Positions 1 to 64,000 of a stretch of 64,000 nt of DNA are shown piece by piece. A program made the translations under genes and the position numbers. This DNA is from Elusimicrobiota bacterium. Lineage in GTDB: Bacteria > Elusimicrobiota > Elusimicrobia > UBA1565 > JACRDR01. The notes below the pieces were generated by a model. That model was given only the letters and a program-made list of their open reading frames with translations, had not been told where the DNA came from and ran no database searches. The stretch is from NCBI GenBank assembly GCA_041694815.1, contig JBGFSC010000010.1, positions 1-64,000 on the forward strand. The letters run 5' to 3'. The first letter of the stretch is position 1. The number at the start of each line of letters is the position of its first letter.

Positions 1-33
1 CAGTTGATGCAGGACTGTGTTATAATGAGGCAT
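1..33 (-). CDS. IS4-family transposase, N-terminal 11 codons (partial)
   Basis: GGAGG-6 nt-ATG CCT CAT TAT AAC ACA GTC CTG CAT CAA CTG = MPHYNTVLHQL, like the start of DUF4372-type IS4 transposases. The frame is open to the window edge. Confidence 0.7.
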   Translation of the reverse strand, partial: MPHYNTVLHQL

Positions 34-121
34 AGGCGTCCTCCGTCGGTAGATTGCTTCCTCGCAGAAACATTCTACCAATGACGAAGGGCGCCTACGC
101 TATTTTAACCGGACAGGAGTG
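1..121 (-). mobile_element. Left end of IS4-family insertion sequence (truncated by window edge)
   Basis: Minus strand starts CACTCCTGTCCGGTTAAAA (121-103), resembling IS4-family terminal inverted repeats. It is followed by a long hairpin (33-97), a GGAGG RBS and ATG at 33. Confidence 0.75.
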
Positions 122-298
122 CTCCGCGATCTCGTTTTCGGCGAGCGTCCAACGGGGATTCGGGCGTCCCGAATAAACGTCCAATTCGATTTCGATCTTG
201 GATCGGGAATCCAAGCGCTTCGGTCGGGGATCCGCCGAACAGGCCGCGAAGCAAAGCGCTAACGCGGCGATGGTTGTTTGGCGATATCCGATCATCAA
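122..298 (-). pseudogene. Putative lipoprotein gene 5' part, interrupted by the IS
   Basis: Signal peptide with lipobox-like FAAC, then ELDVYSGRPNPRWTL. The last ORF residues HSCPVKIA* are read from the IS terminal sequence. Confidence 0.6.
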
Positions 299-420
299 GG
301 TGACGATGATTTTAGCAAATGGGGAGGTCCCAGATTAGAAGGAGTCGATGATCGAAACCGGATTCGCCGAACGCTTCACGCCCCGACGGGAAATGTGGTA
401 TCATCGAGGCAGGAGCGATC

Positions 421-1170
421 ATGGGCGGCCATTCCCACTGGGCGGGCATCAAGCACAAGAAAGCGCTCGTAGACGCCAAACGCGGCAAGGTTTGGACGAA
501 AATCGTGCGCGAGATCACCATCGCCGCCCGGCTGGGCGGCGGGAACCCCGACGGCAACCCCCGGCTGCGCAAAGCCATCGACGACGCCAAGGCCGCCAAC
601 ATGCCGGCCGACAACGTCAAGCGGGCCATCCAGAAAGGAACGGGAGAGATCCCGGGCGTCTCCTATGAGGAACTGACCTACGAGGGCTATGGGGCCGGCG
701 GCGTGGCCGTGCTCTGCGAGGCGACCACCGACAACAAGAACCGCACCACCAGCGAGGTGCGCAAGATTTACGAGAACAACGGTGGCAAGATGGGCGGCGC
801 CGGGGCCGTCGCGTGGATGTTCCAACCGCGCGGCTATATCCGGGTTCCCAAGAGCGCGGGCAGCGAGGACTCCGTCATGTCCCTGGCCTTGGATCTGGGC
901 GCCGAGGATTTCAAGTCCGAATCGGACTCCTACGACATCGTCACCTCGACCCAGGATTTGGAGAAGGTGAAGGAGGGGCTTTCCGCCAAGAACATCCCCA
1001 TTGACTCCGCCGAGGCGACGATGGTGCCTACGAACACCGTCGCCGTCGAGGGCGAGGCGGCGCAGAGGGTGCTTAAGCTCATCGAGGAGCTCGAGGCCCA
1101 CGACGACATCAAGAACGTCTACGCGAATTTCGACATTCCCGACAACGTCCTAGCCCAATCCGAAAAATAA
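421..1170 (+). CDS. yebC: YebC/PmpR family protein
   Basis: MGGHSHWAGIKHKK, NPRLR, YEGYG, TDNKNRT motifs; AGGAG RBS; upstream of ruvC. Confidence 0.97.
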   Translation: MGGHSHWAGIKHKKALVDAKRGKVWTKIVREITIAARLGGGNPDGNPRLRKAIDDAKAANMPADNVKRAIQKGTGEIPGVSYEELTYEGYGAGGVAVLCEATTDNKNRTTSEVRKIYENNGGKMGGAGAVAWMFQPRGYIRVPKSAGSEDSVMSLALDLGAEDFKSESDSYDIVTSTQDLEKVKEGLSAKNIPIDSAEATMVPTNTVAVEGEAAQRVLKLIEELEAHDDIKNVYANFDIPDNVLAQSEK

Positions 1171-1688
1171 TGAGAATCCTCGGGATCGACCCGGGCGTGG
1201 CCGATACCGGATGGGCGGTTCTCGAGCAGCTTCCCCCCGGCGGCTCGGCGCGCCTGCTCGCCAGCGGCCTCGTGCGCAGCGCCCCTCCCGCGCCCCTGCC
1301 GGAGCGCCTTCTAGCCATCCACAAGGAGATCGGGGCGTTGCTCAACGCGCACCGCCCCGAAGCGATGGCGATCGAAGAGATGTTTTTCCTCAAGGCGGCC
1401 AACACGGTGCGCGCCTCGCTGCAGGCCCGCGGGGTGATACTCCTGGCGGCCTCACAGGCCCGGGTCCCGGTCTCCGAATACAACCCGCGCCAGGTCAAAT
1501 CGGCGCTCACCGGCAGCGGCGCCGCGCTCAAGCCCCAGATGCAGAAGATGGTGCAGCGCGCGCTGGGCCTGCCCGACATCCTGCGCCCCGACGACGTCGC
1601 CGACGCGGCCGCCATCGCGCTCTGCCACCTGCGCTCGGCCCGGATCAAGCGGCTGCGCGTGCTGGGCCGTATCGGAGCCCCGGCGTGA
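1170..1688 (+). CDS. ruvC: Holliday junction resolvase RuvC
   Basis: ILGIDPG, AIEE, QARGV, DDVADA motifs. Confidence 0.96.
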   Translation: MRILGIDPGVADTGWAVLEQLPPGGSARLLASGLVRSAPPAPLPERLLAIHKEIGALLNAHRPEAMAIEEMFFLKAANTVRASLQARGVILLAASQARVPVSEYNPRQVKSALTGSGAALKPQMQKMVQRALGLPDILRPDDVADAAAIALCHLRSARIKRLRVLGRIGAPA

Positions 1689-2284
1689 TCGCCTCGCTAC
1701 GGGGCACCCTGCTGGAAAAAGACGGGGGCACCGTCGTCTTGGACGTCGCCGGGGTCGGCTACGAGGTGCATGTCGCCGCGCACTCGCTCACGCGGCTCAC
1801 CGTCGGGCAGGTCGCTGAGCTCTACATCTGCGAATCGACCGCGCTCTACGGCGGCGGCACGACGCTCTATGGCTTCCTTTCCCGCGACGAAAAGGAGATA
1901 TTCCTCTCGCTGCGGGACCATGTCCCCTCGACCGGGGCCAAGAAGGCCCTTGAGTACCTCGACAAGGCCTCGCGCTCCTTGCCCGATTTCCGCCGAGCCA
2001 TACTCGACTCCGACGCGCGCATGCTCGCCGAGGCGTTCGGCTTCAGCAAAAAGACGGCCGAACGCCTTATCCATGGCCTCAAGGATAAATTGGGCGACGC
2101 CCGCGGCGAGCCGCGCCCCGGCCCCGCCGCCGGCGGCGTCATGAGCCAGGCCTTGGACGCCTTGTCGGCGCTGGGGTATCGGGCCGCCGAGGCCCGCGCG
2201 GCGCTGCAATCGATCGCACCGGAAATCCAGGGGCGCGCGCTCCCCGTCGAGGACGTACTACGATTGGCGCTCAAGAGGCTATAA
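1685..2284 (+). CDS. ruvA: Holliday junction branch migration protein RuvA
   Basis: GTG at 1685 overlapping the ruvC stop (GTGA); IASLRG, GVGYEV, LYGF, ALSALGY. Confidence 0.95.
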
Positions 2285-2285
2285 C

Positions 2286-3301
<1,016 letters not shown>

Positions 3302-3305
<4 letters not shown>

Positions 3306-4436
3306 CCGCGTTTCTTCTCTTGCTCGCTGGGTTTTGCGCGGCGGAAGGCCGCCCGGCGCGCATATCCGATTCGCTGGTGCAGATCGGCATCGTACGCCAA
3401 GAACGCTCGTTGACCCTGCGCCCGGCTGGGCGCTTCTCGATCATCGACCAAAAGACCGGCCAGTCCCATCTCCTCGAGGACAAACGGCTCTACCCGGTCG
3501 AGGCGCGACCCATGGCCCTTCGCTTCGGCCCCTTCGATTTCGAGGGACAGGTGAGGCTTTCCCCCGAAACCGCCTCCGGCTACGTCGAGCTGGGTCCGCG
3601 GAAATACGGGGGAAGCCTCATCATCCGCGCCGACAGGGACTCCACGCTCACCGTGGTTCAGGAGACTGGGCTGGAGGAGTACCTAAGCGGGGTGCTGCCG
3701 GTCGAGATGAGCCCCGAATGGCCTGTCGAGGCCCTCAAGGCGCAGGCCGTCGTCGCGCGCACCTTCGCCCTCGGCAATCTGGGCAAGTTCCAGCGTTCCG
3801 GTTTCGATTTCTCCGACGACGCGCGCAGCCAGGTCTACGCCGGTCTCGACCGCCAGGACCCCCGGACGACGGCGGCCGTGCGCGAGACCGAGGGCGAGGT
3901 GCTCGCCTGGCGGGGCAAGCCGCTCAAGGTTTTCTTCCATTCCTGCTGCGGCGGGCACTCGGCCGACGTCGCCACCGTCTGGGGCAGCGCGGAAAAAACC
4001 CCGCCTCCCGGCCGCGGCGTGCGGGACCGCACCTGCGAGGCTTCCCCGCATTACTCCTGGACCGCCTACTTTTCCAATGAGGCCATCCTGGCCGCGCTCC
4101 AAGGCCACGGCATACTCGTGACCTCGCTGCGCGGGATATCCGTCGGGCGCCGGGACCGGGCCTCGGGCTACGCGAAAACCCTGCGCTTGACGGCGGGCCG
4201 GCGCGTCATCGAACTGCGGGCCAACGATTTCCGCAACTGGATCGGCAGCACCGAGCTCAGGAGCACCAAGATACTGCGCATCGCTCGGCGCAAGCACGGC
4301 TACCAGTTCGAGGGCTCCGGATACGGGCACGGGGTGGGGCTCTGCCAATGGGGCGCGCGCCTACAGGCCGATCGCGGTAAGGATTACCGCCAAATCCTGA
4401 AGTTCTATTTTCCCGGCGCCGAAATCCGAAAGCGCG

Positions 4437-4444
<8 letters not shown>
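3302..4444 (+). CDS. SpoIID/LytB domain protein (lytic transglycosylase-like)
   Basis: [49 protein letters not shown]. Confidence 0.93.
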
Positions 4445-6607
<2,163 letters not shown>

Positions 6608-6751
6608 CGGCGTGGCGCTTGCTATGCGTGTGCCTCAACATGACTTGCCCCCCCTGTCCGTAGGAAACCCAAAACGATAAGACCGCGGACCTAGTCCGGA
6701 TAGGACCTTGGCCTCATGTCGTTTTTAACTGCTTTCCATATAATTTGACTT

Positions 6752-7453
6752 ATGAATAACTTGATTTCCGCTCTCGTCTTTGTCGTTTCACTGCCACTCT
6801 CTGCTCAGGCCTTGGATCCGATAACCCATCAAAAACCAAGGTGGAAGAGTGCCGCGATGCTGCTCGATCTGCCGCCGCTCAATTCCGCGATTTATCTCGC
6901 GACTCAAAACTCGAAGATCGAAGCCGCAGAAGATCGGGTCCTTTATCATGTGCAGGGAACGGTCGGCGGACAAAACGTCGACTACAAGGTGGTCAAGATC
7001 AAGGATAAGGTGTTGACCCTGCTCGGCGAGTTCATGGGCCGGTTCCTTGCGTTCACCGCCGCCAATCACGGCCGGAACGTCGAATGGAAAGACACCGAGA
7101 ACGTGATGCCGAAGAGCGAGATCGCCTTAAAGGCCGTCACGCAAGGCATCCGCAACGGTTACCAGTTGATCGGCAATATCGATGACGTCCCCTTCAAAGC
7201 CGCCGTCACCCTCAACGACGCGCCCGAGAATGACCAGATCTATTCCTACAGCGGTGAGATCGGCCACGTCCCTTTCTGGATGATCGCGACGAAGGCGGGC
7301 GAGGGCCAGGTCAAGATCCGCGGCGTCTTCGGCAGCGTCGGGGATACTGCGATCAACCTGACCGTCACCAAGACTGGTGAAAATACGAGCAGCATCGAAG
7401 GCTCCTACGCGGGGATCCCGGTTCAAGAAACCGTCACCATAGAATCGCACTAA
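6752..7453 (+). CDS. Hypothetical secreted protein with beta-hairpin-like repeats
   Basis: 233-aa ORF with signal peptide (AQA), own TATAAT promoter and about six internal repeats; no family recognised. Confidence 0.75.
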   Translation: MNNLISALVFVVSLPLSAQALDPITHQKPRWKSAAMLLDLPPLNSAIYLATQNSKIEAAEDRVLYHVQGTVGGQNVDYKVVKIKDKVLTLLGEFMGRFLAFTAANHGRNVEWKDTENVMPKSEIALKAVTQGIRNGYQLIGNIDDVPFKAAVTLNDAPENDQIYSYSGEIGHVPFWMIATKAGEGQVKIRGVFGSVGDTAINLTVTKTGENTSSIEGSYAGIPVQETVTIESH

Positions 7454-7547
7454 TCTTGTATTAATGCCTCCACCCCCTCGAAGAGGGGCAACGAATCAGG
7501 TAGAAATATTTGTGTTTATTCTGACCGATAAGCTATAATCGCGCGGA

Positions 7548-7826
7548 ATGAATCAGGCGCCGCCGAACCCCCTGATGAGCCTGCTGCCCATCGCGGCGAT
7601 TTTCCTGATTTTCTACTTCCTCATCATCCGTCCCCAGCAGAAGCAGGCCAAGGAGCATCAAAAGATGCTCGAGGCATTGAAAAAGGGCGACCGCGTGCTG
7701 ACCAACGGCGGCATCTATGGCACGATCGTCGGCTTCCGGGGCACGGACATCGAGCTTAAGGTCGCCGAGAACCTCAAGATCTTGGTGGCGCGCTCGGCCG
7801 TCAGCCGGCTCGCCAACGAAGCGTGA
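7548..7826 (+). CDS. yajC: Preprotein translocase subunit YajC
   Basis: FYFLIIRPQQK, LKKGDRVLTNGGIYG; precedes secD. Confidence 0.96.
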   Translation: MNQAPPNPLMSLLPIAAIFLIFYFLIIRPQQKQAKEHQKMLEALKKGDRVLTNGGIYGTIVGFRGTDIELKVAENLKILVARSAVSRLANEA

Positions 7827-9235
7827 CCAAACTCCAGGCCAAGTGGGCCGGGATACTGGCGCTGGTGGCCTTAAGCCTCTTCTTCCTCTATCCCAGCATC
7901 CAGTGGTATTCTCTAGACGCCTCCGAGCGCCGCAAGATGGAGGCGGCGCGCATGCGGCCCAAGTGGCTGCTTAATCTCGGCCTCGACCTTAAGGGCGGCA
8001 CTCATCTGCTGCTGGAGGTCGACATCGCCAAGCTCCCCCCCAACGTCGACATTCTCGACGCGGTCAGCCGCGCCATCGAGATTATTCGCAACCGGGTGGA
8101 CCAGTTCGGCGTCGCCGAGCCGTTGATCGCCAAGCAGGGCGAGCGCTGGATCGTCGTGCAGCTGCCCGGCATTACCAACGCCGAGCAGGCCAAGGAGGTG
8201 CTCGGCAAGACCGCGCAGCTCGAGTTCCGCATGGTCGACGACTCCGAGCAGGCCCGCCAGGCGATGCAGAAGATCGCCGAGATCAATCCCTTCGAAAACG
8301 GCAAGCCGACGCCTGCGGCCTCCAAGCTGCTGCCACCCGGCACGGTGCTGCTGCCCGGCCGCGAGGAGACATTTTACGTCGTCAGCGCCTCCGTCCCGCT
8401 GACCGGAACCGATCTCGAAACCGCCCGTGTGAGCACCGGTGATTTCGGCATGCCGGTCGTCGAGTTCAAGTTCAAGTCCGGCTCCGATGGGGCGAGGATA
8501 TTCGGCGCCCTCACGGGAGCCAACGTCGGCAAGCGCATGGCCATCGTGCTCGACGGGGTGGTCTATTCGGCGCCGAGCATCCGCTCGCGCATCTCGGGCG
8601 GCTCGGGCTATATCGAGGGCAACTTCAAGATGGAGGACGCGCGCAACCTCGCCATCGTGCTGCGCGCGGGAGCGCTGCCGGCGCCGGTTAAAATCATCGA
8701 GGAGCGCACCGTCGGGCCCACGCTGGGCGAGGACTCGATTCGTTCGGGCCTGACCGCGATCGCCCTTGGCATCGGCATCATCCTGCTGTTCTTCGCCGTT
8801 TATTACAAACTCTCCGGAATCTTCACGGACTTCGCGCTCGGCCTCAACCTCTTCTTCCTGCTCGCGGTCATGGCTTACTTCGGGTCGACCCTGACGCTTC
8901 CCGGCATCGCGGGCATCGCGCTCAACGTCGCGATGGCCGTCGACGCGAACATCCTGATCTTGGAGCGCATCCGCGAGGAGCTGCTCAAGGGCAAGCCGAT
9001 GCGCCTGGCGGTCGACGCGGGCTTCGACCTCTCGGCGAGCGCGATCCTCGACTCCAACTTGACCGTCCTGGCCGCGGCCGCCCTTCTCTTTCAGTTCGGC
9101 ACGGGGCCGATCAAGGGTTTCGCCGTCACCCTGACCATCGGCACGATCATCAGCATGTTCACCGCCACGGTCTTTACGCGCATGATGTACGAGCTCTGGC
9201 TCTCCAACCGCGACGTCACGGAGCTCAGCATATGA
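7823..9235 (+). CDS. secD: Protein translocase subunit SecD
   Basis: LGLDLKGG, RVDQFGVAEP, VGPTLG, AVDANILILERIREE. Confidence 0.97.
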   Translation: MTKLQAKWAGILALVALSLFFLYPSIQWYSLDASERRKMEAARMRPKWLLNLGLDLKGGTHLLLEVDIAKLPPNVDILDAVSRAIEIIRNRVDQFGVAEPLIAKQGERWIVVQLPGITNAEQAKEVLGKTAQLEFRMVDDSEQARQAMQKIAEINPFENGKPTPAASKLLPPGTVLLPGREETFYVVSASVPLTGTDLETARVSTGDFGMPVVEFKFKSGSDGARIFGALTGANVGKRMAIVLDGVVYSAPSIRSRISGGSGYIEGNFKMEDARNLAIVLRAGALPAPVKIIEERTVGPTLGEDSIRSGLTAIALGIGIILLFFAVYYKLSGIFTDFALGLNLFFLLAVMAYFGSTLTLPGIAGIALNVAMAVDANILILERIREELLKGKPMRLAVDAGFDLSASAILDSNLTVLAAAALLFQFGTGPIKGFAVTLTIGTIISMFTATVFTRMMYELWLSNRDVTELSI

Positions 9236-10140
9236 TCGTCCTCTTCCGGACCCCCGACATCGACTGGATCGGCAAGCGCAAAATCTGCTTCGCCCTCTCG
9301 TTCGCCTTGATGGCCGCCAGCGCGGCCTCGATCCTGACGCGCGGCTTCAACTACGGCATCGACTTCACGGGCGGGACGTTCCTCCACGTCACGTACGAGA
9401 AGCCGAAATCGCTCTCGGCCATCCGCAAGGACCTGGCCAAGGCCGGCTATCCGGACGCCGTGCCGCAAAGCCTGGGCGGCGGCGCGGAGAACGCCTACGG
9501 CATCCGCCTCAAGGGCGAGGCGGAGATGGACGCCAAGACCGTCGATACATTCGTCGCCAAGCTACGGGCCACCGACCCGGAAGGGAAGTTTCGGGTGGAC
9601 CGAAGGGAGTTCGTCGGGCCAACCGTCGGGCGCTACCTGAAGCGCCAGGCGATCTTCGCGATCGCGGGGGCGCTCTTGGCGATCATCGTATACGTCGCCT
9701 TTCGATTCTCGAACCCCCTCTGGGGCGCCGTGGGCGTATTCGCGCTGGCGCACGACGTCATCGCGACGGCCGGTCTCTTCTCCATCACCGGCAAGGAGGT
9801 CGATCTCACCATCGTCGCCGCGCTGCTGACCATCGCCGGCTACAGCATCAACGACACGATCGTGATCTTCGACCGTATGCGCGAAAAGATGCGGGTATTG
9901 CGCCGCGAGCCGATGTCTGAGATCATCAATGCGAGCGTCAACGAGACCCTCTCGCGCACGATCATGACCAACGTGAACGTCATCGTGGTCGTGCTCATCT
10001 TGTTCCTCGTCGGCGGTCCGGTCATCCACGATTTCGCGCTAGCCATGCTCTTCGGCGGCATCGTCGGCACGTACTCGACAATCGCCGTGGCGACGCCGCT
10101 GGTCTTCGAGTGGGAAAATCGCAAGGGGAGGAAAGGATGA
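9232..10140 (+). CDS. secF: Protein translocase subunit SecF
   Basis: GIDFTGG, VGPTVG, HDV, GYSINDTIVIFDR.RE. Confidence 0.97.
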   Translation: MIVLFRTPDIDWIGKRKICFALSFALMAASAASILTRGFNYGIDFTGGTFLHVTYEKPKSLSAIRKDLAKAGYPDAVPQSLGGGAENAYGIRLKGEAEMDAKTVDTFVAKLRATDPEGKFRVDRREFVGPTVGRYLKRQAIFAIAGALLAIIVYVAFRFSNPLWGAVGVFALAHDVIATAGLFSITGKEVDLTIVAALLTIAGYSINDTIVIFDRMREKMRVLRREPMSEIINASVNETLSRTIMTNVNVIVVVLILFLVGGPVIHDFALAMLFGGIVGTYSTIAVATPLVFEWENRKGRKG

Positions 10141-10709
10141 AGAAGATCCGCGGCTTCAAGCTGAACCTTCGCCTCAAGGAGCTCCAGCGCCGCGCCAAGA
10201 AGGCGAAGCTCGATCTCGCCTCGCTCGGCTTCGAGGGCGACGCCTCTCTGTCGGCATGGATCGGCTCGGCCTCCGCCGCAGCCTCCCCTGCCGTGCTCTA
10301 CGACAGCTTCCCGGCCGGCGGCCAGCACACCCCGGGCCTGACCTCGATGCCGGGCCTCGCCTATTCCCTCTGCATCTCCACCTTGGGAGCCGACTGGGAA
10401 CTTCTGCGCGAACGCTCCCTCGAGGACAAGCCCGCCCTCGCCCCGCTCTTCGAAATCGCGACGGAGGCCGCTCTCGAGGAAGCGGTGCGCTTCGTCTCCG
10501 GCCTCGTGGAGGAGGAGGCCAAGGCCGAACGCTGCGCCTTAAGCCCGATCCAATTCATCACCGAGACGCCCGCCCTCCAGGCGGTGCTCTCTCGCCTCGA
10601 AGGGCATAAGATCGGCGTCGCCATGGGAGAGTCCGCCTTGAGGCCCGCCTGCTCGATCGCCTTCAGCCTCAGCTGGCTCGCCAAGAGCCGCACCCGCGCG
10701 AAAGCCTAG
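10137..10709 (+). CDS. Hypothetical protein, weak resemblance to the B12 methionine synthase activation domain
   Basis: ATG at 10137 overlapping the secF stop; TLG...EAALE...IGV..ES.L.P..S pattern, lacking the R.SPGY motif. Confidence 0.55.
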   Translation: MKKIRGFKLNLRLKELQRRAKKAKLDLASLGFEGDASLSAWIGSASAAASPAVLYDSFPAGGQHTPGLTSMPGLAYSLCISTLGADWELLRERSLEDKPALAPLFEIATEAALEEAVRFVSGLVEEEAKAERCALSPIQFITETPALQAVLSRLEGHKIGVAMGESALRPACSIAFSLSWLAKSRTRAKA

Positions 10710-10710
10710 A

Positions 10711-11352
10711 TTGGACCTTTTGCGCCGGGTCGCCCCGTATCTCGGCTACCTTTTCGTCAGCCTCGTCGGCGCCACCTCCCGCATCCGCTGGGTCGGCCGC
10801 GATCATTTAGAAGAGCTCGAGCGCCGAGGCCTGGGCTTCATCTACGCCTTCTGGCACAGCCGCCAGGTGTTCTTCACCTACACCCACCGCGGGGCGGGGG
10901 TGCACGTGCTGGTGAGCCGCAGCCGCGACGGCGAGATCATCGCCCGCGTGATGGAGCTCTCCGACATCGTAGCCGTGCGCGGCTCCTCCTCCAAGGGGGC
11001 CGCGGCCGGCGCGCGGGAGCTCATGGATCTCGCTCGCGAACGCAAGATCATCGGTCTGACTCCCGACGGCCCCCGAGGGCCCGCGCGGAAATCAAAGGCC
11101 GGCGTCGTCTTCCTGGCGCAGAAGACCGGGCTGCCGATACTGCCCATCGCCAACGCGCTCAGCCGCAAGCTGGTATTTAGGAAGTCCTGGGACAGTTTCC
11201 AGGTCCCCCTACCGTTTTCGCGGGCCTTTCTCGTCTGCGGGAAACCGGTGTTCGTCAGTCCCGAGGACGATCTCCGGGCGAAACTGCGGGAGCTAGACGC
11301 GGAGCTCAACCGGGTGACCGACGAGGCCGATCGGCTGGCCGAAGGGAGATGA
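10711..11352 (+). CDS. DUF374 / lysophospholipid acyltransferase family protein
   Basis: AFWH, SRSRDGE, VRGSS, TPDGPRGP, SWD; usual neighbour of waaA. Confidence 0.9.
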   Translation: MDLLRRVAPYLGYLFVSLVGATSRIRWVGRDHLEELERRGLGFIYAFWHSRQVFFTYTHRGAGVHVLVSRSRDGEIIARVMELSDIVAVRGSSSKGAAAGARELMDLARERKIIGLTPDGPRGPARKSKAGVVFLAQKTGLPILPIANALSRKLVFRKSWDSFQVPLPFSRAFLVCGKPVFVSPEDDLRAKLRELDAELNRVTDEADRLAEGR

Positions 11353-12644
11353 CGATACTACTTCTGGCCGTCTACCAGCTGTTCTTCCCGGCGGTCGCCC
11401 TGGCCGTCGCGATCGGCTTTATCCTTGCCGGCCGCGGCGCGAGCCTGCGCGAGGGCCCCGCGGAACTGCGCCAGCGGCTCGGCTGCATTTCCGCCGCAGA
11501 GCTCGGCCGCCTCCGCCCAGATCCCGTGCTGTGGATACATGCGGCCTCGGTCGGGGAGGTCGCCGCGGCAGCGGCGCTGCTCAAGAAGCTCCGCGGAAGC
11601 TCGAAGATTCTCATGACCACCTCGACCGTCGCGGGCCGCGAGCAGGCCTCGCGTCTTGACGGGGTGGACCTCGCCGTCCTAGCTCCCTGCGATTTCTATC
11701 CGGCCGTCTATGCCTTTTTAAAACGCGCCCGTCCCCACGCGCTTGTCATCGTCGAGACGGAGCTCTGGCCCATGACCCTGTGGGCGGCGCGGCGCTTCGG
11801 CCTGCGCGTCTGCGTCGCCAACGGACGCCTGACCGAGCGCTCCTTGGCACGCTATCTTTGGATACGCCCCGCGATATCCCCCCTCTTGGCCCATATAGAC
11901 GCGGCGGCCGTGCAGACCGGCTCCGACGCGGAGCGCTTCGCCGCGCTCGGGCTCCCCCGATCCCGCATCCATATCTGCGGCAACGTGAAATACGACGCCC
12001 GGGCGCCGGAGGCCGAAGCCGTTGAGAAGATGCGCGCTTTTTTCGGCGGGATGGGATGGCAAGGCCATGAGGTCTTGGCTGCCGGAAGCACCCGTCCCGG
12101 GGAGGAGGAGATCGTCTTGTCGGCCTTCTCGCGGATCCGAAAGTCCGTCCCAAGCGCGCGATTACTCCTCGCGCCGAGGCACGTGGAGCGCGCCGAAGAG
12201 TTATGCCGATCGCTCGAGTCCATCGGCCTCTCCGTGCTCCGATATTCCTCAAGGCGTCCTCGGGCCGCCGACTGCCTCCTTCTCGATGAGCTCGGCCATT
12301 TGGCCTCGGCCTACGCCGCCTCGGATATCGCCTTCGTGGGCGGCACCCTGCTCCCCTTCGGCGGGCATAACGTGCTCGAACCTGCGATTTCCTCGCGGCC
12401 CGTCTTGTTCGGGGAATTCACGGATACGGTCGCGGGTCCCGCCCTCGACCTGGAGCAAGGAGGAGGCGGCATCCGCGTCCGTAACGCGGACGAATTGGCC
12501 CAAGCCGCGGCGCCGCTTCTCGCCGATCCCACCTTGAGGCAACGGCGCGGCGAACAGGCGCGTCAGACGGCTTTGGCCTACGGCGGAGCCACGGGCCGGA
12601 CGATAAACGTCTTGGTGCCGATACTAAAACCCACCGAAGCCTGA
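11349..12644 (+). CDS. waaA: Kdo transferase
   Basis: WIHAASVGE, ETELWP, GNVKYD, APRH.ER, GGHNVLEPA. Confidence 0.95.
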   Translation: MTILLLAVYQLFFPAVALAVAIGFILAGRGASLREGPAELRQRLGCISAAELGRLRPDPVLWIHAASVGEVAAAAALLKKLRGSSKILMTTSTVAGREQASRLDGVDLAVLAPCDFYPAVYAFLKRARPHALVIVETELWPMTLWAARRFGLRVCVANGRLTERSLARYLWIRPAISPLLAHIDAAAVQTGSDAERFAALGLPRSRIHICGNVKYDARAPEAEAVEKMRAFFGGMGWQGHEVLAAGSTRPGEEEIVLSAFSRIRKSVPSARLLLAPRHVERAEELCRSLESIGLSVLRYSSRRPRAADCLLLDELGHLASAYAASDIAFVGGTLLPFGGHNVLEPAISSRPVLFGEFTDTVAGPALDLEQGGGGIRVRNADELAQAAAPLLADPTLRQRRGEQARQTALAYGGATGRTINVLVPILKPTEA

Positions 12645-12653
12645 TCTCGGAAA

Positions 12654-13520
12654 TCAACTCGAGCGCGGCAGCCTTTTCCAAAACTCTTGAAGCTCTTGGA
12701 ATGCCGTCTCGATATCGCCGGAAAGCCCGCAGTCGACCGCCAAGTCTCGATAGGGAGCTTCCCATGCGCGAGGCGGCGGTTCCAGCGTTGCCGGGAGCGG
12801 ATGCGTCTTCCGGCACGCGAATACGGCCTCAAGCGCGATATGCACCCGTTGATGATCGCACTTATCCGAACGCAACAGCAGAACCATGTCCACTAGATCC
12901 CGGACTTGTGAATTGGGGCTCATCCGCGGTAGGGTGTAGGCGTGAAACTTCTCCGCGAGATGCTGCTCAGCCGAGAGAGTGGGAAATCGACCAGGCTGAA
13001 TTCCGGCAAAAGCTAGCCAGTCCCGGCCTTCGGTTATCATAAGAGGTTCGAGCACCAGACCGCCCAGGGCCGCGTCAAGGTGAAAGCGAATGAAGTTCCG
13101 GCCGGCCATCTCGGCTGCGACCGGGTAACGAGCGCCGCCATAGGGTGCCGCATCCAGGCTCCTCGTTTGGCGGCCAATGGCAAAGACGAAAAAATCTCCA
13201 AGATCGCGATCCGCCGCGTCCTGTAGTGCGTTGCGAACGCGATCTGCTTCACCCGTTACACCTCGCGGCGTGCCTTTCAGAGCCAGATCGATGTCCTGGG
13301 TTGCGCGTGCCTCCTTGATTCTGAGTTCCATTGCATAACCGCCCTTGAGTACCCAGGGAGCGGCGGGATCGGCGAACAGGCGCGCCAGCAAGCTGTCAAA
13401 CGCCACTTGGCGGCGCAGACGTTGGATGTCGAGAGTATCCCGCTCGGCGAGTCGATTAAGGCGATCTTCCAATGCGCGGCGAAAAGCCCTGGCCGTCGCA
13501 TACTTCCGCGGTTGCGTCAT
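12654..13520 (-). CDS. AbiEii/AbiGii family nucleotidyltransferase toxin
   Basis: WVLKGG, ATQDID, AEKFHA, RDLVD motifs; ATGA-coupled to the antitoxin gene. Confidence 0.9.
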   Translation of the reverse strand: MTQPRKYATARAFRRALEDRLNRLAERDTLDIQRLRRQVAFDSLLARLFADPAAPWVLKGGYAMELRIKEARATQDIDLALKGTPRGVTGEADRVRNALQDAADRDLGDFFVFAIGRQTRSLDAAPYGGARYPVAAEMAGRNFIRFHLDAALGGLVLEPLMITEGRDWLAFAGIQPGRFPTLSAEQHLAEKFHAYTLPRMSPNSQVRDLVDMVLLLRSDKCDHQRVHIALEAVFACRKTHPLPATLEPPPRAWEAPYRDLAVDCGLSGDIETAFQELQEFWKRLPRSS

Positions 13521-14140
13521 CGTACAGTCTCTCTGAGAAGCTTTTCCAGCGCTTCTCGGACAGAAGGCGGCAGATGCGTTGCCTGCCGAACAACGGAGAG
13601 TCGGACCAGCCCACGATCCTGGGCCTCTCGGGCTGCTTGGCGGAGTATATCCGGAGAGACCCTGCCCTCTTCCACCAGATCAGCCAGAGTCCTCAGCGGC
13701 CGCGTCACCTGATAACCATGGCGAAGTTCTATGTCTTCCTCGTTAAGCGTTCTCCGATGAAGAACCAGCCCCTTGGGGATAGGAACCATTCGCCGGAACC
13801 CGGCAGGTACCGTCATGTGCAGCTTCGCCGGGTTAGCATCGGAGAGTTCATAGAGGGCTAGAGCGGTCTCGTGCGAAAAAGTGCCGGTGGCTGATTTCTT
13901 TCGGCCCTGCGACCAGAGAGACCACTTAATAAGATCCGGGCGATCCGCCGGTGGAAAGCGCGCCAGGCGGTAGATAGCCCGCCGCTCCTTTATCCAATTG
14001 CCCACCCGAACATGATAGGGATGATTTCGCGGGTCAAAACCCGCCTCGACGGCCTGTTTGGCCGTGAAATAACCTTGCTGCCCCTCGGCGACGGTGTAGA
14101 GGCGCTCAAAGGCTTGATGATACGGAGTTCTTTTGGCCAT
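13517..14140 (-). CDS. AbiEi family type IV TA antitoxin
   Basis: QQGYFTAKQA, RAIYRL, FSHETAL, VTRPLRTLADL. Confidence 0.9.
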   Translation of the reverse strand: MAKRTPYHQAFERLYTVAEGQQGYFTAKQAVEAGFDPRNHPYHVRVGNWIKERRAIYRLARFPPADRPDLIKWSLWSQGRKKSATGTFSHETALALYELSDANPAKLHMTVPAGFRRMVPIPKGLVLHRRTLNEEDIELRHGYQVTRPLRTLADLVEEGRVSPDILRQAAREAQDRGLVRLSVVRQATHLPPSVREALEKLLRETVR

Positions 14141-14195
14141 ACATAATACTCATACTTTATACGAGTATTATGTAGCGCCGTGGGGTAAAAGTCAA
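14140..14195 (-). promoter_or_regulatory. abiE sigma70 promoter with overlapping inverted-repeat operator
   Basis: TTGACT(14195-14190)-17 bp-CATAAT(14172-14167); perfect 12-bp inverted repeat TACATAATACTC (14140-14151) / GAGTATTATGTA (14163-14174). Confidence 0.8.
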
Positions 14196-14222
14196 GGGCA
14201 TTCAACCGCGGGCTCGGCAAAA

Positions 14223-14231
14223 TGTTATACT
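14223..14231 (+). promoter_or_regulatory. Extended -10 promoter for the downstream LPS genes
   Basis: TGTTATACT (TGn-TATACT). Confidence 0.55.
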
Positions 14232-14251
14232 GTGTATGCATTCTAATACGC

Positions 14252-14285
14252 GCGCGGGCGCCCTCGCGGGCGTCCGCGCTTTTTT
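14252..14285 (+). terminator. Intrinsic terminator-like hairpin in the leader of the heptosyltransferase gene
   Basis: GCGCGGGCGCCC-TCGC-GGGCGTCCGCGC (12-bp stem, one G-U) followed by TTTTTT. Confidence 0.7.
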
Positions 14286-14292
14286 GCCATCC

Positions 14293-15792
14293 ATGCTCGC
14301 GAATATCCTGGTCATCCGCCTATCGTCTCTGGGAGATATCGTCCTCACCGCCCCGGTCTACCGGGCCTTGAAGAGGCATTGGCCCGATTGCCGGATCACG
14401 GTGCTGGTCAAGCCGCAATACGCCGCCCTACTCGAGGGGCATCCCTGCGTCGACCGGGTCATGCCCTTCCGCGGCCTGTTAGACGCCATCGGCAAAATCC
14501 GAAGCGAACGATTCACCCATCTGCTGGATCTGCACGCCAACCTGCGCTCAAGCATCATCCGCTGGTTGGGCGGGGCGGGCCGGACCTCAACATACCGGAA
14601 GGCCGCCTTGGCGCGCCGGCTTTTCGTGGCCCTGGGCTGGAGAAGCCCCGCCCTGGCCAAGCACACCCTCGAGCGCTATCTCGACGGCCTCGCCGCCTGG
14701 GGGGTCCGCCCGCAAGAGGGCGCCCTGGAGCTGGGCGACAGCCGCGCCGCCCCGCTGGCCGCCTCCGCTGGTGCTCGGGTCGTCGTGCTCCAGACCGCGT
14801 TCCTCGGGGACGCGGCCCTGACGGTCCCGCTGCTCGACGCCCTAAGGACCGCCTTCCCGGCGGGTCGATTGACGCTGGTCACCAGGCCCGAGTCGGGAGC
14901 GGTGTTCCGGGGCCATGCCGACGAGATCTGGACCGACGATAAGCGCGGGGGAGCCCTGGGACTCTGGCGCCTTTCGAGGCGACTGGCGGCGGGACACTTC
15001 GACCTGGCCGTCGTTCCCCACCGCTCGCTGCGCTCGGCGCTAGCCGTATGGCTCGCGGGCATTCCCGAACGCATCGGGTTCTCGGCGAGCGCCGGTTGGA
15101 TGTTTTTTACGCGGACGCTGCCGTTTAGCTGGGGCATGCACGATCTCGAGCGCAACCTGAGCCTGCTCATCCCGCTGCTACCCGCCCTGCGCCTACCCGA
15201 GAATGTTTCGGTCTATCTCAAGCCGCGCGAGGACGCGGCCGCATCGAAGGTCGGCGAACGGCTCTCCGCCGAAGGGGTATCCGCAAGCGACCTGCTCGTC
15301 GGCGTTCATCCGGGCTCCGTATGGGCCACCAAGCGCTGGCCGCTGGAGCGCTACGCAGAGCTCACCCGCCGGCTCTCGCGGGAGCTCGGCGCGCGCGTGC
15401 TGCTAGTCGGCTCGGGCGGCGACCAGAAACTGACCGCCGAGTTGGCCGAACGCTCCCAGGTCCCCGCGATCGATTGGGCGGGCAAAACCAGCCTCGAGGA
15501 GCTTATCGAGCTCATGGGCCGGCTGCGCCTGTTTATCACCAACGACTCCGGCCCGATGCACATCGCCACCGCGCGCGGCGTGCCGACCCTCGGGATCTTT
15601 GGACCCACGACGCGCGAACTCGGTTTTTTCCCCTATGGTCCCGGCCACCGGGTCCTGGAGGCCGACCTGGCCTGCCGCCCGTGCGGACTCCACGGCACCG
15701 CCCGCTGCCCGCACGGGCATTTCCTGTGCATGCGATTGATCTCGGTGCGGGAAGTATTCGAGACAGCCAAGCAGATGCTGAGCGCGGCATGA
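14293..15792 (+). CDS. GT9 LPS heptosyltransferase (WaaF-like) with an extra N-terminal GT9 half-domain
   Basis: ILVIRLSSLGDIV at the N-terminus, a second LQTAFLGD motif internally, then HPGSVWATKRW, NDSGPMH, CRPC. Alternative ATG at 14236. Confidence 0.88.
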   Translation: MLANILVIRLSSLGDIVLTAPVYRALKRHWPDCRITVLVKPQYAALLEGHPCVDRVMPFRGLLDAIGKIRSERFTHLLDLHANLRSSIIRWLGGAGRTSTYRKAALARRLFVALGWRSPALAKHTLERYLDGLAAWGVRPQEGALELGDSRAAPLAASAGARVVVLQTAFLGDAALTVPLLDALRTAFPAGRLTLVTRPESGAVFRGHADEIWTDDKRGGALGLWRLSRRLAAGHFDLAVVPHRSLRSALAVWLAGIPERIGFSASAGWMFFTRTLPFSWGMHDLERNLSLLIPLLPALRLPENVSVYLKPREDAAASKVGERLSAEGVSASDLLVGVHPGSVWATKRWPLERYAELTRRLSRELGARVLLVGSGGDQKLTAELAERSQVPAIDWAGKTSLEELIELMGRLRLFITNDSGPMHIATARGVPTLGIFGPTTRELGFFPYGPGHRVLEADLACRPCGLHGTARCPHGHFLCMRLISVREVFETAKQMLSAA

Positions 15793-16856
15793 GGATACTG
15801 CATCTAAACGACGAGCCGTATGACAGCGGCATCGTGCATTACGCCCTGACGGTCGCCGCCGCGCTGCGCCGGCAAGGCCATGACGTGCATTTCGGCGGGC
15901 TGCCCGGGAAGTTTCCTCTCGAACAGGCGGGGCTATTGGGGCTCAAGATCCTGCCCCTGCCGGGTTGGTCGGGGCTTTTATCGCTGCGCCGCTACCTTCT
16001 GGAACATTCCGTCGAGTTGGTCAACTCGCATACGGGCAGCTCGCACAGCTTGGCCGCCGCCGCCGCCCAAACCCTGCCTCGTCCGGTCGGCGTCGTGCGC
16101 ACGCGCGCCGATTCCCGTCCGCTGAGGCGGCGCATGGGCAGCGGGGTCCTCTGGAACCGGACGGACGGTTTCATCGCGGCCACCAAGACCATCCTGCAGC
16201 AGTTCCGACAGGCCTTCGCGGACTCGAACTTCCCCAGCCGAGCCGTCTACCCGGGCTTTGACGGCGGGCCGCCGGCCGCGTGGCCCGCCCAGGAGCGGCC
16301 CATAGGGATCGGCATCGTCGGCCGGCTCGATCCGGTCAAGGGGCATGCCGACTTTCTGCGCGCGGCGGCCCTGGCGGCCGAGAAGAATCCGGGGCTGCGC
16401 TTTCGCGTCGCGGGCCGCGAGGAGCACGTGCGCCTCGAGCAACTTAAGGCCTTGCTCGCGCCCGGGCTCCGGGACAGGGTCGAATTCCTCGGCCATGTGC
16501 CGGATGCCTCGGCGCTCATGCGCGACTGCCATGTCGGGGTCGTGGCCTCCATCGGCTCGGAGGGCGTCAGCCGCGCGGCGGTGGAATGGATGGCTGCGGG
16601 GCGTCCCGTGGTGGCGACGGCGGTCGGCTGCCTTCCGGAATTCGTGGCGCACGGGGAGACCGGCCTGGTCGTGCCGCCCCGCGACCCAGCGGCCATGAGC
16701 TCGGCCCTGCTCGCGCTGGCCTCGGACCGCCGCCTGCGCGAAACGATGGGCCGGCGCGCCCGCGAGCGCTTCGAAAGACTGTTCACCTTGCCCCGCTTCG
16801 CGCGGGAAACGGAGGGATTCTACGAAGAGACGCTACGCCATCTTCCATCTCGATAG
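15789..16856 (+). CDS. GT4 glycosyltransferase
   Basis: ATG at 15789 overlapping the previous stop; VGRLDPVKGH, SEGVSRAAVEWMAAG. Confidence 0.9.
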   Translation: MRILHLNDEPYDSGIVHYALTVAAALRRQGHDVHFGGLPGKFPLEQAGLLGLKILPLPGWSGLLSLRRYLLEHSVELVNSHTGSSHSLAAAAAQTLPRPVGVVRTRADSRPLRRRMGSGVLWNRTDGFIAATKTILQQFRQAFADSNFPSRAVYPGFDGGPPAAWPAQERPIGIGIVGRLDPVKGHADFLRAAALAAEKNPGLRFRVAGREEHVRLEQLKALLAPGLRDRVEFLGHVPDASALMRDCHVGVVASIGSEGVSRAAVEWMAAGRPVVATAVGCLPEFVAHGETGLVVPPRDPAAMSSALLALASDRRLRETMGRRARERFERLFTLPRFARETEGFYEETLRHLPSR

Positions 16857-18000
16857 CGAGCGGGGCTTGCGCGGCGGGGAGCGCCAGCTGCTGTACCTGG
16901 CCTGCTACCTGCGCTCCCAGGGGCATGACAACACCGTCGTCTGCCGCCGCGGCAGCGCGCTGGAGCGCGAATCGCGCCGGCTGCGACTGGAGCTGCTGCG
17001 CCTTCCCTTCCTGGGGGAATGGGACCCCATCTCCGCGGCGCTGCTGCGTCAGGCCGCCGAATTGAGCCGGCTGCCGCCGCTCTTGCACGCGCACACCGGG
17101 CACACCGCGGCCCTGGCCTATCTCGCCTCCCGCGTGGGCGGGCCCCCGTGGGTGGTTCACCGGCGTGTGGATTTCCATCTGGGCGGGAAATTGAGCCGGC
17201 GATTAAAATACGAGCCGGCCGGCAAGGTGATCGCCGTCTCCGACGCCATACGCCGCCTGCTCGCCGAGGACGGACTCCCGGAGGAGAAGGTCGTGACCGT
17301 GCGCGACTGCCTTCCCCAGGGCGCTTTAGAGAACGCGGTCGCCGGCGTCGAGGACCCCCCCTGCGTGCCCACCCGCGAGAAGCGACGAGAGATCCGCCTT
17401 CGCCTGGGCCGGCTCTGGAAGGCACCCCTGGAGGCCCCGTGGATCGGCAACGTGGCGGCCTTGGTGCCGCACAAGGACCAGGCGAACTTTCTCAAGGCCG
17501 CCGCCCTCCTGCGCGAGAAGATCCACGACGCCCATTTTTGGCTCGTTGGAGACGGCCCCTTGCGCCCGGAGCTCGAGGCCCTCGCCCGGAGCCTTAAGAT
17601 CGAGGACGCCGCCCATTTCGTAGGGCACCAACGCTCCGCCGTGCCTTGGCTGCAGGCGCTCGACCTCTTCGTGCTTTCATCGTGGGGAGAGGGGATGGGC
17701 AGCGTGCTGCTCGAGGCCATGGCCTGCCGCCTTCCCATTGTCGCCACGACGGCGGGCGGCAGCCCCGAGGTGATCGAGGACGGCTACAACGGGCTCCTGG
17801 CCCCTCCCCGCGATCCTGAAGCCCTGGCCCGGGCGGCCTTGCGCATACTCGAAAGCGGCGAGCTCGGCGAACGCCTGGCGGATCACGGCACCCTGCGCCT
17901 CTCGGATCATACTCTCGACAACTACGGCCTGAAGATGGAGCGGATCTACGACGCGGTTTACCAACAGAGGGACTTCCACCGGCATGAACGCGCCCCCTAG
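16822..18000 (+). CDS. GT4 glycosyltransferase (probable non-canonical ACG start)
   Basis: The frame extends upstream of TTG 16867 as KRRYAIFHLDSERGLRGGERQ; GGAGG at 16811-16815; EGMGSVLLEAMA. Confidence 0.85.
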   Translation, partial: TKRRYAIFHLDSERGLRGGERQLLYLACYLRSQGHDNTVVCRRGSALERESRRLRLELLRLPFLGEWDPISAALLRQAAELSRLPPLLHAHTGHTAALAYLASRVGGPPWVVHRRVDFHLGGKLSRRLKYEPAGKVIAVSDAIRRLLAEDGLPEEKVVTVRDCLPQGALENAVAGVEDPPCVPTREKRREIRLRLGRLWKAPLEAPWIGNVAALVPHKDQANFLKAAALLREKIHDAHFWLVGDGPLRPELEALARSLKIEDAAHFVGHQRSAVPWLQALDLFVLSSWGEGMGSVLLEAMACRLPIVATTAGGSPEVIEDGYNGLLAPPRDPEALARAALRILESGELGERLADHGTLRLSDHTLDNYGLKMERIYDAVYQQRDFHRHERAP

Positions 18001-18742
18001 CTTAAGCGTTGTCATCATCACCAAGGACGAGGAGCGCGATCTGCCCGGCTGCCTGGAGAGCCTCCGCGGGCTCGGCGCCGAGATCGTAATCGTCGACAAC
18101 CATTCCTCCGACCGGACGCTCGAGATCGCGCGGCTCCATACGCCCCACGTCCATACCAAGACCTTCGTCGATTTCGCCTCGCAGAAGCAGCACGCGGTGT
18201 CGCTGGCGAGCGGGCGCTGGGTCCTCTCGCTTGACGCCGACGAGCGCGTGAGCCCCGCCCTCGCCGAGGAGATCGCCCGAACGCTGCAGTCCCCCAACTG
18301 CGACGGCTACGAGATCCCCTTCGAGGTGCATTTCCTCTCGCGCAGGCTGCGCTTCGGCGGATTGGGCGGCGAGTCGCACTTAAGGCTCTTTAAACGCGAT
18401 TCGGGGCATTTCGTGGGAGGCGAGCTCCACGAGGGGGTCCAGCTGCGCGGGACCGCGGGCCGCCTGCGCTCGCCGATCATACACATCCCGTACCGCGACA
18501 TCGACGAGTACCTCGAGAAGCTGCTGCGCTATACGACGCTGGCGGCGCGCAAGCGCTTCGAGCGCGGCCAGCGCGCCAATCCCCTGCACCACCTGCTGCC
18601 GGTCTGGGAGTTCTTCGTGCGCAGCATTCTCCGACTCGGGATACTCGACGGCGGCCCGGGCCTGGCCTACGCCGCCCTCTCGTCTTTCCATACGTGGATC
18701 AAATACGTAAAATTAGGCGAGATGCAGAAAGGAAAACGCTGA
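17984..18742 (+). CDS. GT2 glycosyltransferase (KdtX/WaaE-like)
   Basis: LSVVIITKDEE, SSDRT, LSLDADE, LHE, LDG.PG. Confidence 0.9.
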   Translation: MNAPPSLSVVIITKDEERDLPGCLESLRGLGAEIVIVDNHSSDRTLEIARLHTPHVHTKTFVDFASQKQHAVSLASGRWVLSLDADERVSPALAEEIARTLQSPNCDGYEIPFEVHFLSRRLRFGGLGGESHLRLFKRDSGHFVGGELHEGVQLRGTAGRLRSPIIHIPYRDIDEYLEKLLRYTTLAARKRFERGQRANPLHHLLPVWEFFVRSILRLGILDGGPGLAYAALSSFHTWIKYVKLGEMQKGKR

Positions 18743-19551
18743 TGGACTGGCCTCTGGCCGTCGGAGCCGTCGGCCTGCTCGGCGCGAGCGCACGCTGGAA
18801 CTGGTGGAGGCCGCTGGTCTCGGGCCTGCCGACGCTCATGTACCATAAGATCGGCGAGCCCCCCCGCGGCTCGAAGCTCGCCAAGCTCTGGGTGAGCGCC
18901 GAGGATTTCCGCTGGCAGATGGAGTACCTGCTCCGCCACTCCTTCACCCCCATGCTCTTCTCCGAACTGCGCGACGCCGAGGAAAGACGGCGCGCGATGC
19001 CCGCCAAACCCGCGCTGGTTACCTTTGACGACGGCTACGCGAACAATTACGAGCTGGCCTTTCCTATCCTGCGTGAACTTGGCGTCAAGGCGAACATCTT
19101 CCTCGTCTACGACACCTTAGACCGCCACAACCAGTGGCACGATCCCTCCACCGAGCCCTGGCTTCCCATGCTGCGCTTAGAGCAGGCGCTCGAGATGCAG
19201 GCCAGCGGCTTGGTCGAAATGGGCTCGCATACGATGCGCCACCGCCCCCTCCCCTCCCTCGCGATCGAGGAAGTCCGTTGGGAACTGTCCGAAAGCAAAC
19301 GCCTCCTCGAGGAAAAGCTCGGCCGGCCGATGCTCGGCTTCGCCTATCCGTACGGGGCGGGGGCCTACGTCCCGGAGATCCGCCAGGCGGCGCGCGAGGC
19401 GGGCTACCGTTACGATTTCGGTATTCACCAAGGGATCTCTCCTTGGCCGTGGGATCCCGAAAGCGGCCCGCTGCGGAGACTGCTCATCCGAGGCGACGAC
19501 AACCGCCTCGATTTCCACTTGAACCTCACGCGCGGCAAGAGCCGCTTTTGA
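18742..19551 (+). CDS. Polysaccharide deacetylase family protein
   Basis: LMYH, TFDDGY, GSHTMRH, FAYPYG; ATG overlapping the previous stop. Confidence 0.9.
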   Translation: MDWPLAVGAVGLLGASARWNWWRPLVSGLPTLMYHKIGEPPRGSKLAKLWVSAEDFRWQMEYLLRHSFTPMLFSELRDAEERRRAMPAKPALVTFDDGYANNYELAFPILRELGVKANIFLVYDTLDRHNQWHDPSTEPWLPMLRLEQALEMQASGLVEMGSHTMRHRPLPSLAIEEVRWELSESKRLLEEKLGRPMLGFAYPYGAGAYVPEIRQAAREAGYRYDFGIHQGISPWPWDPESGPLRRLLIRGDDNRLDFHLNLTRGKSRF

Positions 19552-20561
19552 TGCCACCCCGGAAAATCCTCGTCGTGATGCTGCGCCGCATCGGCGACGT
19601 GATTCTGACGCTGCCGGCGGCCAAAGCACTCAAGAAGGCCTTCCCTGGCGCGCGACTCGATTTTCTCGCTGAACCCCCATGCCAAGAACTGCTGGAAAAC
19701 AACCCCGCGCTCGACCGCGTGCTCGTCTACCGGGCCGGCTGGCTCGAGCACCCCGCGTGGCTGGCCCGCCTGCGCCACGAAGGTTACGATTGGGCCGTGG
19801 ATTTCATGGGCACTCCCCGCTCCGCCATGCTCACCTTCGCGACGGGCGCGGCGCTGCGCGCCGGTCCGGGGCATGTGTGGCACCGCTGGGCCTACACACA
19901 CAAGCTGCGCCAGTCGGAAGAGCCGCGCTACAGCGCCCTGGAAAAGATCTCTATGCTGAGGCCCTTGGGCATCGCCACGGAGGAGAGCGACTGCCTCCCC
20001 CGCTTGGATTTGCGCCCCGAGGACCGGCGCTGGGCCAGTGAGGCGCTACCGGCAACGAGTCCCTTAATCGGGCTGGCCCCCGCCTCCCGCAAGCCGACGC
20101 GGCGCTGGCCGGCCGCCTCCTATGCCGAGCTCGCGCGCCGCCTGGTCCGGGAGCAGGGAGCCCGCGTGATCGTCTTTTGGGGCCCTGGGGAGCGGCCCTT
20201 GGCCGAGGAGGTCGCCTCTGGGGCGGGAACAGGAGCCTTCGTCTCACCGGCCACGCGGACGCTGGGGCAGCTGGCGGCGCTCCTCTCGCTCTGCCGGCTG
20301 CTCGTCACCAACTGCAACGGCCCCAAGCATATCGCCGTCGCCCTCGGGGTACCGACCCTGACGGTGCACGGCTCCAGCGACCCGCGCGCTTGGAACCCCC
20401 CTGACACGCCCCGCAACCGAATTATCCGGCGCGAGGAGCTCTTTTGCATCGGCTGCCGACTCAACGCCTGCCCATACCAGCTGGAATGCCTAAACGGCCT
20501 CGGCGCCGAGCGGGTCGCGGCGATGGCCTCGGAAATGCTCGCGGAGATCGCGCATGTTTGA
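19551..20561 (+). CDS. GT9 glycosyltransferase (heptosyltransferase family)
   Basis: LRRIGDV, RRWP, NCNGPKH, CIGC; ATG at 19551. Confidence 0.88.
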   Translation: MPPRKILVVMLRRIGDVILTLPAAKALKKAFPGARLDFLAEPPCQELLENNPALDRVLVYRAGWLEHPAWLARLRHEGYDWAVDFMGTPRSAMLTFATGAALRAGPGHVWHRWAYTHKLRQSEEPRYSALEKISMLRPLGIATEESDCLPRLDLRPEDRRWASEALPATSPLIGLAPASRKPTRRWPAASYAELARRLVREQGARVIVFWGPGERPLAEEVASGAGTGAFVSPATRTLGQLAALLSLCRLLVTNCNGPKHIAVALGVPTLTVHGSSDPRAWNPPDTPRNRIIRREELFCIGCRLNACPYQLECLNGLGAERVAAMASEMLAEIAHV

Positions 20562-21645
20562 CGCCGCGCGCGCGCGCCGGCGGCTGGCCGCCTCGCGCGA
20601 GGGCCGGGCCTTGCTGCTCGTTCTCTCGTGGCTCTACGGCGGCGCGGTGATCCTGCGCCGCGCGCTCTACGCGGCGGGTCTGTTACCCTCGCGCAAGCCC
20701 CATGCCCGGACCATCTGCATCGGTAACCTCACCACCGGTGGCACGGGAAAAACCAGCGCGGTACTCCTGGCGGCCCAGACCTTCCTACGCAAGGAAAAGA
20801 GCGTGGCCATACTTACGCGGGGCTACAGGCGTCCCAAGGCTGCGGCGAAGGTGTCGGTGCTGCTCAACAGCCAGGAGAATCCCGACTGGCGCGAATACGG
20901 CGACGAGGCGTGGATGATGCACCACGCCCTGCGCGGCGCGGAGGTGCCGATCTTGGTCAGCGGCGACCGCCTGCGCGCCGCCGAGATGGCCGTAACCTAC
21001 TACAATCCACAGGTGCTGCTCCTCGACGACGGCTTCCAGCACTTCCGCCTGCGCCGCGACCTCGACGTGGTGCTCATCAACGCGCGCGACCCCTGGGGCG
21101 GGGGGCAGCTGCTGCCGCGGGGCAATCTCCGCGAGCCCCTGGGCGGACTGCGCCGCGCGGGCATGGTTCTCTTGACGCACACCGACCAGGTCCCGGCGGA
21201 ACAGCTCTCGGCGATACGCAAGCGCGTCGCCGAGCTGCATCCCAACGTCACCGTCGTCGAATCGGTGCATCGCCCCGCCTTCTTCTTCGACCTCATCGAG
21301 GAAAAACGCCTGCCCTTGACGCATTTGGAAGAGCGCCAAGTCGCGGCCTTCTGCGCGATCGGAGATCCCGATCCCTTCTTCGAGCAGCTCAAGGCCCTGG
21401 GGGCCAAGCCCACGCAGCAGTGGCGATTCCCGGACCACCACCCCTACACCCTCGAGGAACTTCGCTCCATTGACCGGCCCCGCCACGGCCTCCCCATCGT
21501 TACGACGTTCAAGGATTTCTCGCGCTTTCCCGAGGGCTGGCGGAAGGCGCTATCGGCGGAAGTCCTCGCCTTGTCGATCCGCCTGGAGATCGTCAAGGGC
21601 AAGACCGCCTGGGAGGCGGACCTCATCCGAAGCCGCTCCTCATGA
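20554..21645 (+). CDS. lpxK: Tetraacyldisaccharide 4'-kinase
   Basis: IGNLTTGGTGKT, TRGY, GDE, LDDGFQH, LPRGNLRE, FPDHH. Confidence 0.95.
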   Translation: MFDAARARRRLAASREGRALLLVLSWLYGGAVILRRALYAAGLLPSRKPHARTICIGNLTTGGTGKTSAVLLAAQTFLRKEKSVAILTRGYRRPKAAAKVSVLLNSQENPDWREYGDEAWMMHHALRGAEVPILVSGDRLRAAEMAVTYYNPQVLLLDDGFQHFRLRRDLDVVLINARDPWGGGQLLPRGNLREPLGGLRRAGMVLLTHTDQVPAEQLSAIRKRVAELHPNVTVVESVHRPAFFFDLIEEKRLPLTHLEERQVAAFCAIGDPDPFFEQLKALGAKPTQQWRFPDHHPYTLEELRSIDRPRHGLPIVTTFKDFSRFPEGWRKALSAEVLALSIRLEIVKGKTAWEADLIRSRSS

Positions 21646-23027
21646 AGAGGCGCAAGGCAGTATTCCTCGACCGCGACGGGACTCTGGTGCATGACCGGCC
21701 GGGCTTTTACTTGAAGCGCCCAGAACAGCTGCGCGTCTATCCCTTCTCAGCCGCCGCGCTGCGCCTGCTGCGCCGCGCCGGTTACCGCCTCGTCGTCGTC
21801 AGCAATCAGTCCGGGCTGGCCAGGGGCTTCTTCGACCGCCGCACCCTGGACGCCATCCACCGCCACCTGCGCGAACGCCTGCGCCGCGGGGGGGCGAGGC
21901 TCGACGCGATCTATTTCTGCCCCCATCATCCCGACGATGGCTGCCGCTGCCGGAAGCCCAGCCCGGTCTTGGCGCGCCGAGCGGCGCGCGAGCTCGGGCT
22001 TCGCCTGCGCGGCTCGGTCGTAGTCGGAGACAAGAAGGCCGACATCGACATGGCCCAGGCCTTGGGCCTTCCCTCGGTGCTCGTGCGCACCGGGCACGGC
22101 CGCTCCCAACGGGCAGCCTACGGCCGCAGACTGCGCCCGACGCATGAGACGCGCAACGTGCTGACGGCGGCGCGCTGGATCGTCAACGCCTTGGCCTGTT
22201 GGAGCCTCTGCCTCGGCGCGGCGTGGGCAGAGCCGGGAGCGCGCCGCAAGGACCCTGTCGCGATCTCCACGGCCATCGCCCAGCCCTACGAGCTAGCCCG
22301 AGGCACGCTCCCCGTATCCTCCTCGGCCACCTTGGCCGCGGTCCCGTGGTTTCCGGAATACCTCCGCTACGAGGTCAAGTGGGGAATCTTTTCAGTCGGA
22401 ACCTCGGACCTGCACGCCCGCGAAATTCTCGACTTCAACGGCGCGCCGGCCTACCATATCGTCTCGGAGGCGAAATCCAACTCCTTCTGCGACGCCTTCT
22501 ACAAGGTCCGGGACTTAAACGAGTCCTGGATCGACGCCCGAGAGCTGTACTCGCTAGGCTATCTCAAGAAGCTGCGCGAGGGCAGCTACCACCGAGACGA
22601 ATGGGTGCTCTATGACAACGGCGCCAAGCGCTGGGTCTCGAAGGCAGTCAGCCGCCAGGGCGAGGAAAGCTACGCCGCCGGGGAGCTGCCCGGGCCCGTG
22701 CAGGACATACTCTCGAGCATGTACTACATCCGCTCCAAGCCGCTCAAGGTAGGCGACGAGATCACGCTCGACGTCAACACCCGCAAGAACTGGCCCCTGG
22801 TCATCAAGGTTACCCGCAAGGCCCGCGTGCATGTCCCCGCGGGACGTTTCGACACCGTCGAAGTGGAGCCCTTCCTCCGTCAGGAAGGCATCTTCATCCA
22901 GAAGGGCAAGCGCCTGCAGGTATGGCTGACCGACGACGCGCGCCACCTGCCCGTGCGCATGAGCGTGGAGGTCTTCTTCGGCAACGTGACGGCTGACCTC
23001 ATCGAAGCCAAACCGCTCCCCCGATAG
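21642..23027 (+). CDS. GmhB-type heptose-1,7-bisphosphate phosphatase fused to a DUF3108-like domain
   Basis: N-terminal FLDRDGT, SNQSG, CPHHPDDGCRCRKP, VGDK..D; C-terminal LRYEVKWG, FYKVRD, QDILS, VPAGRF, VWLTDD. Confidence 0.8.
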   Translation: MKRRKAVFLDRDGTLVHDRPGFYLKRPEQLRVYPFSAAALRLLRRAGYRLVVVSNQSGLARGFFDRRTLDAIHRHLRERLRRGGARLDAIYFCPHHPDDGCRCRKPSPVLARRAARELGLRLRGSVVVGDKKADIDMAQALGLPSVLVRTGHGRSQRAAYGRRLRPTHETRNVLTAARWIVNALACWSLCLGAAWAEPGARRKDPVAISTAIAQPYELARGTLPVSSSATLAAVPWFPEYLRYEVKWGIFSVGTSDLHAREILDFNGAPAYHIVSEAKSNSFCDAFYKVRDLNESWIDARELYSLGYLKKLREGSYHRDEWVLYDNGAKRWVSKAVSRQGEESYAAGELPGPVQDILSSMYYIRSKPLKVGDEITLDVNTRKNWPLVIKVTRKARVHVPAGRFDTVEVEPFLRQEGIFIQKGKRLQVWLTDDARHLPVRMSVEVFFGNVTADLIEAKPLPR

Positions 23028-23070
23028 GGCCCGTCGATGTCAATTTTTGTATAATTTGATGTTCTAATTC

Positions 23071-24063
23071 ATGGCCAGCCATTCGCGGCGCCTGCATTCC
23101 TTGGTAGAAAGATTCTCCCGCAAGCGCGTGCTCGTCTGCGGGGACCTGATGCTCGACCGCTACATTCGGGGCAAAGTCAGCCGCATCTCCCCGGAGGCTC
23201 CGGTCCCCATCGTCCAAGTGGTCTCCGAAAGCCATGTGCCGGGAGGCGCGGGAAACGTCTGCAACAATCTCGCGGCCCTGGGCGCGTCGGTCTCCGCGGT
23301 GAGCGTCGTGGGCGACGACCCGGCCGCGGATACCCTCTTGGCCGAGCTGCAGGCCCGTAGGATCGATACCGGCGCGGTGCTGCGCGACACCGAGCGTGTC
23401 ACCGTCCAAAAATGCCGGATCATCGGCGACCACCAGCAGCTGCTCCGATACGACCACGAGCGGGCCGTCACCCTACGCCGGCAAACGCAGCGGCGCTTGA
23501 TCGAGCGCCTCGAGCGCCTCGCCCCGGAATGCCAGGCGCTGATCATCTCCGATTACGGCAAGGGCGTGGTCTCGCCCGAACTGCTCCACGCGGCCATCCG
23601 CGCGGCGCGGCGGGCCAAGATCCCAGTGACGGTCGACCCCAAGATCGAGCATTTCCGGCGCTATCGAGGCGTTGACTGCATCACTCCCAATCTCCACGAG
23701 GCCTGGAGTGGGATGCGCCTGCTGCCCAAGGAGGACGAGCCCTCGATACAGGAGCTGGGCTGGCGCATACTCAAGAGCCTACGCGCTTCCTCGGTGCTCA
23801 TCACCCGGGGAGAGAAGGGCATGACCTTGTTCGAAAATAGCCGCGTTCCCTATTCCATGACCCATATCCCGGCCCAGGCCAAGGAGGTCTTCGACGTCAC
23901 GGGCGCCGGGGACACGGTTATCAGCGTGCTCTCCCTGGCGTTGGCCTCCGGCGCCACGCTCCGGGAGGCCGCCGTGCTCGCCAATCATGCCGCCGGCATC
24001 GTCGTCGCCAAGCTCGGCACGGCGACGGTCAGCGCCGAGGAGCTGGCCTCGGCCCTTCCATGA
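23071..24063 (+). CDS. D-beta-D-heptose 7-phosphate kinase (HldE kinase domain, stand-alone)
   Basis: GDLMLDRY, RISPEAPVP, PGGAGNV, SDYGKG, DVTGAGDT; TATAAT at 23050-23055 upstream. Confidence 0.93.
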   Translation: MASHSRRLHSLVERFSRKRVLVCGDLMLDRYIRGKVSRISPEAPVPIVQVVSESHVPGGAGNVCNNLAALGASVSAVSVVGDDPAADTLLAELQARRIDTGAVLRDTERVTVQKCRIIGDHQQLLRYDHERAVTLRRQTQRRLIERLERLAPECQALIISDYGKGVVSPELLHAAIRAARRAKIPVTVDPKIEHFRRYRGVDCITPNLHEAWSGMRLLPKEDEPSIQELGWRILKSLRASSVLITRGEKGMTLFENSRVPYSMTHIPAQAKEVFDVTGAGDTVISVLSLALASGATLREAAVLANHAAGIVVAKLGTATVSAEELASALP

Positions 24064-24806
24064 AAAACGACTGCCTGGTCGTCATCCCTGCCCGGTTGGC
24101 CTCCACCCGCCTGCCGGGGAAGGTTCTGGCGGTTATCGGGGGACTGCCGCTCGTTGAATGGTGCCGCAGGGCCGCCCTGCGCGCCGCGGTCGGGCCCGTG
24201 CTTGTGGCGACCGACGACGTCAAGGTGCTCCGAGCGGTGGAGTATTACGGCGGCCAAGCCGTTCTCACCTCCAACCAGTGCCTTTCGGGCTCCGACCGCG
24301 TATGGGAAGTCGCGCGCCGCAGGCGCGAGCGCCTAATCCTCAACCTCCAGTCCGATGAGCCGTTCATCAAGCCGACCACCATCCGGCGGGTCTCCGAGAT
24401 ACTCCGCAACAACGACGAGGCCGATATCGCCACCGCCGTGATTCCCTTGGACTCCCGCCGCGCCGAGGACCCGAACGTGGTCAAGGCCGCCATGGGCCAA
24501 GGCGGCCGCTGCCTGTATTTCTCCCGCGCCCCCGTCCCGTATTTCCGATCGGCGCCCGCCGCCCGCTGGCAGCATATCGGCATCTACGGCTTCCGACGCG
24601 CCGCCCTCGAGCGCTTCGTCGCGCTCGCCCCCTCGCCGCTGGAACGCGCCGAGAGCCTCGAGCAACTACGGGCCCTGGAGGCCGGAATGTCCATTTTCGC
24701 AGCCAAGGCGCAAGACGCCGGGATCGCCGTCGACACGAAAGAGGACCTGGGTCGCGCCGCGCGGCACTGGGCTTCCTCGCGAGGCAAAGGAGCCGTCCAT
24801 GTCTAA
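24060..24806 (+). CDS. kdsB: CMP-Kdo synthetase
   Basis: [39 protein letters not shown]. Confidence 0.95.
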
Positions 24807-26433
24807 ATACATCTTCGTGACGGGCGGCGTGGTCAGCTCGCTCGGCAAGGGCATCACCGCCGCGTCGCTGGCGAGGCTGCTCAAGGCCCGCGGGCTCTCG
24901 GTCACCTGCCTCAAATGCGACCCCTACATCAACGTCGACCCCGGCACGATGAACCCCTACCAGCACGGCGAGGTGTTCGTGACCGAGGACGGCGCCGAGG
25001 CCGACCTCGATCTCGGGCATTACGAGCGCTTCCTGGGCGTGGACATGCACCACACCAATAATTTCACCGCGGGCAAGGTCTACGAGACGATCATCGCCAA
25101 GGAGCGCCGGGGCGATTTCCTGGGAACGACCGTGCAGGTCATCCCGCACATCACCGACGAGATCAAGAGCCGCTTCCGCCTCGTCACCAAGGGGATGGAC
25201 GTGGTCATCGTCGAGCTGGGCGGCACGGTCGGCGACATCGAGAGCCTCCCCTTTTTGGAGGCCGCCCGGCAGATGGCCATCGAGGCGGGCAAGGACAATA
25301 CCCTCTTCGTCCACGTGACCTTGGTGCCCTACATCAAGGCCTCCGAGGAGCTCAAGACCAAGCCCACCCAGCATTCCGTAGGCAAGCTCCGCGAGATCGG
25401 CATCAATCCCGACATCATCGTCTGCCGCACGGAGAAGCCGCTCTCCAGCGAGATCAAGGCGAAGATCGCCCTGTTCTGCTCGGTGCCCAAGGAGGCCGTC
25501 ATCGAGGCGGCCGACGCCTCCACGATCTACGAGGTCCCGCTGATGTTCCATCATCAAGGCTTAGACGAGCAGGTGCTCATGCTCTTGCGCCTGCGCGCGA
25601 CCGGCAAGGACCTGGGGGACTGGCAGCAGGTCGTAGACAGGATCAAGAACCCCAAGGGGGAGGCGACCATCGCCCTGGCGGGCAAGTACACCGAGCTTAA
25701 GGACGCCTATAAGTCGGTGCACGAGGCCTTGGCCCACGGGGGCCTGGCCAACAACGCCCGGGTCCATATCCGCTACCTCGACGTGCAATCGCCGCATTTG
25801 GACCAGTCCCTCGAGGACGTGCACGGCATCCTGGTGCCCGGCGGCTTCGGCGACCGCGGCATCGAGGGCAAGATCCGCGTCGTGCAATTCGCGCGCGAGC
25901 GGCGCATCCCGTACCTCGGCCTCTGCCTCGGCATGCAGATCGCCACCATCGAGTTCGCCCGCAACGTGCTCAAGCTCGCCGGCGCCCACTCGACGGAGTT
26001 CGACGCCAAGACCCGCTACCCCGTCATCGACCTGCTGCCGGACCAAAAGCAGGTCAAGAACCTCGGAGCCAGCATGCGCCTGGGCTGCTACAGCTGCCAG
26101 ATCAAGAAGGGTTCCCTGGCCCACAAGGCCTACGGCTCCCTCTCGGTCACCGAGCGGCACCGGCACCGCTACGAGCTCAACAACAAGTTCCGCAAGCTGC
26201 TCGAGGACGCGGGGCTGCAGGTCACCGGGGTGCACAGCTCCAAGAACCTCGCCGAGATCATCGAGCTCAGGGACCATCCCTGGTTCGTCGCCGTGCAATT
26301 CCACCCCGAATTCAGGTCCAGGCCCCAAGCCCCGCACCCGCTATTTGCCGGCTTCATCGCCGCGGCGCTGCGCAGGGCCCAGGGAAAGGACCCCGCCGGC
26401 GAGCCGGCCCCCTACACCTATGCCCGCCGCTAG
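24799..26433 (+). CDS. pyrG: CTP synthase
   Basis: [40 protein letters not shown]. Confidence 0.98.
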
Positions 26434-27292
26434 GAAGGCCGATCCGCAAGGGCATCCCGTGCGGATCGGGTCCGCGGAGGTCTCCAACGGAGCCCCTCTG
26501 TTCTTCATCGCGGGTCCCTGCGCCTTCGAGTCGCCGGAGCTGCTCGAGCGCGTCGGCGAGGAACTCAATTCCCTTTTTGGAAAGGCCGGGCTGGCCTGGG
26601 CCCTTAAATGCTCTTTCGACAAGGCCAACCGCAGCTCGCTGCGCTCCTACCGCGGCCGGGGGCTCAAGCCCGCGCTGGAATCCTTTTCCCGGATGCGGCG
26701 CCGGCTGAAGGTCCCATTCCTGACGGACGTTCATGAGCCCTGGCAGGCCGCAGAGGCGGCGAAGGTCGTCGACGTCCTTCAAATCCCGGCCTTCCTGTGC
26801 CGGCAGACCGACCTTCTCGTCGCCTGCGCCAAGACGGGAAAGCCCGTCAACATCAAAAAGGGCCAGTTCCTGGCTCCCTGGGACATGAAAAATGCCGTCG
26901 AGAAGGTCGAGTCCGCGGGCAACCGCCAAATCCTGCTCACCGAGCGGGGAACTACCTTCGGCTACGGCAATCTTGTCGTCGACATGCGCTCGCTCGAGAT
27001 ACTCAAGGGCTTCGGCTACCCGGTGGTCTTCGACGCCACCCATTCCGTGCAGCTGCCGGGGGCTATGGGTCACGCCACGGGCGGCGAGCGCTGCTTCGCC
27101 CCGGCGCTCGCCCGCGCGGCCGCAGCGGTGGGCGTGGCCGGAATCTTCATGGAAACGCACCCGGACCCGGATGGCGCGCTCTCGGACGGCCCGAATTCCC
27201 TCCGTCTCTCGGAGATGGGCGAGGTGGTGCGCACCCTCGTCCAGATCGACCGGCTGGTCAAGAAAAACGGCGCCGCGAGGAAACCCCTATGA
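26420..27292 (+). CDS. kdsA: Kdo 8-phosphate synthase
   Basis: [38 protein letters not shown]; start uncertain. Confidence 0.95.
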
Positions 27293-27534
27293 AATGCCCC
27301 AACTGCAGCTTCGACAACAAGGAAACCGCCAAGGCCTGCAAGAAGTGCGCGCACGACTTAAGCGCCCCTCCGGCCTGGTTTCCAGATTGGCGCTGGCATG
27401 GCAAGACGCTCGGCATCATCTACGCCTGCCTCGCCATCTTCTACTTCTCGATGAGCTTCGCGCTCCGCAAACTCCCCAAGCCCTACCATATCCGCGAGAT
27501 TCCCCCGGAGATGACGCCCTGGTTAAAGCGATAG
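27289..27534 (+). CDS. Zinc-ribbon small membrane protein
   Basis: MKCPNC...CKKC followed by one hydrophobic helix; ATGA overlap with the kdsA stop. Confidence 0.75.
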   Translation: MKCPNCSFDNKETAKACKKCAHDLSAPPAWFPDWRWHGKTLGIIYACLAIFYFSMSFALRKLPKPYHIREIPPEMTPWLKR

Positions 27535-28010
27535 CCCTCTGCCTGGCGCTCGGCGCCTGCTCGGCGGGGCCGCGCTCCTCGGGCGCTGAGCCCTCGCAAA
27601 CGATCGACGGCTTCTCGATGAGCCGCTCCGAGAGCGGCGTCCCATCCTGGAAGCTGGTCGCCTCCAGCGCCGTACTGCATGAAAGCCGCTCCGAGGCCCT
27701 GCTGTCTTCCCCCTTCATCGAGCTCTTCAAGGAGGGCAGGCTCAACAGCCAGGTCAGCTCCCAGTCGGGTCTACTACACACCGACACGCAGAACGTCACG
27801 CTGACGGGCTCGGTGCTGGTCCGCTCCATGGAGGACCACTCGACGCTCAAGACTGATTCGCTCGATTACCTGAGCGCCAAGAAGCAGTTCGTTACCGACC
27901 GCCCCGTGCTCATCGAGCGGCCGGGCTCGGTGACGCGGGGCGTTGGCATGACCGCCAGCTCCGACCTTTCCGAGGTCCGCGTGCATCATCAGGAGTCCCG
28001 CGGCCAATGA
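27519..28010 (+). CDS. lptC: LPS export periplasmic protein LptC (probable CTG start, lipoprotein-like)
   Basis: VKAIALCLALGAC lipobox; WKLVASSA, LKTDSLDY, FVTDRPV, RGVGM; lies ahead of lptA-like and lptB genes. Confidence 0.75.
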   Translation: MVKAIALCLALGACSAGPRSSGAEPSQTIDGFSMSRSESGVPSWKLVASSAVLHESRSEALLSSPFIELFKEGRLNSQVSSQSGLLHTDTQNVTLTGSVLVRSMEDHSTLKTDSLDYLSAKKQFVTDRPVLIERPGSVTRGVGMTASSDLSEVRVHHQESRGQ

Positions 28011-28771
28011 CCTGGCCCGCGGCTATGCTCACGCTGCTCGCCGGAGCGGCCTTCGCGGCGGAACCCTCCAAACCCAAGCTCGCCGGCGCGGTGGTGCGCA
28101 GCAAGGAATACGTCGTACGCCGCGAGCCCAAGCGCGAGGAGGAGTTCATCGGCGACGTCTCCTACCGGCAGCGCGGACGCGAATTCTACTCCGACTGGGC
28201 CCTGCGCCAGGAGCCGGAGCGTTGGAAGGCCCGGGGTCATGTCCGCATCGTCTGGAAGCGCGAGGACGGAACCGTCTCGAGGGCTTGGGGCGAGCGGGCC
28301 ATCTACGATGGGATCAGCGAGAAGGGAAGCCTGTTCCCGAAAGAAGGCGAGCTGCTGCGCTTCGAGCGCGCGCTGCCCGCAGTCGCCATGCCCGAGTACG
28401 GCAACTCTAGGCAACTGCATTACGACGGCAAGAGCCAGACAGGACGCCTGGAGGGAGACGTGCATCTCTGGGGCCCCACCGGCGAGTGCGAGGGCGATTT
28501 GGTGTCGTTGAGCACCGCCTCCAAGGTCTGCTGGGCCGCGGCCTGGGCCGAGCGCGCCGACTACGAGCATGAGTCTGGAATCAGCACGCTCACAGGGCGC
28601 CGCCCGGTGGTCACGGCCATCGGGCGCACGGCCAAGGGCGACCCGTGGAGCGGAGCGCTGCAAGGAGACCGCATCCGTGGCCATTCCTCGAGGCTTAAGG
28701 CCGACGGCGACGTGCAGGGCTGGGTGGTGTTCGTGCAGGACGAAAAGCGTAAGAAAAGGAAAAAATCCTGA
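28007..28771 (+). CDS. LptA/OstA-like periplasmic protein
   Basis: Signal peptide; repeated GDV/GHV/GERAIYD/AERADY beta-jellyroll-like motifs; between lptC and lptB. Confidence 0.65.
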   Translation: MTWPAAMLTLLAGAAFAAEPSKPKLAGAVVRSKEYVVRREPKREEEFIGDVSYRQRGREFYSDWALRQEPERWKARGHVRIVWKREDGTVSRAWGERAIYDGISEKGSLFPKEGELLRFERALPAVAMPEYGNSRQLHYDGKSQTGRLEGDVHLWGPTGECEGDLVSLSTASKVCWAAAWAERADYEHESGISTLTGRRPVVTAIGRTAKGDPWSGALQGDRIRGHSSRLKADGDVQGWVVFVQDEKRKKRKKS

Positions 28772-29490
28772 TGCGCCTGGAGGCGCGGGGGCTCGTCAAG
28801 GATTACGGAGGCCGCCGAGTCGTGCGCGGGCTCGACCTGTCCGTCTCCTCCGGCGAGATCGTGGGGCTCTTGGGCCCCAACGGCGCGGGCAAGACCACGA
28901 CCTTCTACAGCCTCGTCGGATTCATCCGCCCGGACGGGGGCTCCATACGCATCGACGGCGAGGATGTCACGGCCCTGCCAATGTACCTGCGATCGAGGCG
29001 CGGGGTGGGCTACCTGGCCCAGGAGCCGACGGTGTTCCGCGGGCTGACCGTCGAGGAGAACCTGCGCGCCATCCTGGAGCGGACCATACCCTCCACGCTC
29101 GAGCAGATGCGGCGGGCCAAGGAACTGCTCGAGGAGTTCGGGCTCTGGAGGCTGCGCCACCAACAGGCCTCCACCCTTTCCGGCGGCGAGAAGCGCCGCC
29201 TGGAGGTGGCGCGGGCCATGATGCAGCACCCGCAGATCATCCTGCTCGATGAACCCTTCGTGGGCATCGACCCGATCACGGTGAGCGATCTCAAGGAGAC
29301 GATATTCTCCCTGCGCAAGCGGGGCATCGGCTTTCTCATCACCGACCACAATGTCCGCGAGACGCTGCCCATCATCGACCGCGCCTACCTCATACATGAC
29401 GGGACGATACTATTCTCGGGCACCGGCGACGACTTGACCAAGAACGAGAAGGCCCGCGAGTTCTATCTCGGAAAAGACTTCAAGATGTAG
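28771..29490 (+). CDS. lptB: LPS export ABC ATPase
   Basis: GPNGAGKTT, GYLAQE, LSGGEKRR, DEPFVGIDP, TDHNVRETL. Confidence 0.96.
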   Translation: MRLEARGLVKDYGGRRVVRGLDLSVSSGEIVGLLGPNGAGKTTTFYSLVGFIRPDGGSIRIDGEDVTALPMYLRSRRGVGYLAQEPTVFRGLTVEENLRAILERTIPSTLEQMRRAKELLEEFGLWRLRHQQASTLSGGEKRRLEVARAMMQHPQIILLDEPFVGIDPITVSDLKETIFSLRKRGIGFLITDHNVRETLPIIDRAYLIHDGTILFSGTGDDLTKNEKAREFYLGKDFKM

Positions 29491-29496
29491 GCCGCG

Positions 29497-30333
29497 ATGA
29501 GGCTGCGGCAAGAAACGGTGGTCCTCTTTCTCCTATTGCTGGCGTCCGCCATCTTCGCATGGCGATTCTTCACGCGTTTTGAGCGCGACAACCTGTACTT
29601 CCCGGACCGCGCGATGAGCGCGCATCCAGGGACCTACGGGCTCGCCTACGAGGAGCTGCGGCTAATGTCGTCCGGCGGATCGCTCGTTCATGGCTGGTTC
29701 ATCGGGCTCTCCGAGAGCAGCCCCGTGATCCTGCTCTCCCACGGCAACGCGGGAAATATCAGCCACCGTCTGGAGAAGGCCGTCTTGCTGCGCAAGGCCG
29801 GCGCTTCCGTGCTTCTCTACGACTATCAGGGCTACGGGCGCAGCGAAGGGGTCCCGAGCGAGAAGGGCAGCTACGCGGACGCCGCGGCGGCCTACGCATG
29901 GCTCATCCGCGAGAAAAAGGTTCCTCCGCATAAAATTTTCTTCTATGGCGAGTCCCTGGGGGCGGGGCCATCGATCGAGCTGGCCGCCAGCCAACCCGCG
30001 GCTGGGCTTATCTTAGAAAGCGCCTTTAGCTCCGTGCCGGATATGGCGAAAGTCGTTTTCCCCGGCCTGCCCCTGGAATGGCTCATCCGCTTTCGCTACG
30101 ACAATCTGGCCAAGATCGGCAAGATCCGCTGCCCGCTGCTCGTGATGCATAGCCCTCAGGATGAGATCGTCCCCTATTCCATGGGGCGTCGCCTCTTCGA
30201 AAATGCGCCCCAGCCGAAATCCTTTTTCGACCTTAAGGGCGACCACAACGGCGGGTTCTTGATCAGCGGGGAGGCCTATGTCGAAGCGCTGCGCCGATTC
30301 CTGTCAACGATCAACCGCTCGGCGATTAAGTAA
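29497..30333 (+). CDS. Alpha/beta hydrolase (YfhR/BEM46-like)
   Basis: HGNAGN, DYQGYGRSEG, GESLG, DEIVP, GDHN. Confidence 0.9.
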   Translation: MRLRQETVVLFLLLLASAIFAWRFFTRFERDNLYFPDRAMSAHPGTYGLAYEELRLMSSGGSLVHGWFIGLSESSPVILLSHGNAGNISHRLEKAVLLRKAGASVLLYDYQGYGRSEGVPSEKGSYADAAAAYAWLIREKKVPPHKIFFYGESLGAGPSIELAASQPAAGLILESAFSSVPDMAKVVFPGLPLEWLIRFRYDNLAKIGKIRCPLLVMHSPQDEIVPYSMGRRLFENAPQPKSFFDLKGDHNGGFLISGEAYVEALRRFLSTINRSAIK

Positions 30334-31300
30334 ATACCTCGAGATGGGCGTGGAGGCGATGGCGGCGGGCCAGTCGGACGGCCGCATCGAACTTCCTTTC
30401 GGCCTCGGCCGTTTTGCCGGCGGCGTGCAGGGCCTGCGCGATGGCGTTTAAAGCCAGGACCTCGCCGCGGGTTTCGCCGCCCTTGGAGAAGGCCTCATGA
30501 GCCGCCTTAAGGCGGCTCAGGGCGGCCGAGAGTTCCCCTCTCTGCAGATGGATTTTTCCCATTCCCCAGTCGACGTAGGCCAGATCAACCTCGTCTTCGA
30601 GGCTCTTATAAAGGAAGTAGGCCTTCCGGTAGAGACGCTCGGCCTCTCGGAGGCGCCCCCCCTGTCGCAGGGCGTTGGCCAGCCCGCAATGGGCATAGGC
30701 CTTGCCGAAAAGATCATCGGTATCGTCGAAGACGGCCTTGGCACGGGCGTAGAAGCGCTCGGAATCCTTGAGCCGCCCCAAGATGCGCGCCGTTCCCCCC
30801 AAGCCGAATAGGGCGTAGCCGGCGGCCACGGGGTCCTGGATGCGCCGGGCCAGGGAAAGCGATCGCCGAAAAGCGCTCAGCGAATCGCCTAGCCGGCCTT
30901 GAAAGCGCAGGGCTCCGCCCATGGCCCAAAGCAGGTACGCCGCCTCATCTAGCCTCCGCCCCTGCCGAGCCCGGCGCAGCAGGGCCGAAAGCTTCTTTAC
31001 GCTCTGCTCGTACCCGCCGGCCGCCCGCAAGACCATAACACGCTCGAGTTCGAGGGCCTCGCGGGCCCACGGGTGGCGCCGGGCAAGCGGAGCCGCCCGG
31101 CCCAACAGCGCGGAGGCCTGCTTCACCTTTCCTAAAGCCCTGAGCCCGGCGGCCGAGCCCAACGCCGCCTCGAGCCAAAGCGAAGAGCCTTTTTCCGATC
31201 GCCGGAGTATCCGGGAATAGAGCGTTTCGGCCCGCAGGAAGAAACCCCTCCCACGCAACGCGTCGGCGCGCTCGAGCGTCGATGAGAGCCCGGGAGGCAT
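30326..31300 (-). CDS. TPR repeat protein
   Basis: About 40-aa helical repeats of the AY...G.G...R..G...EA...Y..A type. Confidence 0.85.
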   Translation of the reverse strand: MPPGLSSTLERADALRGRGFFLRAETLYSRILRRSEKGSSLWLEAALGSAAGLRALGKVKQASALLGRAAPLARRHPWAREALELERVMVLRAAGGYEQSVKKLSALLRRARQGRRLDEAAYLLWAMGGALRFQGRLGDSLSAFRRSLSLARRIQDPVAAGYALFGLGGTARILGRLKDSERFYARAKAVFDDTDDLFGKAYAHCGLANALRQGGRLREAERLYRKAYFLYKSLEDEVDLAYVDWGMGKIHLQRGELSAALSRLKAAHEAFSKGGETRGEVLALNAIAQALHAAGKTAEAERKFDAAVRLARRHRLHAHLEVFT

Positions 31301-31344
31301 TTTCGGTACAAGTATAACTTATGCGAAAGCCATGAGGGCGAAGG

Positions 31345-33489
31345 CTAAAAAAGCTCCGCGGGGTTCGGCGGCAGGGCGGGGTCGAAGGGTGGACGAAGAG
31401 TGGCGGGCTTGCGGAGCCACCGGACGAACTCCACCAGAAGGTTCTTGAGCTCCAGGCACATCTCGAGGCCGTTGGCGGAGGCCGCGCGCTCGCGCTCGAG
31501 AAGCCAGCGCTCGCGTTGCGGTCCATCGATAGCCCTGCCCGAGCGGAGCTGCTCGGAATACTCCAGCGCCAAAAGCCCCAGCCGCCCGTACTGGCCCAGC
31601 TTATCGAGCCAGGGCCCACCTTCCTCCGGCATGCGCCCCCCCAGGCGCTCGCGCGCCAGCGCGGGCAGTCCCGCCAATTCCTCGAATATCCGTCGGAGCC
31701 CTTCGCTCGAGCCGTCCTTCTCATAATGCCTCAAGGCCCGCTCGAGCCTCGTCGGAAACGATCGCGGCGACAGGAGGCGCTGCGCCAAGAGCCCAGCGCG
31801 CAACAAACTCGGGGGGCGGTAGGGCGGTTTCGCCGGATCCCATTTAGACTCGCTCGAGCTCAAAAAGCCTTCCATTAAGCCGCGGGAGAGCCCCAATGAA
31901 ATAAACTCCACCCTTCCCCTCCAGTGCCACAGCCGTTCTTCCAGCGGAGCCGGAAGGAAAGACGAGGAATTGATCGCCCCCTGGGCGCGCGAAGCCGCGT
32001 TCCCTAACCAGGGAACCCATGGCAGGAGCTCCGGATGAGGCAACGCGGCCCGCACCGCCTCGGACGCCGCCGCGAGGCGCTTGAGGGAGGATTCAAGTGC
32101 CTCCCGGGAGCCGGACTTGCTCCCGCAATATTCCCGCACGCGCGCCGCTAACGGCTTCAAATCCCCCTCGGGGCCGCCCTCCAGCCTCGCTCGCAGCAGG
32201 TTCAAGAACCGATCCAGGGCAAGATCGGCCGTAATGGCGGCCTTCGCCTCGGCCTTGCGGCGCAGGGCCGAGAAACGCTCGATGCGCGACTCCTCCCGCC
32301 GGGCCAGGGCGTCCATCCCCGCTAGGGCGGCTTCGGCCTGGGAAGACAGCTTGCGAACCCAGGGTGACAATTCCATCAGAAGCGCCGGGTCATGAGCCAG
32401 GCTCGCGCTCAAGCCGCTCGGCAGCACGACGAGCTTACGCAAATAAGAGCGAAGGGGTTCTTCCTTTTTCTCTTCCCGATAACGGATCAGGAGCTCCTCG
32501 AGGCGGCGCGAGCCCTCGGGACCATCGGGATCCAGCCAGGAGCTGGAATTGTTCTCGACGAACAGGCGCAAGGCCTCCGACGGGGAGTCGATCGACTCCC
32601 TCCAAGCGCGATCGGGATCATAAGCTCGGGGATCCGCGGCGTAAGCCGCCGCCGTATGCAGCGCAAAACGCGACAACCGCGGCAGGGGCGAGGCGTTGGC
32701 GACATAGGCCTCGTGATGCTCGGCCAAGGAAGGGTCCCTGCCCGTCAAGGGTCCAAGGAACAGCCGCCCTGAATCCAGGAGCCGATCCTGAACGGGATAA
32801 TTATCCCCCAAAGCCAAGGGATGCCCGAGCTCTTTCTTGAAATCCCCGGCCTCGCCGACGCCGATACGCCGGCTAAGGATCTGGCCGCCGGTCCAGCCGA
32901 TGATATAGCGCGAATCAAGGCGCCGCGCGATATCCCGCCAATAACGCCGCGGCGTGGAGTCTCTCCAATAGAGCGCGGGGACGAAAATCATTCGGAGTCC
33001 GGAATGGCGATCGGCCAATCTCGAAATCAACGCGTTGGCGAAATCGACATGATACCCCTTCGGCTCGAGATCGTCGAAAGCCAAGACCAGCTTAGACACC
33101 CCCAAGCCGAGCACCGACTCGTATTTGGCGAGCGCTGTCTCGATCTCCGCTGGATCTCCCGAGCGGAGGTCCAAGCCCGGGCTCAGGGCCCAGGCGATAT
33201 CCACGGAATTCCGGCGGCCCGACTCGACCAATCGTTTCAGCTCGCGCGCCTCGCGCGGCTCCAGCGGCCGCCGCCAGTAACGCCTTTGGGAAGGCTCGTC
33301 CTTGGCCGCCAACACGAAGAGGTTCATCCCTCGGCGCGACATCCACTCGACCATCGAACGGCGCTGCTCCCAACTCCAGGGACGCCCATAGAATCCCTCG
33401 AGCACCCCGCGCCATTTAAAGCCCGGCTCTTGGGCGGCCGCGGCGGCGGCAACAAAAAGGGGAAGCAGCAGCCCCGAAGCGCGGCTCAC
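31345..33489 (-). CDS. Secreted GH84 beta-N-acetylglucosaminidase-like protein
   Basis: RGVLEGFYGRPWS, AKDEP, ALSPG, catalytic FDD, DNYPV; signal peptide. Confidence 0.85.
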   Translation of the reverse strand: MSRASGLLLPLFVAAAAAAQEPGFKWRGVLEGFYGRPWSWEQRRSMVEWMSRRGMNLFVLAAKDEPSQRRYWRRPLEPREARELKRLVESGRRNSVDIAWALSPGLDLRSGDPAEIETALAKYESVLGLGVSKLVLAFDDLEPKGYHVDFANALISRLADRHSGLRMIFVPALYWRDSTPRRYWRDIARRLDSRYIIGWTGGQILSRRIGVGEAGDFKKELGHPLALGDNYPVQDRLLDSGRLFLGPLTGRDPSLAEHHEAYVANASPLPRLSRFALHTAAAYAADPRAYDPDRAWRESIDSPSEALRLFVENNSSSWLDPDGPEGSRRLEELLIRYREEKKEEPLRSYLRKLVVLPSGLSASLAHDPALLMELSPWVRKLSSQAEAALAGMDALARREESRIERFSALRRKAEAKAAITADLALDRFLNLLRARLEGGPEGDLKPLAARVREYCGSKSGSREALESSLKRLAAASEAVRAALPHPELLPWVPWLGNAASRAQGAINSSSFLPAPLEERLWHWRGRVEFISLGLSRGLMEGFLSSSESKWDPAKPPYRPPSLLRAGLLAQRLLSPRSFPTRLERALRHYEKDGSSEGLRRIFEELAGLPALARERLGGRMPEEGGPWLDKLGQYGRLGLLALEYSEQLRSGRAIDGPQRERWLLERERAASANGLEMCLELKNLLVEFVRWLRKPATLRPPFDPALPPNPAELF

Positions 33490-34928
33490 CGGGAAAGCAG
33501 ACGCTCGTAGCCGATCCTTAGAAGCTCTTCGGCGGAAGGGCCGATCGAATTAGTCTCGTTGTAATGGGTACCGGAAGGCTCGGGCGACATGCTGCGGGTG
33601 GGGGTCACTTTGAAATCATAAGCCGGAACGATATAGCCGATCTCGTCGTTGGCCAGCCCCACGACCCAGCCGTGCCGGCCGAGCCTCTGGCGCAGGTACG
33701 GCCCGCGGGGTGCCTTGGAGACGGCCGGCGGGTTGGGATTGGCTGGGCTCCACAGGGGATGGCCGAAGCGCAGGCTCCCGTCGTAGCCGCCCAGGGCAAG
33801 CTCGGGAAACAGCTCGCCGGGGACTCCCAGGATGCGCACGGCGCCGAGACGAATAAGCGAGAGCTCCGTGTCCACGCGCGGACGCAGGCGCTCGGACAGA
33901 GGAAAGAAGAGGAAATGCCTCAAGGGCAGCGCATAGATCTTCCAGCGGGCAAGCGGCTTGCCGGAAGCCTCCAAGAGCTTATGGCCGAAGGCGAGGCTCG
34001 GCATGAAGAGCAGGTAGCGGGAATTATCCACGGTCAAACGTGCCGTTTCGGAGGAAAACGAAAGCGCGTAAACGGCGACACGCTCGGCCTGGCGCAGGGC
34101 GGAGAGCGCCCGCTCCGCCAAGGTTGACCCTATCCTCTCGACATCCGAAAATTGGGTTTTGAGATCGGCCGCGCGGTCCGTATCGGGGATCAGGTGGCCG
34201 CCGATCGAGCCGGGGAAAAAGGCGCAGGTGCCGCCGCGCGACTTTTCGATCTTCGCGCATAAGGCGCCCGGATAATCGGCGGACACCTCATCGTTCTTTT
34301 CTGTTAACACCACCGGATGGCAGGACCAGCGCAGCAGCGTGGCGATGGTTTTGCCGCTTAAGTCCCGCGCCTCGAGGGCGTTTAGCTCTGGATCCAGCAC
34401 GATCGGGTCGCGCGAATCTCGGCAAAGCCCGTTGGGGTCGACGTTCGTCCGCGCGGCGAAGAGCTCGGCTTCCCGCATCCTGGAGCTCAGGTCGCGGACC
34501 AAGCCCTCGATGCGCCTTTTGAGCCGCTCGTGGTAGCGGCGGTCGACCCCGGAAAGCGCCGGGAAACGGCCCCAGAGCCCCATGGTATCGGGGGTCGAAT
34601 GGCTATGCGTGGCGGAAATAAACAGGTATTTTCCGCCGCTCTCCCAGCCGAGCCGCCGTCGCAGGTCCAGCACATCCTCGCGGAAGAGCCCGATGCTGTC
34701 GACGGAGACCAAGGCAACCGTACGCGCGCCGTCGGATAGCAGCAGCGCGCGCGCGTAGAGCGGGTCATGGACCCCGGAGGCCCGGCGCCCGGAGGCGCCG
34801 TAGCCGGCCAGCCAGATCGTTTCCCTTTTTAGATCCGGAGTAATATCCGCCTTGCCGGCGGCGGCGTAGAGCCTAGCCTCCGACGGGAGGGAAAGGGCGA
34901 AGGAAATCGAAAGGAGAAGGGCGTTCAC
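33486..34928 (-). CDS. Neutral/alkaline ceramidase N-terminal-domain family protein, secreted
   Basis: DITP, LAGYG, HDPLYARA, SATHSHSTPD, CHP, SADYPG, PGELFPE. Confidence 0.75.
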   Translation of the reverse strand: MNALLLSISFALSLPSEARLYAAAGKADITPDLKRETIWLAGYGASGRRASGVHDPLYARALLLSDGARTVALVSVDSIGLFREDVLDLRRRLGWESGGKYLFISATHSHSTPDTMGLWGRFPALSGVDRRYHERLKRRIEGLVRDLSSRMREAELFAARTNVDPNGLCRDSRDPIVLDPELNALEARDLSGKTIATLLRWSCHPVVLTEKNDEVSADYPGALCAKIEKSRGGTCAFFPGSIGGHLIPDTDRAADLKTQFSDVERIGSTLAERALSALRQAERVAVYALSFSSETARLTVDNSRYLLFMPSLAFGHKLLEASGKPLARWKIYALPLRHFLFFPLSERLRPRVDTELSLIRLGAVRILGVPGELFPELALGGYDGSLRFGHPLWSPANPNPPAVSKAPRGPYLRQRLGRHGWVVGLANDEIGYIVPAYDFKVTPTRSMSPEPSGTHYNETNSIGPSAEELLRIGYERLLSR

Positions 34929-35911
34929 GGGTCTAGGAACTCAGGGGGTTTAAGCAAAGCGTTGTTTCCCTTTTGGAAATGCTGGCGCCACCATTCCCGA
35001 TGCTCCCCCGGCGCGGCGATGGCGACGCGAGCCTCGGGGATCCGCAGCCAGGGGTCCTCGGAGGGCTCGATGGCCCCCGCGACGCCGCCCAGGCGGCGGC
35101 CCGAGCTGATCATGATCGCGTCCCAAGGCACCCCCATGGCCGAGGCCAGCGAGCGGGCGAGTTCGGTCTGCGAGATCGAGCCGTGAGCGCTACCGAAACT
35201 CTGCCCCGGCTCCGAAGCGATGGGGGGCATTACGAAATAAAGCCGCCGCGTTCCGCGATGGAAGCGCGCGACGGCGCGGGAGACCACGCGCAGCATCGCG
35301 GGCAAGGGCAGGGAGGCCTCGCCGCCGATCTGACCGATGGGCCACTGCCGCGCGAGGTCGACGACGAGCATGTCATGGGTCGGCTCGTCGCCTATTTTTT
35401 CGGAACGGAAACACGCGGTGGACCCGAGCCCGTCCGAATAACTCTCCTCGAGCGTCTCGTAGAATCCCCGTCCGGCCTTCTCGAACTCCTGGGTCGCGCG
35501 CGGGAAATGGCTGCGGCTCGAGACCAGCACCGCTTTCTTGAAGCCCCTCTGGCGGGCGATCCGGGTGCTAAACACCGCGTTCTCCTCGGTATTGGAAGAC
35601 GAGTTCTCGAGCAGCACGTCCTCGCCGTCGATCCCCATGGCCACGGCGGCCATGCGCATCATCTCGGCCTCGGAGATGTGCCCCGCGGTGTAGCCTCCGG
35701 AGACGATGAGCTTCGAGGCACGGCCCTGCCTCACTTCCAAGGCCGCGCGGCAGACCCGCTGCACCAATATCGGATTCGCCCAGCCCTCCGGCGCGCTCCC
35801 CGCGCCCAGCACGATCAGCACGTCCGCGTACGGGACGCTCACCCCCTGGGCGAAAAGCGTCGTGGGAAATAAGAACGCCGCGAGTAGATACTTAACGGCT
35901 TCGATTCGCAT
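34925..35911 (-). CDS. YdcF/DUF218 family protein
   Basis: IVLGAG, IVSGG, SEAEMM, SSNTEENA, SSRSHFPRA. Confidence 0.85.
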   Translation of the reverse strand: MRIEAVKYLLAAFLFPTTLFAQGVSVPYADVLIVLGAGSAPEGWANPILVQRVCRAALEVRQGRASKLIVSGGYTAGHISEAEMMRMAAVAMGIDGEDVLLENSSSNTEENAVFSTRIARQRGFKKAVLVSSRSHFPRATQEFEKAGRGFYETLEESYSDGLGSTACFRSEKIGDEPTHDMLVVDLARQWPIGQIGGEASLPLPAMLRVVSRAVARFHRGTRRLYFVMPPIASEPGQSFGSAHGSISQTELARSLASAMGVPWDAIMISSGRRLGGVAGAIEPSEDPWLRIPEARVAIAAPGEHREWWRQHFQKGNNALLKPPEFLDP

Positions 35912-36602
35912 ACGCGCAATCCTCCCCTAGAGGGCACCCGCCGCAGAGAGGCTCCGGGCGGCAGAAGTATTTTGCCAGCGCGACCAAAAGGGCATGGAAC
36001 TCCTGGTAGACACGGACCGAACGGGGCAGACGCTGGGTCAAATAACGCTGGGCCTCGGCGTAACCGGCGGCCTTAAACCAGCCAACCCGGCCTCCGATGC
36101 GCAGGGTATAGGCGTCGACGACGAAGGCGGGGCGGCCTCCGGCGTAGAGCAGGATCGAATCGGCCGTTTCCGGGCCTATCCCATGTATTTCGAGCAGTTC
36201 CTCGCGCAGCGCGGCGAGGTTTCCGCCCAACCAGCGCCGCAGCCCGGTTCCCTTAGCCAGGGCATGCCGCGCGAAGGCCTTGAGCTTTATCGCTTTCTGC
36301 CGGAAATAGCCCGAGCTACGGATCATCCGCCCCAATCGGCCCGGGGGCATGCGTTCGACGGCCCTCAAATCGACGGCGCGGGAGCGCCGCATTCCCTCCA
36401 AGGCACGCTCGACGTTCCACCAAGCCGTGTTCTGCGTGAGTATGGCCCCGAAGGCGATCTCCGTCGCCTCGCGCTCCGTGGGATCCAACAGCTTCCCGGG
36501 GTGGTATCGGGGACGGTACTCGCCGTCGGGCGTCACCGGCCACCAGCCCTGAGGCCCGAAGGCGCGCAGCAACCTCCGGTAGGCCATTGCCGGTCTAATC
36601 AT
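35892..36602 (-). CDS. Endonuclease III-like HhH-GPD glycosylase
   Basis: GPQGWWP, GAILTQNT, GIGPETADSILLY, FCRPEPLCGGCPLGEDC Fe-S motif. Confidence 0.9.
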   Translation of the reverse strand: MIRPAMAYRRLLRAFGPQGWWPVTPDGEYRPRYHPGKLLDPTEREATEIAFGAILTQNTAWWNVERALEGMRRSRAVDLRAVERMPPGRLGRMIRSSGYFRQKAIKLKAFARHALAKGTGLRRWLGGNLAALREELLEIHGIGPETADSILLYAGGRPAFVVDAYTLRIGGRVGWFKAAGYAEAQRYLTQRLPRSVRVYQEFHALLVALAKYFCRPEPLCGGCPLGEDCAYANRSR

Positions 36603-38322
36603 GGCGGGCGAGCCAGCGCCGCAGCTCGGCGAGGGGCAGACAATTGAGCACGTGCTTGGGTTCGAGCCATGCCCTGCGCGCGATCGTCACGGACATCGCC
36701 ATGTGCTCGTACTCGTAGGTGGAATGTGCGTCGGTATCGAGCGCGAGCGGGATTCCCAGCTCCTTGGCCCGACGCGCGCGGACGTCGTCGATATCCTGCC
36801 GGTCCGGCTGCCCGTTGATCTCGATCGCCGTTTCCGCGGAGGCCGCGGCCTTAAAAACCGCCTCCGCGTCGTGCGCGTAGGCGGGTCGGCGGTTGATGAG
36901 GCGCCCCGAGAGGTGGCCGAGTATGTCGACGTGCGGGTTGGCCGCCGCCGCGCAGATGCGCCGCGTCATCTCCGGCTCGCTCTGCTTGAAGCGCGAATGC
37001 ACGGAGCCCACCACGACGTCGATCTCGCGCAGCACCGAATCCGGGTAATCCAGGCTTCCGTCGGCCAGGATGTCGACTTCCATCGAGCGCATCAGTTCGA
37101 TGCCCCGGACCTTCCGCCGCAGGCGTTCGATCTCGCGGAAGCTGCGCCTCAGCTCGTCTACGCTCAACCCCTTGGCGACGGTAAGCGACCTGGAATGATC
37201 CCCCAGCGCCACCCATTCCCAGCCGCGCTCGCGCGCGGCCTCGGCCATCCGCTCGAGGCTGTGGCGCCCGTCGGTCAAAGTCGAGTGGTTGTGGAAATCG
37301 CCGCGTATGTCCTTGATCTCGACTAGGCGCGGCAGCCGGCCGGCCGCCGCCGCCTCCAATTCCCCGCGGTTCTCCCTCAATTCCGGCGGGATATACGGCA
37401 GGCCCAAAGCCTCATAGACTCCTTCCTCGTGCCGGCCGGCGAGGGGCTTGGCCTGCTTCTTATCCGAGAGTCGGTAGACTCCGTATTCGTTGATCGTCAG
37501 GCCGCGCTTGAGCGCCCGCTCCCTGAGGGCCACGTTATGGGCCTTCGAGCCGGTGAAATACTGGAGCGCCGCGCCGAAGGAGCGGGAGGGCACGACGCGC
37601 AGGTCGCACTGGATACCGGCGGCGAGCATCACGCTCGCCTTGGTGCCGCCGGCGGCCAGCACCCGGGCCACCGAGGGAAGCTTAGTGAAGGCCGCGATCA
37701 CGGGCTGGCCGGCGCCGCTTTCGCAAAGGATGTCGATGTCCGCCACCGTCTCCTGGCCCCGCCTCAAGGAACCGGCCGGCTCGACCCTTCCCACCCCTGG
37801 CAGCGCCCGCAAGGCCGCGCAGATCGGTTCGGCGGCCTGCCTCGCCTCCCAATGCAAGACACGCCGCGATTTCTTGGCGAACTCGAGGCCCTTGAGTATG
37901 TTCTCGAGCATCTTCGGCCCGAAGCCGCGCAATCCCTCAAGGCGGCCCGATTCGATAGCCTCCCGCAAGGCCTGCGTTCCCTCGATGCCCGCCTCCTCGA
38001 AGAGAAAGCGCGCGCGCTTGGGGCCCAGACCGGGGAGGCGCGTCATCTCCTGCAGGCCGGCCGGAAAGCGCTTGCGCGAGCGCCGCAGCTCGGCGAAGCT
38101 CCCGCAGCGGGCGATCTCGCGCAGGTGGGCCGCGATGCTCTTGCCCACTCCGGGGATCTCCAGAAGCTCCTTCGGGGAAAGCGCGCACACCGATTGCGGC
38201 AAGGTCGCGACGCTTTGGGCGGCGCGGTAATAGGAGCGGATGCGGAACGGGTTGGCCCCCTCCAGCTCCAGGAGCAGGGCCATCTCGGAGAGAAGCGCCG
38301 CTACCTCAGCGTTGCTGGCCAT
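36595..38322 (-). CDS. polX: DNA polymerase/3'-5' exonuclease PolX
   Basis: NPFR, AGSLRR, DIDIL, DLR, YFTGSKAHN; PHP domain HNHS, DHS, DAH. Confidence 0.95.
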   Translation of the reverse strand: MASNAEVAALLSEMALLLELEGANPFRIRSYYRAAQSVATLPQSVCALSPKELLEIPGVGKSIAAHLREIARCGSFAELRRSRKRFPAGLQEMTRLPGLGPKRARFLFEEAGIEGTQALREAIESGRLEGLRGFGPKMLENILKGLEFAKKSRRVLHWEARQAAEPICAALRALPGVGRVEPAGSLRRGQETVADIDILCESGAGQPVIAAFTKLPSVARVLAAGGTKASVMLAAGIQCDLRVVPSRSFGAALQYFTGSKAHNVALRERALKRGLTINEYGVYRLSDKKQAKPLAGRHEEGVYEALGLPYIPPELRENRGELEAAAAGRLPRLVEIKDIRGDFHNHSTLTDGRHSLERMAEAARERGWEWVALGDHSRSLTVAKGLSVDELRRSFREIERLRRKVRGIELMRSMEVDILADGSLDYPDSVLREIDVVVGSVHSRFKQSEPEMTRRICAAAANPHVDILGHLSGRLINRRPAYAHDAEAVFKAAASAETAIEINGQPDRQDIDDVRARRAKELGIPLALDTDAHSTYEYEHMAMSVTIARRAWLEPKHVLNCLPLAELRRWLARHD

Positions 38323-38683
38323 CGGCGAGCACCTTCTCGATCTTCTTGATTAAGCGCTCGTTGTCGTAGGGCTTGGTGACGTAATCGTTGGCGCCAGCGG
38401 CGAAGGCCGTTTCCACGTCCCCCATGCGGCCGAGGGCGGTCAGGGCGATGATCTTGATCGCGGAGGTCTTCGCTTCGGACTTGAGTATGCGGCAGACGTC
38501 GATGCCGCCCAGCACGGGCAGCAGCAGGTCGAGGAGGATGATCTCGGGCATCTCGCGGCGGGCCGTCTCGATCGCCGATTGGCCGTCGGCGGCGAAAAAG
38601 ACCCGGTAGCCCTTGACCTTGAGCAGCGCCTGGAGGCTTTCGGCGAGCATGGCGTCGTCTTCGACTACCAGCACCTTCCTCAT
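38306..38683 (-). CDS. Single-domain response regulator
   Basis: VVEDD, ILLD, LTA, YVTKP. Confidence 0.92.
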   Translation of the reverse strand: MRKVLVVEDDAMLAESLQALLKVKGYRVFFAADGQSAIETARREMPEIILLDLLLPVLGGIDVCRILKSEAKTSAIKIIALTALGRMGDVETAFAAGANDYVTKPYDNERLIKKIEKVLADGQQR

Positions 38684-38714
38684 CGGTCAAACTCTAGCAA
38701 ATTCGCCGCCAGCG

Positions 38715-39473
38715 TCACTTAGCCGGCAGGCATACCTCCACAAGGGTGCGGCCATCGGCCTCGATCGAAAGCGACATGCTGCCCCCGTGCATCTCAACGA
38801 TGGCGCGCCCGAGGCCCAGCCCCACGCCCACGCTCGCTAAGACCTGCGAGTTCCCGGAGACCGGGTAGAACAGCTCGAGGGAACGCTCGGCCTGCCCCGG
38901 CGCCGGCGGCATCGACGCGAAACCCACCGTCACGCGCAGCGCCCCGTCCTGAGCGCGCGCCTTAAGCGAAAGCGCTCCCTGTCGGCGGAACTTGCGCGCA
39001 TGAGCCAGCACGGCCAAGAACACCCGGAATATCCGCTCCTGATCGGCGCTAACGCGCGGCAGGCGCTCCGGAACGTCCACGTCTAGAGGGACGTCGTCAC
39101 GCGAGACGCCGATGCGGGTGGCCTCCAGCGCCTCGCGGAGCAGCTGCGCGAGGTCGACCTCCTCCTTGCGCAAATGGAGGTCGCGGTGGAACTCGAGATG
39201 TAGGAAATCGCGGAGGTCGCCGACCAGGCTGTTTAAGCGCTGCACCTGGCCCCGCATCATCCTCATCCATTCCTCCTGGTCCTTCGGCATCGGGCCGAAT
39301 ACGCCCGAGAGAAAATTAAGGACCGTCATGTTGAGGCCCGTGATCGGCGTATTGAGCTCGTGCGCCACGAAGGAAAGCATCCGGCCACGCAACCGGCCCC
39401 GGCGCATGAGGAAGCAAGCGCATATCGAGGCCCCAGCGGCCGCCCCGGCCACGAACAGGAAAAATGCACTCAT
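38715..39473 (-). CDS. Small membrane histidine kinase with degenerate ATPase domain
   Basis: One TM segment, H-box AHELNTP, G2 GVGLGL, EMHGG; N and G1 boxes altered. Confidence 0.8.
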   Translation of the reverse strand: MSAFFLFVAGAAAGASICACFLMRRGRLRGRMLSFVAHELNTPITGLNMTVLNFLSGVFGPMPKDQEEWMRMMRGQVQRLNSLVGDLRDFLHLEFHRDLHLRKEEVDLAQLLREALEATRIGVSRDDVPLDVDVPERLPRVSADQERIFRVFLAVLAHARKFRRQGALSLKARAQDGALRVTVGFASMPPAPGQAERSLELFYPVSGNSQVLASVGVGLGLGRAIVEMHGGSMSLSIEADGRTLVEVCLPAK

Positions 39474-39985
39474 ACGGCGAACGCGGAGCGCCGATGCCTT
39501 TGCGCCAGTAAAAGGTAGGATTTCTCGCTCGCGCGCAGCGAGGCGAGCTCGCGGGGGCGCAAGCGCCGGAGCACCTTGGCCGGCGAGCCGATCACCAGGC
39601 TCTCGGGCGGAATTTTCATCCCCGCCAGGACCAGCGCCCCGGCCCCCACGAGGCAGCGGGGTCCGACCTCGGCCTCCATCACCACCGCGCCCATACCGAT
39701 GAGGCAGCCGTCACCCACGCGGCAGCCGTGCAGGACGACCCGATGCCCCACCGTCACCCCCTTACCGACGACGGTGGGCCGCCCCTCGCGGCAATGGATG
39801 ACGGAGAGATCCTGGATGTTGCTGGCCTCGCCGATCTCGATACGGTCGACGTCGGCGCGCAGCACGCAGCCGGGCCAGATCGAGGCGCGCGCGCCGACCC
39901 TAGCCGCACCGATGATCTCGGCGGACTCGTGGATGAAGGCGCTCGGGTGGATGCGGGGCGCCTTGCGGCCGAAACGGCGGATCAA
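39470..39985 (-). CDS. Gamma carbonic anhydrase family protein
   Basis: VLRAD, SNIQD, TVGH, LHGC, IGMGA, GSPAK. Confidence 0.92.
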   Translation of the reverse strand: MIRRFGRKAPRIHPSAFIHESAEIIGAARVGARASIWPGCVLRADVDRIEIGEASNIQDLSVIHCREGRPTVVGKGVTVGHRVVLHGCRVGDGCLIGMGAVVMEAEVGPRCLVGAGALVLAGMKIPPESLVIGSPAKVLRRLRPRELASLRASEKSYLLLAQRHRRSAFAV

Positions 39986-41070
39986 CAGCGCCTCCGCTGG
40001 CGCTGGAGATGGCGCGCCTCGAGCTCCAGTTCCGCCGGCAGGCTTTCCTGCGCCGTCTGTTCGATTAAGGCGGGCTCGGAGACCTTGAGCCCCCAGAGCA
40101 GAAAAACGCTGGAGAGGCCCGGCAGCACGTGGTAGGCCACGCGGTAGAGCAGAACCGCGACCATCGCGTCGTTCCAGTCGCTGCCCAGCCGCTCGAAGAC
40201 GGCGGCCATCGAGCCCTCCATCGCCCCCAAGCCGCCGGGCAACAGTGGCACGAGCATCGCCGCCTGGCCGACGGCGAAGCCCGTGACGCAGTGGGCCACG
40301 GACAGCTCGTCTCCGACGGCGCGGAAGGCGAAATAGAGCACCATCATCGTGAAGGCCCAGTCGAGGCAGGTGTAGACGATCGCCATCGTCAGGCGGCCGC
40401 GCGCGCCATGAATCTTGGCCAGGCCCTCCGTGAGCTGTATCTCAAAATCGACGAAGTCTTCCTTGGGGATCTCCTTCTTCGAGAAATAGAAAGAAACCCG
40501 GTTGATCCAGTGGAATATCTTGCGGAACAGCCGGCTGCGCCATTCGTGGTCGAAGAGGAAAATCAAGAAGGGGAGCGTGGCGGCGCCGAGCAGCAGCAGC
40601 CCGACGACGCCCTCCAAGAGCTGCAGCCGCGCGCCCTTCATCCCGAGAAGCAAATAGACTAAGCCCTCGAGGATGATGACGCCGAGAACCGCGTACATGA
40701 GCGCCGTACTGACGACGGAGGCGGTGACGGTGACCGCGTAGGGCACGTTGCGCTTGCGCAGCAAATGGGCCTTGAGCGCGAAGCCGCTGGCACCCAGCGA
40801 AGAGACGAAATAATTGGCGGTAGTCGAGACGAAGGCGATCCCTTGCACCTCCGGGAACGGAAGCCGGTAGCCCAACAGCCCCAGGACCTCCCCCAGGGCC
40901 AGGCCGATCATGGCGTAGCTGATAACGGCGGAGGCGATGGCGAGAGAAACAAAGCGCCAATCGAGGTCGCCGGCAACGCGCAAGAGGGGGCGGACATGAC
41001 CGACGAGCAGCCAACCGAATATGGCCGCGGACACCAATACGCCCAGCAGGATAAACTTCGCTTTCGCCAT
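39982..41070 (-). CDS. Lysylphosphatidylglycerol synthase TM-region / flippase-like membrane protein
   Basis: Multi-TM protein; PGGLGAMEG, AVLLYR. Confidence 0.85.
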   Translation of the reverse strand: MAKAKFILLGVLVSAAIFGWLLVGHVRPLLRVAGDLDWRFVSLAIASAVISYAMIGLALGEVLGLLGYRLPFPEVQGIAFVSTTANYFVSSLGASGFALKAHLLRKRNVPYAVTVTASVVSTALMYAVLGVIILEGLVYLLLGMKGARLQLLEGVVGLLLLGAATLPFLIFLFDHEWRSRLFRKIFHWINRVSFYFSKKEIPKEDFVDFEIQLTEGLAKIHGARGRLTMAIVYTCLDWAFTMMVLYFAFRAVGDELSVAHCVTGFAVGQAAMLVPLLPGGLGAMEGSMAAVFERLGSDWNDAMVAVLLYRVAYHVLPGLSSVFLLWGLKVSEPALIEQTAQESLPAELELEARHLQRQRRRC

Positions 41071-41171
41071 GCACCCGCCGGCCTTGTCACCCCGACGGAA
41101 ATCTAGTATCCTAATTTTTAGCCTCGACTGTCTACATTATCCCTCCCGCTGGCGAGTTATAACGAATACCC

Positions 41172-42791
41172 GTGAACCCGCAATCCGATTTCCTGGTATT
41201 AGGCAGCGGCATCGCCGGGCTGCTGGCCGCCCATAAGCTGGCGGCGCTGGGCACCGTGTACATCGTCACCAAAAAGAAAGCCGCCGAATCCAACACTAAT
41301 TACGCCCAGGGTGGGATCGCCGCCGTCGTCAGCCGCAGCGACTCCTTCGAAAACCACGTGCAGGACACGCTGCAGGCCGGAGCCGGGCTCTGCCATGAGA
41401 GGATCGTGCGCCTGACCGTCCAGGAAGGCCCCGCGCGCATACGGGAGCTCATCGAGCTGGGCGTGCGGTTCACCGAGAAGAACGAGGACCTGGACCTGGG
41501 GCTAGAGGGAGGGCATTCGCGGCGGCGCATCCTGCACGCCGGGGATCTCACGGGACGCGAGATCGAGCGGGCCCTGCTGGAAAACTGCCGGAACAACCGG
41601 CGCATCCGTTTCTTCGAGAACCATACCGCCGTCGACTTGATCCTCGAGCGGCACCCGGCGGAGCAGCCCCCCGAGCACAATCGGGTGCTGGGCGCCTACG
41701 TCTTGGACAACGCCTCCCGTCAGGTCCTCGCCTTCAGCGCCAAGGCCACCCTTCTCGCGACGGGAGGGGCCGGCAAGGTCTATCTCTATACCACCAATCC
41801 GGACATCGCCACGGGCGATGGCATGGCCATGGCCTACCGGGCGGGCGCCACGCTGGCCAATCTCGAGTTCGTACAATTCCACCCAACCTGCCTCTACCAT
41901 CCGAACGCCAAATCCTTCCTGCTCTCGGAGGCCCTTCGCGGCGAGGGGGGCGTGCTGCGCCTTAAGGATGGAACGCGCTTCATGGACGGGGTTCATCCCT
42001 TGCGCGAGCTGGCCCCGCGCGACATCGTCGCCCGAGCCATCGACGCCGAACTCAAGAGGAGCGGAGACGACTGCGTCTATCTTGACATGACCGGCAAGCG
42101 CCCCTCCTTCCTGCGGCGGCGTTTCCCCAACCTATACGAATCCGTGCGGCGCTTCGGCATCGATATGGCCAAGGACCCCATCCCCGCGGTCCCAGCGGCC
42201 CATTACTTTTGCGGAGGCGTCGTCGTCGACGAACGCGCCGCCAGCGAGATTCCCGGCCTCTACGCGATCGGCGAGGTGGCCCACACCGGGCTGCACGGGG
42301 CTAACCGCCTGGCGTCCAACTCACTCTTGGAGGGCTGCGTGTTCGCCCACCGCGCCTTCGAGGCCATCCGCGACGGCTGGGCCGAGCAGCGACGCCGGCA
42401 GCCGCCGCTCCCTCCGCGGTGGAATCCCGGAAAGGCGGTATCCTCCGACGAGGCCGTCGTCATCTCCCAGAATTGGGAGGAAATCCGCCGTCTGATGTGG
42501 AACTACGTGGGAATCGTGCGCAGCACGCGGCGCTTAGAGCGCGCCCAACAGCGCATCCAGCTCTTCTCGCAGGAGATCTCCCGATATTATTGGGACTTCC
42601 TGCTCACCCCCGACTTGATCGAGCTGCGCAACATCTCTCTCCTCGCCGAACTCCTCATCGCCTGCGCCTGCCTACGGCGCGAAAGCCGAGGCCTCCACTT
42701 CAATCTCGATACCCCCAGACCCTCGGCGCGAGCGCCCATCGATACGCGCATCAACCGCTATAGGGCGGCCGAGGCCGCTCTCGCGCGCTGA
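41172..42791 (+). CDS. nadB: L-aspartate oxidase
   Basis: [42 protein letters not shown]. Confidence 0.97.
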
Positions 42792-42793
42792 CC

Positions 42794-45631
42794 ATGGACA
42801 AGATCAAGATCGTCGGCGCCCGCCAACACAATCTCAAGAACGTCAGCTTGGAAATCCCGAGGGAAAAGCTGGTCGTGATCACGGGCCTGTCCGGGTCGGG
42901 AAAATCCAGCCTCGCCTTCGACACGATCTATGCCGAGGGGCAAAGGCGCTACGTCGAAAGCCTTTCCGCCTACGCGAGGCAGTTCCTCGAGCTGATGGAA
43001 AAGCCAGACGTCGACTTAATCGAGGGGCTTTCCCCCGCCATCTCCATCGAACAGCGCAACCCCTCTCGAAACCCGCGCTCGACGGTCGCGACCGTCACCG
43101 AGCTCTACGATTACCTGAGGCTGCTGTTTGCGCGCATCGGCGTTCCCCACTGCCCGAAATGCGGCAAGCTCATTAAGCCCCAGTCGGCCCAATCGATACT
43201 CAAGGACGTGCTGGAGACCTATAGGGCCCGCCCGGTCACCCTCTATTCCCCCCTCGTCCGCGGACGGCAGGGGAGCTACGAGGAGCTCTTCGGGAGGCTG
43301 CGCCGCTCGGGCTACGTCACGGTACGCGTCGACGGCAAGAGCTACGACCTGGGCGAGCCTCCCAAGCTCAAGCGCTACCACAAGCATACCATCGAGCTCC
43401 AAGTGGACCGACTCCGCGTCTGCTCAGAGGAGGAGCGGCGCCTGGCGGAGTCGATCGAGACCGCGCTCAAGGAATCGCGGGGACTGCTACTCGTGGAGGC
43501 CGCCGGCAACGGGCATCCGGCGCGGGAGGCGTTGTTCTCGGAGCACCACGCCTGCGCGGACTGCGGCGTCCGCCTCCCCGAGCTAGAACCTCGCCTCTTT
43601 TCCTTTAATTCCCCCTACGGGGCCTGCCCCGCCTGCGACGGACTCGGAGTCAAGACGGAGGTGGGCGAGGACCTGGTCGTCCCGGATCCGGAGCTGAGCA
43701 TCGCCGAAGGCGCCATCGCGGCCTGGTCCGACCCCGTGACCACGAGGACCAATCGCTGGAAGCGCTCCTGGGCCGGATACTACGACGAGATCATCGCGCA
43801 GGTGTGCCGCCAGCACCGGATCCCGATGGACGTGGCCTGGAAGAACCTACCGGCGAAATCGCGCCATATCCTGCTCTACGGCGGCGGGACGGTACGGGTG
43901 CATTGGGCCAAGAACGCCTCGGATTTCGAGGGAGTGGCCCGCAACCTCGAGCGGCGGCGGCAGGAGACGGAGTCCGAGTTCGTCAAGGAGGAGATCGCCA
44001 ACCGTTTCATGCGCGAGACCCGTTGCCCGACCTGCCGCGGGGCGCGGCTCAAGGAAGAGGCCCTTTTCGTCAAAATCGAGGGGCGCTCGATCGTGGATGT
44101 CACGCGCCTGTCCGTCGCGAAGGCCTCGGAATTCTTCAAGGCGCTCAAGCTCTCCGACAAGGAGCGTTTCATCGGCAAGCCGGTGCTCAAGGAGATCAAC
44201 GCGCGGCTCGACTTCCTGCTTAACGTGGGCCTCGACTACCTCACCCTCGACCGCCGCTCGGAGACGCTGGCCGGCGGCGAGGCCCAACGCATCCACCTCG
44301 CCACGCAGATAGGCTCGGGGCTCACCGGCGTGCTCTACGTGCTCGACGAACCCACGATTGGGCTCCACCCGCGCGACAACACGCGGCTGTTGACGACGCT
44401 CAAGCGCTTGCGCGACCTGGGCAATACCCTTCTCGTCGTCGAGCACGATGAGGAAACCATCCGCGAGGCCGATTGGATCGTCGATATCGGCCCTGGCGCC
44501 GGCCTCCATGGCGGCCGCGTCGTCGCCAGCGGCCCGCTCCCCGAGATCCTCGCCGCCAAGGAGTCGCTCACGGGCCGCTACCTTAAGGGCGAAATCGGGA
44601 TCCCTCCCGCCGCGCGACACGCCGAGCCTCCCAAGGGAGCGCTCAAGATACTCGGGGCCAGGCAATTCAACCTGAAGGATATCGACGTAGAGATTCCCCT
44701 CGGACGGTTCGTCGCCGTCACCGGCGTCTCGGGATCGGGCAAATCCACCCTGGTCCACGAGGTGCTCTATAAATCCTTGGCCAAGTCGCTCTACCACGCC
44801 AAGGAACCACCGGGCGATCATCGCGGCATCGAGGGCCTGGGCCATATCGATAAGGCGGTGGTCGTCGATCAGTCGCCCATCGGGCGCACGCCGCGTTCCA
44901 ATCCCGCCACCTACACGGGACTCTTTAGCCCGATTCGGGACCTCTTCGCGCAGCTGCCGGAATCCAAGAAGCGGGGGTACAAGCCCGGCCGATTCTCCTT
45001 CAACGTGAAGGGGGGCCGCTGCGAGCACTGCACCGGGGAGGGCACCCTCCGGATCCAGATGCAATTTCTTCCGGACGTCTTCGTCAAATGCGAGCAGTGC
45101 CATGGCGCCCGCTTCAATGAAGAAACCCTCCAGGTGCGCTACAAGGGCAGAAGCATCTCCGAGGTGCTCGAGCTGAGCGTCGAGGAGGCCCTTGGCTTCT
45201 TCTCGGCCATGCCGGCCATCTCCCGCATCCTGCAGACGCTCTCGGACGTGGGGCTGGGATACGTGTCTCTCGGCCAGGCCGCGACCACCCTTTCCGGCGG
45301 CGAGGCGCAGCGCGTGAAGCTGGCCACGGAGCTCTCCCGGCGAGCCACCGGGCGGACCCTCTACATACTCGACGAGCCGACGACCGGACTGCATTTCGCG
45401 GACGTGGCGAAGCTCCTTTCGGTGCTCCAGCGCTTAGTCGCCACCGGCAATACGGTGCTCGTCATCGAGCACAACCTCGACGTGATCAAGAGCGCCGACT
45501 GGATCATAGACCTCGGCCCGGAGGGCGGCGATGGAGGCGGCAGCGTCGTCGCGGCCGGGACGCCGCGCCAAGTGGCCCAGCACCCCCGTTCCCATACGGG
45601 ACGTTATCTCCGCGAGGCGCTCGATAAATGA
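42794..45631 (+). CDS. uvrA: Excinuclease ABC subunit A
   Basis: Two ABC domains ([18 protein letters not shown]), zinc fingers, [10 protein letters not shown]. Confidence 0.98.
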
Positions 45632-46164
45632 AAGGGTTTACTTTCGTCGAGTTGGTGATCGTGGTCTTCCTGCTCGCGCTCCTGGCCGCCTTCTCCCTGC
45701 AGGGCTACGGGAAGATGTTCGAGAGCAGCAACGCCGAGAAGGCCCGGGAGCTTACTCGGCTCGTCGCTAACTCGAACCGTAACTACGCGCTCAGCCGGGA
45801 AGGCATGCCCTTCTTGGCCGGATCACTCAACGGCTGCGACCCGACCCAGCGCTGCGAGAATTCTCTCGACGCCTGCAGGCTCCTGACCTGCGGCTACCTG
45901 GCCGCGGAGGATTGGACCGGCACCCGATACGATTATTATGCCCTCAATGGCCCGATGACTCTCTGCGGGCTCTCGGGGACGCCTGTCTCCGACCCAAGCG
46001 CCGCGCCACTTTTTGAAGGCCCCTCGGGAAGATTCTACATCGCCTGCGCCAAGCGCCGTTCGGACGCCGGCTCGCCGTACGTGAACTGGGGGTATACCGT
46101 GAATCTCAATGGAGGGATCCAGGCCTGGCCCGCATCCGACCCCCCGCCCCTCAAGCAGGAATAA
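45628..46164 (+). CDS. Type IV pilin-like protein (orphan, Cys-rich)
   Basis: Class III signal MKG|FTFVE plus hydrophobic helix; six Cys. Confidence 0.85.
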   Translation: MKGFTFVELVIVVFLLALLAAFSLQGYGKMFESSNAEKARELTRLVANSNRNYALSREGMPFLAGSLNGCDPTQRCENSLDACRLLTCGYLAAEDWTGTRYDYYALNGPMTLCGLSGTPVSDPSAAPLFEGPSGRFYIACAKRRSDAGSPYVNWGYTVNLNGGIQAWPASDPPPLKQE

Positions 46165-46167
46165 GGC

Positions 46168-46947
46168 TCATCTGACGCCGCTGGCGAGCCAGCGTCGCCA
46201 GGCCTTCTCCAAGTCCGCCAGCCCCTTGAACCCGTACGCCTCGGCGAGGGCCCTGGAGGGCGGCGCGCCGTCGCGCAGCTTCCCGCATAGGTTGAAAAAT
46301 TGCATACGGGAATGGCCCTTATACAGGAAATAGCTCAAGGCGTAGGCCTGGACATACCAAAGCGCCGCCTGCCTCTTGTCGGTGATAAGCTCGGGCTTGA
46401 GCGCCGCCAATTCTTCCACTCTCCAGATCGCCTCCGGGTGCCTCCGAAGAAATTCGAGATGTTTGGACCATTCGGATTCCTCCGAAAAGCGGGCGGATTC
46501 CGTCTCCTCCATCATCGCCAGCCCTTCGTTGAGCCAGGCGGGCGGCGGGCCCCGGCCTGGAGCCTCCCCCCAATAGGCCTCGAAGAGGAGATGGGTCAAT
46601 TCATGGCCCGCCACCTCCAGCAGCTTCTTGCGGTCGGCCTGCTCGTAGGTCGCCACCGCCTGCTCGCGCTGCGAGGCGATGCCGTTAGACCATTCGGGAG
46701 GATCGAAACGCCCCCGCAGATAGGAGTCCCGGTCCGCATAAAGGAAAAAGCGGATGCGGCGCCGTGGCATCCAGGGCGAAAAATCCATCCGGAGCCGATG
46801 GTGGATACGCTCGAGCTGCAGCACGAAGCCGGACGGCAAGAAGCGTGCCTCGTGGAACACCTCGAAGTGTGGAGAGAGTGTCTTTCGGCGCGGCTCGGCG
46901 GCCTCTGCCCCCAGCAGGGAAGCGACAAGAAGCCAGGCGGCCGCCAA
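46168..46947 (-). CDS. Peptidase MA-like zinc metallohydrolase, secreted
   Basis: HELTH, WLNEGLA; signal peptide. Confidence 0.8.
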   Translation of the reverse strand: MAAAWLLVASLLGAEAAEPRRKTLSPHFEVFHEARFLPSGFVLQLERIHHRLRMDFSPWMPRRRIRFFLYADRDSYLRGRFDPPEWSNGIASQREQAVATYEQADRKKLLEVAGHELTHLLFEAYWGEAPGRGPPPAWLNEGLAMMEETESARFSEESEWSKHLEFLRRHPEAIWRVEELAALKPELITDKRQAALWYVQAYALSYFLYKGHSRMQFFNLCGKLRDGAPPSRALAEAYGFKGLADLEKAWRRWLASGVR

Positions 46948-46950
46948 GCG

Positions 46951-47346
46951 TTAGTTGACCTTTAGATAGTTGACCGTCTTGACCTTCTCGTCTGGATCGT
47001 AGCTGACTTCCACCTGGGTATTGTTTCCGGCGGCGAGTTTTTCTCCGGGCCAAGCAACGATTTCCCATAGGGCTAAGGTCACGATGTCAGCCGCGATATG
47101 CAAGAAGGCGCGACCAAACTTGTACCCCCCGGAGACTCCTTTATCGAAGGCGAAGGTATCGATCTTCGTCCCACCGGCTTCCTTGCTGTAGGCGGGTTGA
47201 CCGAACTCGGACACCAGCATCCCACGGGAAGCACCGGCGGTCAAAATGGATAGATTTTTCTTGGGTGGGCGTGACAGCACAGTGCTCGCCGAACAGCCCG
47301 ACAGGACCCAGACGACCAATAACAAAGCGCGCGACGGAACGTTCAT
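46951..47346 (-). CDS. Hypothetical lipoprotein
   Basis: Lipobox LSGC; AGGAGG RBS. Confidence 0.75.
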   Translation of the reverse strand: MNVPSRALLLVVWVLSGCSASTVLSRPPKKNLSILTAGASRGMLVSEFGQPAYSKEAGGTKIDTFAFDKGVSGGYKFGRAFLHIAADIVTLALWEIVAWPGEKLAAGNNTQVEVSYDPDEKVKTVNYLKVN

Positions 47347-47523
47347 GATGCCTCCTTATTCGAAAACCTACCCCACGGTTCATCCTACCTTATCCGTAAA
47401 ATTTTCGTCAAGCGAACAGAACACGTTCATTCCATTCGTTACCACTTCGTCGTTGACAGGCTTTCCGCGGATTGTGTGTAATGCTGCGATTGATGCCGCT
47501 ATCTTTGCGCAAAGGAGTCGTCG

Positions 47524-48015
47524 ATGAAAAAGTCATTCACCACGCTGGCGCTGATGTCGGCCTTCGCTGTCACCGGCTGCTACGGGCCGTTCAACCTCAC
47601 GCGAAAGCTGCACGATTGGAACGGGAAGGTGGGAGATCGGAGTACCCAAGGTAAATGGGTCAACGAGGCCGTATTTCTGGGCCTCAATATCCTGCCGGTT
47701 TACACCTTCGCCCTGCTCGGCGACGCGATTGTCTTCAACTCGATCGAATTTTGGACAGGCAACAATCCGGTCAAGCTGAGTCGGCGCGTATCCAACGGAG
47801 ACGCCTCGGCGGTTATCAGCTACGCGCCGGACGCACGGCGCCTGCGCGTCGATAGTTTCGAAAAGGGCCGACCCACCTCGACCGTGGTCCTTGAACCCGG
47901 CGACCAAGGCATGGTCGCCCGAGGCGCCGACGGCCGCCTCTTAGCCTCGGCCGCGACCGAGGGAGCAAGCGTGGTACTGCGGGACGCCGCTGGCAAGGAA
48001 ATCGGCCGAAAGTAG
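47524..48015 (+). CDS. DUF3332 family lipoprotein
   Basis: GCYGPFNLT...WN, KWVNE, PVY, DAIVFNSIEFWTG.NP; AAGGAG RBS. Confidence 0.88.
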   Translation: MKKSFTTLALMSAFAVTGCYGPFNLTRKLHDWNGKVGDRSTQGKWVNEAVFLGLNILPVYTFALLGDAIVFNSIEFWTGNNPVKLSRRVSNGDASAVISYAPDARRLRVDSFEKGRPTSTVVLEPGDQGMVARGADGRLLASAATEGASVVLRDAAGKEIGRK

Positions 48016-48038
48016 TGCAGCCTCTTCGCCCAGGGCTT

Positions 48039-48078
48039 AACCCGCCCTCCTATTCCGACTTCGATGGGAGGGCGGGTT
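48039..48078. terminator. Strong hairpin after the DUF3332 gene
   Basis: AACCCGCCCTCC (48039-48050) / GGAGGGCGGGTT (48067-48078); weak U-tract. Confidence 0.55.
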
Positions 48079-48221
48079 CATACCAGGCCCGCCACCCTAT
48101 GGCCCGCGGCGCCGCCGTCGCCGCGTAGCCGCCCCACATGCCTTCAAGCCTCGCATGGTCGAGCAAGCGCGCGGCGACCCGGCGCGTGGTTTGAGGCAGG
48201 AAAGCGAGGCTACCTGCGCCG

Positions 48222-49157
48222 ATGAGGCTGTTTCAGAAGATCGTGCTTGCCCTCGGCCTGCTGGGCTTGGCCGCGCTGCTCTGGAGCATGGACAAGGGCC
48301 AGATCGGCCGCCTCCTTTACCGGGTCCGGTGGGGACTGCTGCTCATCGTCGCCCAGGAAATCGTCGCCCACACCATCAACGCCTTCGCCTGGCGTCTGGC
48401 CTTCGTGCCGCAAGAGGCGGCCGCCTTCCCATTCCGGGAACTCCTGCGTCTTCGCGTCATCGGCGACGCCATCAATTATTTGGTCCCCGGAGCCACGATC
48501 CCCGGCGAGATACTGCGGGCCTCGCTACTCAATCGCTCGCATGGGAGGAGGAGCCGCGCGGGCTCGGTGCTTGTGGCCAAATGCACGCAATCGTTGGCCC
48601 ACTGTCTCTTCATGGTCACAGGACTGCTCATGCTCGCCCACGGCTATTCGACCGCCGCCCCATACGCTCCTTTTCTGTACGCGGCCGCCACCGTGCTGCT
48701 CCTGGTCCTGGCCGCCGCAGGGCTGCTGGCCTGGCGCAGCAAGGGAGGCCAATCGATCCCTCAGGACGGCCCGGTGACCTTTCCCGTGATGCTGGGGTGG
48801 CTCAAGGATTATGCGCTCCGCTACCCTGGCCGGGTGCTCGGCTCCACCGCGACCTTCATGCTGGCCTTCGCGTGGGGCGCCTTCGAGGCGTTCTGGATTT
48901 GCCGCTTCCTGGGATCGCCCATTTCCGCCACGACGGCCCTGACCCTCGAGACCCTCTCCTTGGCGGTCGACGGCTTCCTGTTCATGGTCCCGGCCAAGAT
49001 GGGTACGCAGGAAGGAGGAAAAACCGCGATCTTTGTGCTGCTAGGCCTTCCCGCCGAGCAAGGCTTCGCCTTCGGCGTCGTGCGGCACACGCGGGAGCTG
49101 CTGTGGGCCGGCGGCGGACTCTTGCTCTACTGGCGCCACCGATCCGGCGTCCGCTAA
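48222..49157 (+). CDS. Flippase-like / HpnL-like integral membrane protein
   Basis: Multi-TM protein; AWR, GDAINYL.P...PGE, PAKMGTQEGG. Confidence 0.75.
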   Translation: MRLFQKIVLALGLLGLAALLWSMDKGQIGRLLYRVRWGLLLIVAQEIVAHTINAFAWRLAFVPQEAAAFPFRELLRLRVIGDAINYLVPGATIPGEILRASLLNRSHGRRSRAGSVLVAKCTQSLAHCLFMVTGLLMLAHGYSTAAPYAPFLYAAATVLLLVLAAAGLLAWRSKGGQSIPQDGPVTFPVMLGWLKDYALRYPGRVLGSTATFMLAFAWGAFEAFWICRFLGSPISATTALTLETLSLAVDGFLFMVPAKMGTQEGGKTAIFVLLGLPAEQGFAFGVVRHTRELLWAGGGLLLYWRHRSGVR

Positions 49158-49991
49158 GGTGATGCCGCTGGCGGAGATCGCCTCGCGCACGCGGGGGCTC
49201 AGCAGCGTCCGCAATTCCGCGCGGCTCTGATGGCTTTCGGTGGGGGACTCGCCCGCTTCGCTATCCGGGTCGGCGCTCGGGTGGAAATAGATTTCCGTGT
49301 CTCCCGGGGGCAGGCCCTCCAGGAGCCGCAGCAAGTACTCCTCGCTCATGAGCCCCGAGCGTAGCAGGCCATAGGTCCTATCCAGCACGTGTACGCGCGG
49401 GTCGGCGTGGCGCATCATGAGGTAGCGCCTTAAAAGTTGAAACGTCACTGCCTCGCCCAGCTGCTTGAACGGCGACAGCCGGAAGGAAAGGCTCGCCGCC
49501 AGCTCTCCGCCCGGAAGGCGCAGGCGCGTGAAGCCATACTCGCGGCAAAGGCGCGCGAGCAATGGATAGATCACCGGATGCACGTGAAGGTTGACGTGGC
49601 CGTCGACATGCCCCGGGGACAGGCCGAGGGAGAGGAAGCGCTCAAATTGGGCTCGGAGCTCGGCCTCGATCGTCACCCGAAGGGAGCGGTCGAAAAAGTA
49701 GCGCATCCCGCAACGGACGGGGTCCGTCGGGAAGCGTCCGTCGGCGTCCAGCCACCCCCCCCAGCGCACGCGGCCGAGGGCCGAGAGCCCGTTGCATAGG
49801 ACGGCATGGAGGCCCACCCCCAGGCCCGGAAACTGAGAGCGAGCGCGCCGGGCGGCGTCGGCGGCGGCGGGCTCATTGACCATGAGGCTGGCGAAGCGCA
49901 ATATCCCGTTTTGATACGCCTCGAAAACCGCGTCGTTGACCGCCGCCGACTCACCGAAATCATCAGCCGTGATGAAAAGACGCCGGCTCAT
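49041..49991 (-). CDS. YdjC/ChbG/HpnK family deacetylase
   Basis: ITADDFG, ASLMV, VGLH, HVDGHVNLH, EIYFHP; ATG at 49991 overlaps the pilX-like stop. Confidence 0.88.
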   Translation of the reverse strand: MSRRLFITADDFGESAAVNDAVFEAYQNGILRFASLMVNEPAAADAARRARSQFPGLGVGLHAVLCNGLSALGRVRWGGWLDADGRFPTDPVRCGMRYFFDRSLRVTIEAELRAQFERFLSLGLSPGHVDGHVNLHVHPVIYPLLARLCREYGFTRLRLPGGELAASLSFRLSPFKQLGEAVTFQLLRRYLMMRHADPRVHVLDRTYGLLRSGLMSEEYLLRLLEGLPPGDTEIYFHPSADPDSEAGESPTESHQSRAELRTLLSPRVREAISASGITLADAGSVAPVEQESAAGPQQLPRVPHDAEGEALLGGKA

Positions 49992-50410
49992 TGGCATTGC
50001 GCGAGGGTCATGGTCGCTGGGCACGCGTCCCCAGGACCTTTCGGGATGCATACGCAGGTTTTGCAAGTGCCTGGATTAGAAAGGTCGTCGATGGCATAGA
50101 CTCGAACCGGCACATCTGACATTCCGGTAAACGGCAATCCCGCCAACGTGCACGTGCACCCGCACGAACCCGACGCCGGTTGGCAAAGCATATCGGGTGT
50201 ATTTTGACAAATTCCATACTGATTCCATAGGCCCCAGGCGCGGTGCATGACCGCCTGACCCTGTAAAGGAGCCGCGACGGCCCCCGCGTAACGCTCGCCG
50301 AGGCTAATCCGCTGCATCACCATCGACAGCACCGCAGAGGCTACGGTGAGGAGTACCAGCCCGAAGACGAGCACCTGCACCAACGCCGCTCCGCGCCTTG
50401 CCACGTTCAT
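49988..50410 (-). CDS. PilX-like minor pilin
   Basis: RRG|AALVQV (no Glu5, PilX type); ten Cys. Confidence 0.7.
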   Translation of the reverse strand: MNVARRGAALVQVLVFGLVLLTVASAVLSMVMQRISLGERYAGAVAAPLQGQAVMHRAWGLWNQYGICQNTPDMLCQPASGSCGCTCTLAGLPFTGMSDVPVRVYAIDDLSNPGTCKTCVCIPKGPGDACPATMTLAQCQ

Positions 50411-51033
50411 GGGTACGGAGCGCTCCGGCTCATGGAGAGGGTGACGGCGGTGTTGACGGTGACGGCGGCCGTCCCCGTACCGACCATGTAATGCAGCTCG
50501 ACGACATTATTGACATTCGCCGGCCGGATGAAATAATGAGGATAGGCGGGATCCTTCGAGACATGACGGGCTAGGATCAGGGCGTTGGGAGCCGTCGCGT
50601 CGCAGGTGTAGGTGGGAGGGCAGGCGGCGCCCATTCCATCCTGCCACGTCATGTAAAGATCGCCCGCAATGACGCAATATTGGTACGTATGGATGGGAGG
50701 GCCCGCCGGGCCCCGATCGATGCGGGGATCGGTGGGGTTCAAGCCCGAAGAATCGTAGTTCGAACAGCCCCGAAGCATGTCTGCTCCGACCGGGGCAGAA
50801 CCCGCGCAATTGCCGTTAGGGCAGGGCCAGGCCGGGATACTCAAGGAGGTCGTGCGCGCGAGATCCCTCGCGATGGCTGTCGCGCTCATGATGGCGCCGT
50901 CATGGATCACGTCCTTTTGGAAGCTCTGGTTCTGCAGGCGAAACACGGCGGTATAGATAGCCGCCAGTCCCATCAGCACCATCGCCGACAAAAGGACGGC
51001 GACGAGCAGCTCGACAAGAGTGAATCCCCTCAT
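50407..51033 (-). CDS. PilW-like minor pilin
   Basis: MRG|FTLVELL; ATGA coupling. Confidence 0.8.
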   Translation of the reverse strand: MRGFTLVELLVAVLLSAMVLMGLAAIYTAVFRLQNQSFQKDVIHDGAIMSATAIARDLARTTSLSIPAWPCPNGNCAGSAPVGADMLRGCSNYDSSGLNPTDPRIDRGPAGPPIHTYQYCVIAGDLYMTWQDGMGAACPPTYTCDATAPNALILARHVSKDPAYPHYFIRPANVNNVVELHYMVGTGTAAVTVNTAVTLSMSRSAPYP

Positions 51034-51476
51034 GGCTCGTCCCAATCGACGCGAACGTTCACGGTCGGCCGGAAGTTCGGGTCGCCGGGCGGAAAATCGG
51101 CGGTGACCGTATAGATCATGCGCATGTTGTATGGGGGCAGACGCAATGGGGCCGGAAGGAAAGAGCTCACGTCGTGCGGCACGCAGCCGGGGTCCAAGGC
51201 GTAGCGCGGGTAGCAGCTGTCCTGCATGGAGCCGTCCCGGAAACCCCAGTCGCCGCCGGGCGCGTAAGAAGCGGTCGCGGCCGTAGGATCGGCGCTAATG
51301 TAATTTTTGAGTCTTTCCAGGACGCGTTTGGCGGCGTTGGCGGCGGCAATCTTGCGTTCGGCCTTGCCCCCGAGGCGTTTGCTGGTCAAGGTCACGCTAA
51401 AAACGGAAAGGGTGACCATCGCGACGAGCAGGATGGCCACGAGCACCTCGACGAGGGTCGTGCCCCGGGGACCCAT
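51030..51476 (-). CDS. PilV-like minor pilin
   Basis: PRG|TTLVEVL; C-terminal VRVDW. Confidence 0.8.
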   Translation of the reverse strand: MGPRGTTLVEVLVAILLVAMVTLSVFSVTLTSKRLGGKAERKIAAANAAKRVLERLKNYISADPTAATASYAPGGDWGFRDGSMQDSCYPRYALDPGCVPHDVSSFLPAPLRLPPYNMRMIYTVTADFPPGDPNFRPTVNVRVDWDEP

Positions 51477-51477
51477 T

Positions 51478-52017
51478 TCAATAAACCGGCTCGGGCGGGG
51501 CCAGGCAGTCGGAGCAGCCTGGCACGCTCGCGTACACTTTACCGTTCCTGTTGACCGCGTAGCCCCATTCGGATGAGAAAGCGGGCCCTCCGGCGTTTCT
51601 ACGGGCGCAGGCGACAAAGAGATCCGACACCGGAAAGCTCAACCCGCAAGCGCTAGCGCTTACCCCGATCGGAGCGAGCGCCTGGAAAGAATAATATTTA
51701 TGGCCGAAGTCCTGCTTGGCCAGGAGATTGCAGGCCACCAGATCGCAGCCCGGGGGCGAGGGGCTGGCCGCGCCGACGCAGGTGGCGGAATTGCAGTTGT
51801 TATCGATCGGGCCCTGCGTGAAGCGGTTATAATCGACCGCGTACATCCGGTTGGTCGTCGCAATCATCTGTAGCATGGATAAAGCATCGTCGGCGCGGGA
51901 ATTTTCCACCGAACGGTTGTAGAGGGGGATAGCCACCGCCGCGATGATGGCCAGGAGCAGAACCACCACCATCATCTCCACGAGCGTAAATCCGTTTTTA
52001 GCTTGCATCAGCTGCAC
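51478..52017 (-). CDS. Cys-rich pilin (PilE/FimU position)
   Basis: KNG|FTLVEMM...AIP.Y; start GTG 52017 or ATG 52008. Confidence 0.85.
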   Translation of the reverse strand: MQLMQAKNGFTLVEMMVVVLLLAIIAAVAIPLYNRSVENSRADDALSMLQMIATTNRMYAVDYNRFTQGPIDNNCNSATCVGAASPSPPGCDLVACNLLAKQDFGHKYYSFQALAPIGVSASACGLSFPVSDLFVACARRNAGGPAFSSEWGYAVNRNGKVYASVPGCSDCLAPPEPVY

Positions 52018-52107
52018 TTTTTGAAGTTTAACAGGCGCCGGTACGGCTGTCAAGAACACGAAGCAAAGGGACGGGGCCCCACGGCGACAGGACCCGGACC
52101 CTCACCT

Positions 52108-53784
52108 TTAATCGTTAATGATCGTGGGCGTGATGAAGATGACGAGATCGGTGTTTTTCCGCTCGACCTGGGTGCTGGTGAAAAACCAGCCGAGTATCGG
52201 GATGTATCCCAATAAAGGCACCTTGCGTACGCTCTTGATCTCCTTCGACTGCAAGAGCCCCCCCAGCACGATGGTTTGCCCGTTCTTGAGCCGGAGCAAG
52301 GTAGAGGCCTTGCGTTCGATCGGGTCCTTGACACCCTTGATGAGGTTAGAGCCGGTCACGTCGGTAAAGGAGGGCTCCACCAGCAGCGTGACATAGCCCT
52401 CCTTGTTGACCTGCGGCGTGACGTTCAACACGAGGCCGGTCTCGATGCGCTCGACCTGTATCGTCGACACCTGGCTGGTGCCCGTCAAGCCGGTCGTCGT
52501 GACCTGCGATACGGCCTCCCGGGTAGTAATCTCGATGGTGGCGCGCTTATTGTTGAGCGTGAGCACCTTGGGCTTGCCCAGGAAACGACCCTCCCCCCTC
52601 ACGATGATCGCCCGCAATAGCACCGTGAGCTGTTCCAAGCTCAGTTTCGCCGGCGTCAGCACGCCGATGCCGCTGGTGCCCGCCGCGCTCGAGCCGCTGC
52701 CCAAGCGGTCCAACGGATGGGTATGGCCCAGATTCTTGGGAAGATTGAGCGGGAAGCTGGTGGTGCGCGCCCCGCCTGTAAATTGCGCCAGCTCGCCGGC
52801 GGATCCGCCCCATTCCACCCCCAACTGCTGCATGCGGCTGGAATCGATCTCCACGATCTGCGCTTCGATCATTACCTGAGGGACCTTTTTATCTAGCTCC
52901 GCGATGATTTGTTCGACCTGCGGGAAAACCTCGGGGATGTCGGTCACGATCAAGGCGTTGCTGCGCGGCTCCAGCGTCACCGAGCCGTGGGGAGTGAGGA
53001 TGCCGTTGAGCACGTTGAGGATGGCGATGGGGCCGTCAGTCTTGCTGGCACTCCCGTAGGTGCCGACGCCGCCCCCCTTGCCCCCGCTGATCGTTCCGCC
53101 CGGGATCTGCCCGCCGGACAAGGCGCTTCCCGGCATGGCGAAGCCTCCCATGCCGCCCATGCCCATTCCCATCCCCATCCCCATGCCCATGCCTGCCTCC
53201 GGACCGGCCGTTTCCAGAGGGACCAGCGGGATGTAGTTGAGCGTATAAATCCGCGTAATGCGGTTGGGACCCTTTTCCGAGCTTTTGCGGATCACGAAGG
53301 TATTGCTGCGGCCCAGCTGATGGTAGGTCATGCCCTTGACCTCCAAGAGGATCTGCAGCGCTTCCCGCACGGTCACGTTTTGCAAGGAAGCCGTGACCTT
53401 CACCGCCGAGAGGCCCTCGGTGATGATGAAATTGAGCTTCGACTGCGCGGCGATCGAATCCAGGAATACGGCCAAGGGCGTCTCGCGGACGCGGACCGTC
53501 ACGCGCGTCTCAAGGGGCGGGGTGGGCGGCGCCGCGGGCGCTTCCGCCGGGGCGATCTGCACTCCTTGCGCCCGCTGGATCGAGGGAGCCGAAGGAACGT
53601 CCAAGGGGCGCCCTGCCGGGGCCTCACCCTGCACTTGGGACTGGAACTCCGGATTGGGTTCCGGCTCGGCTCGCTGCCTCTGGGCCCACGCGGTCGAAAG
53701 AGGAGTCCCCAACACGTGGAGGGCCCAAAGCGCGGCCGCCGGCAGGGCCGCCTTGCGAATCTTGTAACACTTGGATGTCTTCAT
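52108..53784 (-). CDS. pilQ: Type IV pilus secretin
   Basis: STN-like domain, SNALIVTD, QVMIEAQIVE, NVTPQV, VPLLGYIPILGWFF, IFITPTI. Confidence 0.92.
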   Translation of the reverse strand: MKTSKCYKIRKAALPAAALWALHVLGTPLSTAWAQRQRAEPEPNPEFQSQVQGEAPAGRPLDVPSAPSIQRAQGVQIAPAEAPAAPPTPPLETRVTVRVRETPLAVFLDSIAAQSKLNFIITEGLSAVKVTASLQNVTVREALQILLEVKGMTYHQLGRSNTFVIRKSSEKGPNRITRIYTLNYIPLVPLETAGPEAGMGMGMGMGMGMGGMGGFAMPGSALSGGQIPGGTISGGKGGGVGTYGSASKTDGPIAILNVLNGILTPHGSVTLEPRSNALIVTDIPEVFPQVEQIIAELDKKVPQVMIEAQIVEIDSSRMQQLGVEWGGSAGELAQFTGGARTTSFPLNLPKNLGHTHPLDRLGSGSSAAGTSGIGVLTPAKLSLEQLTVLLRAIIVRGEGRFLGKPKVLTLNNKRATIEITTREAVSQVTTTGLTGTSQVSTIQVERIETGLVLNVTPQVNKEGYVTLLVEPSFTDVTGSNLIKGVKDPIERKASTLLRLKNGQTIVLGGLLQSKEIKSVRKVPLLGYIPILGWFFTSTQVERKNTDLVIFITPTIIND

Positions 53785-53800
53785 CGCGCTCCTCCGAGAT

Positions 53801-54388
53801 TCATTTCAATCGCTTGGCGAAGGTCTTACCCTTAAATTTGAAAATCACCGTATTCTGCAGTATCTTCTCGACCCTCACCCCGTTGCTAAGGCTCTGCCCC
53901 TCCCTCAACACCTGGTCATTGACGATGGCCAGCCGGGCGCTTTGGGTCAGCGTGATCCCCTGGAGCCTAACCTTTTTCTCTATGGCCGGAGCCTGGACCT
54001 CGCCCGCCAGGCCGAGCTTGCTCCTCAATTCATTGGTGCGCGCGAGTTTGGATTCCTGCGGGGAAAGGGTGGGGTCGCGGCGAAACGGCGGGGCCTTCGC
54101 CGCTTCCGGGGGCGGCGGTGCCGGAGGAGCGGAGACTGCCGGTGCCCTCGGCGCCTCCTCCTGCCGGGCCAAGGCAACCGTCGAAGAGACTGTCAGTACG
54201 GGCGCGGACATGGGGTTGGGCAGTTTCGCCGCCATGGCCACTTCGCCGAACACGGGTCCGCCGGATGGTTTTCGCGCCGCCTCCTTGGGGCGGGAGTCCA
54301 ACGCGTTCCACCAATTCCAAAACATCACGGCCGGAACGAGTAAGGCGAGGGCCAGCAAAAGCCATCCCATCTTGCCCTTGGGATTCAT
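53801..54388 (-). CDS. PilP/GspB-like pilus accessory protein
   Basis: N-terminal TM, Pro-rich linker, RDP, C-terminal LQGI...AIVNDQVLREG; between pilO and pilQ. Confidence 0.65.
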   Translation of the reverse strand: MNPKGKMGWLLLALALLVPAVMFWNWWNALDSRPKEAARKPSGGPVFGEVAMAAKLPNPMSAPVLTVSSTVALARQEEAPRAPAVSAPPAPPPPEAAKAPPFRRDPTLSPQESKLARTNELRSKLGLAGEVQAPAIEKKVRLQGITLTQSARLAIVNDQVLREGQSLSNGVRVEKILQNTVIFKFKGKTFAKRLK

Positions 54389-54975
54389 CGCGCCGCTCCC
54401 TCTTTCGGTACCGCCGAGGCGACACTGATCGTCACCTCGTTGATTCCCGACTCGCGCTCGTCCTTGCGCAAGTTGAGCTTCGAGACATGCAGGAGCTTGG
54501 GCGAGTTCTCCATACGGGAGATCCACGAGGAGAGCTGGGGATAGCCGACCCGGCAGGTCACCGTCAAAGTCATGATGCGGAACTGGTTCCATTCCAAACG
54601 CGCGATTGGGGAAAGGGACGTGGACAATATGCCCTCTTCCTTCATCGAATCCCGCACGGCCGCCAATAGCCAATTTTCGGGATTCTCCGCGGGCGGAAGG
54701 CTCTCCGAAAAATTCTTGAGGCGTGCCTCGAGCTCCCGGTATCCGTCCACGTAACGAGAGGCGCCCCGGACGGACTCGAGGCTGCCGCGCACCCGCGCCA
54801 GTTCCGAACTCCCGCGGACATAAGCCAACTGATGGCTTGCCAGGAGAATCGCACCTGAGAGGGCCAGGGCGCGGGCGTAGCGCCGCAGGCCTCTCTCGCG
54901 AAGGGCGCTGACAATAATCTCGGCGTCCGACAACGCCGCCGCGATGGCCTCCTGCAATTTCTGTTTATCCCGCAT
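54385..54975 (-). CDS. pilO: PilO-like protein
   Basis: TM, coiled coil, LP..., YPQLSSWISRMENSPKLLHV. Confidence 0.75.
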   Translation of the reverse strand: MRDKQKLQEAIAAALSDAEIIVSALRERGLRRYARALALSGAILLASHQLAYVRGSSELARVRGSLESVRGASRYVDGYRELEARLKNFSESLPPAENPENWLLAAVRDSMKEEGILSTSLSPIARLEWNQFRIMTLTVTCRVGYPQLSSWISRMENSPKLLHVSKLNLRKDERESGINEVTISVASAVPKEGAAR

Positions 54976-56560
54976 TTTTTCTCCCAGCGCTGCATTGGAT
55001 CGTAAAGCGAGTGCGGGACTTTTCTTTGCCAGCCTCGGAACCCGAGACCGCAGCCTCCACGGACTTAAACACCGCTCGGAAACGCTCGTCGCCGTAGAGG
55101 GTGTCGCGAAATCTATAGGCGATGTCCTGTTCGCTAATCTTATTGTCCGCCCATACGTTGCCCGAGAGGGTCAACAGATGCTTGGCCCCGGCGCCATCCG
55201 TCAGCGCCTCTTCCAATGGGTGCGTGTATTCAATCTGGGTCAACCAGGCCTCGCGGGGGATATCCTCAGACAACTGCTCGAGGAGACCGCTAACCCTGCT
55301 TTTTCTATCGGCCAAATACCGAACCGAATCCGCGCGCCTTTGCAGCTCGTTGACCATTTGCTCGATCGCCTCGAGCTTCTTGCCCTTGAAAGCCTCGGGC
55401 ATATTACCGCGCGTCAAGCGGCGCAGCTCCTGAGACTGGGCCCGCGCCCATGCCAGGCGGCCCATCCCCAAGCAAAACAGCAATGCGGCTACCGCCGCCG
55501 ACGAGGCGATGACCGTCCGGACCACCTTCCTGTCGATCGCATCTATTTTTCCTTCAGTGGCCAGATCGAGGAGCACGGCGTTGGGTTTGAGAGCGCGCAG
55601 GGCGGCCCCGAGGGCCGCGTACCCCCCCCATTCGCCGGCTTTAAGCCCCAAGGCCTTCGCCGGGTCCTGGAGCGAAACGGGCGAGCCGGCCTCCTGCGCG
55701 AAGGCCTCGCGCCAGAGGTGGAGCTCGGGGTTGGAGCCGCTCACGCGTATCTCGGGAGGCTTTTGAACCCCTAATTGCTTTTGGGCGAACTCCAGGCAGC
55801 CCGCCAAGTCGAGCTTGCGCCGATCGGCCACCTTGGCGTCCGGGCCAAGCAGAACTTCGCGCACGAAGACGGGGATCCCCTTCTCGGAGATCAGCACGTG
55901 GACGTTGTCGCTGTCAAAGTGGACCTGCGCGTACGGAATGGGGCGGCTGCCGCCCAGCTCGTCCCAGAGGCGGCCCACGGAACACGGGGACAGTTCCAAA
56001 CCGGCGAGCTTAAGACCCAGCTTGGATATCAGCGCGCGCACATTCTCCAGGTTCTTATTTTGGGTGACACCGTAGAGCGCGCCCTGTCGGGGGCGCAGGT
56101 CCGGTCCAGGCTCCAGGGACCGGATTTGGAAATCGCTGGCCAGGTCGTCGAATTGTACCGGGACGTATTTTTTGGCCTCGGCCGGAACGGCCGTCTGCCA
56201 ATATTTAGCATCGATCTTGGGCATCATAAAGTAACGCAGCAGCCCGAAGTGATGCGACAGCGTGACCACCGCATGGCTCGAGCTCCATTTGCCCTGGGCC
56301 ATGGCCTGCCTGATGAGGGCCGAGAGCCGTTCGGTATCCGCCAAGATATCCGTGCTCAAGACGCCAGTCATGCGCGTCTCGTTAGCCGCGTTCGAAGGAA
56401 CGGCCAGGCGCACCAGATGCTCGACGACAGGCTTACCTCCCTTAAGTCGCAGCTCCGCGACGAATACCGCCTTGGAGCTCAGATAGATCCCGACGCAGGA
56501 GTCCAGTTTCGGGAGCGATCTCCCGAAGGCCAATTGGTCCACCAATTCGCTAAATCCCAT
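54965..56560 (-). CDS. PilM-PilN fusion protein
   Basis: Actin-like PilM part (VGIY, EAKKYVP, ALGAALR), TM, then PilN part (LSEDIPREAWLT, LTLSG). Confidence 0.75.
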   Translation of the reverse strand: MGFSELVDQLAFGRSLPKLDSCVGIYLSSKAVFVAELRLKGGKPVVEHLVRLAVPSNAANETRMTGVLSTDILADTERLSALIRQAMAQGKWSSSHAVVTLSHHFGLLRYFMMPKIDAKYWQTAVPAEAKKYVPVQFDDLASDFQIRSLEPGPDLRPRQGALYGVTQNKNLENVRALISKLGLKLAGLELSPCSVGRLWDELGGSRPIPYAQVHFDSDNVHVLISEKGIPVFVREVLLGPDAKVADRRKLDLAGCLEFAQKQLGVQKPPEIRVSGSNPELHLWREAFAQEAGSPVSLQDPAKALGLKAGEWGGYAALGAALRALKPNAVLLDLATEGKIDAIDRKVVRTVIASSAAVAALLFCLGMGRLAWARAQSQELRRLTRGNMPEAFKGKKLEAIEQMVNELQRRADSVRYLADRKSRVSGLLEQLSEDIPREAWLTQIEYTHPLEEALTDGAGAKHLLTLSGNVWADNKISEQDIAYRFRDTLYGDERFRAVFKSVEAAVSGSEAGKEKSRTRFTIQCSAGRKNAG

Positions 56561-56561
56561 C

Positions 56562-58307
56562 CTATTCCCTCGCCGCGACAATGAAGACCTGCACCTCGTA
56601 ATTCTCCCCTTCCGCCACCTTGGACTGTATCTCGATGCGCTTGGGGTCGACCCCGTACTTATTCACCAGCAGTGCGGAGACCATCTCAGCCCGGTTGCGG
56701 GCCAACTCCGAGGCCCCAGTCTCGCTCGAACCAGCGTAACCGACCAGTTCGAGGCCCTCGCGGGGATAACGCTCTAAGACCTCCGCTAGGCGGGTCACGG
56801 TCTGGTCTCCTTCCGCCGACATCTGCTGCGTCCCCTTGGCGAAAGCGATCTTATAGCTCACTGTGCCAATGGTCGCGGCCGCGGGAGCGGCCGGGGTGCT
56901 GTCACTGCTTCCGGCGACCGCCGCCGTGGGCGCCGCCCTGGGCAATACGGTCTTGACGAAACCGGGCCGGGGCTTGGTCGCTATATTTTTGGCCTTCCTC
57001 TGACCGCGGACTGCCGGCAGATTGATCTGCGCATCGTAGAGGCGTCGCGGGGCAGCTTTAACCGCGGGGGGTGGCTTGGCGGGCTGCGTCGACACCGAGA
57101 CCACCGACGCCCCCTCCAAGCTGATCCAGCGATGGAGCGTCCGGGTGCGGTTACGGGCATCCGTGGCGCTCAATACGGCTTCATAGCGCCCAGGCGCCAA
57201 GTCTTGCCCGAAATAGCTCTTCTTGCCGTTCCAAAAGATTTGGTGGAAGACCGGAGCGGTCCCCACCACCTCCTGTAGAGGCCTCAGGCCCCCGGCGGCG
57301 CCCGCGCTTTGCCGGAGCTGGAATTTCCATGACATCAAGCCCGCGGGAGGTTCCTGGATGGAAAATTCGATGATCGCCCCTTCCCCACGATCCCCCCGAA
57401 ACCTTTCCGGCCAGACCCCCAACGAAATAGGAGGGCCCGATTCGTCAAAGGTGACCGCATCCGTGCTGAGAGTCAACGGTTGATTATAGGTAAAAAGGAC
57501 AATGATGCCGCGAAAATCGGCCAGGGCCTTGGGCAGATCGACCTGGGAGAGAAGGAGGTTCACACGCACCCTGGCCGGGGAAATCCCCGAAACGGTCAGG
57601 TGGGAGCTGATGCCCATCGTGCGGCGCATGTCGAGGATCTTCGTTTCCCCGGTGGAAAGTCCCTCGGGAAGGATTGAGACCTGCGTTCCTCCCAGATTGT
57701 AGACCAGGCCGGTTAGGCTCTTGAGCATCGCTAGCGCCGTTTTCTTGAAACGGATGTCCTTGTCGAAGAAAAGGGAGGTAGGGATCCCCAGAGCCCGCGG
57801 GTTTTGCGAGTCCGCCATAACAATGCGGATTTCGGGATGATTCTCCAGCTCAGCCAAGAATCTTCGGACCTGCTCGCGGATCTTCAGCTCGATCTCCCTC
57901 TTCATCACCTCCCGCCGGTCCTGCGACGGCTCCAGGCGCGCCTTGGGCGGGGCCGGCCGCGCTACGGTCGGAGGCGCCAGGGGTTTTTGGCCGACGATCG
58001 GCGGGTGTATGCTCGCGCCGGAGTACATGCGCTGGGTGATAAGGTTCAAGTAATCGTTGGCCATGGCGCGTTCGGACGGTTCGCCGCTGGAAAGCACTTC
58101 CATGAAATGATCCATCGCCTCCGAGTCCTTGCCCTGGTCATAGGCCCTTATGCCCGCCTGCATCGTCTTGCTCAGGCCCGCCCCGACGTATTCCTCGCCC
58201 GGGCTGGGCGGATTCGCTCCCGCTCCCGATAGGGCGAGCGCTAAGACCGCGCAGAATGCCGCCGTCGGGCGCCGCAGACGCCCGCCGGAGGCGAAAAAGG
58301 CGTTCAC
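56562..58307 (-). CDS. Multi-domain OmpA-family periplasmic protein
   Basis: Signal peptide, TPR-like helix pair, degenerate OmpA-like domain, FlgD-Ig-like domain (WNG...PGRY), C-terminal OmpA domain (LVGYA...LARNRAEMV). Confidence 0.75.
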   Translation of the reverse strand: MNAFFASGGRLRRPTAAFCAVLALALSGAGANPPSPGEEYVGAGLSKTMQAGIRAYDQGKDSEAMDHFMEVLSSGEPSERAMANDYLNLITQRMYSGASIHPPIVGQKPLAPPTVARPAPPKARLEPSQDRREVMKREIELKIREQVRRFLAELENHPEIRIVMADSQNPRALGIPTSLFFDKDIRFKKTALAMLKSLTGLVYNLGGTQVSILPEGLSTGETKILDMRRTMGISSHLTVSGISPARVRVNLLLSQVDLPKALADFRGIIVLFTYNQPLTLSTDAVTFDESGPPISLGVWPERFRGDRGEGAIIEFSIQEPPAGLMSWKFQLRQSAGAAGGLRPLQEVVGTAPVFHQIFWNGKKSYFGQDLAPGRYEAVLSATDARNRTRTLHRWISLEGASVVSVSTQPAKPPPAVKAAPRRLYDAQINLPAVRGQRKAKNIATKPRPGFVKTVLPRAAPTAAVAGSSDSTPAAPAAATIGTVSYKIAFAKGTQQMSAEGDQTVTRLAEVLERYPREGLELVGYAGSSETGASELARNRAEMVSALLVNKYGVDPKRIEIQSKVAEGENYEVQVFIVAARE

Positions 58308-58378
58308 CGCCTTACTTTAACCCCTAAAGGGTTAATGGGTTATTTCGGGGCTGTTAAAAAGTTATTAACAAACCGGCC

Positions 58379-58837
58379 TTATTGCCTGAGTGCGGAACAA
58401 GGGTCCGAGGGATCGCCGCAATTGCCGCCACTGAAGACGAAGGAGTCCTGGCAGCGGTCGTAGGTCAGGCGGTAGAGCCCGAAGGTGTCGGAGACGCCCG
58501 CGTTGGTCGTGCGGCGGTCCATGATGATCGTATAGCAGGTATTGTTGCCGCCCAAGCTCGGGGTGTAGTTCCTCAAGCCGTAATTGGTCCCGTTGAAGAT
58601 GATGTCCAACTGCGGTAGGTTGCTGATGTTGGAGATATAGGCGCCGTTGCGGGCCATGTGCCGCTCTTGCGCGGAGCGCACGGCACTGATGAAGTCATAG
58701 GCTTCGCTGACGCGCGAGCGCTCGACCACCTTAAAGTATTGCGGGATGGCGACCGAAGCCAGGATGCCTATGATGAGCACCACCACCAGCAGCTCGATGA
58801 GCGTAAATCCTTGCGAACGTCTGTTCTTGCGGGTCAT
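58379..58837 (-). CDS. Type IV pilin (probable major pilin)
   Basis: SQG|FTLIELLVVVLIIGILASVAIPQY; strong GAGGAGG RBS. Confidence 0.9.
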   Translation of the reverse strand: MTRKNRRSQGFTLIELLVVVLIIGILASVAIPQYFKVVERSRVSEAYDFISAVRSAQERHMARNGAYISNISNLPQLDIIFNGTNYGLRNYTPSLGGNNTCYTIIMDRRTTNAGVSDTFGLYRLTYDRCQDSFVFSGGNCGDPSDPCSALRQ

Positions 58838-58848
58838 CGTTGCCCTCC

Positions 58849-60066
58849 TCAATGTGTCCCGATCTGCGACAGTTGGAATATCGGCTGGAAAATCGACATC
58901 ACGATCACCCCGACGATCGCGCCGATGAAGACCACCATGATCGGGTCGATCATGCTGGTGAAACGCCGGACGAACTGGTCGACCTGCTCCCGGTAAAAAG
59001 CCGAGAGGGTGCCCAAGATGTCCGGCAACTTGCCCGACTCCTCTCCCATCCACATCATTTCCGTGATCAGCCCCGGGAAAACACCGGACTTCTTGAAGGA
59101 AACCGCGATGGCCTTGCCGCTGGCCACATCGTTACGTACCCCCTTGAGCGCCTGCTGGAAGATGAGGTTATCCGCGAATACTCCCTCCAAGACAGAGATG
59201 GCGTTGAGTATGCTGACACCGCTTTCCACCAACGTCGACAAGGTCGACAGCAGACGCTCCAAGAGTATATTCTTTATGAAATTGCCGAAGAAGGGCAGGC
59301 CGAACAGGAATTCCGCCTTCGAGCGCTGGCCTGATTGGGTCATCAGGTATCCCTTGATTACGAAGCAGACGGCTAAAACCCCCAAAAGGATGCTAGGAAG
59401 GTTATAGACCAGGCTCGTCGAGATGAAGATGATGGTCTGGGTCAAAACGGGCAGTTTGAGATTGAAGCTTTTGAAAATCTCGGCGAAGGTCGGCACGATC
59501 TTGAGGATGAAAAAGGTCAGCACGCCGACCGAGATGGTGCCCAGGACGGCGGGATAGGCGAGCGCCGTGACGATCTTGGCCTTCATCTCCTCCTGGGACT
59601 GGATGTAGCGCGAGAGCTGTTTAAGCGTCTTCGGCAGTTGCCCGCCCATCTCCCCCGCTTGGACCAGGGAGATCCATAGCGAGTCGAAGATGTGCGGATG
59701 CCGCTCGAGCGCCTTATAGAGCGCCGAGCCGCTGGCCACCTCCTTGGTCACGGCGACGATCGCTTCCCGCAGCACGGGGCTTTCGGAGTGCTCGCCCAAT
59801 AAGGATAGGGTTCGGACCAGAGGCACTCCGCCGTTTAACAGGGTGGCCAACTGCTCGGCGAAAAAGGCAAGGTCGCGCCCGCCGACGCCGGAACGCTTCA
59901 AGAGAAGCTGACTGAGGCCTTTGGCACCGGTGTCCGATCGCAAGGAAAGGATGAAAAATCCTTTGGATTGCAGGGAGGTGATGGCGGAATTCTCGTCGGC
60001 CGCGTCCAGGACTCCGGAGGTAGTGTCGCCCCGGCTATCCTGGACGGTATAGGCGAATTTGCCCAT
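58849..60066 (-). CDS. pilC: Type IV pilus platform protein
   Basis: QLATLLNGGVPL, AGEMGG, ALAYP, GEESGKL, PIFQL. Confidence 0.95.
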   Translation of the reverse strand: MGKFAYTVQDSRGDTTSGVLDAADENSAITSLQSKGFFILSLRSDTGAKGLSQLLLKRSGVGGRDLAFFAEQLATLLNGGVPLVRTLSLLGEHSESPVLREAIVAVTKEVASGSALYKALERHPHIFDSLWISLVQAGEMGGQLPKTLKQLSRYIQSQEEMKAKIVTALAYPAVLGTISVGVLTFFILKIVPTFAEIFKSFNLKLPVLTQTIIFISTSLVYNLPSILLGVLAVCFVIKGYLMTQSGQRSKAEFLFGLPFFGNFIKNILLERLLSTLSTLVESGVSILNAISVLEGVFADNLIFQQALKGVRNDVASGKAIAVSFKKSGVFPGLITEMMWMGEESGKLPDILGTLSAFYREQVDQFVRRFTSMIDPIMVVFIGAIVGVIVMSIFQPIFQLSQIGTH

Positions 60067-60080
60067 CGTTTTTTAGTGTA

Positions 60081-60704
60081 TCAGGAGCCTCCGACACTGT
60101 CAAGGCGGGTAATTTTCGCCTGGAGTTTGAGGAAGCGACGCCGCAAATCCTCGTTTTCAACTTTAAGCTCCTTGATCGCCTCGATTAATAAAGCCTCCAC
60201 CCCCTCCTTATGGAGCCACCGATAGCCCTCGGTATCCGTCTTGACCCATGCAGGTATAACACCCTCGACCTGTTGCGCCAATAGGCCCATGTGCTCACCC
60301 TCAAGTCCCTTCATCGGCTTGCGCCATTCAAATTTCACGCCATTAAGCCGAACCACCGTATTGAGGGCGGAGGAAAGTGGCCGAATATTCTTTTTGAGCC
60401 GCTCATCGGAAAGGTTTCCCCAAACCCCCGTACTATTGCCTGCTGTTCCCATGACGTGCAATTGCGCGCCTGGATTAGTGGTTCCAATGCCAACACTTCC
60501 GCCATCACGCACCAGAATCGTATTCGCGTTGCCCCGTCCAACCGTCACGATCTGGTTGTATACCCCGCTCGGCGCCGGATAGCTCGTGACCAGCGTTAGG
60601 TTCTCGGAGCCGAGCCCCAAAGGAACGAGCATTACGGCCGTCGCGAGCAGGACGCGCGCAGCACCGGTGTCGAAACGAATCGAGAAGCGTATCTCATGTA
60701 CCAT
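60081..60704 (-). CDS. Exported tail-fibre-like protein with peptidase S74 chaperone domain
   Basis: Hydrophobic leader, ENLTLVTSYPAP, VGIGTTNP, SDERLKKNI...GLLAQQV...LIEAIKEL coiled coil. Confidence 0.88.
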   Translation of the reverse strand: MVHEIRFSIRFDTGAARVLLATAVMLVPLGLGSENLTLVTSYPAPSGVYNQIVTVGRGNANTILVRDGGSVGIGTTNPGAQLHVMGTAGNSTGVWGNLSDERLKKNIRPLSSALNTVVRLNGVKFEWRKPMKGLEGEHMGLLAQQVEGVIPAWVKTDTEGYRWLHKEGVEALLIEAIKELKVENEDLRRRFLKLQAKITRLDSVGGS

Positions 60705-60756
60705 ATTCCCTCCCAGGAAAGTTGAGAAAGTGTAGAAAGTGGATACCTGGCACCGT
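60577..60756. repeat. Direct repeat copy 1 (leader plus N-terminus of fibre gene)
   Basis: Matches 61247-61426 with 7 mismatches in 180 bp by manual alignment; period 670 bp. Confidence 0.95.
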
Positions 60757-60762
60757 TAGGCG

Positions 60763-61374
60763 TCAAGGACAGGCACAATTACCCGAGGCGTCCGGCTCGC
60801 TGGCGCACTTACTGATCTCCCGGTTCGCATTCAAGCAGAGGGCCCCTCCCGTGGGCGGCCCCGCGTTGACACGGATCTTTCCAGCAACGTCGAACGGCGC
60901 GGCGGGGTTGCTAGTGCCGATACCGACCCAACCGTTGCTTTGCTTCAAATAAATTTGGTTAAAGTGCCCGTTCGGATAGGTCCCGAGAATCAAATCAGCG
61001 GGAGTTCCGCTGATCGCGTCGGAATAAATGCGCAAGGCGCCACCGATAGAGTCCACCTTGATCGCCGTATTGGCATTTCCGACCATCGATCGGAACGATG
61101 CCCTGCCGACCACGTCTAGCTTGGTATTGAATCCGTTGCCGGGATTCGAGATGCCGACGCCTACCGCTCCATCGGTACGCGCCAGGATCGTGTTTTCCCC
61201 CCCGTTGCCCACGGTGACGATCGAGTTATAGACCCCGGCGGGCGCGGGATAGCTCGTGACCAACGTCAGGTTCTCGGAGCCTAGTCCCAAAGGAACGAGC
61301 ATTACGGCCGTCGCGAGCAGGACACGCGCAGCACTGGTGTCGAAACGAATCGAGAAGCGTATCTCATGTACCAT
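60763..61374 (-). CDS. Exported tail-fibre-like protein with 4-Cys C-terminal tip
   Basis: ATG 61374 with GGGAGG RBS; same N-terminus as 60081-60704; VGVGISNP and VGIGTSNP repeats; ends CLNANREISKCASEPDASGNCACP. Confidence 0.85.
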   Translation of the reverse strand: MVHEIRFSIRFDTSAARVLLATAVMLVPLGLGSENLTLVTSYPAPAGVYNSIVTVGNGGENTILARTDGAVGVGISNPGNGFNTKLDVVGRASFRSMVGNANTAIKVDSIGGALRIYSDAISGTPADLILGTYPNGHFNQIYLKQSNGWVGIGTSNPAAPFDVAGKIRVNAGPPTGGALCLNANREISKCASEPDASGNCACP

Positions 61375-61426
61375 ATTCCCTCCCAGGAAAGTTGAGAAAG
61401 TGCAGAAAGTGGATACCTGGCACCGT
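61247..61426. repeat. Direct repeat copy 2
   Basis: See copy 1 (60577-60756). Confidence 0.95.
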
Positions 61427-61432
61427 CGGTCT

Positions 61433-63181
61433 CTATTCTCCCGCGGTAACGGCCAGCACTTCCTCGGGAGTGGTGACACCCTCAAGCACCTTGCGCCAGC
61501 CGCTGGCGCGCATGCTCCACATGCCGGAGCGGCTCGCCGCCTGCCGGAGCTTGGAAACGTCGCCGCCATGCTTGTAGATGATCTCCCGAAGCTCCGGGGT
61601 GATAAAATAAATCTCGTAGATGGCCTTGCGGCCGTAGAAGCCGGTCTTGCTGCACTTGTCGCAACCTTGCTCCCTGTAAAAATTGATGGAGGAGGCCGGC
61701 GGCGGGTTGGCCAACATGGATTCCCGGATACACTGTTCGAATAGGGCCGGATCGGGACGGTATGGTTTTTTGCAATGGGAACAGAGCACGCGGACCAGCC
61801 GCTGGGCCGCGGTTAGGCAGAGGCTCGAGGAGAGCATGAAAGGCTCGATGCCCAAATCGATGAGGCGCGGCACCGCCTCCAGCGCGGAATTGGTGTGCAG
61901 GGTCGAAAGCACCAAGTGGCCGGTCAGCGCCGAGCGAAGGCATATCTCGGCGGTCTCCTGGTCGCGCACCTCGCCGACAAGGATGATGTCGGGGTCCTGG
62001 CGCAGGAACGAGCGCAGGGCGCTGGCGAAGGTCAGGCCGATGTTGGAGCGCACCTGCACCTGATTAATCCCGTCGAGCTTGAACTCGACGGGATCCTCGA
62101 TGGTCATGATGTTGACCTCGGGGGTCTTGACGGTATCGAGCACCGTATAGAGGGTTGTCGTCTTTCCCGAGCCCGTGGGACCCGTCAGGAAAATCAGGCC
62201 GTGCGGGAATTGCGCCGCGCGAAGCAGGTCTTCCTTCTGCCTCGGCTCCAAGCCCAGTTTGTTGATATCGAGCGTCGCCTGGCCCTTGTCGAGGATGCGC
62301 ATGACGACCTTTTCGCCAAACACCGTCGGGCAGATCGAGACGCGCAGATCGATGTTGCGGTTCTGCAGCTTGAGGATGATCGCCCCGTCCTGGGGAAGGC
62401 GTTTTTCGGCGATGTCGAGTTTGGCCAGGATCTTGATGCGGCTAACGATGGCCAAGAACAGGTCCCTGGGAGGCGGCTGCCGCTCGTGCAGGTCGCCGTC
62501 GATGCGGAAGCGCAACGTCACTCGCTCATCGTAGGCCTCCAGATGGATGTCGGAGGCCCGTTCGGCGATCGCCTGCTTGAGAACGGCATTTACGAAGGTG
62601 ACGACCTGCGCCCCACGCGCCTCGATGATCTCCTTGTCCAAATCCAGCCGCGAGTCGGAGGTGTCGACCTCCTGGACGTCGCCCGCCTCGGTGCCGGGCT
62701 TCTGCATGGAACGCTCGATCAAGTCGGAGCCGCCCGAGTAGAACTCGTCGATCGCCTTGAGTAATTGGCCTCGCGCGGCGATGAAAGGTTGTATCTCGTA
62801 GCCGGTCAATATCCGCAGATTATCGAGCACCATCATGTTCTCGGGATTGGCCATGGCGACGGCGAGCAGGCGGTTGTCCTCGAGGAACAACGGCAGCACG
62901 AGATTGTCGCGCGCGAAGCGCTCGTTGACCTTGCTCTCTAATTTTTGGCCGCGCTCGGCGCGCAGCACCTTGTTTTCCCGGGAAGCGAAGGGAATGTTCA
63001 TCTGCTTGGAGACGGCCTCGGCGATCTTCTCCTCGCTGGCAAATCCCAGTTTGACGATCGCTTCCCCTAATAGGCAGCCCGCCTGGGCCTGGGTCTTGAG
63101 GGCGCGCGCGAGCTGCTCCTGGTTGATAACGCCGTTTTGTACCAGGATGTCACCCAGGCGCAGCTTTTGCATTTTTGCCAT
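61433..63181 (-). CDS. pilB: Type IV pilus assembly ATPase
   Basis: MshEN motif RLGDIL...LLGEAI, ASDIH, GPTGSGKTT, LRQDPD, CSHC/CDKC. Confidence 0.95.
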   Translation of the reverse strand: MAKMQKLRLGDILVQNGVINQEQLARALKTQAQAGCLLGEAIVKLGFASEEKIAEAVSKQMNIPFASRENKVLRAERGQKLESKVNERFARDNLVLPLFLEDNRLLAVAMANPENMMVLDNLRILTGYEIQPFIAARGQLLKAIDEFYSGGSDLIERSMQKPGTEAGDVQEVDTSDSRLDLDKEIIEARGAQVVTFVNAVLKQAIAERASDIHLEAYDERVTLRFRIDGDLHERQPPPRDLFLAIVSRIKILAKLDIAEKRLPQDGAIILKLQNRNIDLRVSICPTVFGEKVVMRILDKGQATLDINKLGLEPRQKEDLLRAAQFPHGLIFLTGPTGSGKTTTLYTVLDTVKTPEVNIMTIEDPVEFKLDGINQVQVRSNIGLTFASALRSFLRQDPDIILVGEVRDQETAEICLRSALTGHLVLSTLHTNSALEAVPRLIDLGIEPFMLSSSLCLTAAQRLVRVLCSHCKKPYRPDPALFEQCIRESMLANPPPASSINFYREQGCDKCSKTGFYGRKAIYEIYFITPELREIIYKHGGDVSKLRQAASRSGMWSMRASGWRKVLEGVTTPEEVLAVTAGE

Positions 63182-63202
63182 GTCAAATCAGCGTTATCAA
63201 TG

Positions 63203-63230
63203 AGTATAACGGTATTGCTTGACTTGTCAA
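63203..63230 (-). promoter_or_regulatory. sigma70 promoter of the pilus operon
   Basis: TTGACA (63230-63225)-16 bp-TATACT (63208-63203). Confidence 0.75.
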
Positions 63231-63256
63231 TACTTCGGCGCGCAGAGGCCGTGTTA

Positions 63257-64000
63257 TTATTGCCCGAGGCTTTGCAGCCACTGCCGGGCGTGGGCGTTGC
63301 CCGGATCGGAGGCGAGCACGGCGCGGAAGGCGGCGGCCGCCTCCTGGCGGCGCCCCACCTTGGCCAGCGCCTGGCCGAAGCTTAATTGCAGGCTGGCGTT
63401 GCCGGGCTCGGCGCGGACCAGCGGGGCCAGCATTTCGACAGCCGCGCCGGGATTGCCGGCCACCAGTTCTAGATTGGCCGCGTAAAAGCGCATCTTCGGC
63501 CATTTCGGAAAGGTCTTGGCCAGATCCCGAGCCATTTGGACGGTGCCGGCCGAGAAATCCTTGCGCCCGATACGCGCCTCGAGCTCCTTGTAGCGGGCCA
63601 CCTCGCGCAAAATGGAGGGCGGTGCGATCTTGGCGCGATCGGCGGCGGAGCGGAGATTAAGCTCCGCTTGCGAGAGCTCCGGATTGGCCTCCAACGCCCG
63701 CGCCCAGACCCGCGAGGCGCCCGAGAAATCGCCTCCCGTCGCTAGGAGATAGCCTAGATTGTTGAGGAAACCGACGTCCTCAGGGAAAAATCGCAGGGCC
63801 GTCCTCAGGGACTCGATGGCCTCGGTCCTGAAACGGGCCGGATCGCGTAGGTAGAGGCGGTTGAGATTGACATAGAGCTCGTAAGAGATCGGGTTGATAA
63901 GGGCTGAAACCCGGTAGAAGCCGAGTGCCTCCTCCCAGCGGCCCAGGCGCGCTCCGAGCACCGTGCCCATGTTGAAGTAGATCTCGTCGTAGCCCGCGTT
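63257..64000 (-). CDS. TPR repeat protein, C-terminal part (5' end outside window)
   Basis: Frame open to 64000 (NAGYDEIYFNMG...); TPR motifs LNNLG, ALEANP, VLASDPGN. Confidence 0.8.
   Translation of the reverse strand, partial: NAGYDEIYFNMGTVLGARLGRWEEALGFYRVSALINPISYELYVNLNRLYLRDPARFRTEAIESLRTALRFFPEDVGFLNNLGYLLATGGDFSGASRVWARALEANPELSQAELNLRSAADRAKIAPPSILREVARYKELEARIGRKDFSAGTVQMARDLAKTFPKWPKMRFYAANLELVAGNPGAAVEMLAPLVRAEPGNASLQLSFGQALAKVGRRQEAAAAFRAVLASDPGNAHARQWLQSLGQ

Follow-up and report, generated by a model that had tools for sequence, protein, structure and literature searches.

A conserved N-terminal module of short fibre proteins in Elusimicrobiota is often encoded beside pilus-tip genes and may mount exchangeable adhesins there

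Assembly of type IVa pili is licensed when roughly the final ten residues of PilC/PilY1 complete the sheet of PilK/PilX, and pilins of the PilK type lack Glu5, as described in the available text of PMC13533445. The MAT fibres of Bdellovibrio, for one of which self-cleavage by the S74 domain has been shown, pose the question of their anchor as an open one; the available text of PMC10769870 names an interplay with the type IV pilus as a possibility and reports no pilin linkage.

The genes considered here lie in a type IV pilus operon on contig C44, the first 64 kb (64,000 nucleotides) of which form the window analysed; the genome measures 2.77 Mb and is 98% complete. A sequence-only reading of the window had proposed a modular adhesin system whose conserved N-terminal module docks on the pilus machine or is exported by it and whose tips are interchangeable. 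The proposed tie to the pilus is supported in part, by evidence from relatives outside the window; docking or export stays an inference.

The operon runs on the minus strand in the order pilB, pilC, pilin, OmpA-domain gene, pilM-like, pilO/GspM-like and GspB-like genes, secretin, pilin, three minor pilins and YdjC. The assembly ATPase pilB occupies 61433..63181 (T2SSE, E=7.6e-135), the platform protein gene pilC occupies 58849..60066 (T2SSF match), and the genes from the first pilin to the secretin, identified by domain matches, fill 52108..58837. The core minor pilins, pilV-pilW-pilX-like by domain matches and profile searches, lie at 49988..51617 on the same strand and are the only such set detected in the genome. 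As noted in the sequence-only reading, no PilY1-sized gene follows pilX in the window, the YdjC gene standing there instead. Parts of the operon resemble a type II secretion system (T2SS), namely a gene of the GspB family (T2SSB, E=1.9e-10) and one like GspM, and a separate, canonical-looking T2SS cluster, with gene labels read off the translations, lies on the same contig at about 70-75 kb.

The gene pair between pilB and pilC

Two minus-strand genes separate pilB from pilC, with the contrasting ends that had been read from the sequence. Gene A (60763..61374, 203 aa) encodes a leader (residues 1-33), the conserved module (from E34), VGVG and VGIG fibre repeats, the latter being the second repeat of the earlier description, and a tip with four Cys at its end. 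Gene B (60081..60704, 207 aa) encodes a leader, the module, one VGIGTTNP repeat, a short stalk, an S74 autocleaving chaperone and a coiled coil. Its Peptidase_S74 domain (60240..60410, aa 99-155, E=1.2e-14) has an SDERLKK motif and is backed by fold matches: a high-confidence model of the mature chain matches the intramolecular chaperones 7dc3, 3gw6, 3gud and 4uw8. By sequence, gene B matches solved phage and Bdellovibrio fibres, among them a VGIG repeat fibre (8jov, 6f45 and 8ojn), with 8ond also among the VGIG-type fibre matches. Gene A has no significant match in Pfam or NCBIfam, and its fibre segment (about aa 69-190, 60805..61170, minus strand) is 50-57% identical to internal parts of longer, otherwise unrelated fibre proteins, none of which (0/14) carries the module. 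Neither gene matches N_methyl, and both thus lack a prepilin motif. The beta-propeller of PilY1 (PF05567) matches neither A nor B nor any of 100 members of the module family, all of which are too short to contain one. Both proteins would be homotrimers, for B on the firm ground of S74 homology and for A by its fibre repeats, and the processed B chain would comprise only about 65 aa, which is very short for an adhesin. A third paralogue is encoded elsewhere in the genome (contig C23, 22453-23001, plus strand), with neither pil neighbours nor the upstream repeat described below.

The two genes are bound together by a single direct-repeat family of 219 nt, 92% identity and 670-bp spacing. Within it, near-identical 180-bp blocks (61247..61426 for A, 60577..60756 for B, minus strand) comprise an upstream repeat, a ribosome-binding region, the leader and the codons for ENLTLVTSYP. 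These blocks, 52 upstream bases and about 43 codons with the ATG at position 53, differ at exactly 7 sites, so that repeat search and alignment bear out the 670-bp units with seven mismatches reported earlier, as they do the stretch ENLTLVTSYPAP shared by both genes and followed by AGVYN or SGVYN. The likeness stops abruptly at the YPAP codons. Upstream of the YP codons, A and B agree at 111 of 117 bases; at the codon level 33 of 39 are the same, with five synonymous changes and one replacement. Downstream, agreement falls to 71 of 111 bases, and to 11 of 37 codons. In that same downstream stretch the third paralogue shares 76 and 71 of 111 bases with A and B, respectively. Since the 3' halves of A and B are no closer to each other than either is to this paralogue, the 5' block was made alike recently and joined to older 3' halves. 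On the alignment, A and B are a mosaic pair with a recently homogenised 5' end, produced by partial duplication or conversion, with the junction at a conserved motif. Comparable pairs occur at three loci of relatives (L092, L106 and L167), with 5' ends alike (0.88-0.90) and middles unlike (0.35-0.57); most other within-locus pairs of module genes are older than these. The fibre genes are mosaic, and past exchange at the YPAP codons, which the sequence-only reading had proposed for the tips, is supported. An assembly artefact is an unlikely source of the repeat, given that the differences between the copies are scattered and mostly synonymous before the two diverge. A supposed A/T-richness of the variable parts relative to the pil genes holds for B (GC 0.534, GC3 0.59) and barely for A (GC 0.585, GC3 0.69), the ten pil genes measured having GC of 0.575-0.642 and GC3 of 0.67-0.83.

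Of the 52 upstream bases that A and B share, about 38 belong to a REP repeat that blastn of the cassette against the genome finds on many contigs; the shared upstream DNA of the pair is mostly REP. Each repeated unit opens with one copy (61387..61424 before A, a single arm that starts 8 bp past the pilB stop; 60717..60754 before B; both minus strand). A genome scan with a 20-base core and up to 2 mismatches finds 63 copies at 38 loci, including 23 inverted pairs, and the only Y1_Tnp (RAYT) gene of the genome (C15:53872-54195) is an intact ORF flanked by inverted REP copies, an arrangement as described in the available texts of PMC3337134 and 10.1101/119735. The likeness to REP/REPIN-RAYT systems in those texts lies in short intergenic repeats that occur as singlets and inverted doublets and in a lone Y1 transposase between inverted copies. 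The two copies here differ from that description, being single arms that head duplicated genes and have no hairpin of their own: folding of a single REP does not exceed that of shuffled sequences (z = 0.09). Among the fetched loci up to L189, the same REP turned up in one other stretch, away from any module gene.

For the module genes, the place between pilB and pilC is not a conserved one. Among 39 stretches fetched around the best pilC matches of relatives, 36 contain both pilB and pilC; the two genes are adjacent in 34 of the 36, and none of these operons (0/36) has a module gene between them, which disposes of a conserved pilB-pilC cassette. One further case is a module gene between pilB and pilC at L162, in a genome of another, more distant family. 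Inferring a pilus link from this position, as the sequence-only reading did, does not stand. In three genomes of the same family as the source genome, an unrelated gene for a membrane protein of 650-700 aa, which we take to be a GT-C glycosyltransferase by its looks, lies between pilB and pilC (G002, G005) or before pilC (G001). A candidate sigma70-like site, TTGACA-17-TACACT, by consensus match, precedes pilC at 60075..60103 (minus strand) and overlaps the last codons of gene B; like candidates precede pilC in 19 of 33 related operons scored, six being unscored, by a pattern that had no shuffle control. Because an insertion upstream of a promoter-like site of pilC would spare the downstream genes, the pilB-pilC junction probably tolerates insertions. 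The REP and promoter-site findings account for the appearance of the A/B locus even if docking on the pilus is wrong.

The module family and its link to minor pilins in relatives

When the shared N-terminus was turned into a profile, as had been suggested, the outcome was a large family. A first profile, built on 40 N-termini and searched in 40 relatives, gave 113 matches in 36 of them, with 1-13 per genome and often in tandem. The consensus opens with a short beta-like stretch, which R-R, a hydrophobic helix and L-x-S follow, and continues with E-x-x-TLTTYYPAPSGVY. A second profile of 91 rows, which excludes the VGIG repeat, matches 4,913 representatives with an E-value of 0.001 or lower and 979 at a cut-off of 1e-10, and by these matches the module defines some 4,900 protein clusters, mainly from Elusimicrobiota and with very diverse tips. 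In the best 150 matches, which are selected by score, E stands at +1 in all 150, while 140 have S at -1 and 145 have L or V at -3. This conservation suggests that L-x-S / E34 is a signal-peptidase site, a putative assignment drawn from the motif with no signal-peptide predictor run.

The tips show no such uniformity. The fetched loci contain 164 module genes, of which 103 carry a VGIG-like repeat, 118 show at least four Cys within the last 120 residues and 3 possess an S74 motif; 145 tips fall into 78 clusters. A Pfam scan of 100 of the best 150 representatives leaves 95 without a match, and the remainder match S74 (1), Gp34_trimer (1), Shufflon_N (2) and He_PIG (1). The module itself has no significant family in Pfam, against which 91 members were searched, or in NCBIfam or PDB; the N-terminal 85 aa have no match among 50,697 phage records, and the ESM Atlas returns unnamed clusters only. 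No description of the family was found in the literature by titles and the starts of abstracts, a scope outside which subscription papers and bioRxiv supplements fell. A prophage remnant was discarded as an explanation of the pair on account of the leader and the lack of phage context and phage match. In a sample of the phylum, the module occurs in 29 of 201 genomes, all of one class, that of the source genome, and named members of the family are from Elusimicrobiota MAGs. A pattern scan of named genomes with a single-protein query, too insensitive to establish range, found 3 loci, two of them in an Omnitrophota MAG that has the motif without pil neighbours. Four of the 40 relatives have pil genes and no module match, an observation that counts against docking; of these, three are family f1 drafts with a completeness of 79-91%, and in one of them, G002, a diverged module was detected later. 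Whatever becomes of docking, the module is a new marker family.

The link to the pilus emerges beside the minor pilins. Six-frame profiles of V, W, X and the module were run over 85 stretches around module matches and 16 around previously unseen pilW matches from the 40 relatives, and 27 of 88 module loci, spread over 21 genomes from three families, lie beside pilV/W/X, a count to be read knowing that the V/W/X profiles were partly seeded from module-adjacent clusters and are biased towards finding those. The 27 comprise 26 within 1.5 kb (one tail-to-tail) and L204, a weaker module match 35 bp from pilV. At 22 of the linked loci the genes are co-oriented with gaps of at most 78 bp. Two gene orders recur, V-W-X followed by one to four module genes, which is the slot of PilY1, and one to three module genes followed by V-W-X; at four loci (L131, L145, L146 and L147) two short chains of about 120-140 aa and one long chain precede V-W-X, with diverged modules. 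Approached from pilW, 25 of the 37 pilW matches outside main operons adjoin a module gene, and chance adjacency is expected for about 0.1 of all 54 pilW matches, an estimate from locus density in which kin are not independent. Three linked loci (L200, L203 and L204) were found from pilW and are absent from the seeds of the module profile. The family's size, its 78 tip clusters and this strong link in relatives lend support to the core of the sequence-only reading, a conserved module with interchangeable tips tied to the pilus machine, on a basis other than the pilB-pilC position.

Linkage is far from uniform, and its gaps are among the observations that count against docking. The other 61 of 88 module loci, some at contig ends, have no VWX close by; no module comes within 1.5 kb of any of the 17 pilW matches in main operons, and 12 of the 37 outside them have none adjoining. 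In family f5, where linkage is nearly absent, just 4 of 73 module matches have pilW at a distance of up to 4 kb, and 3 of these are tail-to-tail. In the small-genome family f4, 2 of 4 loci have a pilin-like gene within about 1.1 kb, a weak sign where pilin genes are many. No PilY1-sized gene was seen next to the VWX clusters inspected, and a search with the PilY1 propeller profile PF05567 was empty in all 41 genomes (0/41) but also in all 14 controls (0/14).

The third pilin in the V-W-X order, PilX, lacks Glu5. Its model combines a long helix with a three-stranded sheet, predicted with lowish confidence in the sheet, and a fold search, which tested the helix only, returned coiled-coil helices with Z below 5; profile comparison of the module with PilX revealed no similarity. 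For the co-operonic cluster L080, joint prediction of PilV, PilW, PilX and the 50-aa mature module, each with an alignment, gave a low-confidence complex (three runs, two of them low and one very low); unrelated partners scored at or next to zero, and a control in which PilW was replaced scored virtually the same as the full set, an outcome that speaks neither for binding nor against it.

How the fibres might be mounted

The reading that we favour, with belief and doubt about level, is that A and B encode short, homotrimeric, exported fibre adhesins that replace PilY1 on type IVa pili, docking by the mature N-terminus on PilVWX, probably as an added strand, with the pilus displaying the tip. 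The hydrophobic leader would direct Sec export and be cut after L-x-S, to judge from the conserved motif, leaving E34 at the N-terminus. The chain would trimerise, and in B the S74 domain would fold the trimer and then cut itself off, as is established for S74 proteins. The segment E-x-x-TLTTYYP-x-P-x-G-x-Y could bind the tip complex of PilV, PilW and PilX, probably as an extra beta-strand in the small PilX sheet. PilY1 supplies such a strand with its C-terminus, whereas here it would come from the other end of the chain. The pilus would then carry the variable C-terminal tip to the surface. Because S74 would remove the C-terminus of B, the N-terminus alone could anchor it, and because the module is also the only conserved part of the VWX-neighbouring fibre genes, N-terminal docking seems the most likely kind. 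The partner of A and B is presumed to be the VWX set at 49988..51617. Over evolution, the tip repertoire would grow as genes duplicate, recombine homologously within the conserved 5' part and take up fibre segments from other bacteria. The REP-headed pair may have landed at an insertion-tolerant site before the pilC promoter and is probably co-transcribed with pilB. Further observations count against docking: A and B lie 9 kb from VWX in their operon, the third paralogue is unlinked, unrelated membrane-protein genes hold the A/B site in three genomes of the same family, and the known strand donor is C-terminal, with no N-terminal donor described in the available text of PMC13533445.

It is possible, if in our view improbable, that the proteins are surface fibres independent of the pilus, a miniature counterpart of the MATs in which the module binds another envelope receptor or the leader serves as a membrane anchor, with the pil neighbourhood reflecting co-regulation of surface-contact genes and a tolerant insertion site. 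The many unlinked loci and the near absence of linkage in family f5 would be expected, the pilB-pilC junction takes unrelated genes and leaves pilC with its own promoter-like site, and a signal peptide, a constant N-domain, a fibre and an S74 or other tip are the architecture of MATs in the available text of PMC10769870. However, co-regulation alone can hardly explain 22 loci, spread over three families and showing two gene orders, at which the gap to pilV or pilX is short, nor a module at two-thirds of the accessory pilW loci. A yet less probable scenario makes the fibres cargo of a T2SS-like machine, in which VWX, as the GspIJK tip of a pseudopilus, recognises the module as its secretion signal and drives folded trimers out by way of the secretin, to be released or bound again at the surface. 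It predicts the same VWX linkage, fits the T2SS-like parts of the operon, and the many unlinked copies would suit a family of substrates. Yet T2SS substrates are seldom encoded with private minor-pilin sets, whereas dedicated clusters of VWX and an adhesin typify type IVa pili; moreover, a separate canonical-looking T2SS cluster is present on the same contig.

The arrangement of A and B also brings to mind programmed switching of tips within a population, akin to a shufflon or a diversity-generating retroelement (DGR), perhaps with the RAYT acting on REP copies. The abrupt end of the 5' block, the pairs alike in 5' and different in 3' at other loci, and a REP at the head of each unit in a genome with an intact RAYT would agree with this idea, which we nonetheless consider very improbable. 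Both genes are complete, in direct orientation and with their own starts, and recombination between direct repeats would delete or duplicate a unit rather than swap tips; the REP seen in one other fetched stretch is not at a module gene. A repeat search of the window shows no inverted arms around the tips, and blastn of the cassette against the genome finds no copy of a tip that could be a silent cassette or template repeat. As the sequence-only reading had it for the window, no recombinase or reverse transcriptase is in evidence, and this extends to the whole of contig C44, where no tyrosine recombinase, resolvase or reverse transcriptase is matched (7, 1 and 2 elsewhere in the genome). A shufflon was rejected for want of an Rci recombinase on contig C44 and of invertible partial ORFs between sfx sites, and because the adhesin is not a prepilin; a DGR was rejected as no template repeat occurs in the genome and both reverse transcriptases lie on other contigs. 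Nothing supports a programmed shufflon at A/B, and the part of the sequence-only reading that had tips exchanged as an ongoing process finds no support.

Were the favoured reading of N-terminal docking on PilVWX true, it would reveal a second route for mounting an adhesin on a type IVa pilus, joining phage-type trimeric fibres to the pilin initiation complex, and would give a function to about 4,900 protein clusters now called hypothetical. It would likewise provide a handle on the binding targets of free-living Elusimicrobiota and a testable answer to the anchoring question of the Bdellovibrio MAT fibres, and the module, if its 30 residues can load arbitrary trimeric tips onto a pilus, would make a useful tag for display. 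A bolder and, to our minds, doubtful extension is that PilY1 has been replaced throughout the class by thousands of small phage-like trimeric fibres. Such fibres would engage the PilVWX initiation complex through an N-terminal strand that signal-peptide cleavage uncovers, the reverse of the polarity of PilY1, leaving the C-terminus for exchangeable tips and autocleaving chaperones; the conserved clusters of three module genes, for two short chains and a long one, followed by V-W-X would then encode heterotrimers, each of three diverged modules fitting one face of an asymmetric pilin tip.

Comparison with known systems

Phage tail fibres and spikes (T5 pb1, 4uw8; K1F endosialidase, 3gw6; 8jov; 6f45) share with these proteins the S74 fold, the SDxRxK motif, VGIG repeats and mosaic segments, but A and B are chromosomal, have a signal-peptide-like leader and lack phage context. 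PilV of the IncI plasmid shufflon, in the available text of PMC9045228, is likewise a type IV pilus adhesin with a constant N-terminal part and exchangeable C-terminal tips, and Shufflon_N matches the fibre part of two of the 100 scanned module-family members. However, PilV is a pilin whose tips are inverted by Rci at sfx sites, whereas the module genes have neither a prepilin motif nor a nearby recombinase or invertible segment, and their copies are whole genes.

The MATs of Bdellovibrio resemble the module fibres in more respects: as described in the available text of PMC10769870, they have a signal peptide, a constant N-terminal part, VGIG-type repeats (8ojn, 8ond), S74 and non-S74 ends, mosaic tips and many copies. 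The module family likewise joins a putative signal peptide, with a cleavage site placed by motif, and a constant N-terminal part to variable S74 or non-S74 tips on fibre repeats. The two are set apart by length, MATs having, in the text cited, about 1000 aa and a beta-rich N-domain of 130 aa, and the module about 30 aa in proteins of about 200-300 aa.

The likeness to PilY1/PilC, as far as the available text of PMC13533445 describes them, is one of placement and trade: a non-pilin, here with predicted Sec export, encoded beside pilVWX (PilIJK), in the module family at 27 of 88 loci of relatives, with a variable adhesive part, rich in disulfides and with a PilX without Glu5 as its partner, a presumed one here. 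Beside VWX in relatives, module genes hold the position of PilY1, but by the propeller they do not belong to its family. They differ further in size (about 200-300 aa versus 1000-3500) and in being predicted trimeric fibres rather than monomers, and while the sheet-completing strand of PilY1/PilC is C-terminal, the candidate docking strand here stands at the mature N-terminus and the C-terminus is the variable, cleavable tip.

Module genes beyond the pilB-pilC interval

The source genome (G000) carries a third gene for a fibre protein with the conserved N-terminal module, at C23:22453-23001 (+ strand), which encodes 182 aa with a Cys-rich tip and has a GC3 of 0.81. Neither REP nor pil genes occur in its local neighbourhood. 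The genes on either side of it are, judging from their translations, thioesterase-like and signal-peptidase-like.

In other genomes, as many as three module genes, diverged from one another, form a conserved cluster immediately 5' of the minor-pilin triplet pilVWX (L131:6457-7951, L145:6267-8024, L146:4755-6435, L147:3635-5315, L174:4780-6871 and L204:2681-4761), and such a multi-module cluster is a candidate for encoding a heterotrimeric tip. The usual neighbours of these clusters, as labelled from translations, are putative ECF-sigma-like, anti-sigma-like and secreted-protein genes.

The family also includes longer proteins of 500-700 aa. Genome G104 (L169-L171) has five copies in which at least the first 100 residues are near-identical while the Cys-rich ends are unrelated, and genome G163 (L167) has four in tandem, several terminated by a chaperone-like coiled coil. 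Two genes from an Omnitrophota MAG (L151:5977-6822 and L153:2917-3141) bear a TTYYPAPAGVY module as in the Elusimicrobiota family, and no pil genes lie in the neighbourhood of either; one of them directly follows an nrdR-like gene.

Module-free fibres and the REP/RAYT system

Beside the module genes, G000 has a second fibre class, comprising three long VGIGT-repeat ORFs of about 1140, 1180 and 550 aa that lack the module (C52:102641-109653 and C15:33024-34838).

REP is present in 63 copies over 38 loci of G000, which also encodes an intact RAYT-type Y1 transposase with inverted REPs on both sides (C15:53761-54770). Among all loci retrieved from other genomes, up to L189, the 20-base core of REP had a single match (L134).

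Membrane proteins, pilins and a second filament cluster

Just 5' of pilC, three genomes of the same family as G000 encode a multi-pass membrane protein of 650-700 aa with a TPR-like end (L031:6542-8668, L032:86-2056 and L046:3963-6113), by resemblance possibly a glycosyltransferase that modifies pilins. The region 5' of pilB (window 63257-64000, on to C44 68334) encodes two further long membrane proteins that end in TPRs, a position kept in many relatives; by resemblance, these may be O-antigen-ligase-like and involved in pilin glycosylation.

The pilX-like pilin of the window (49988-50410) has ten Cys, four more than in most relatives, and a short additional C-terminal segment. A lone prepilin-like gene lies outside the pil operon, immediately 3' of uvrA (45628-46164). 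Just beyond the window, a second type IV filament cluster with GspL/K/J/I/H/G/F-like genes (C44 about 70600-75500) looks like a T2SS of the proteobacterial type.
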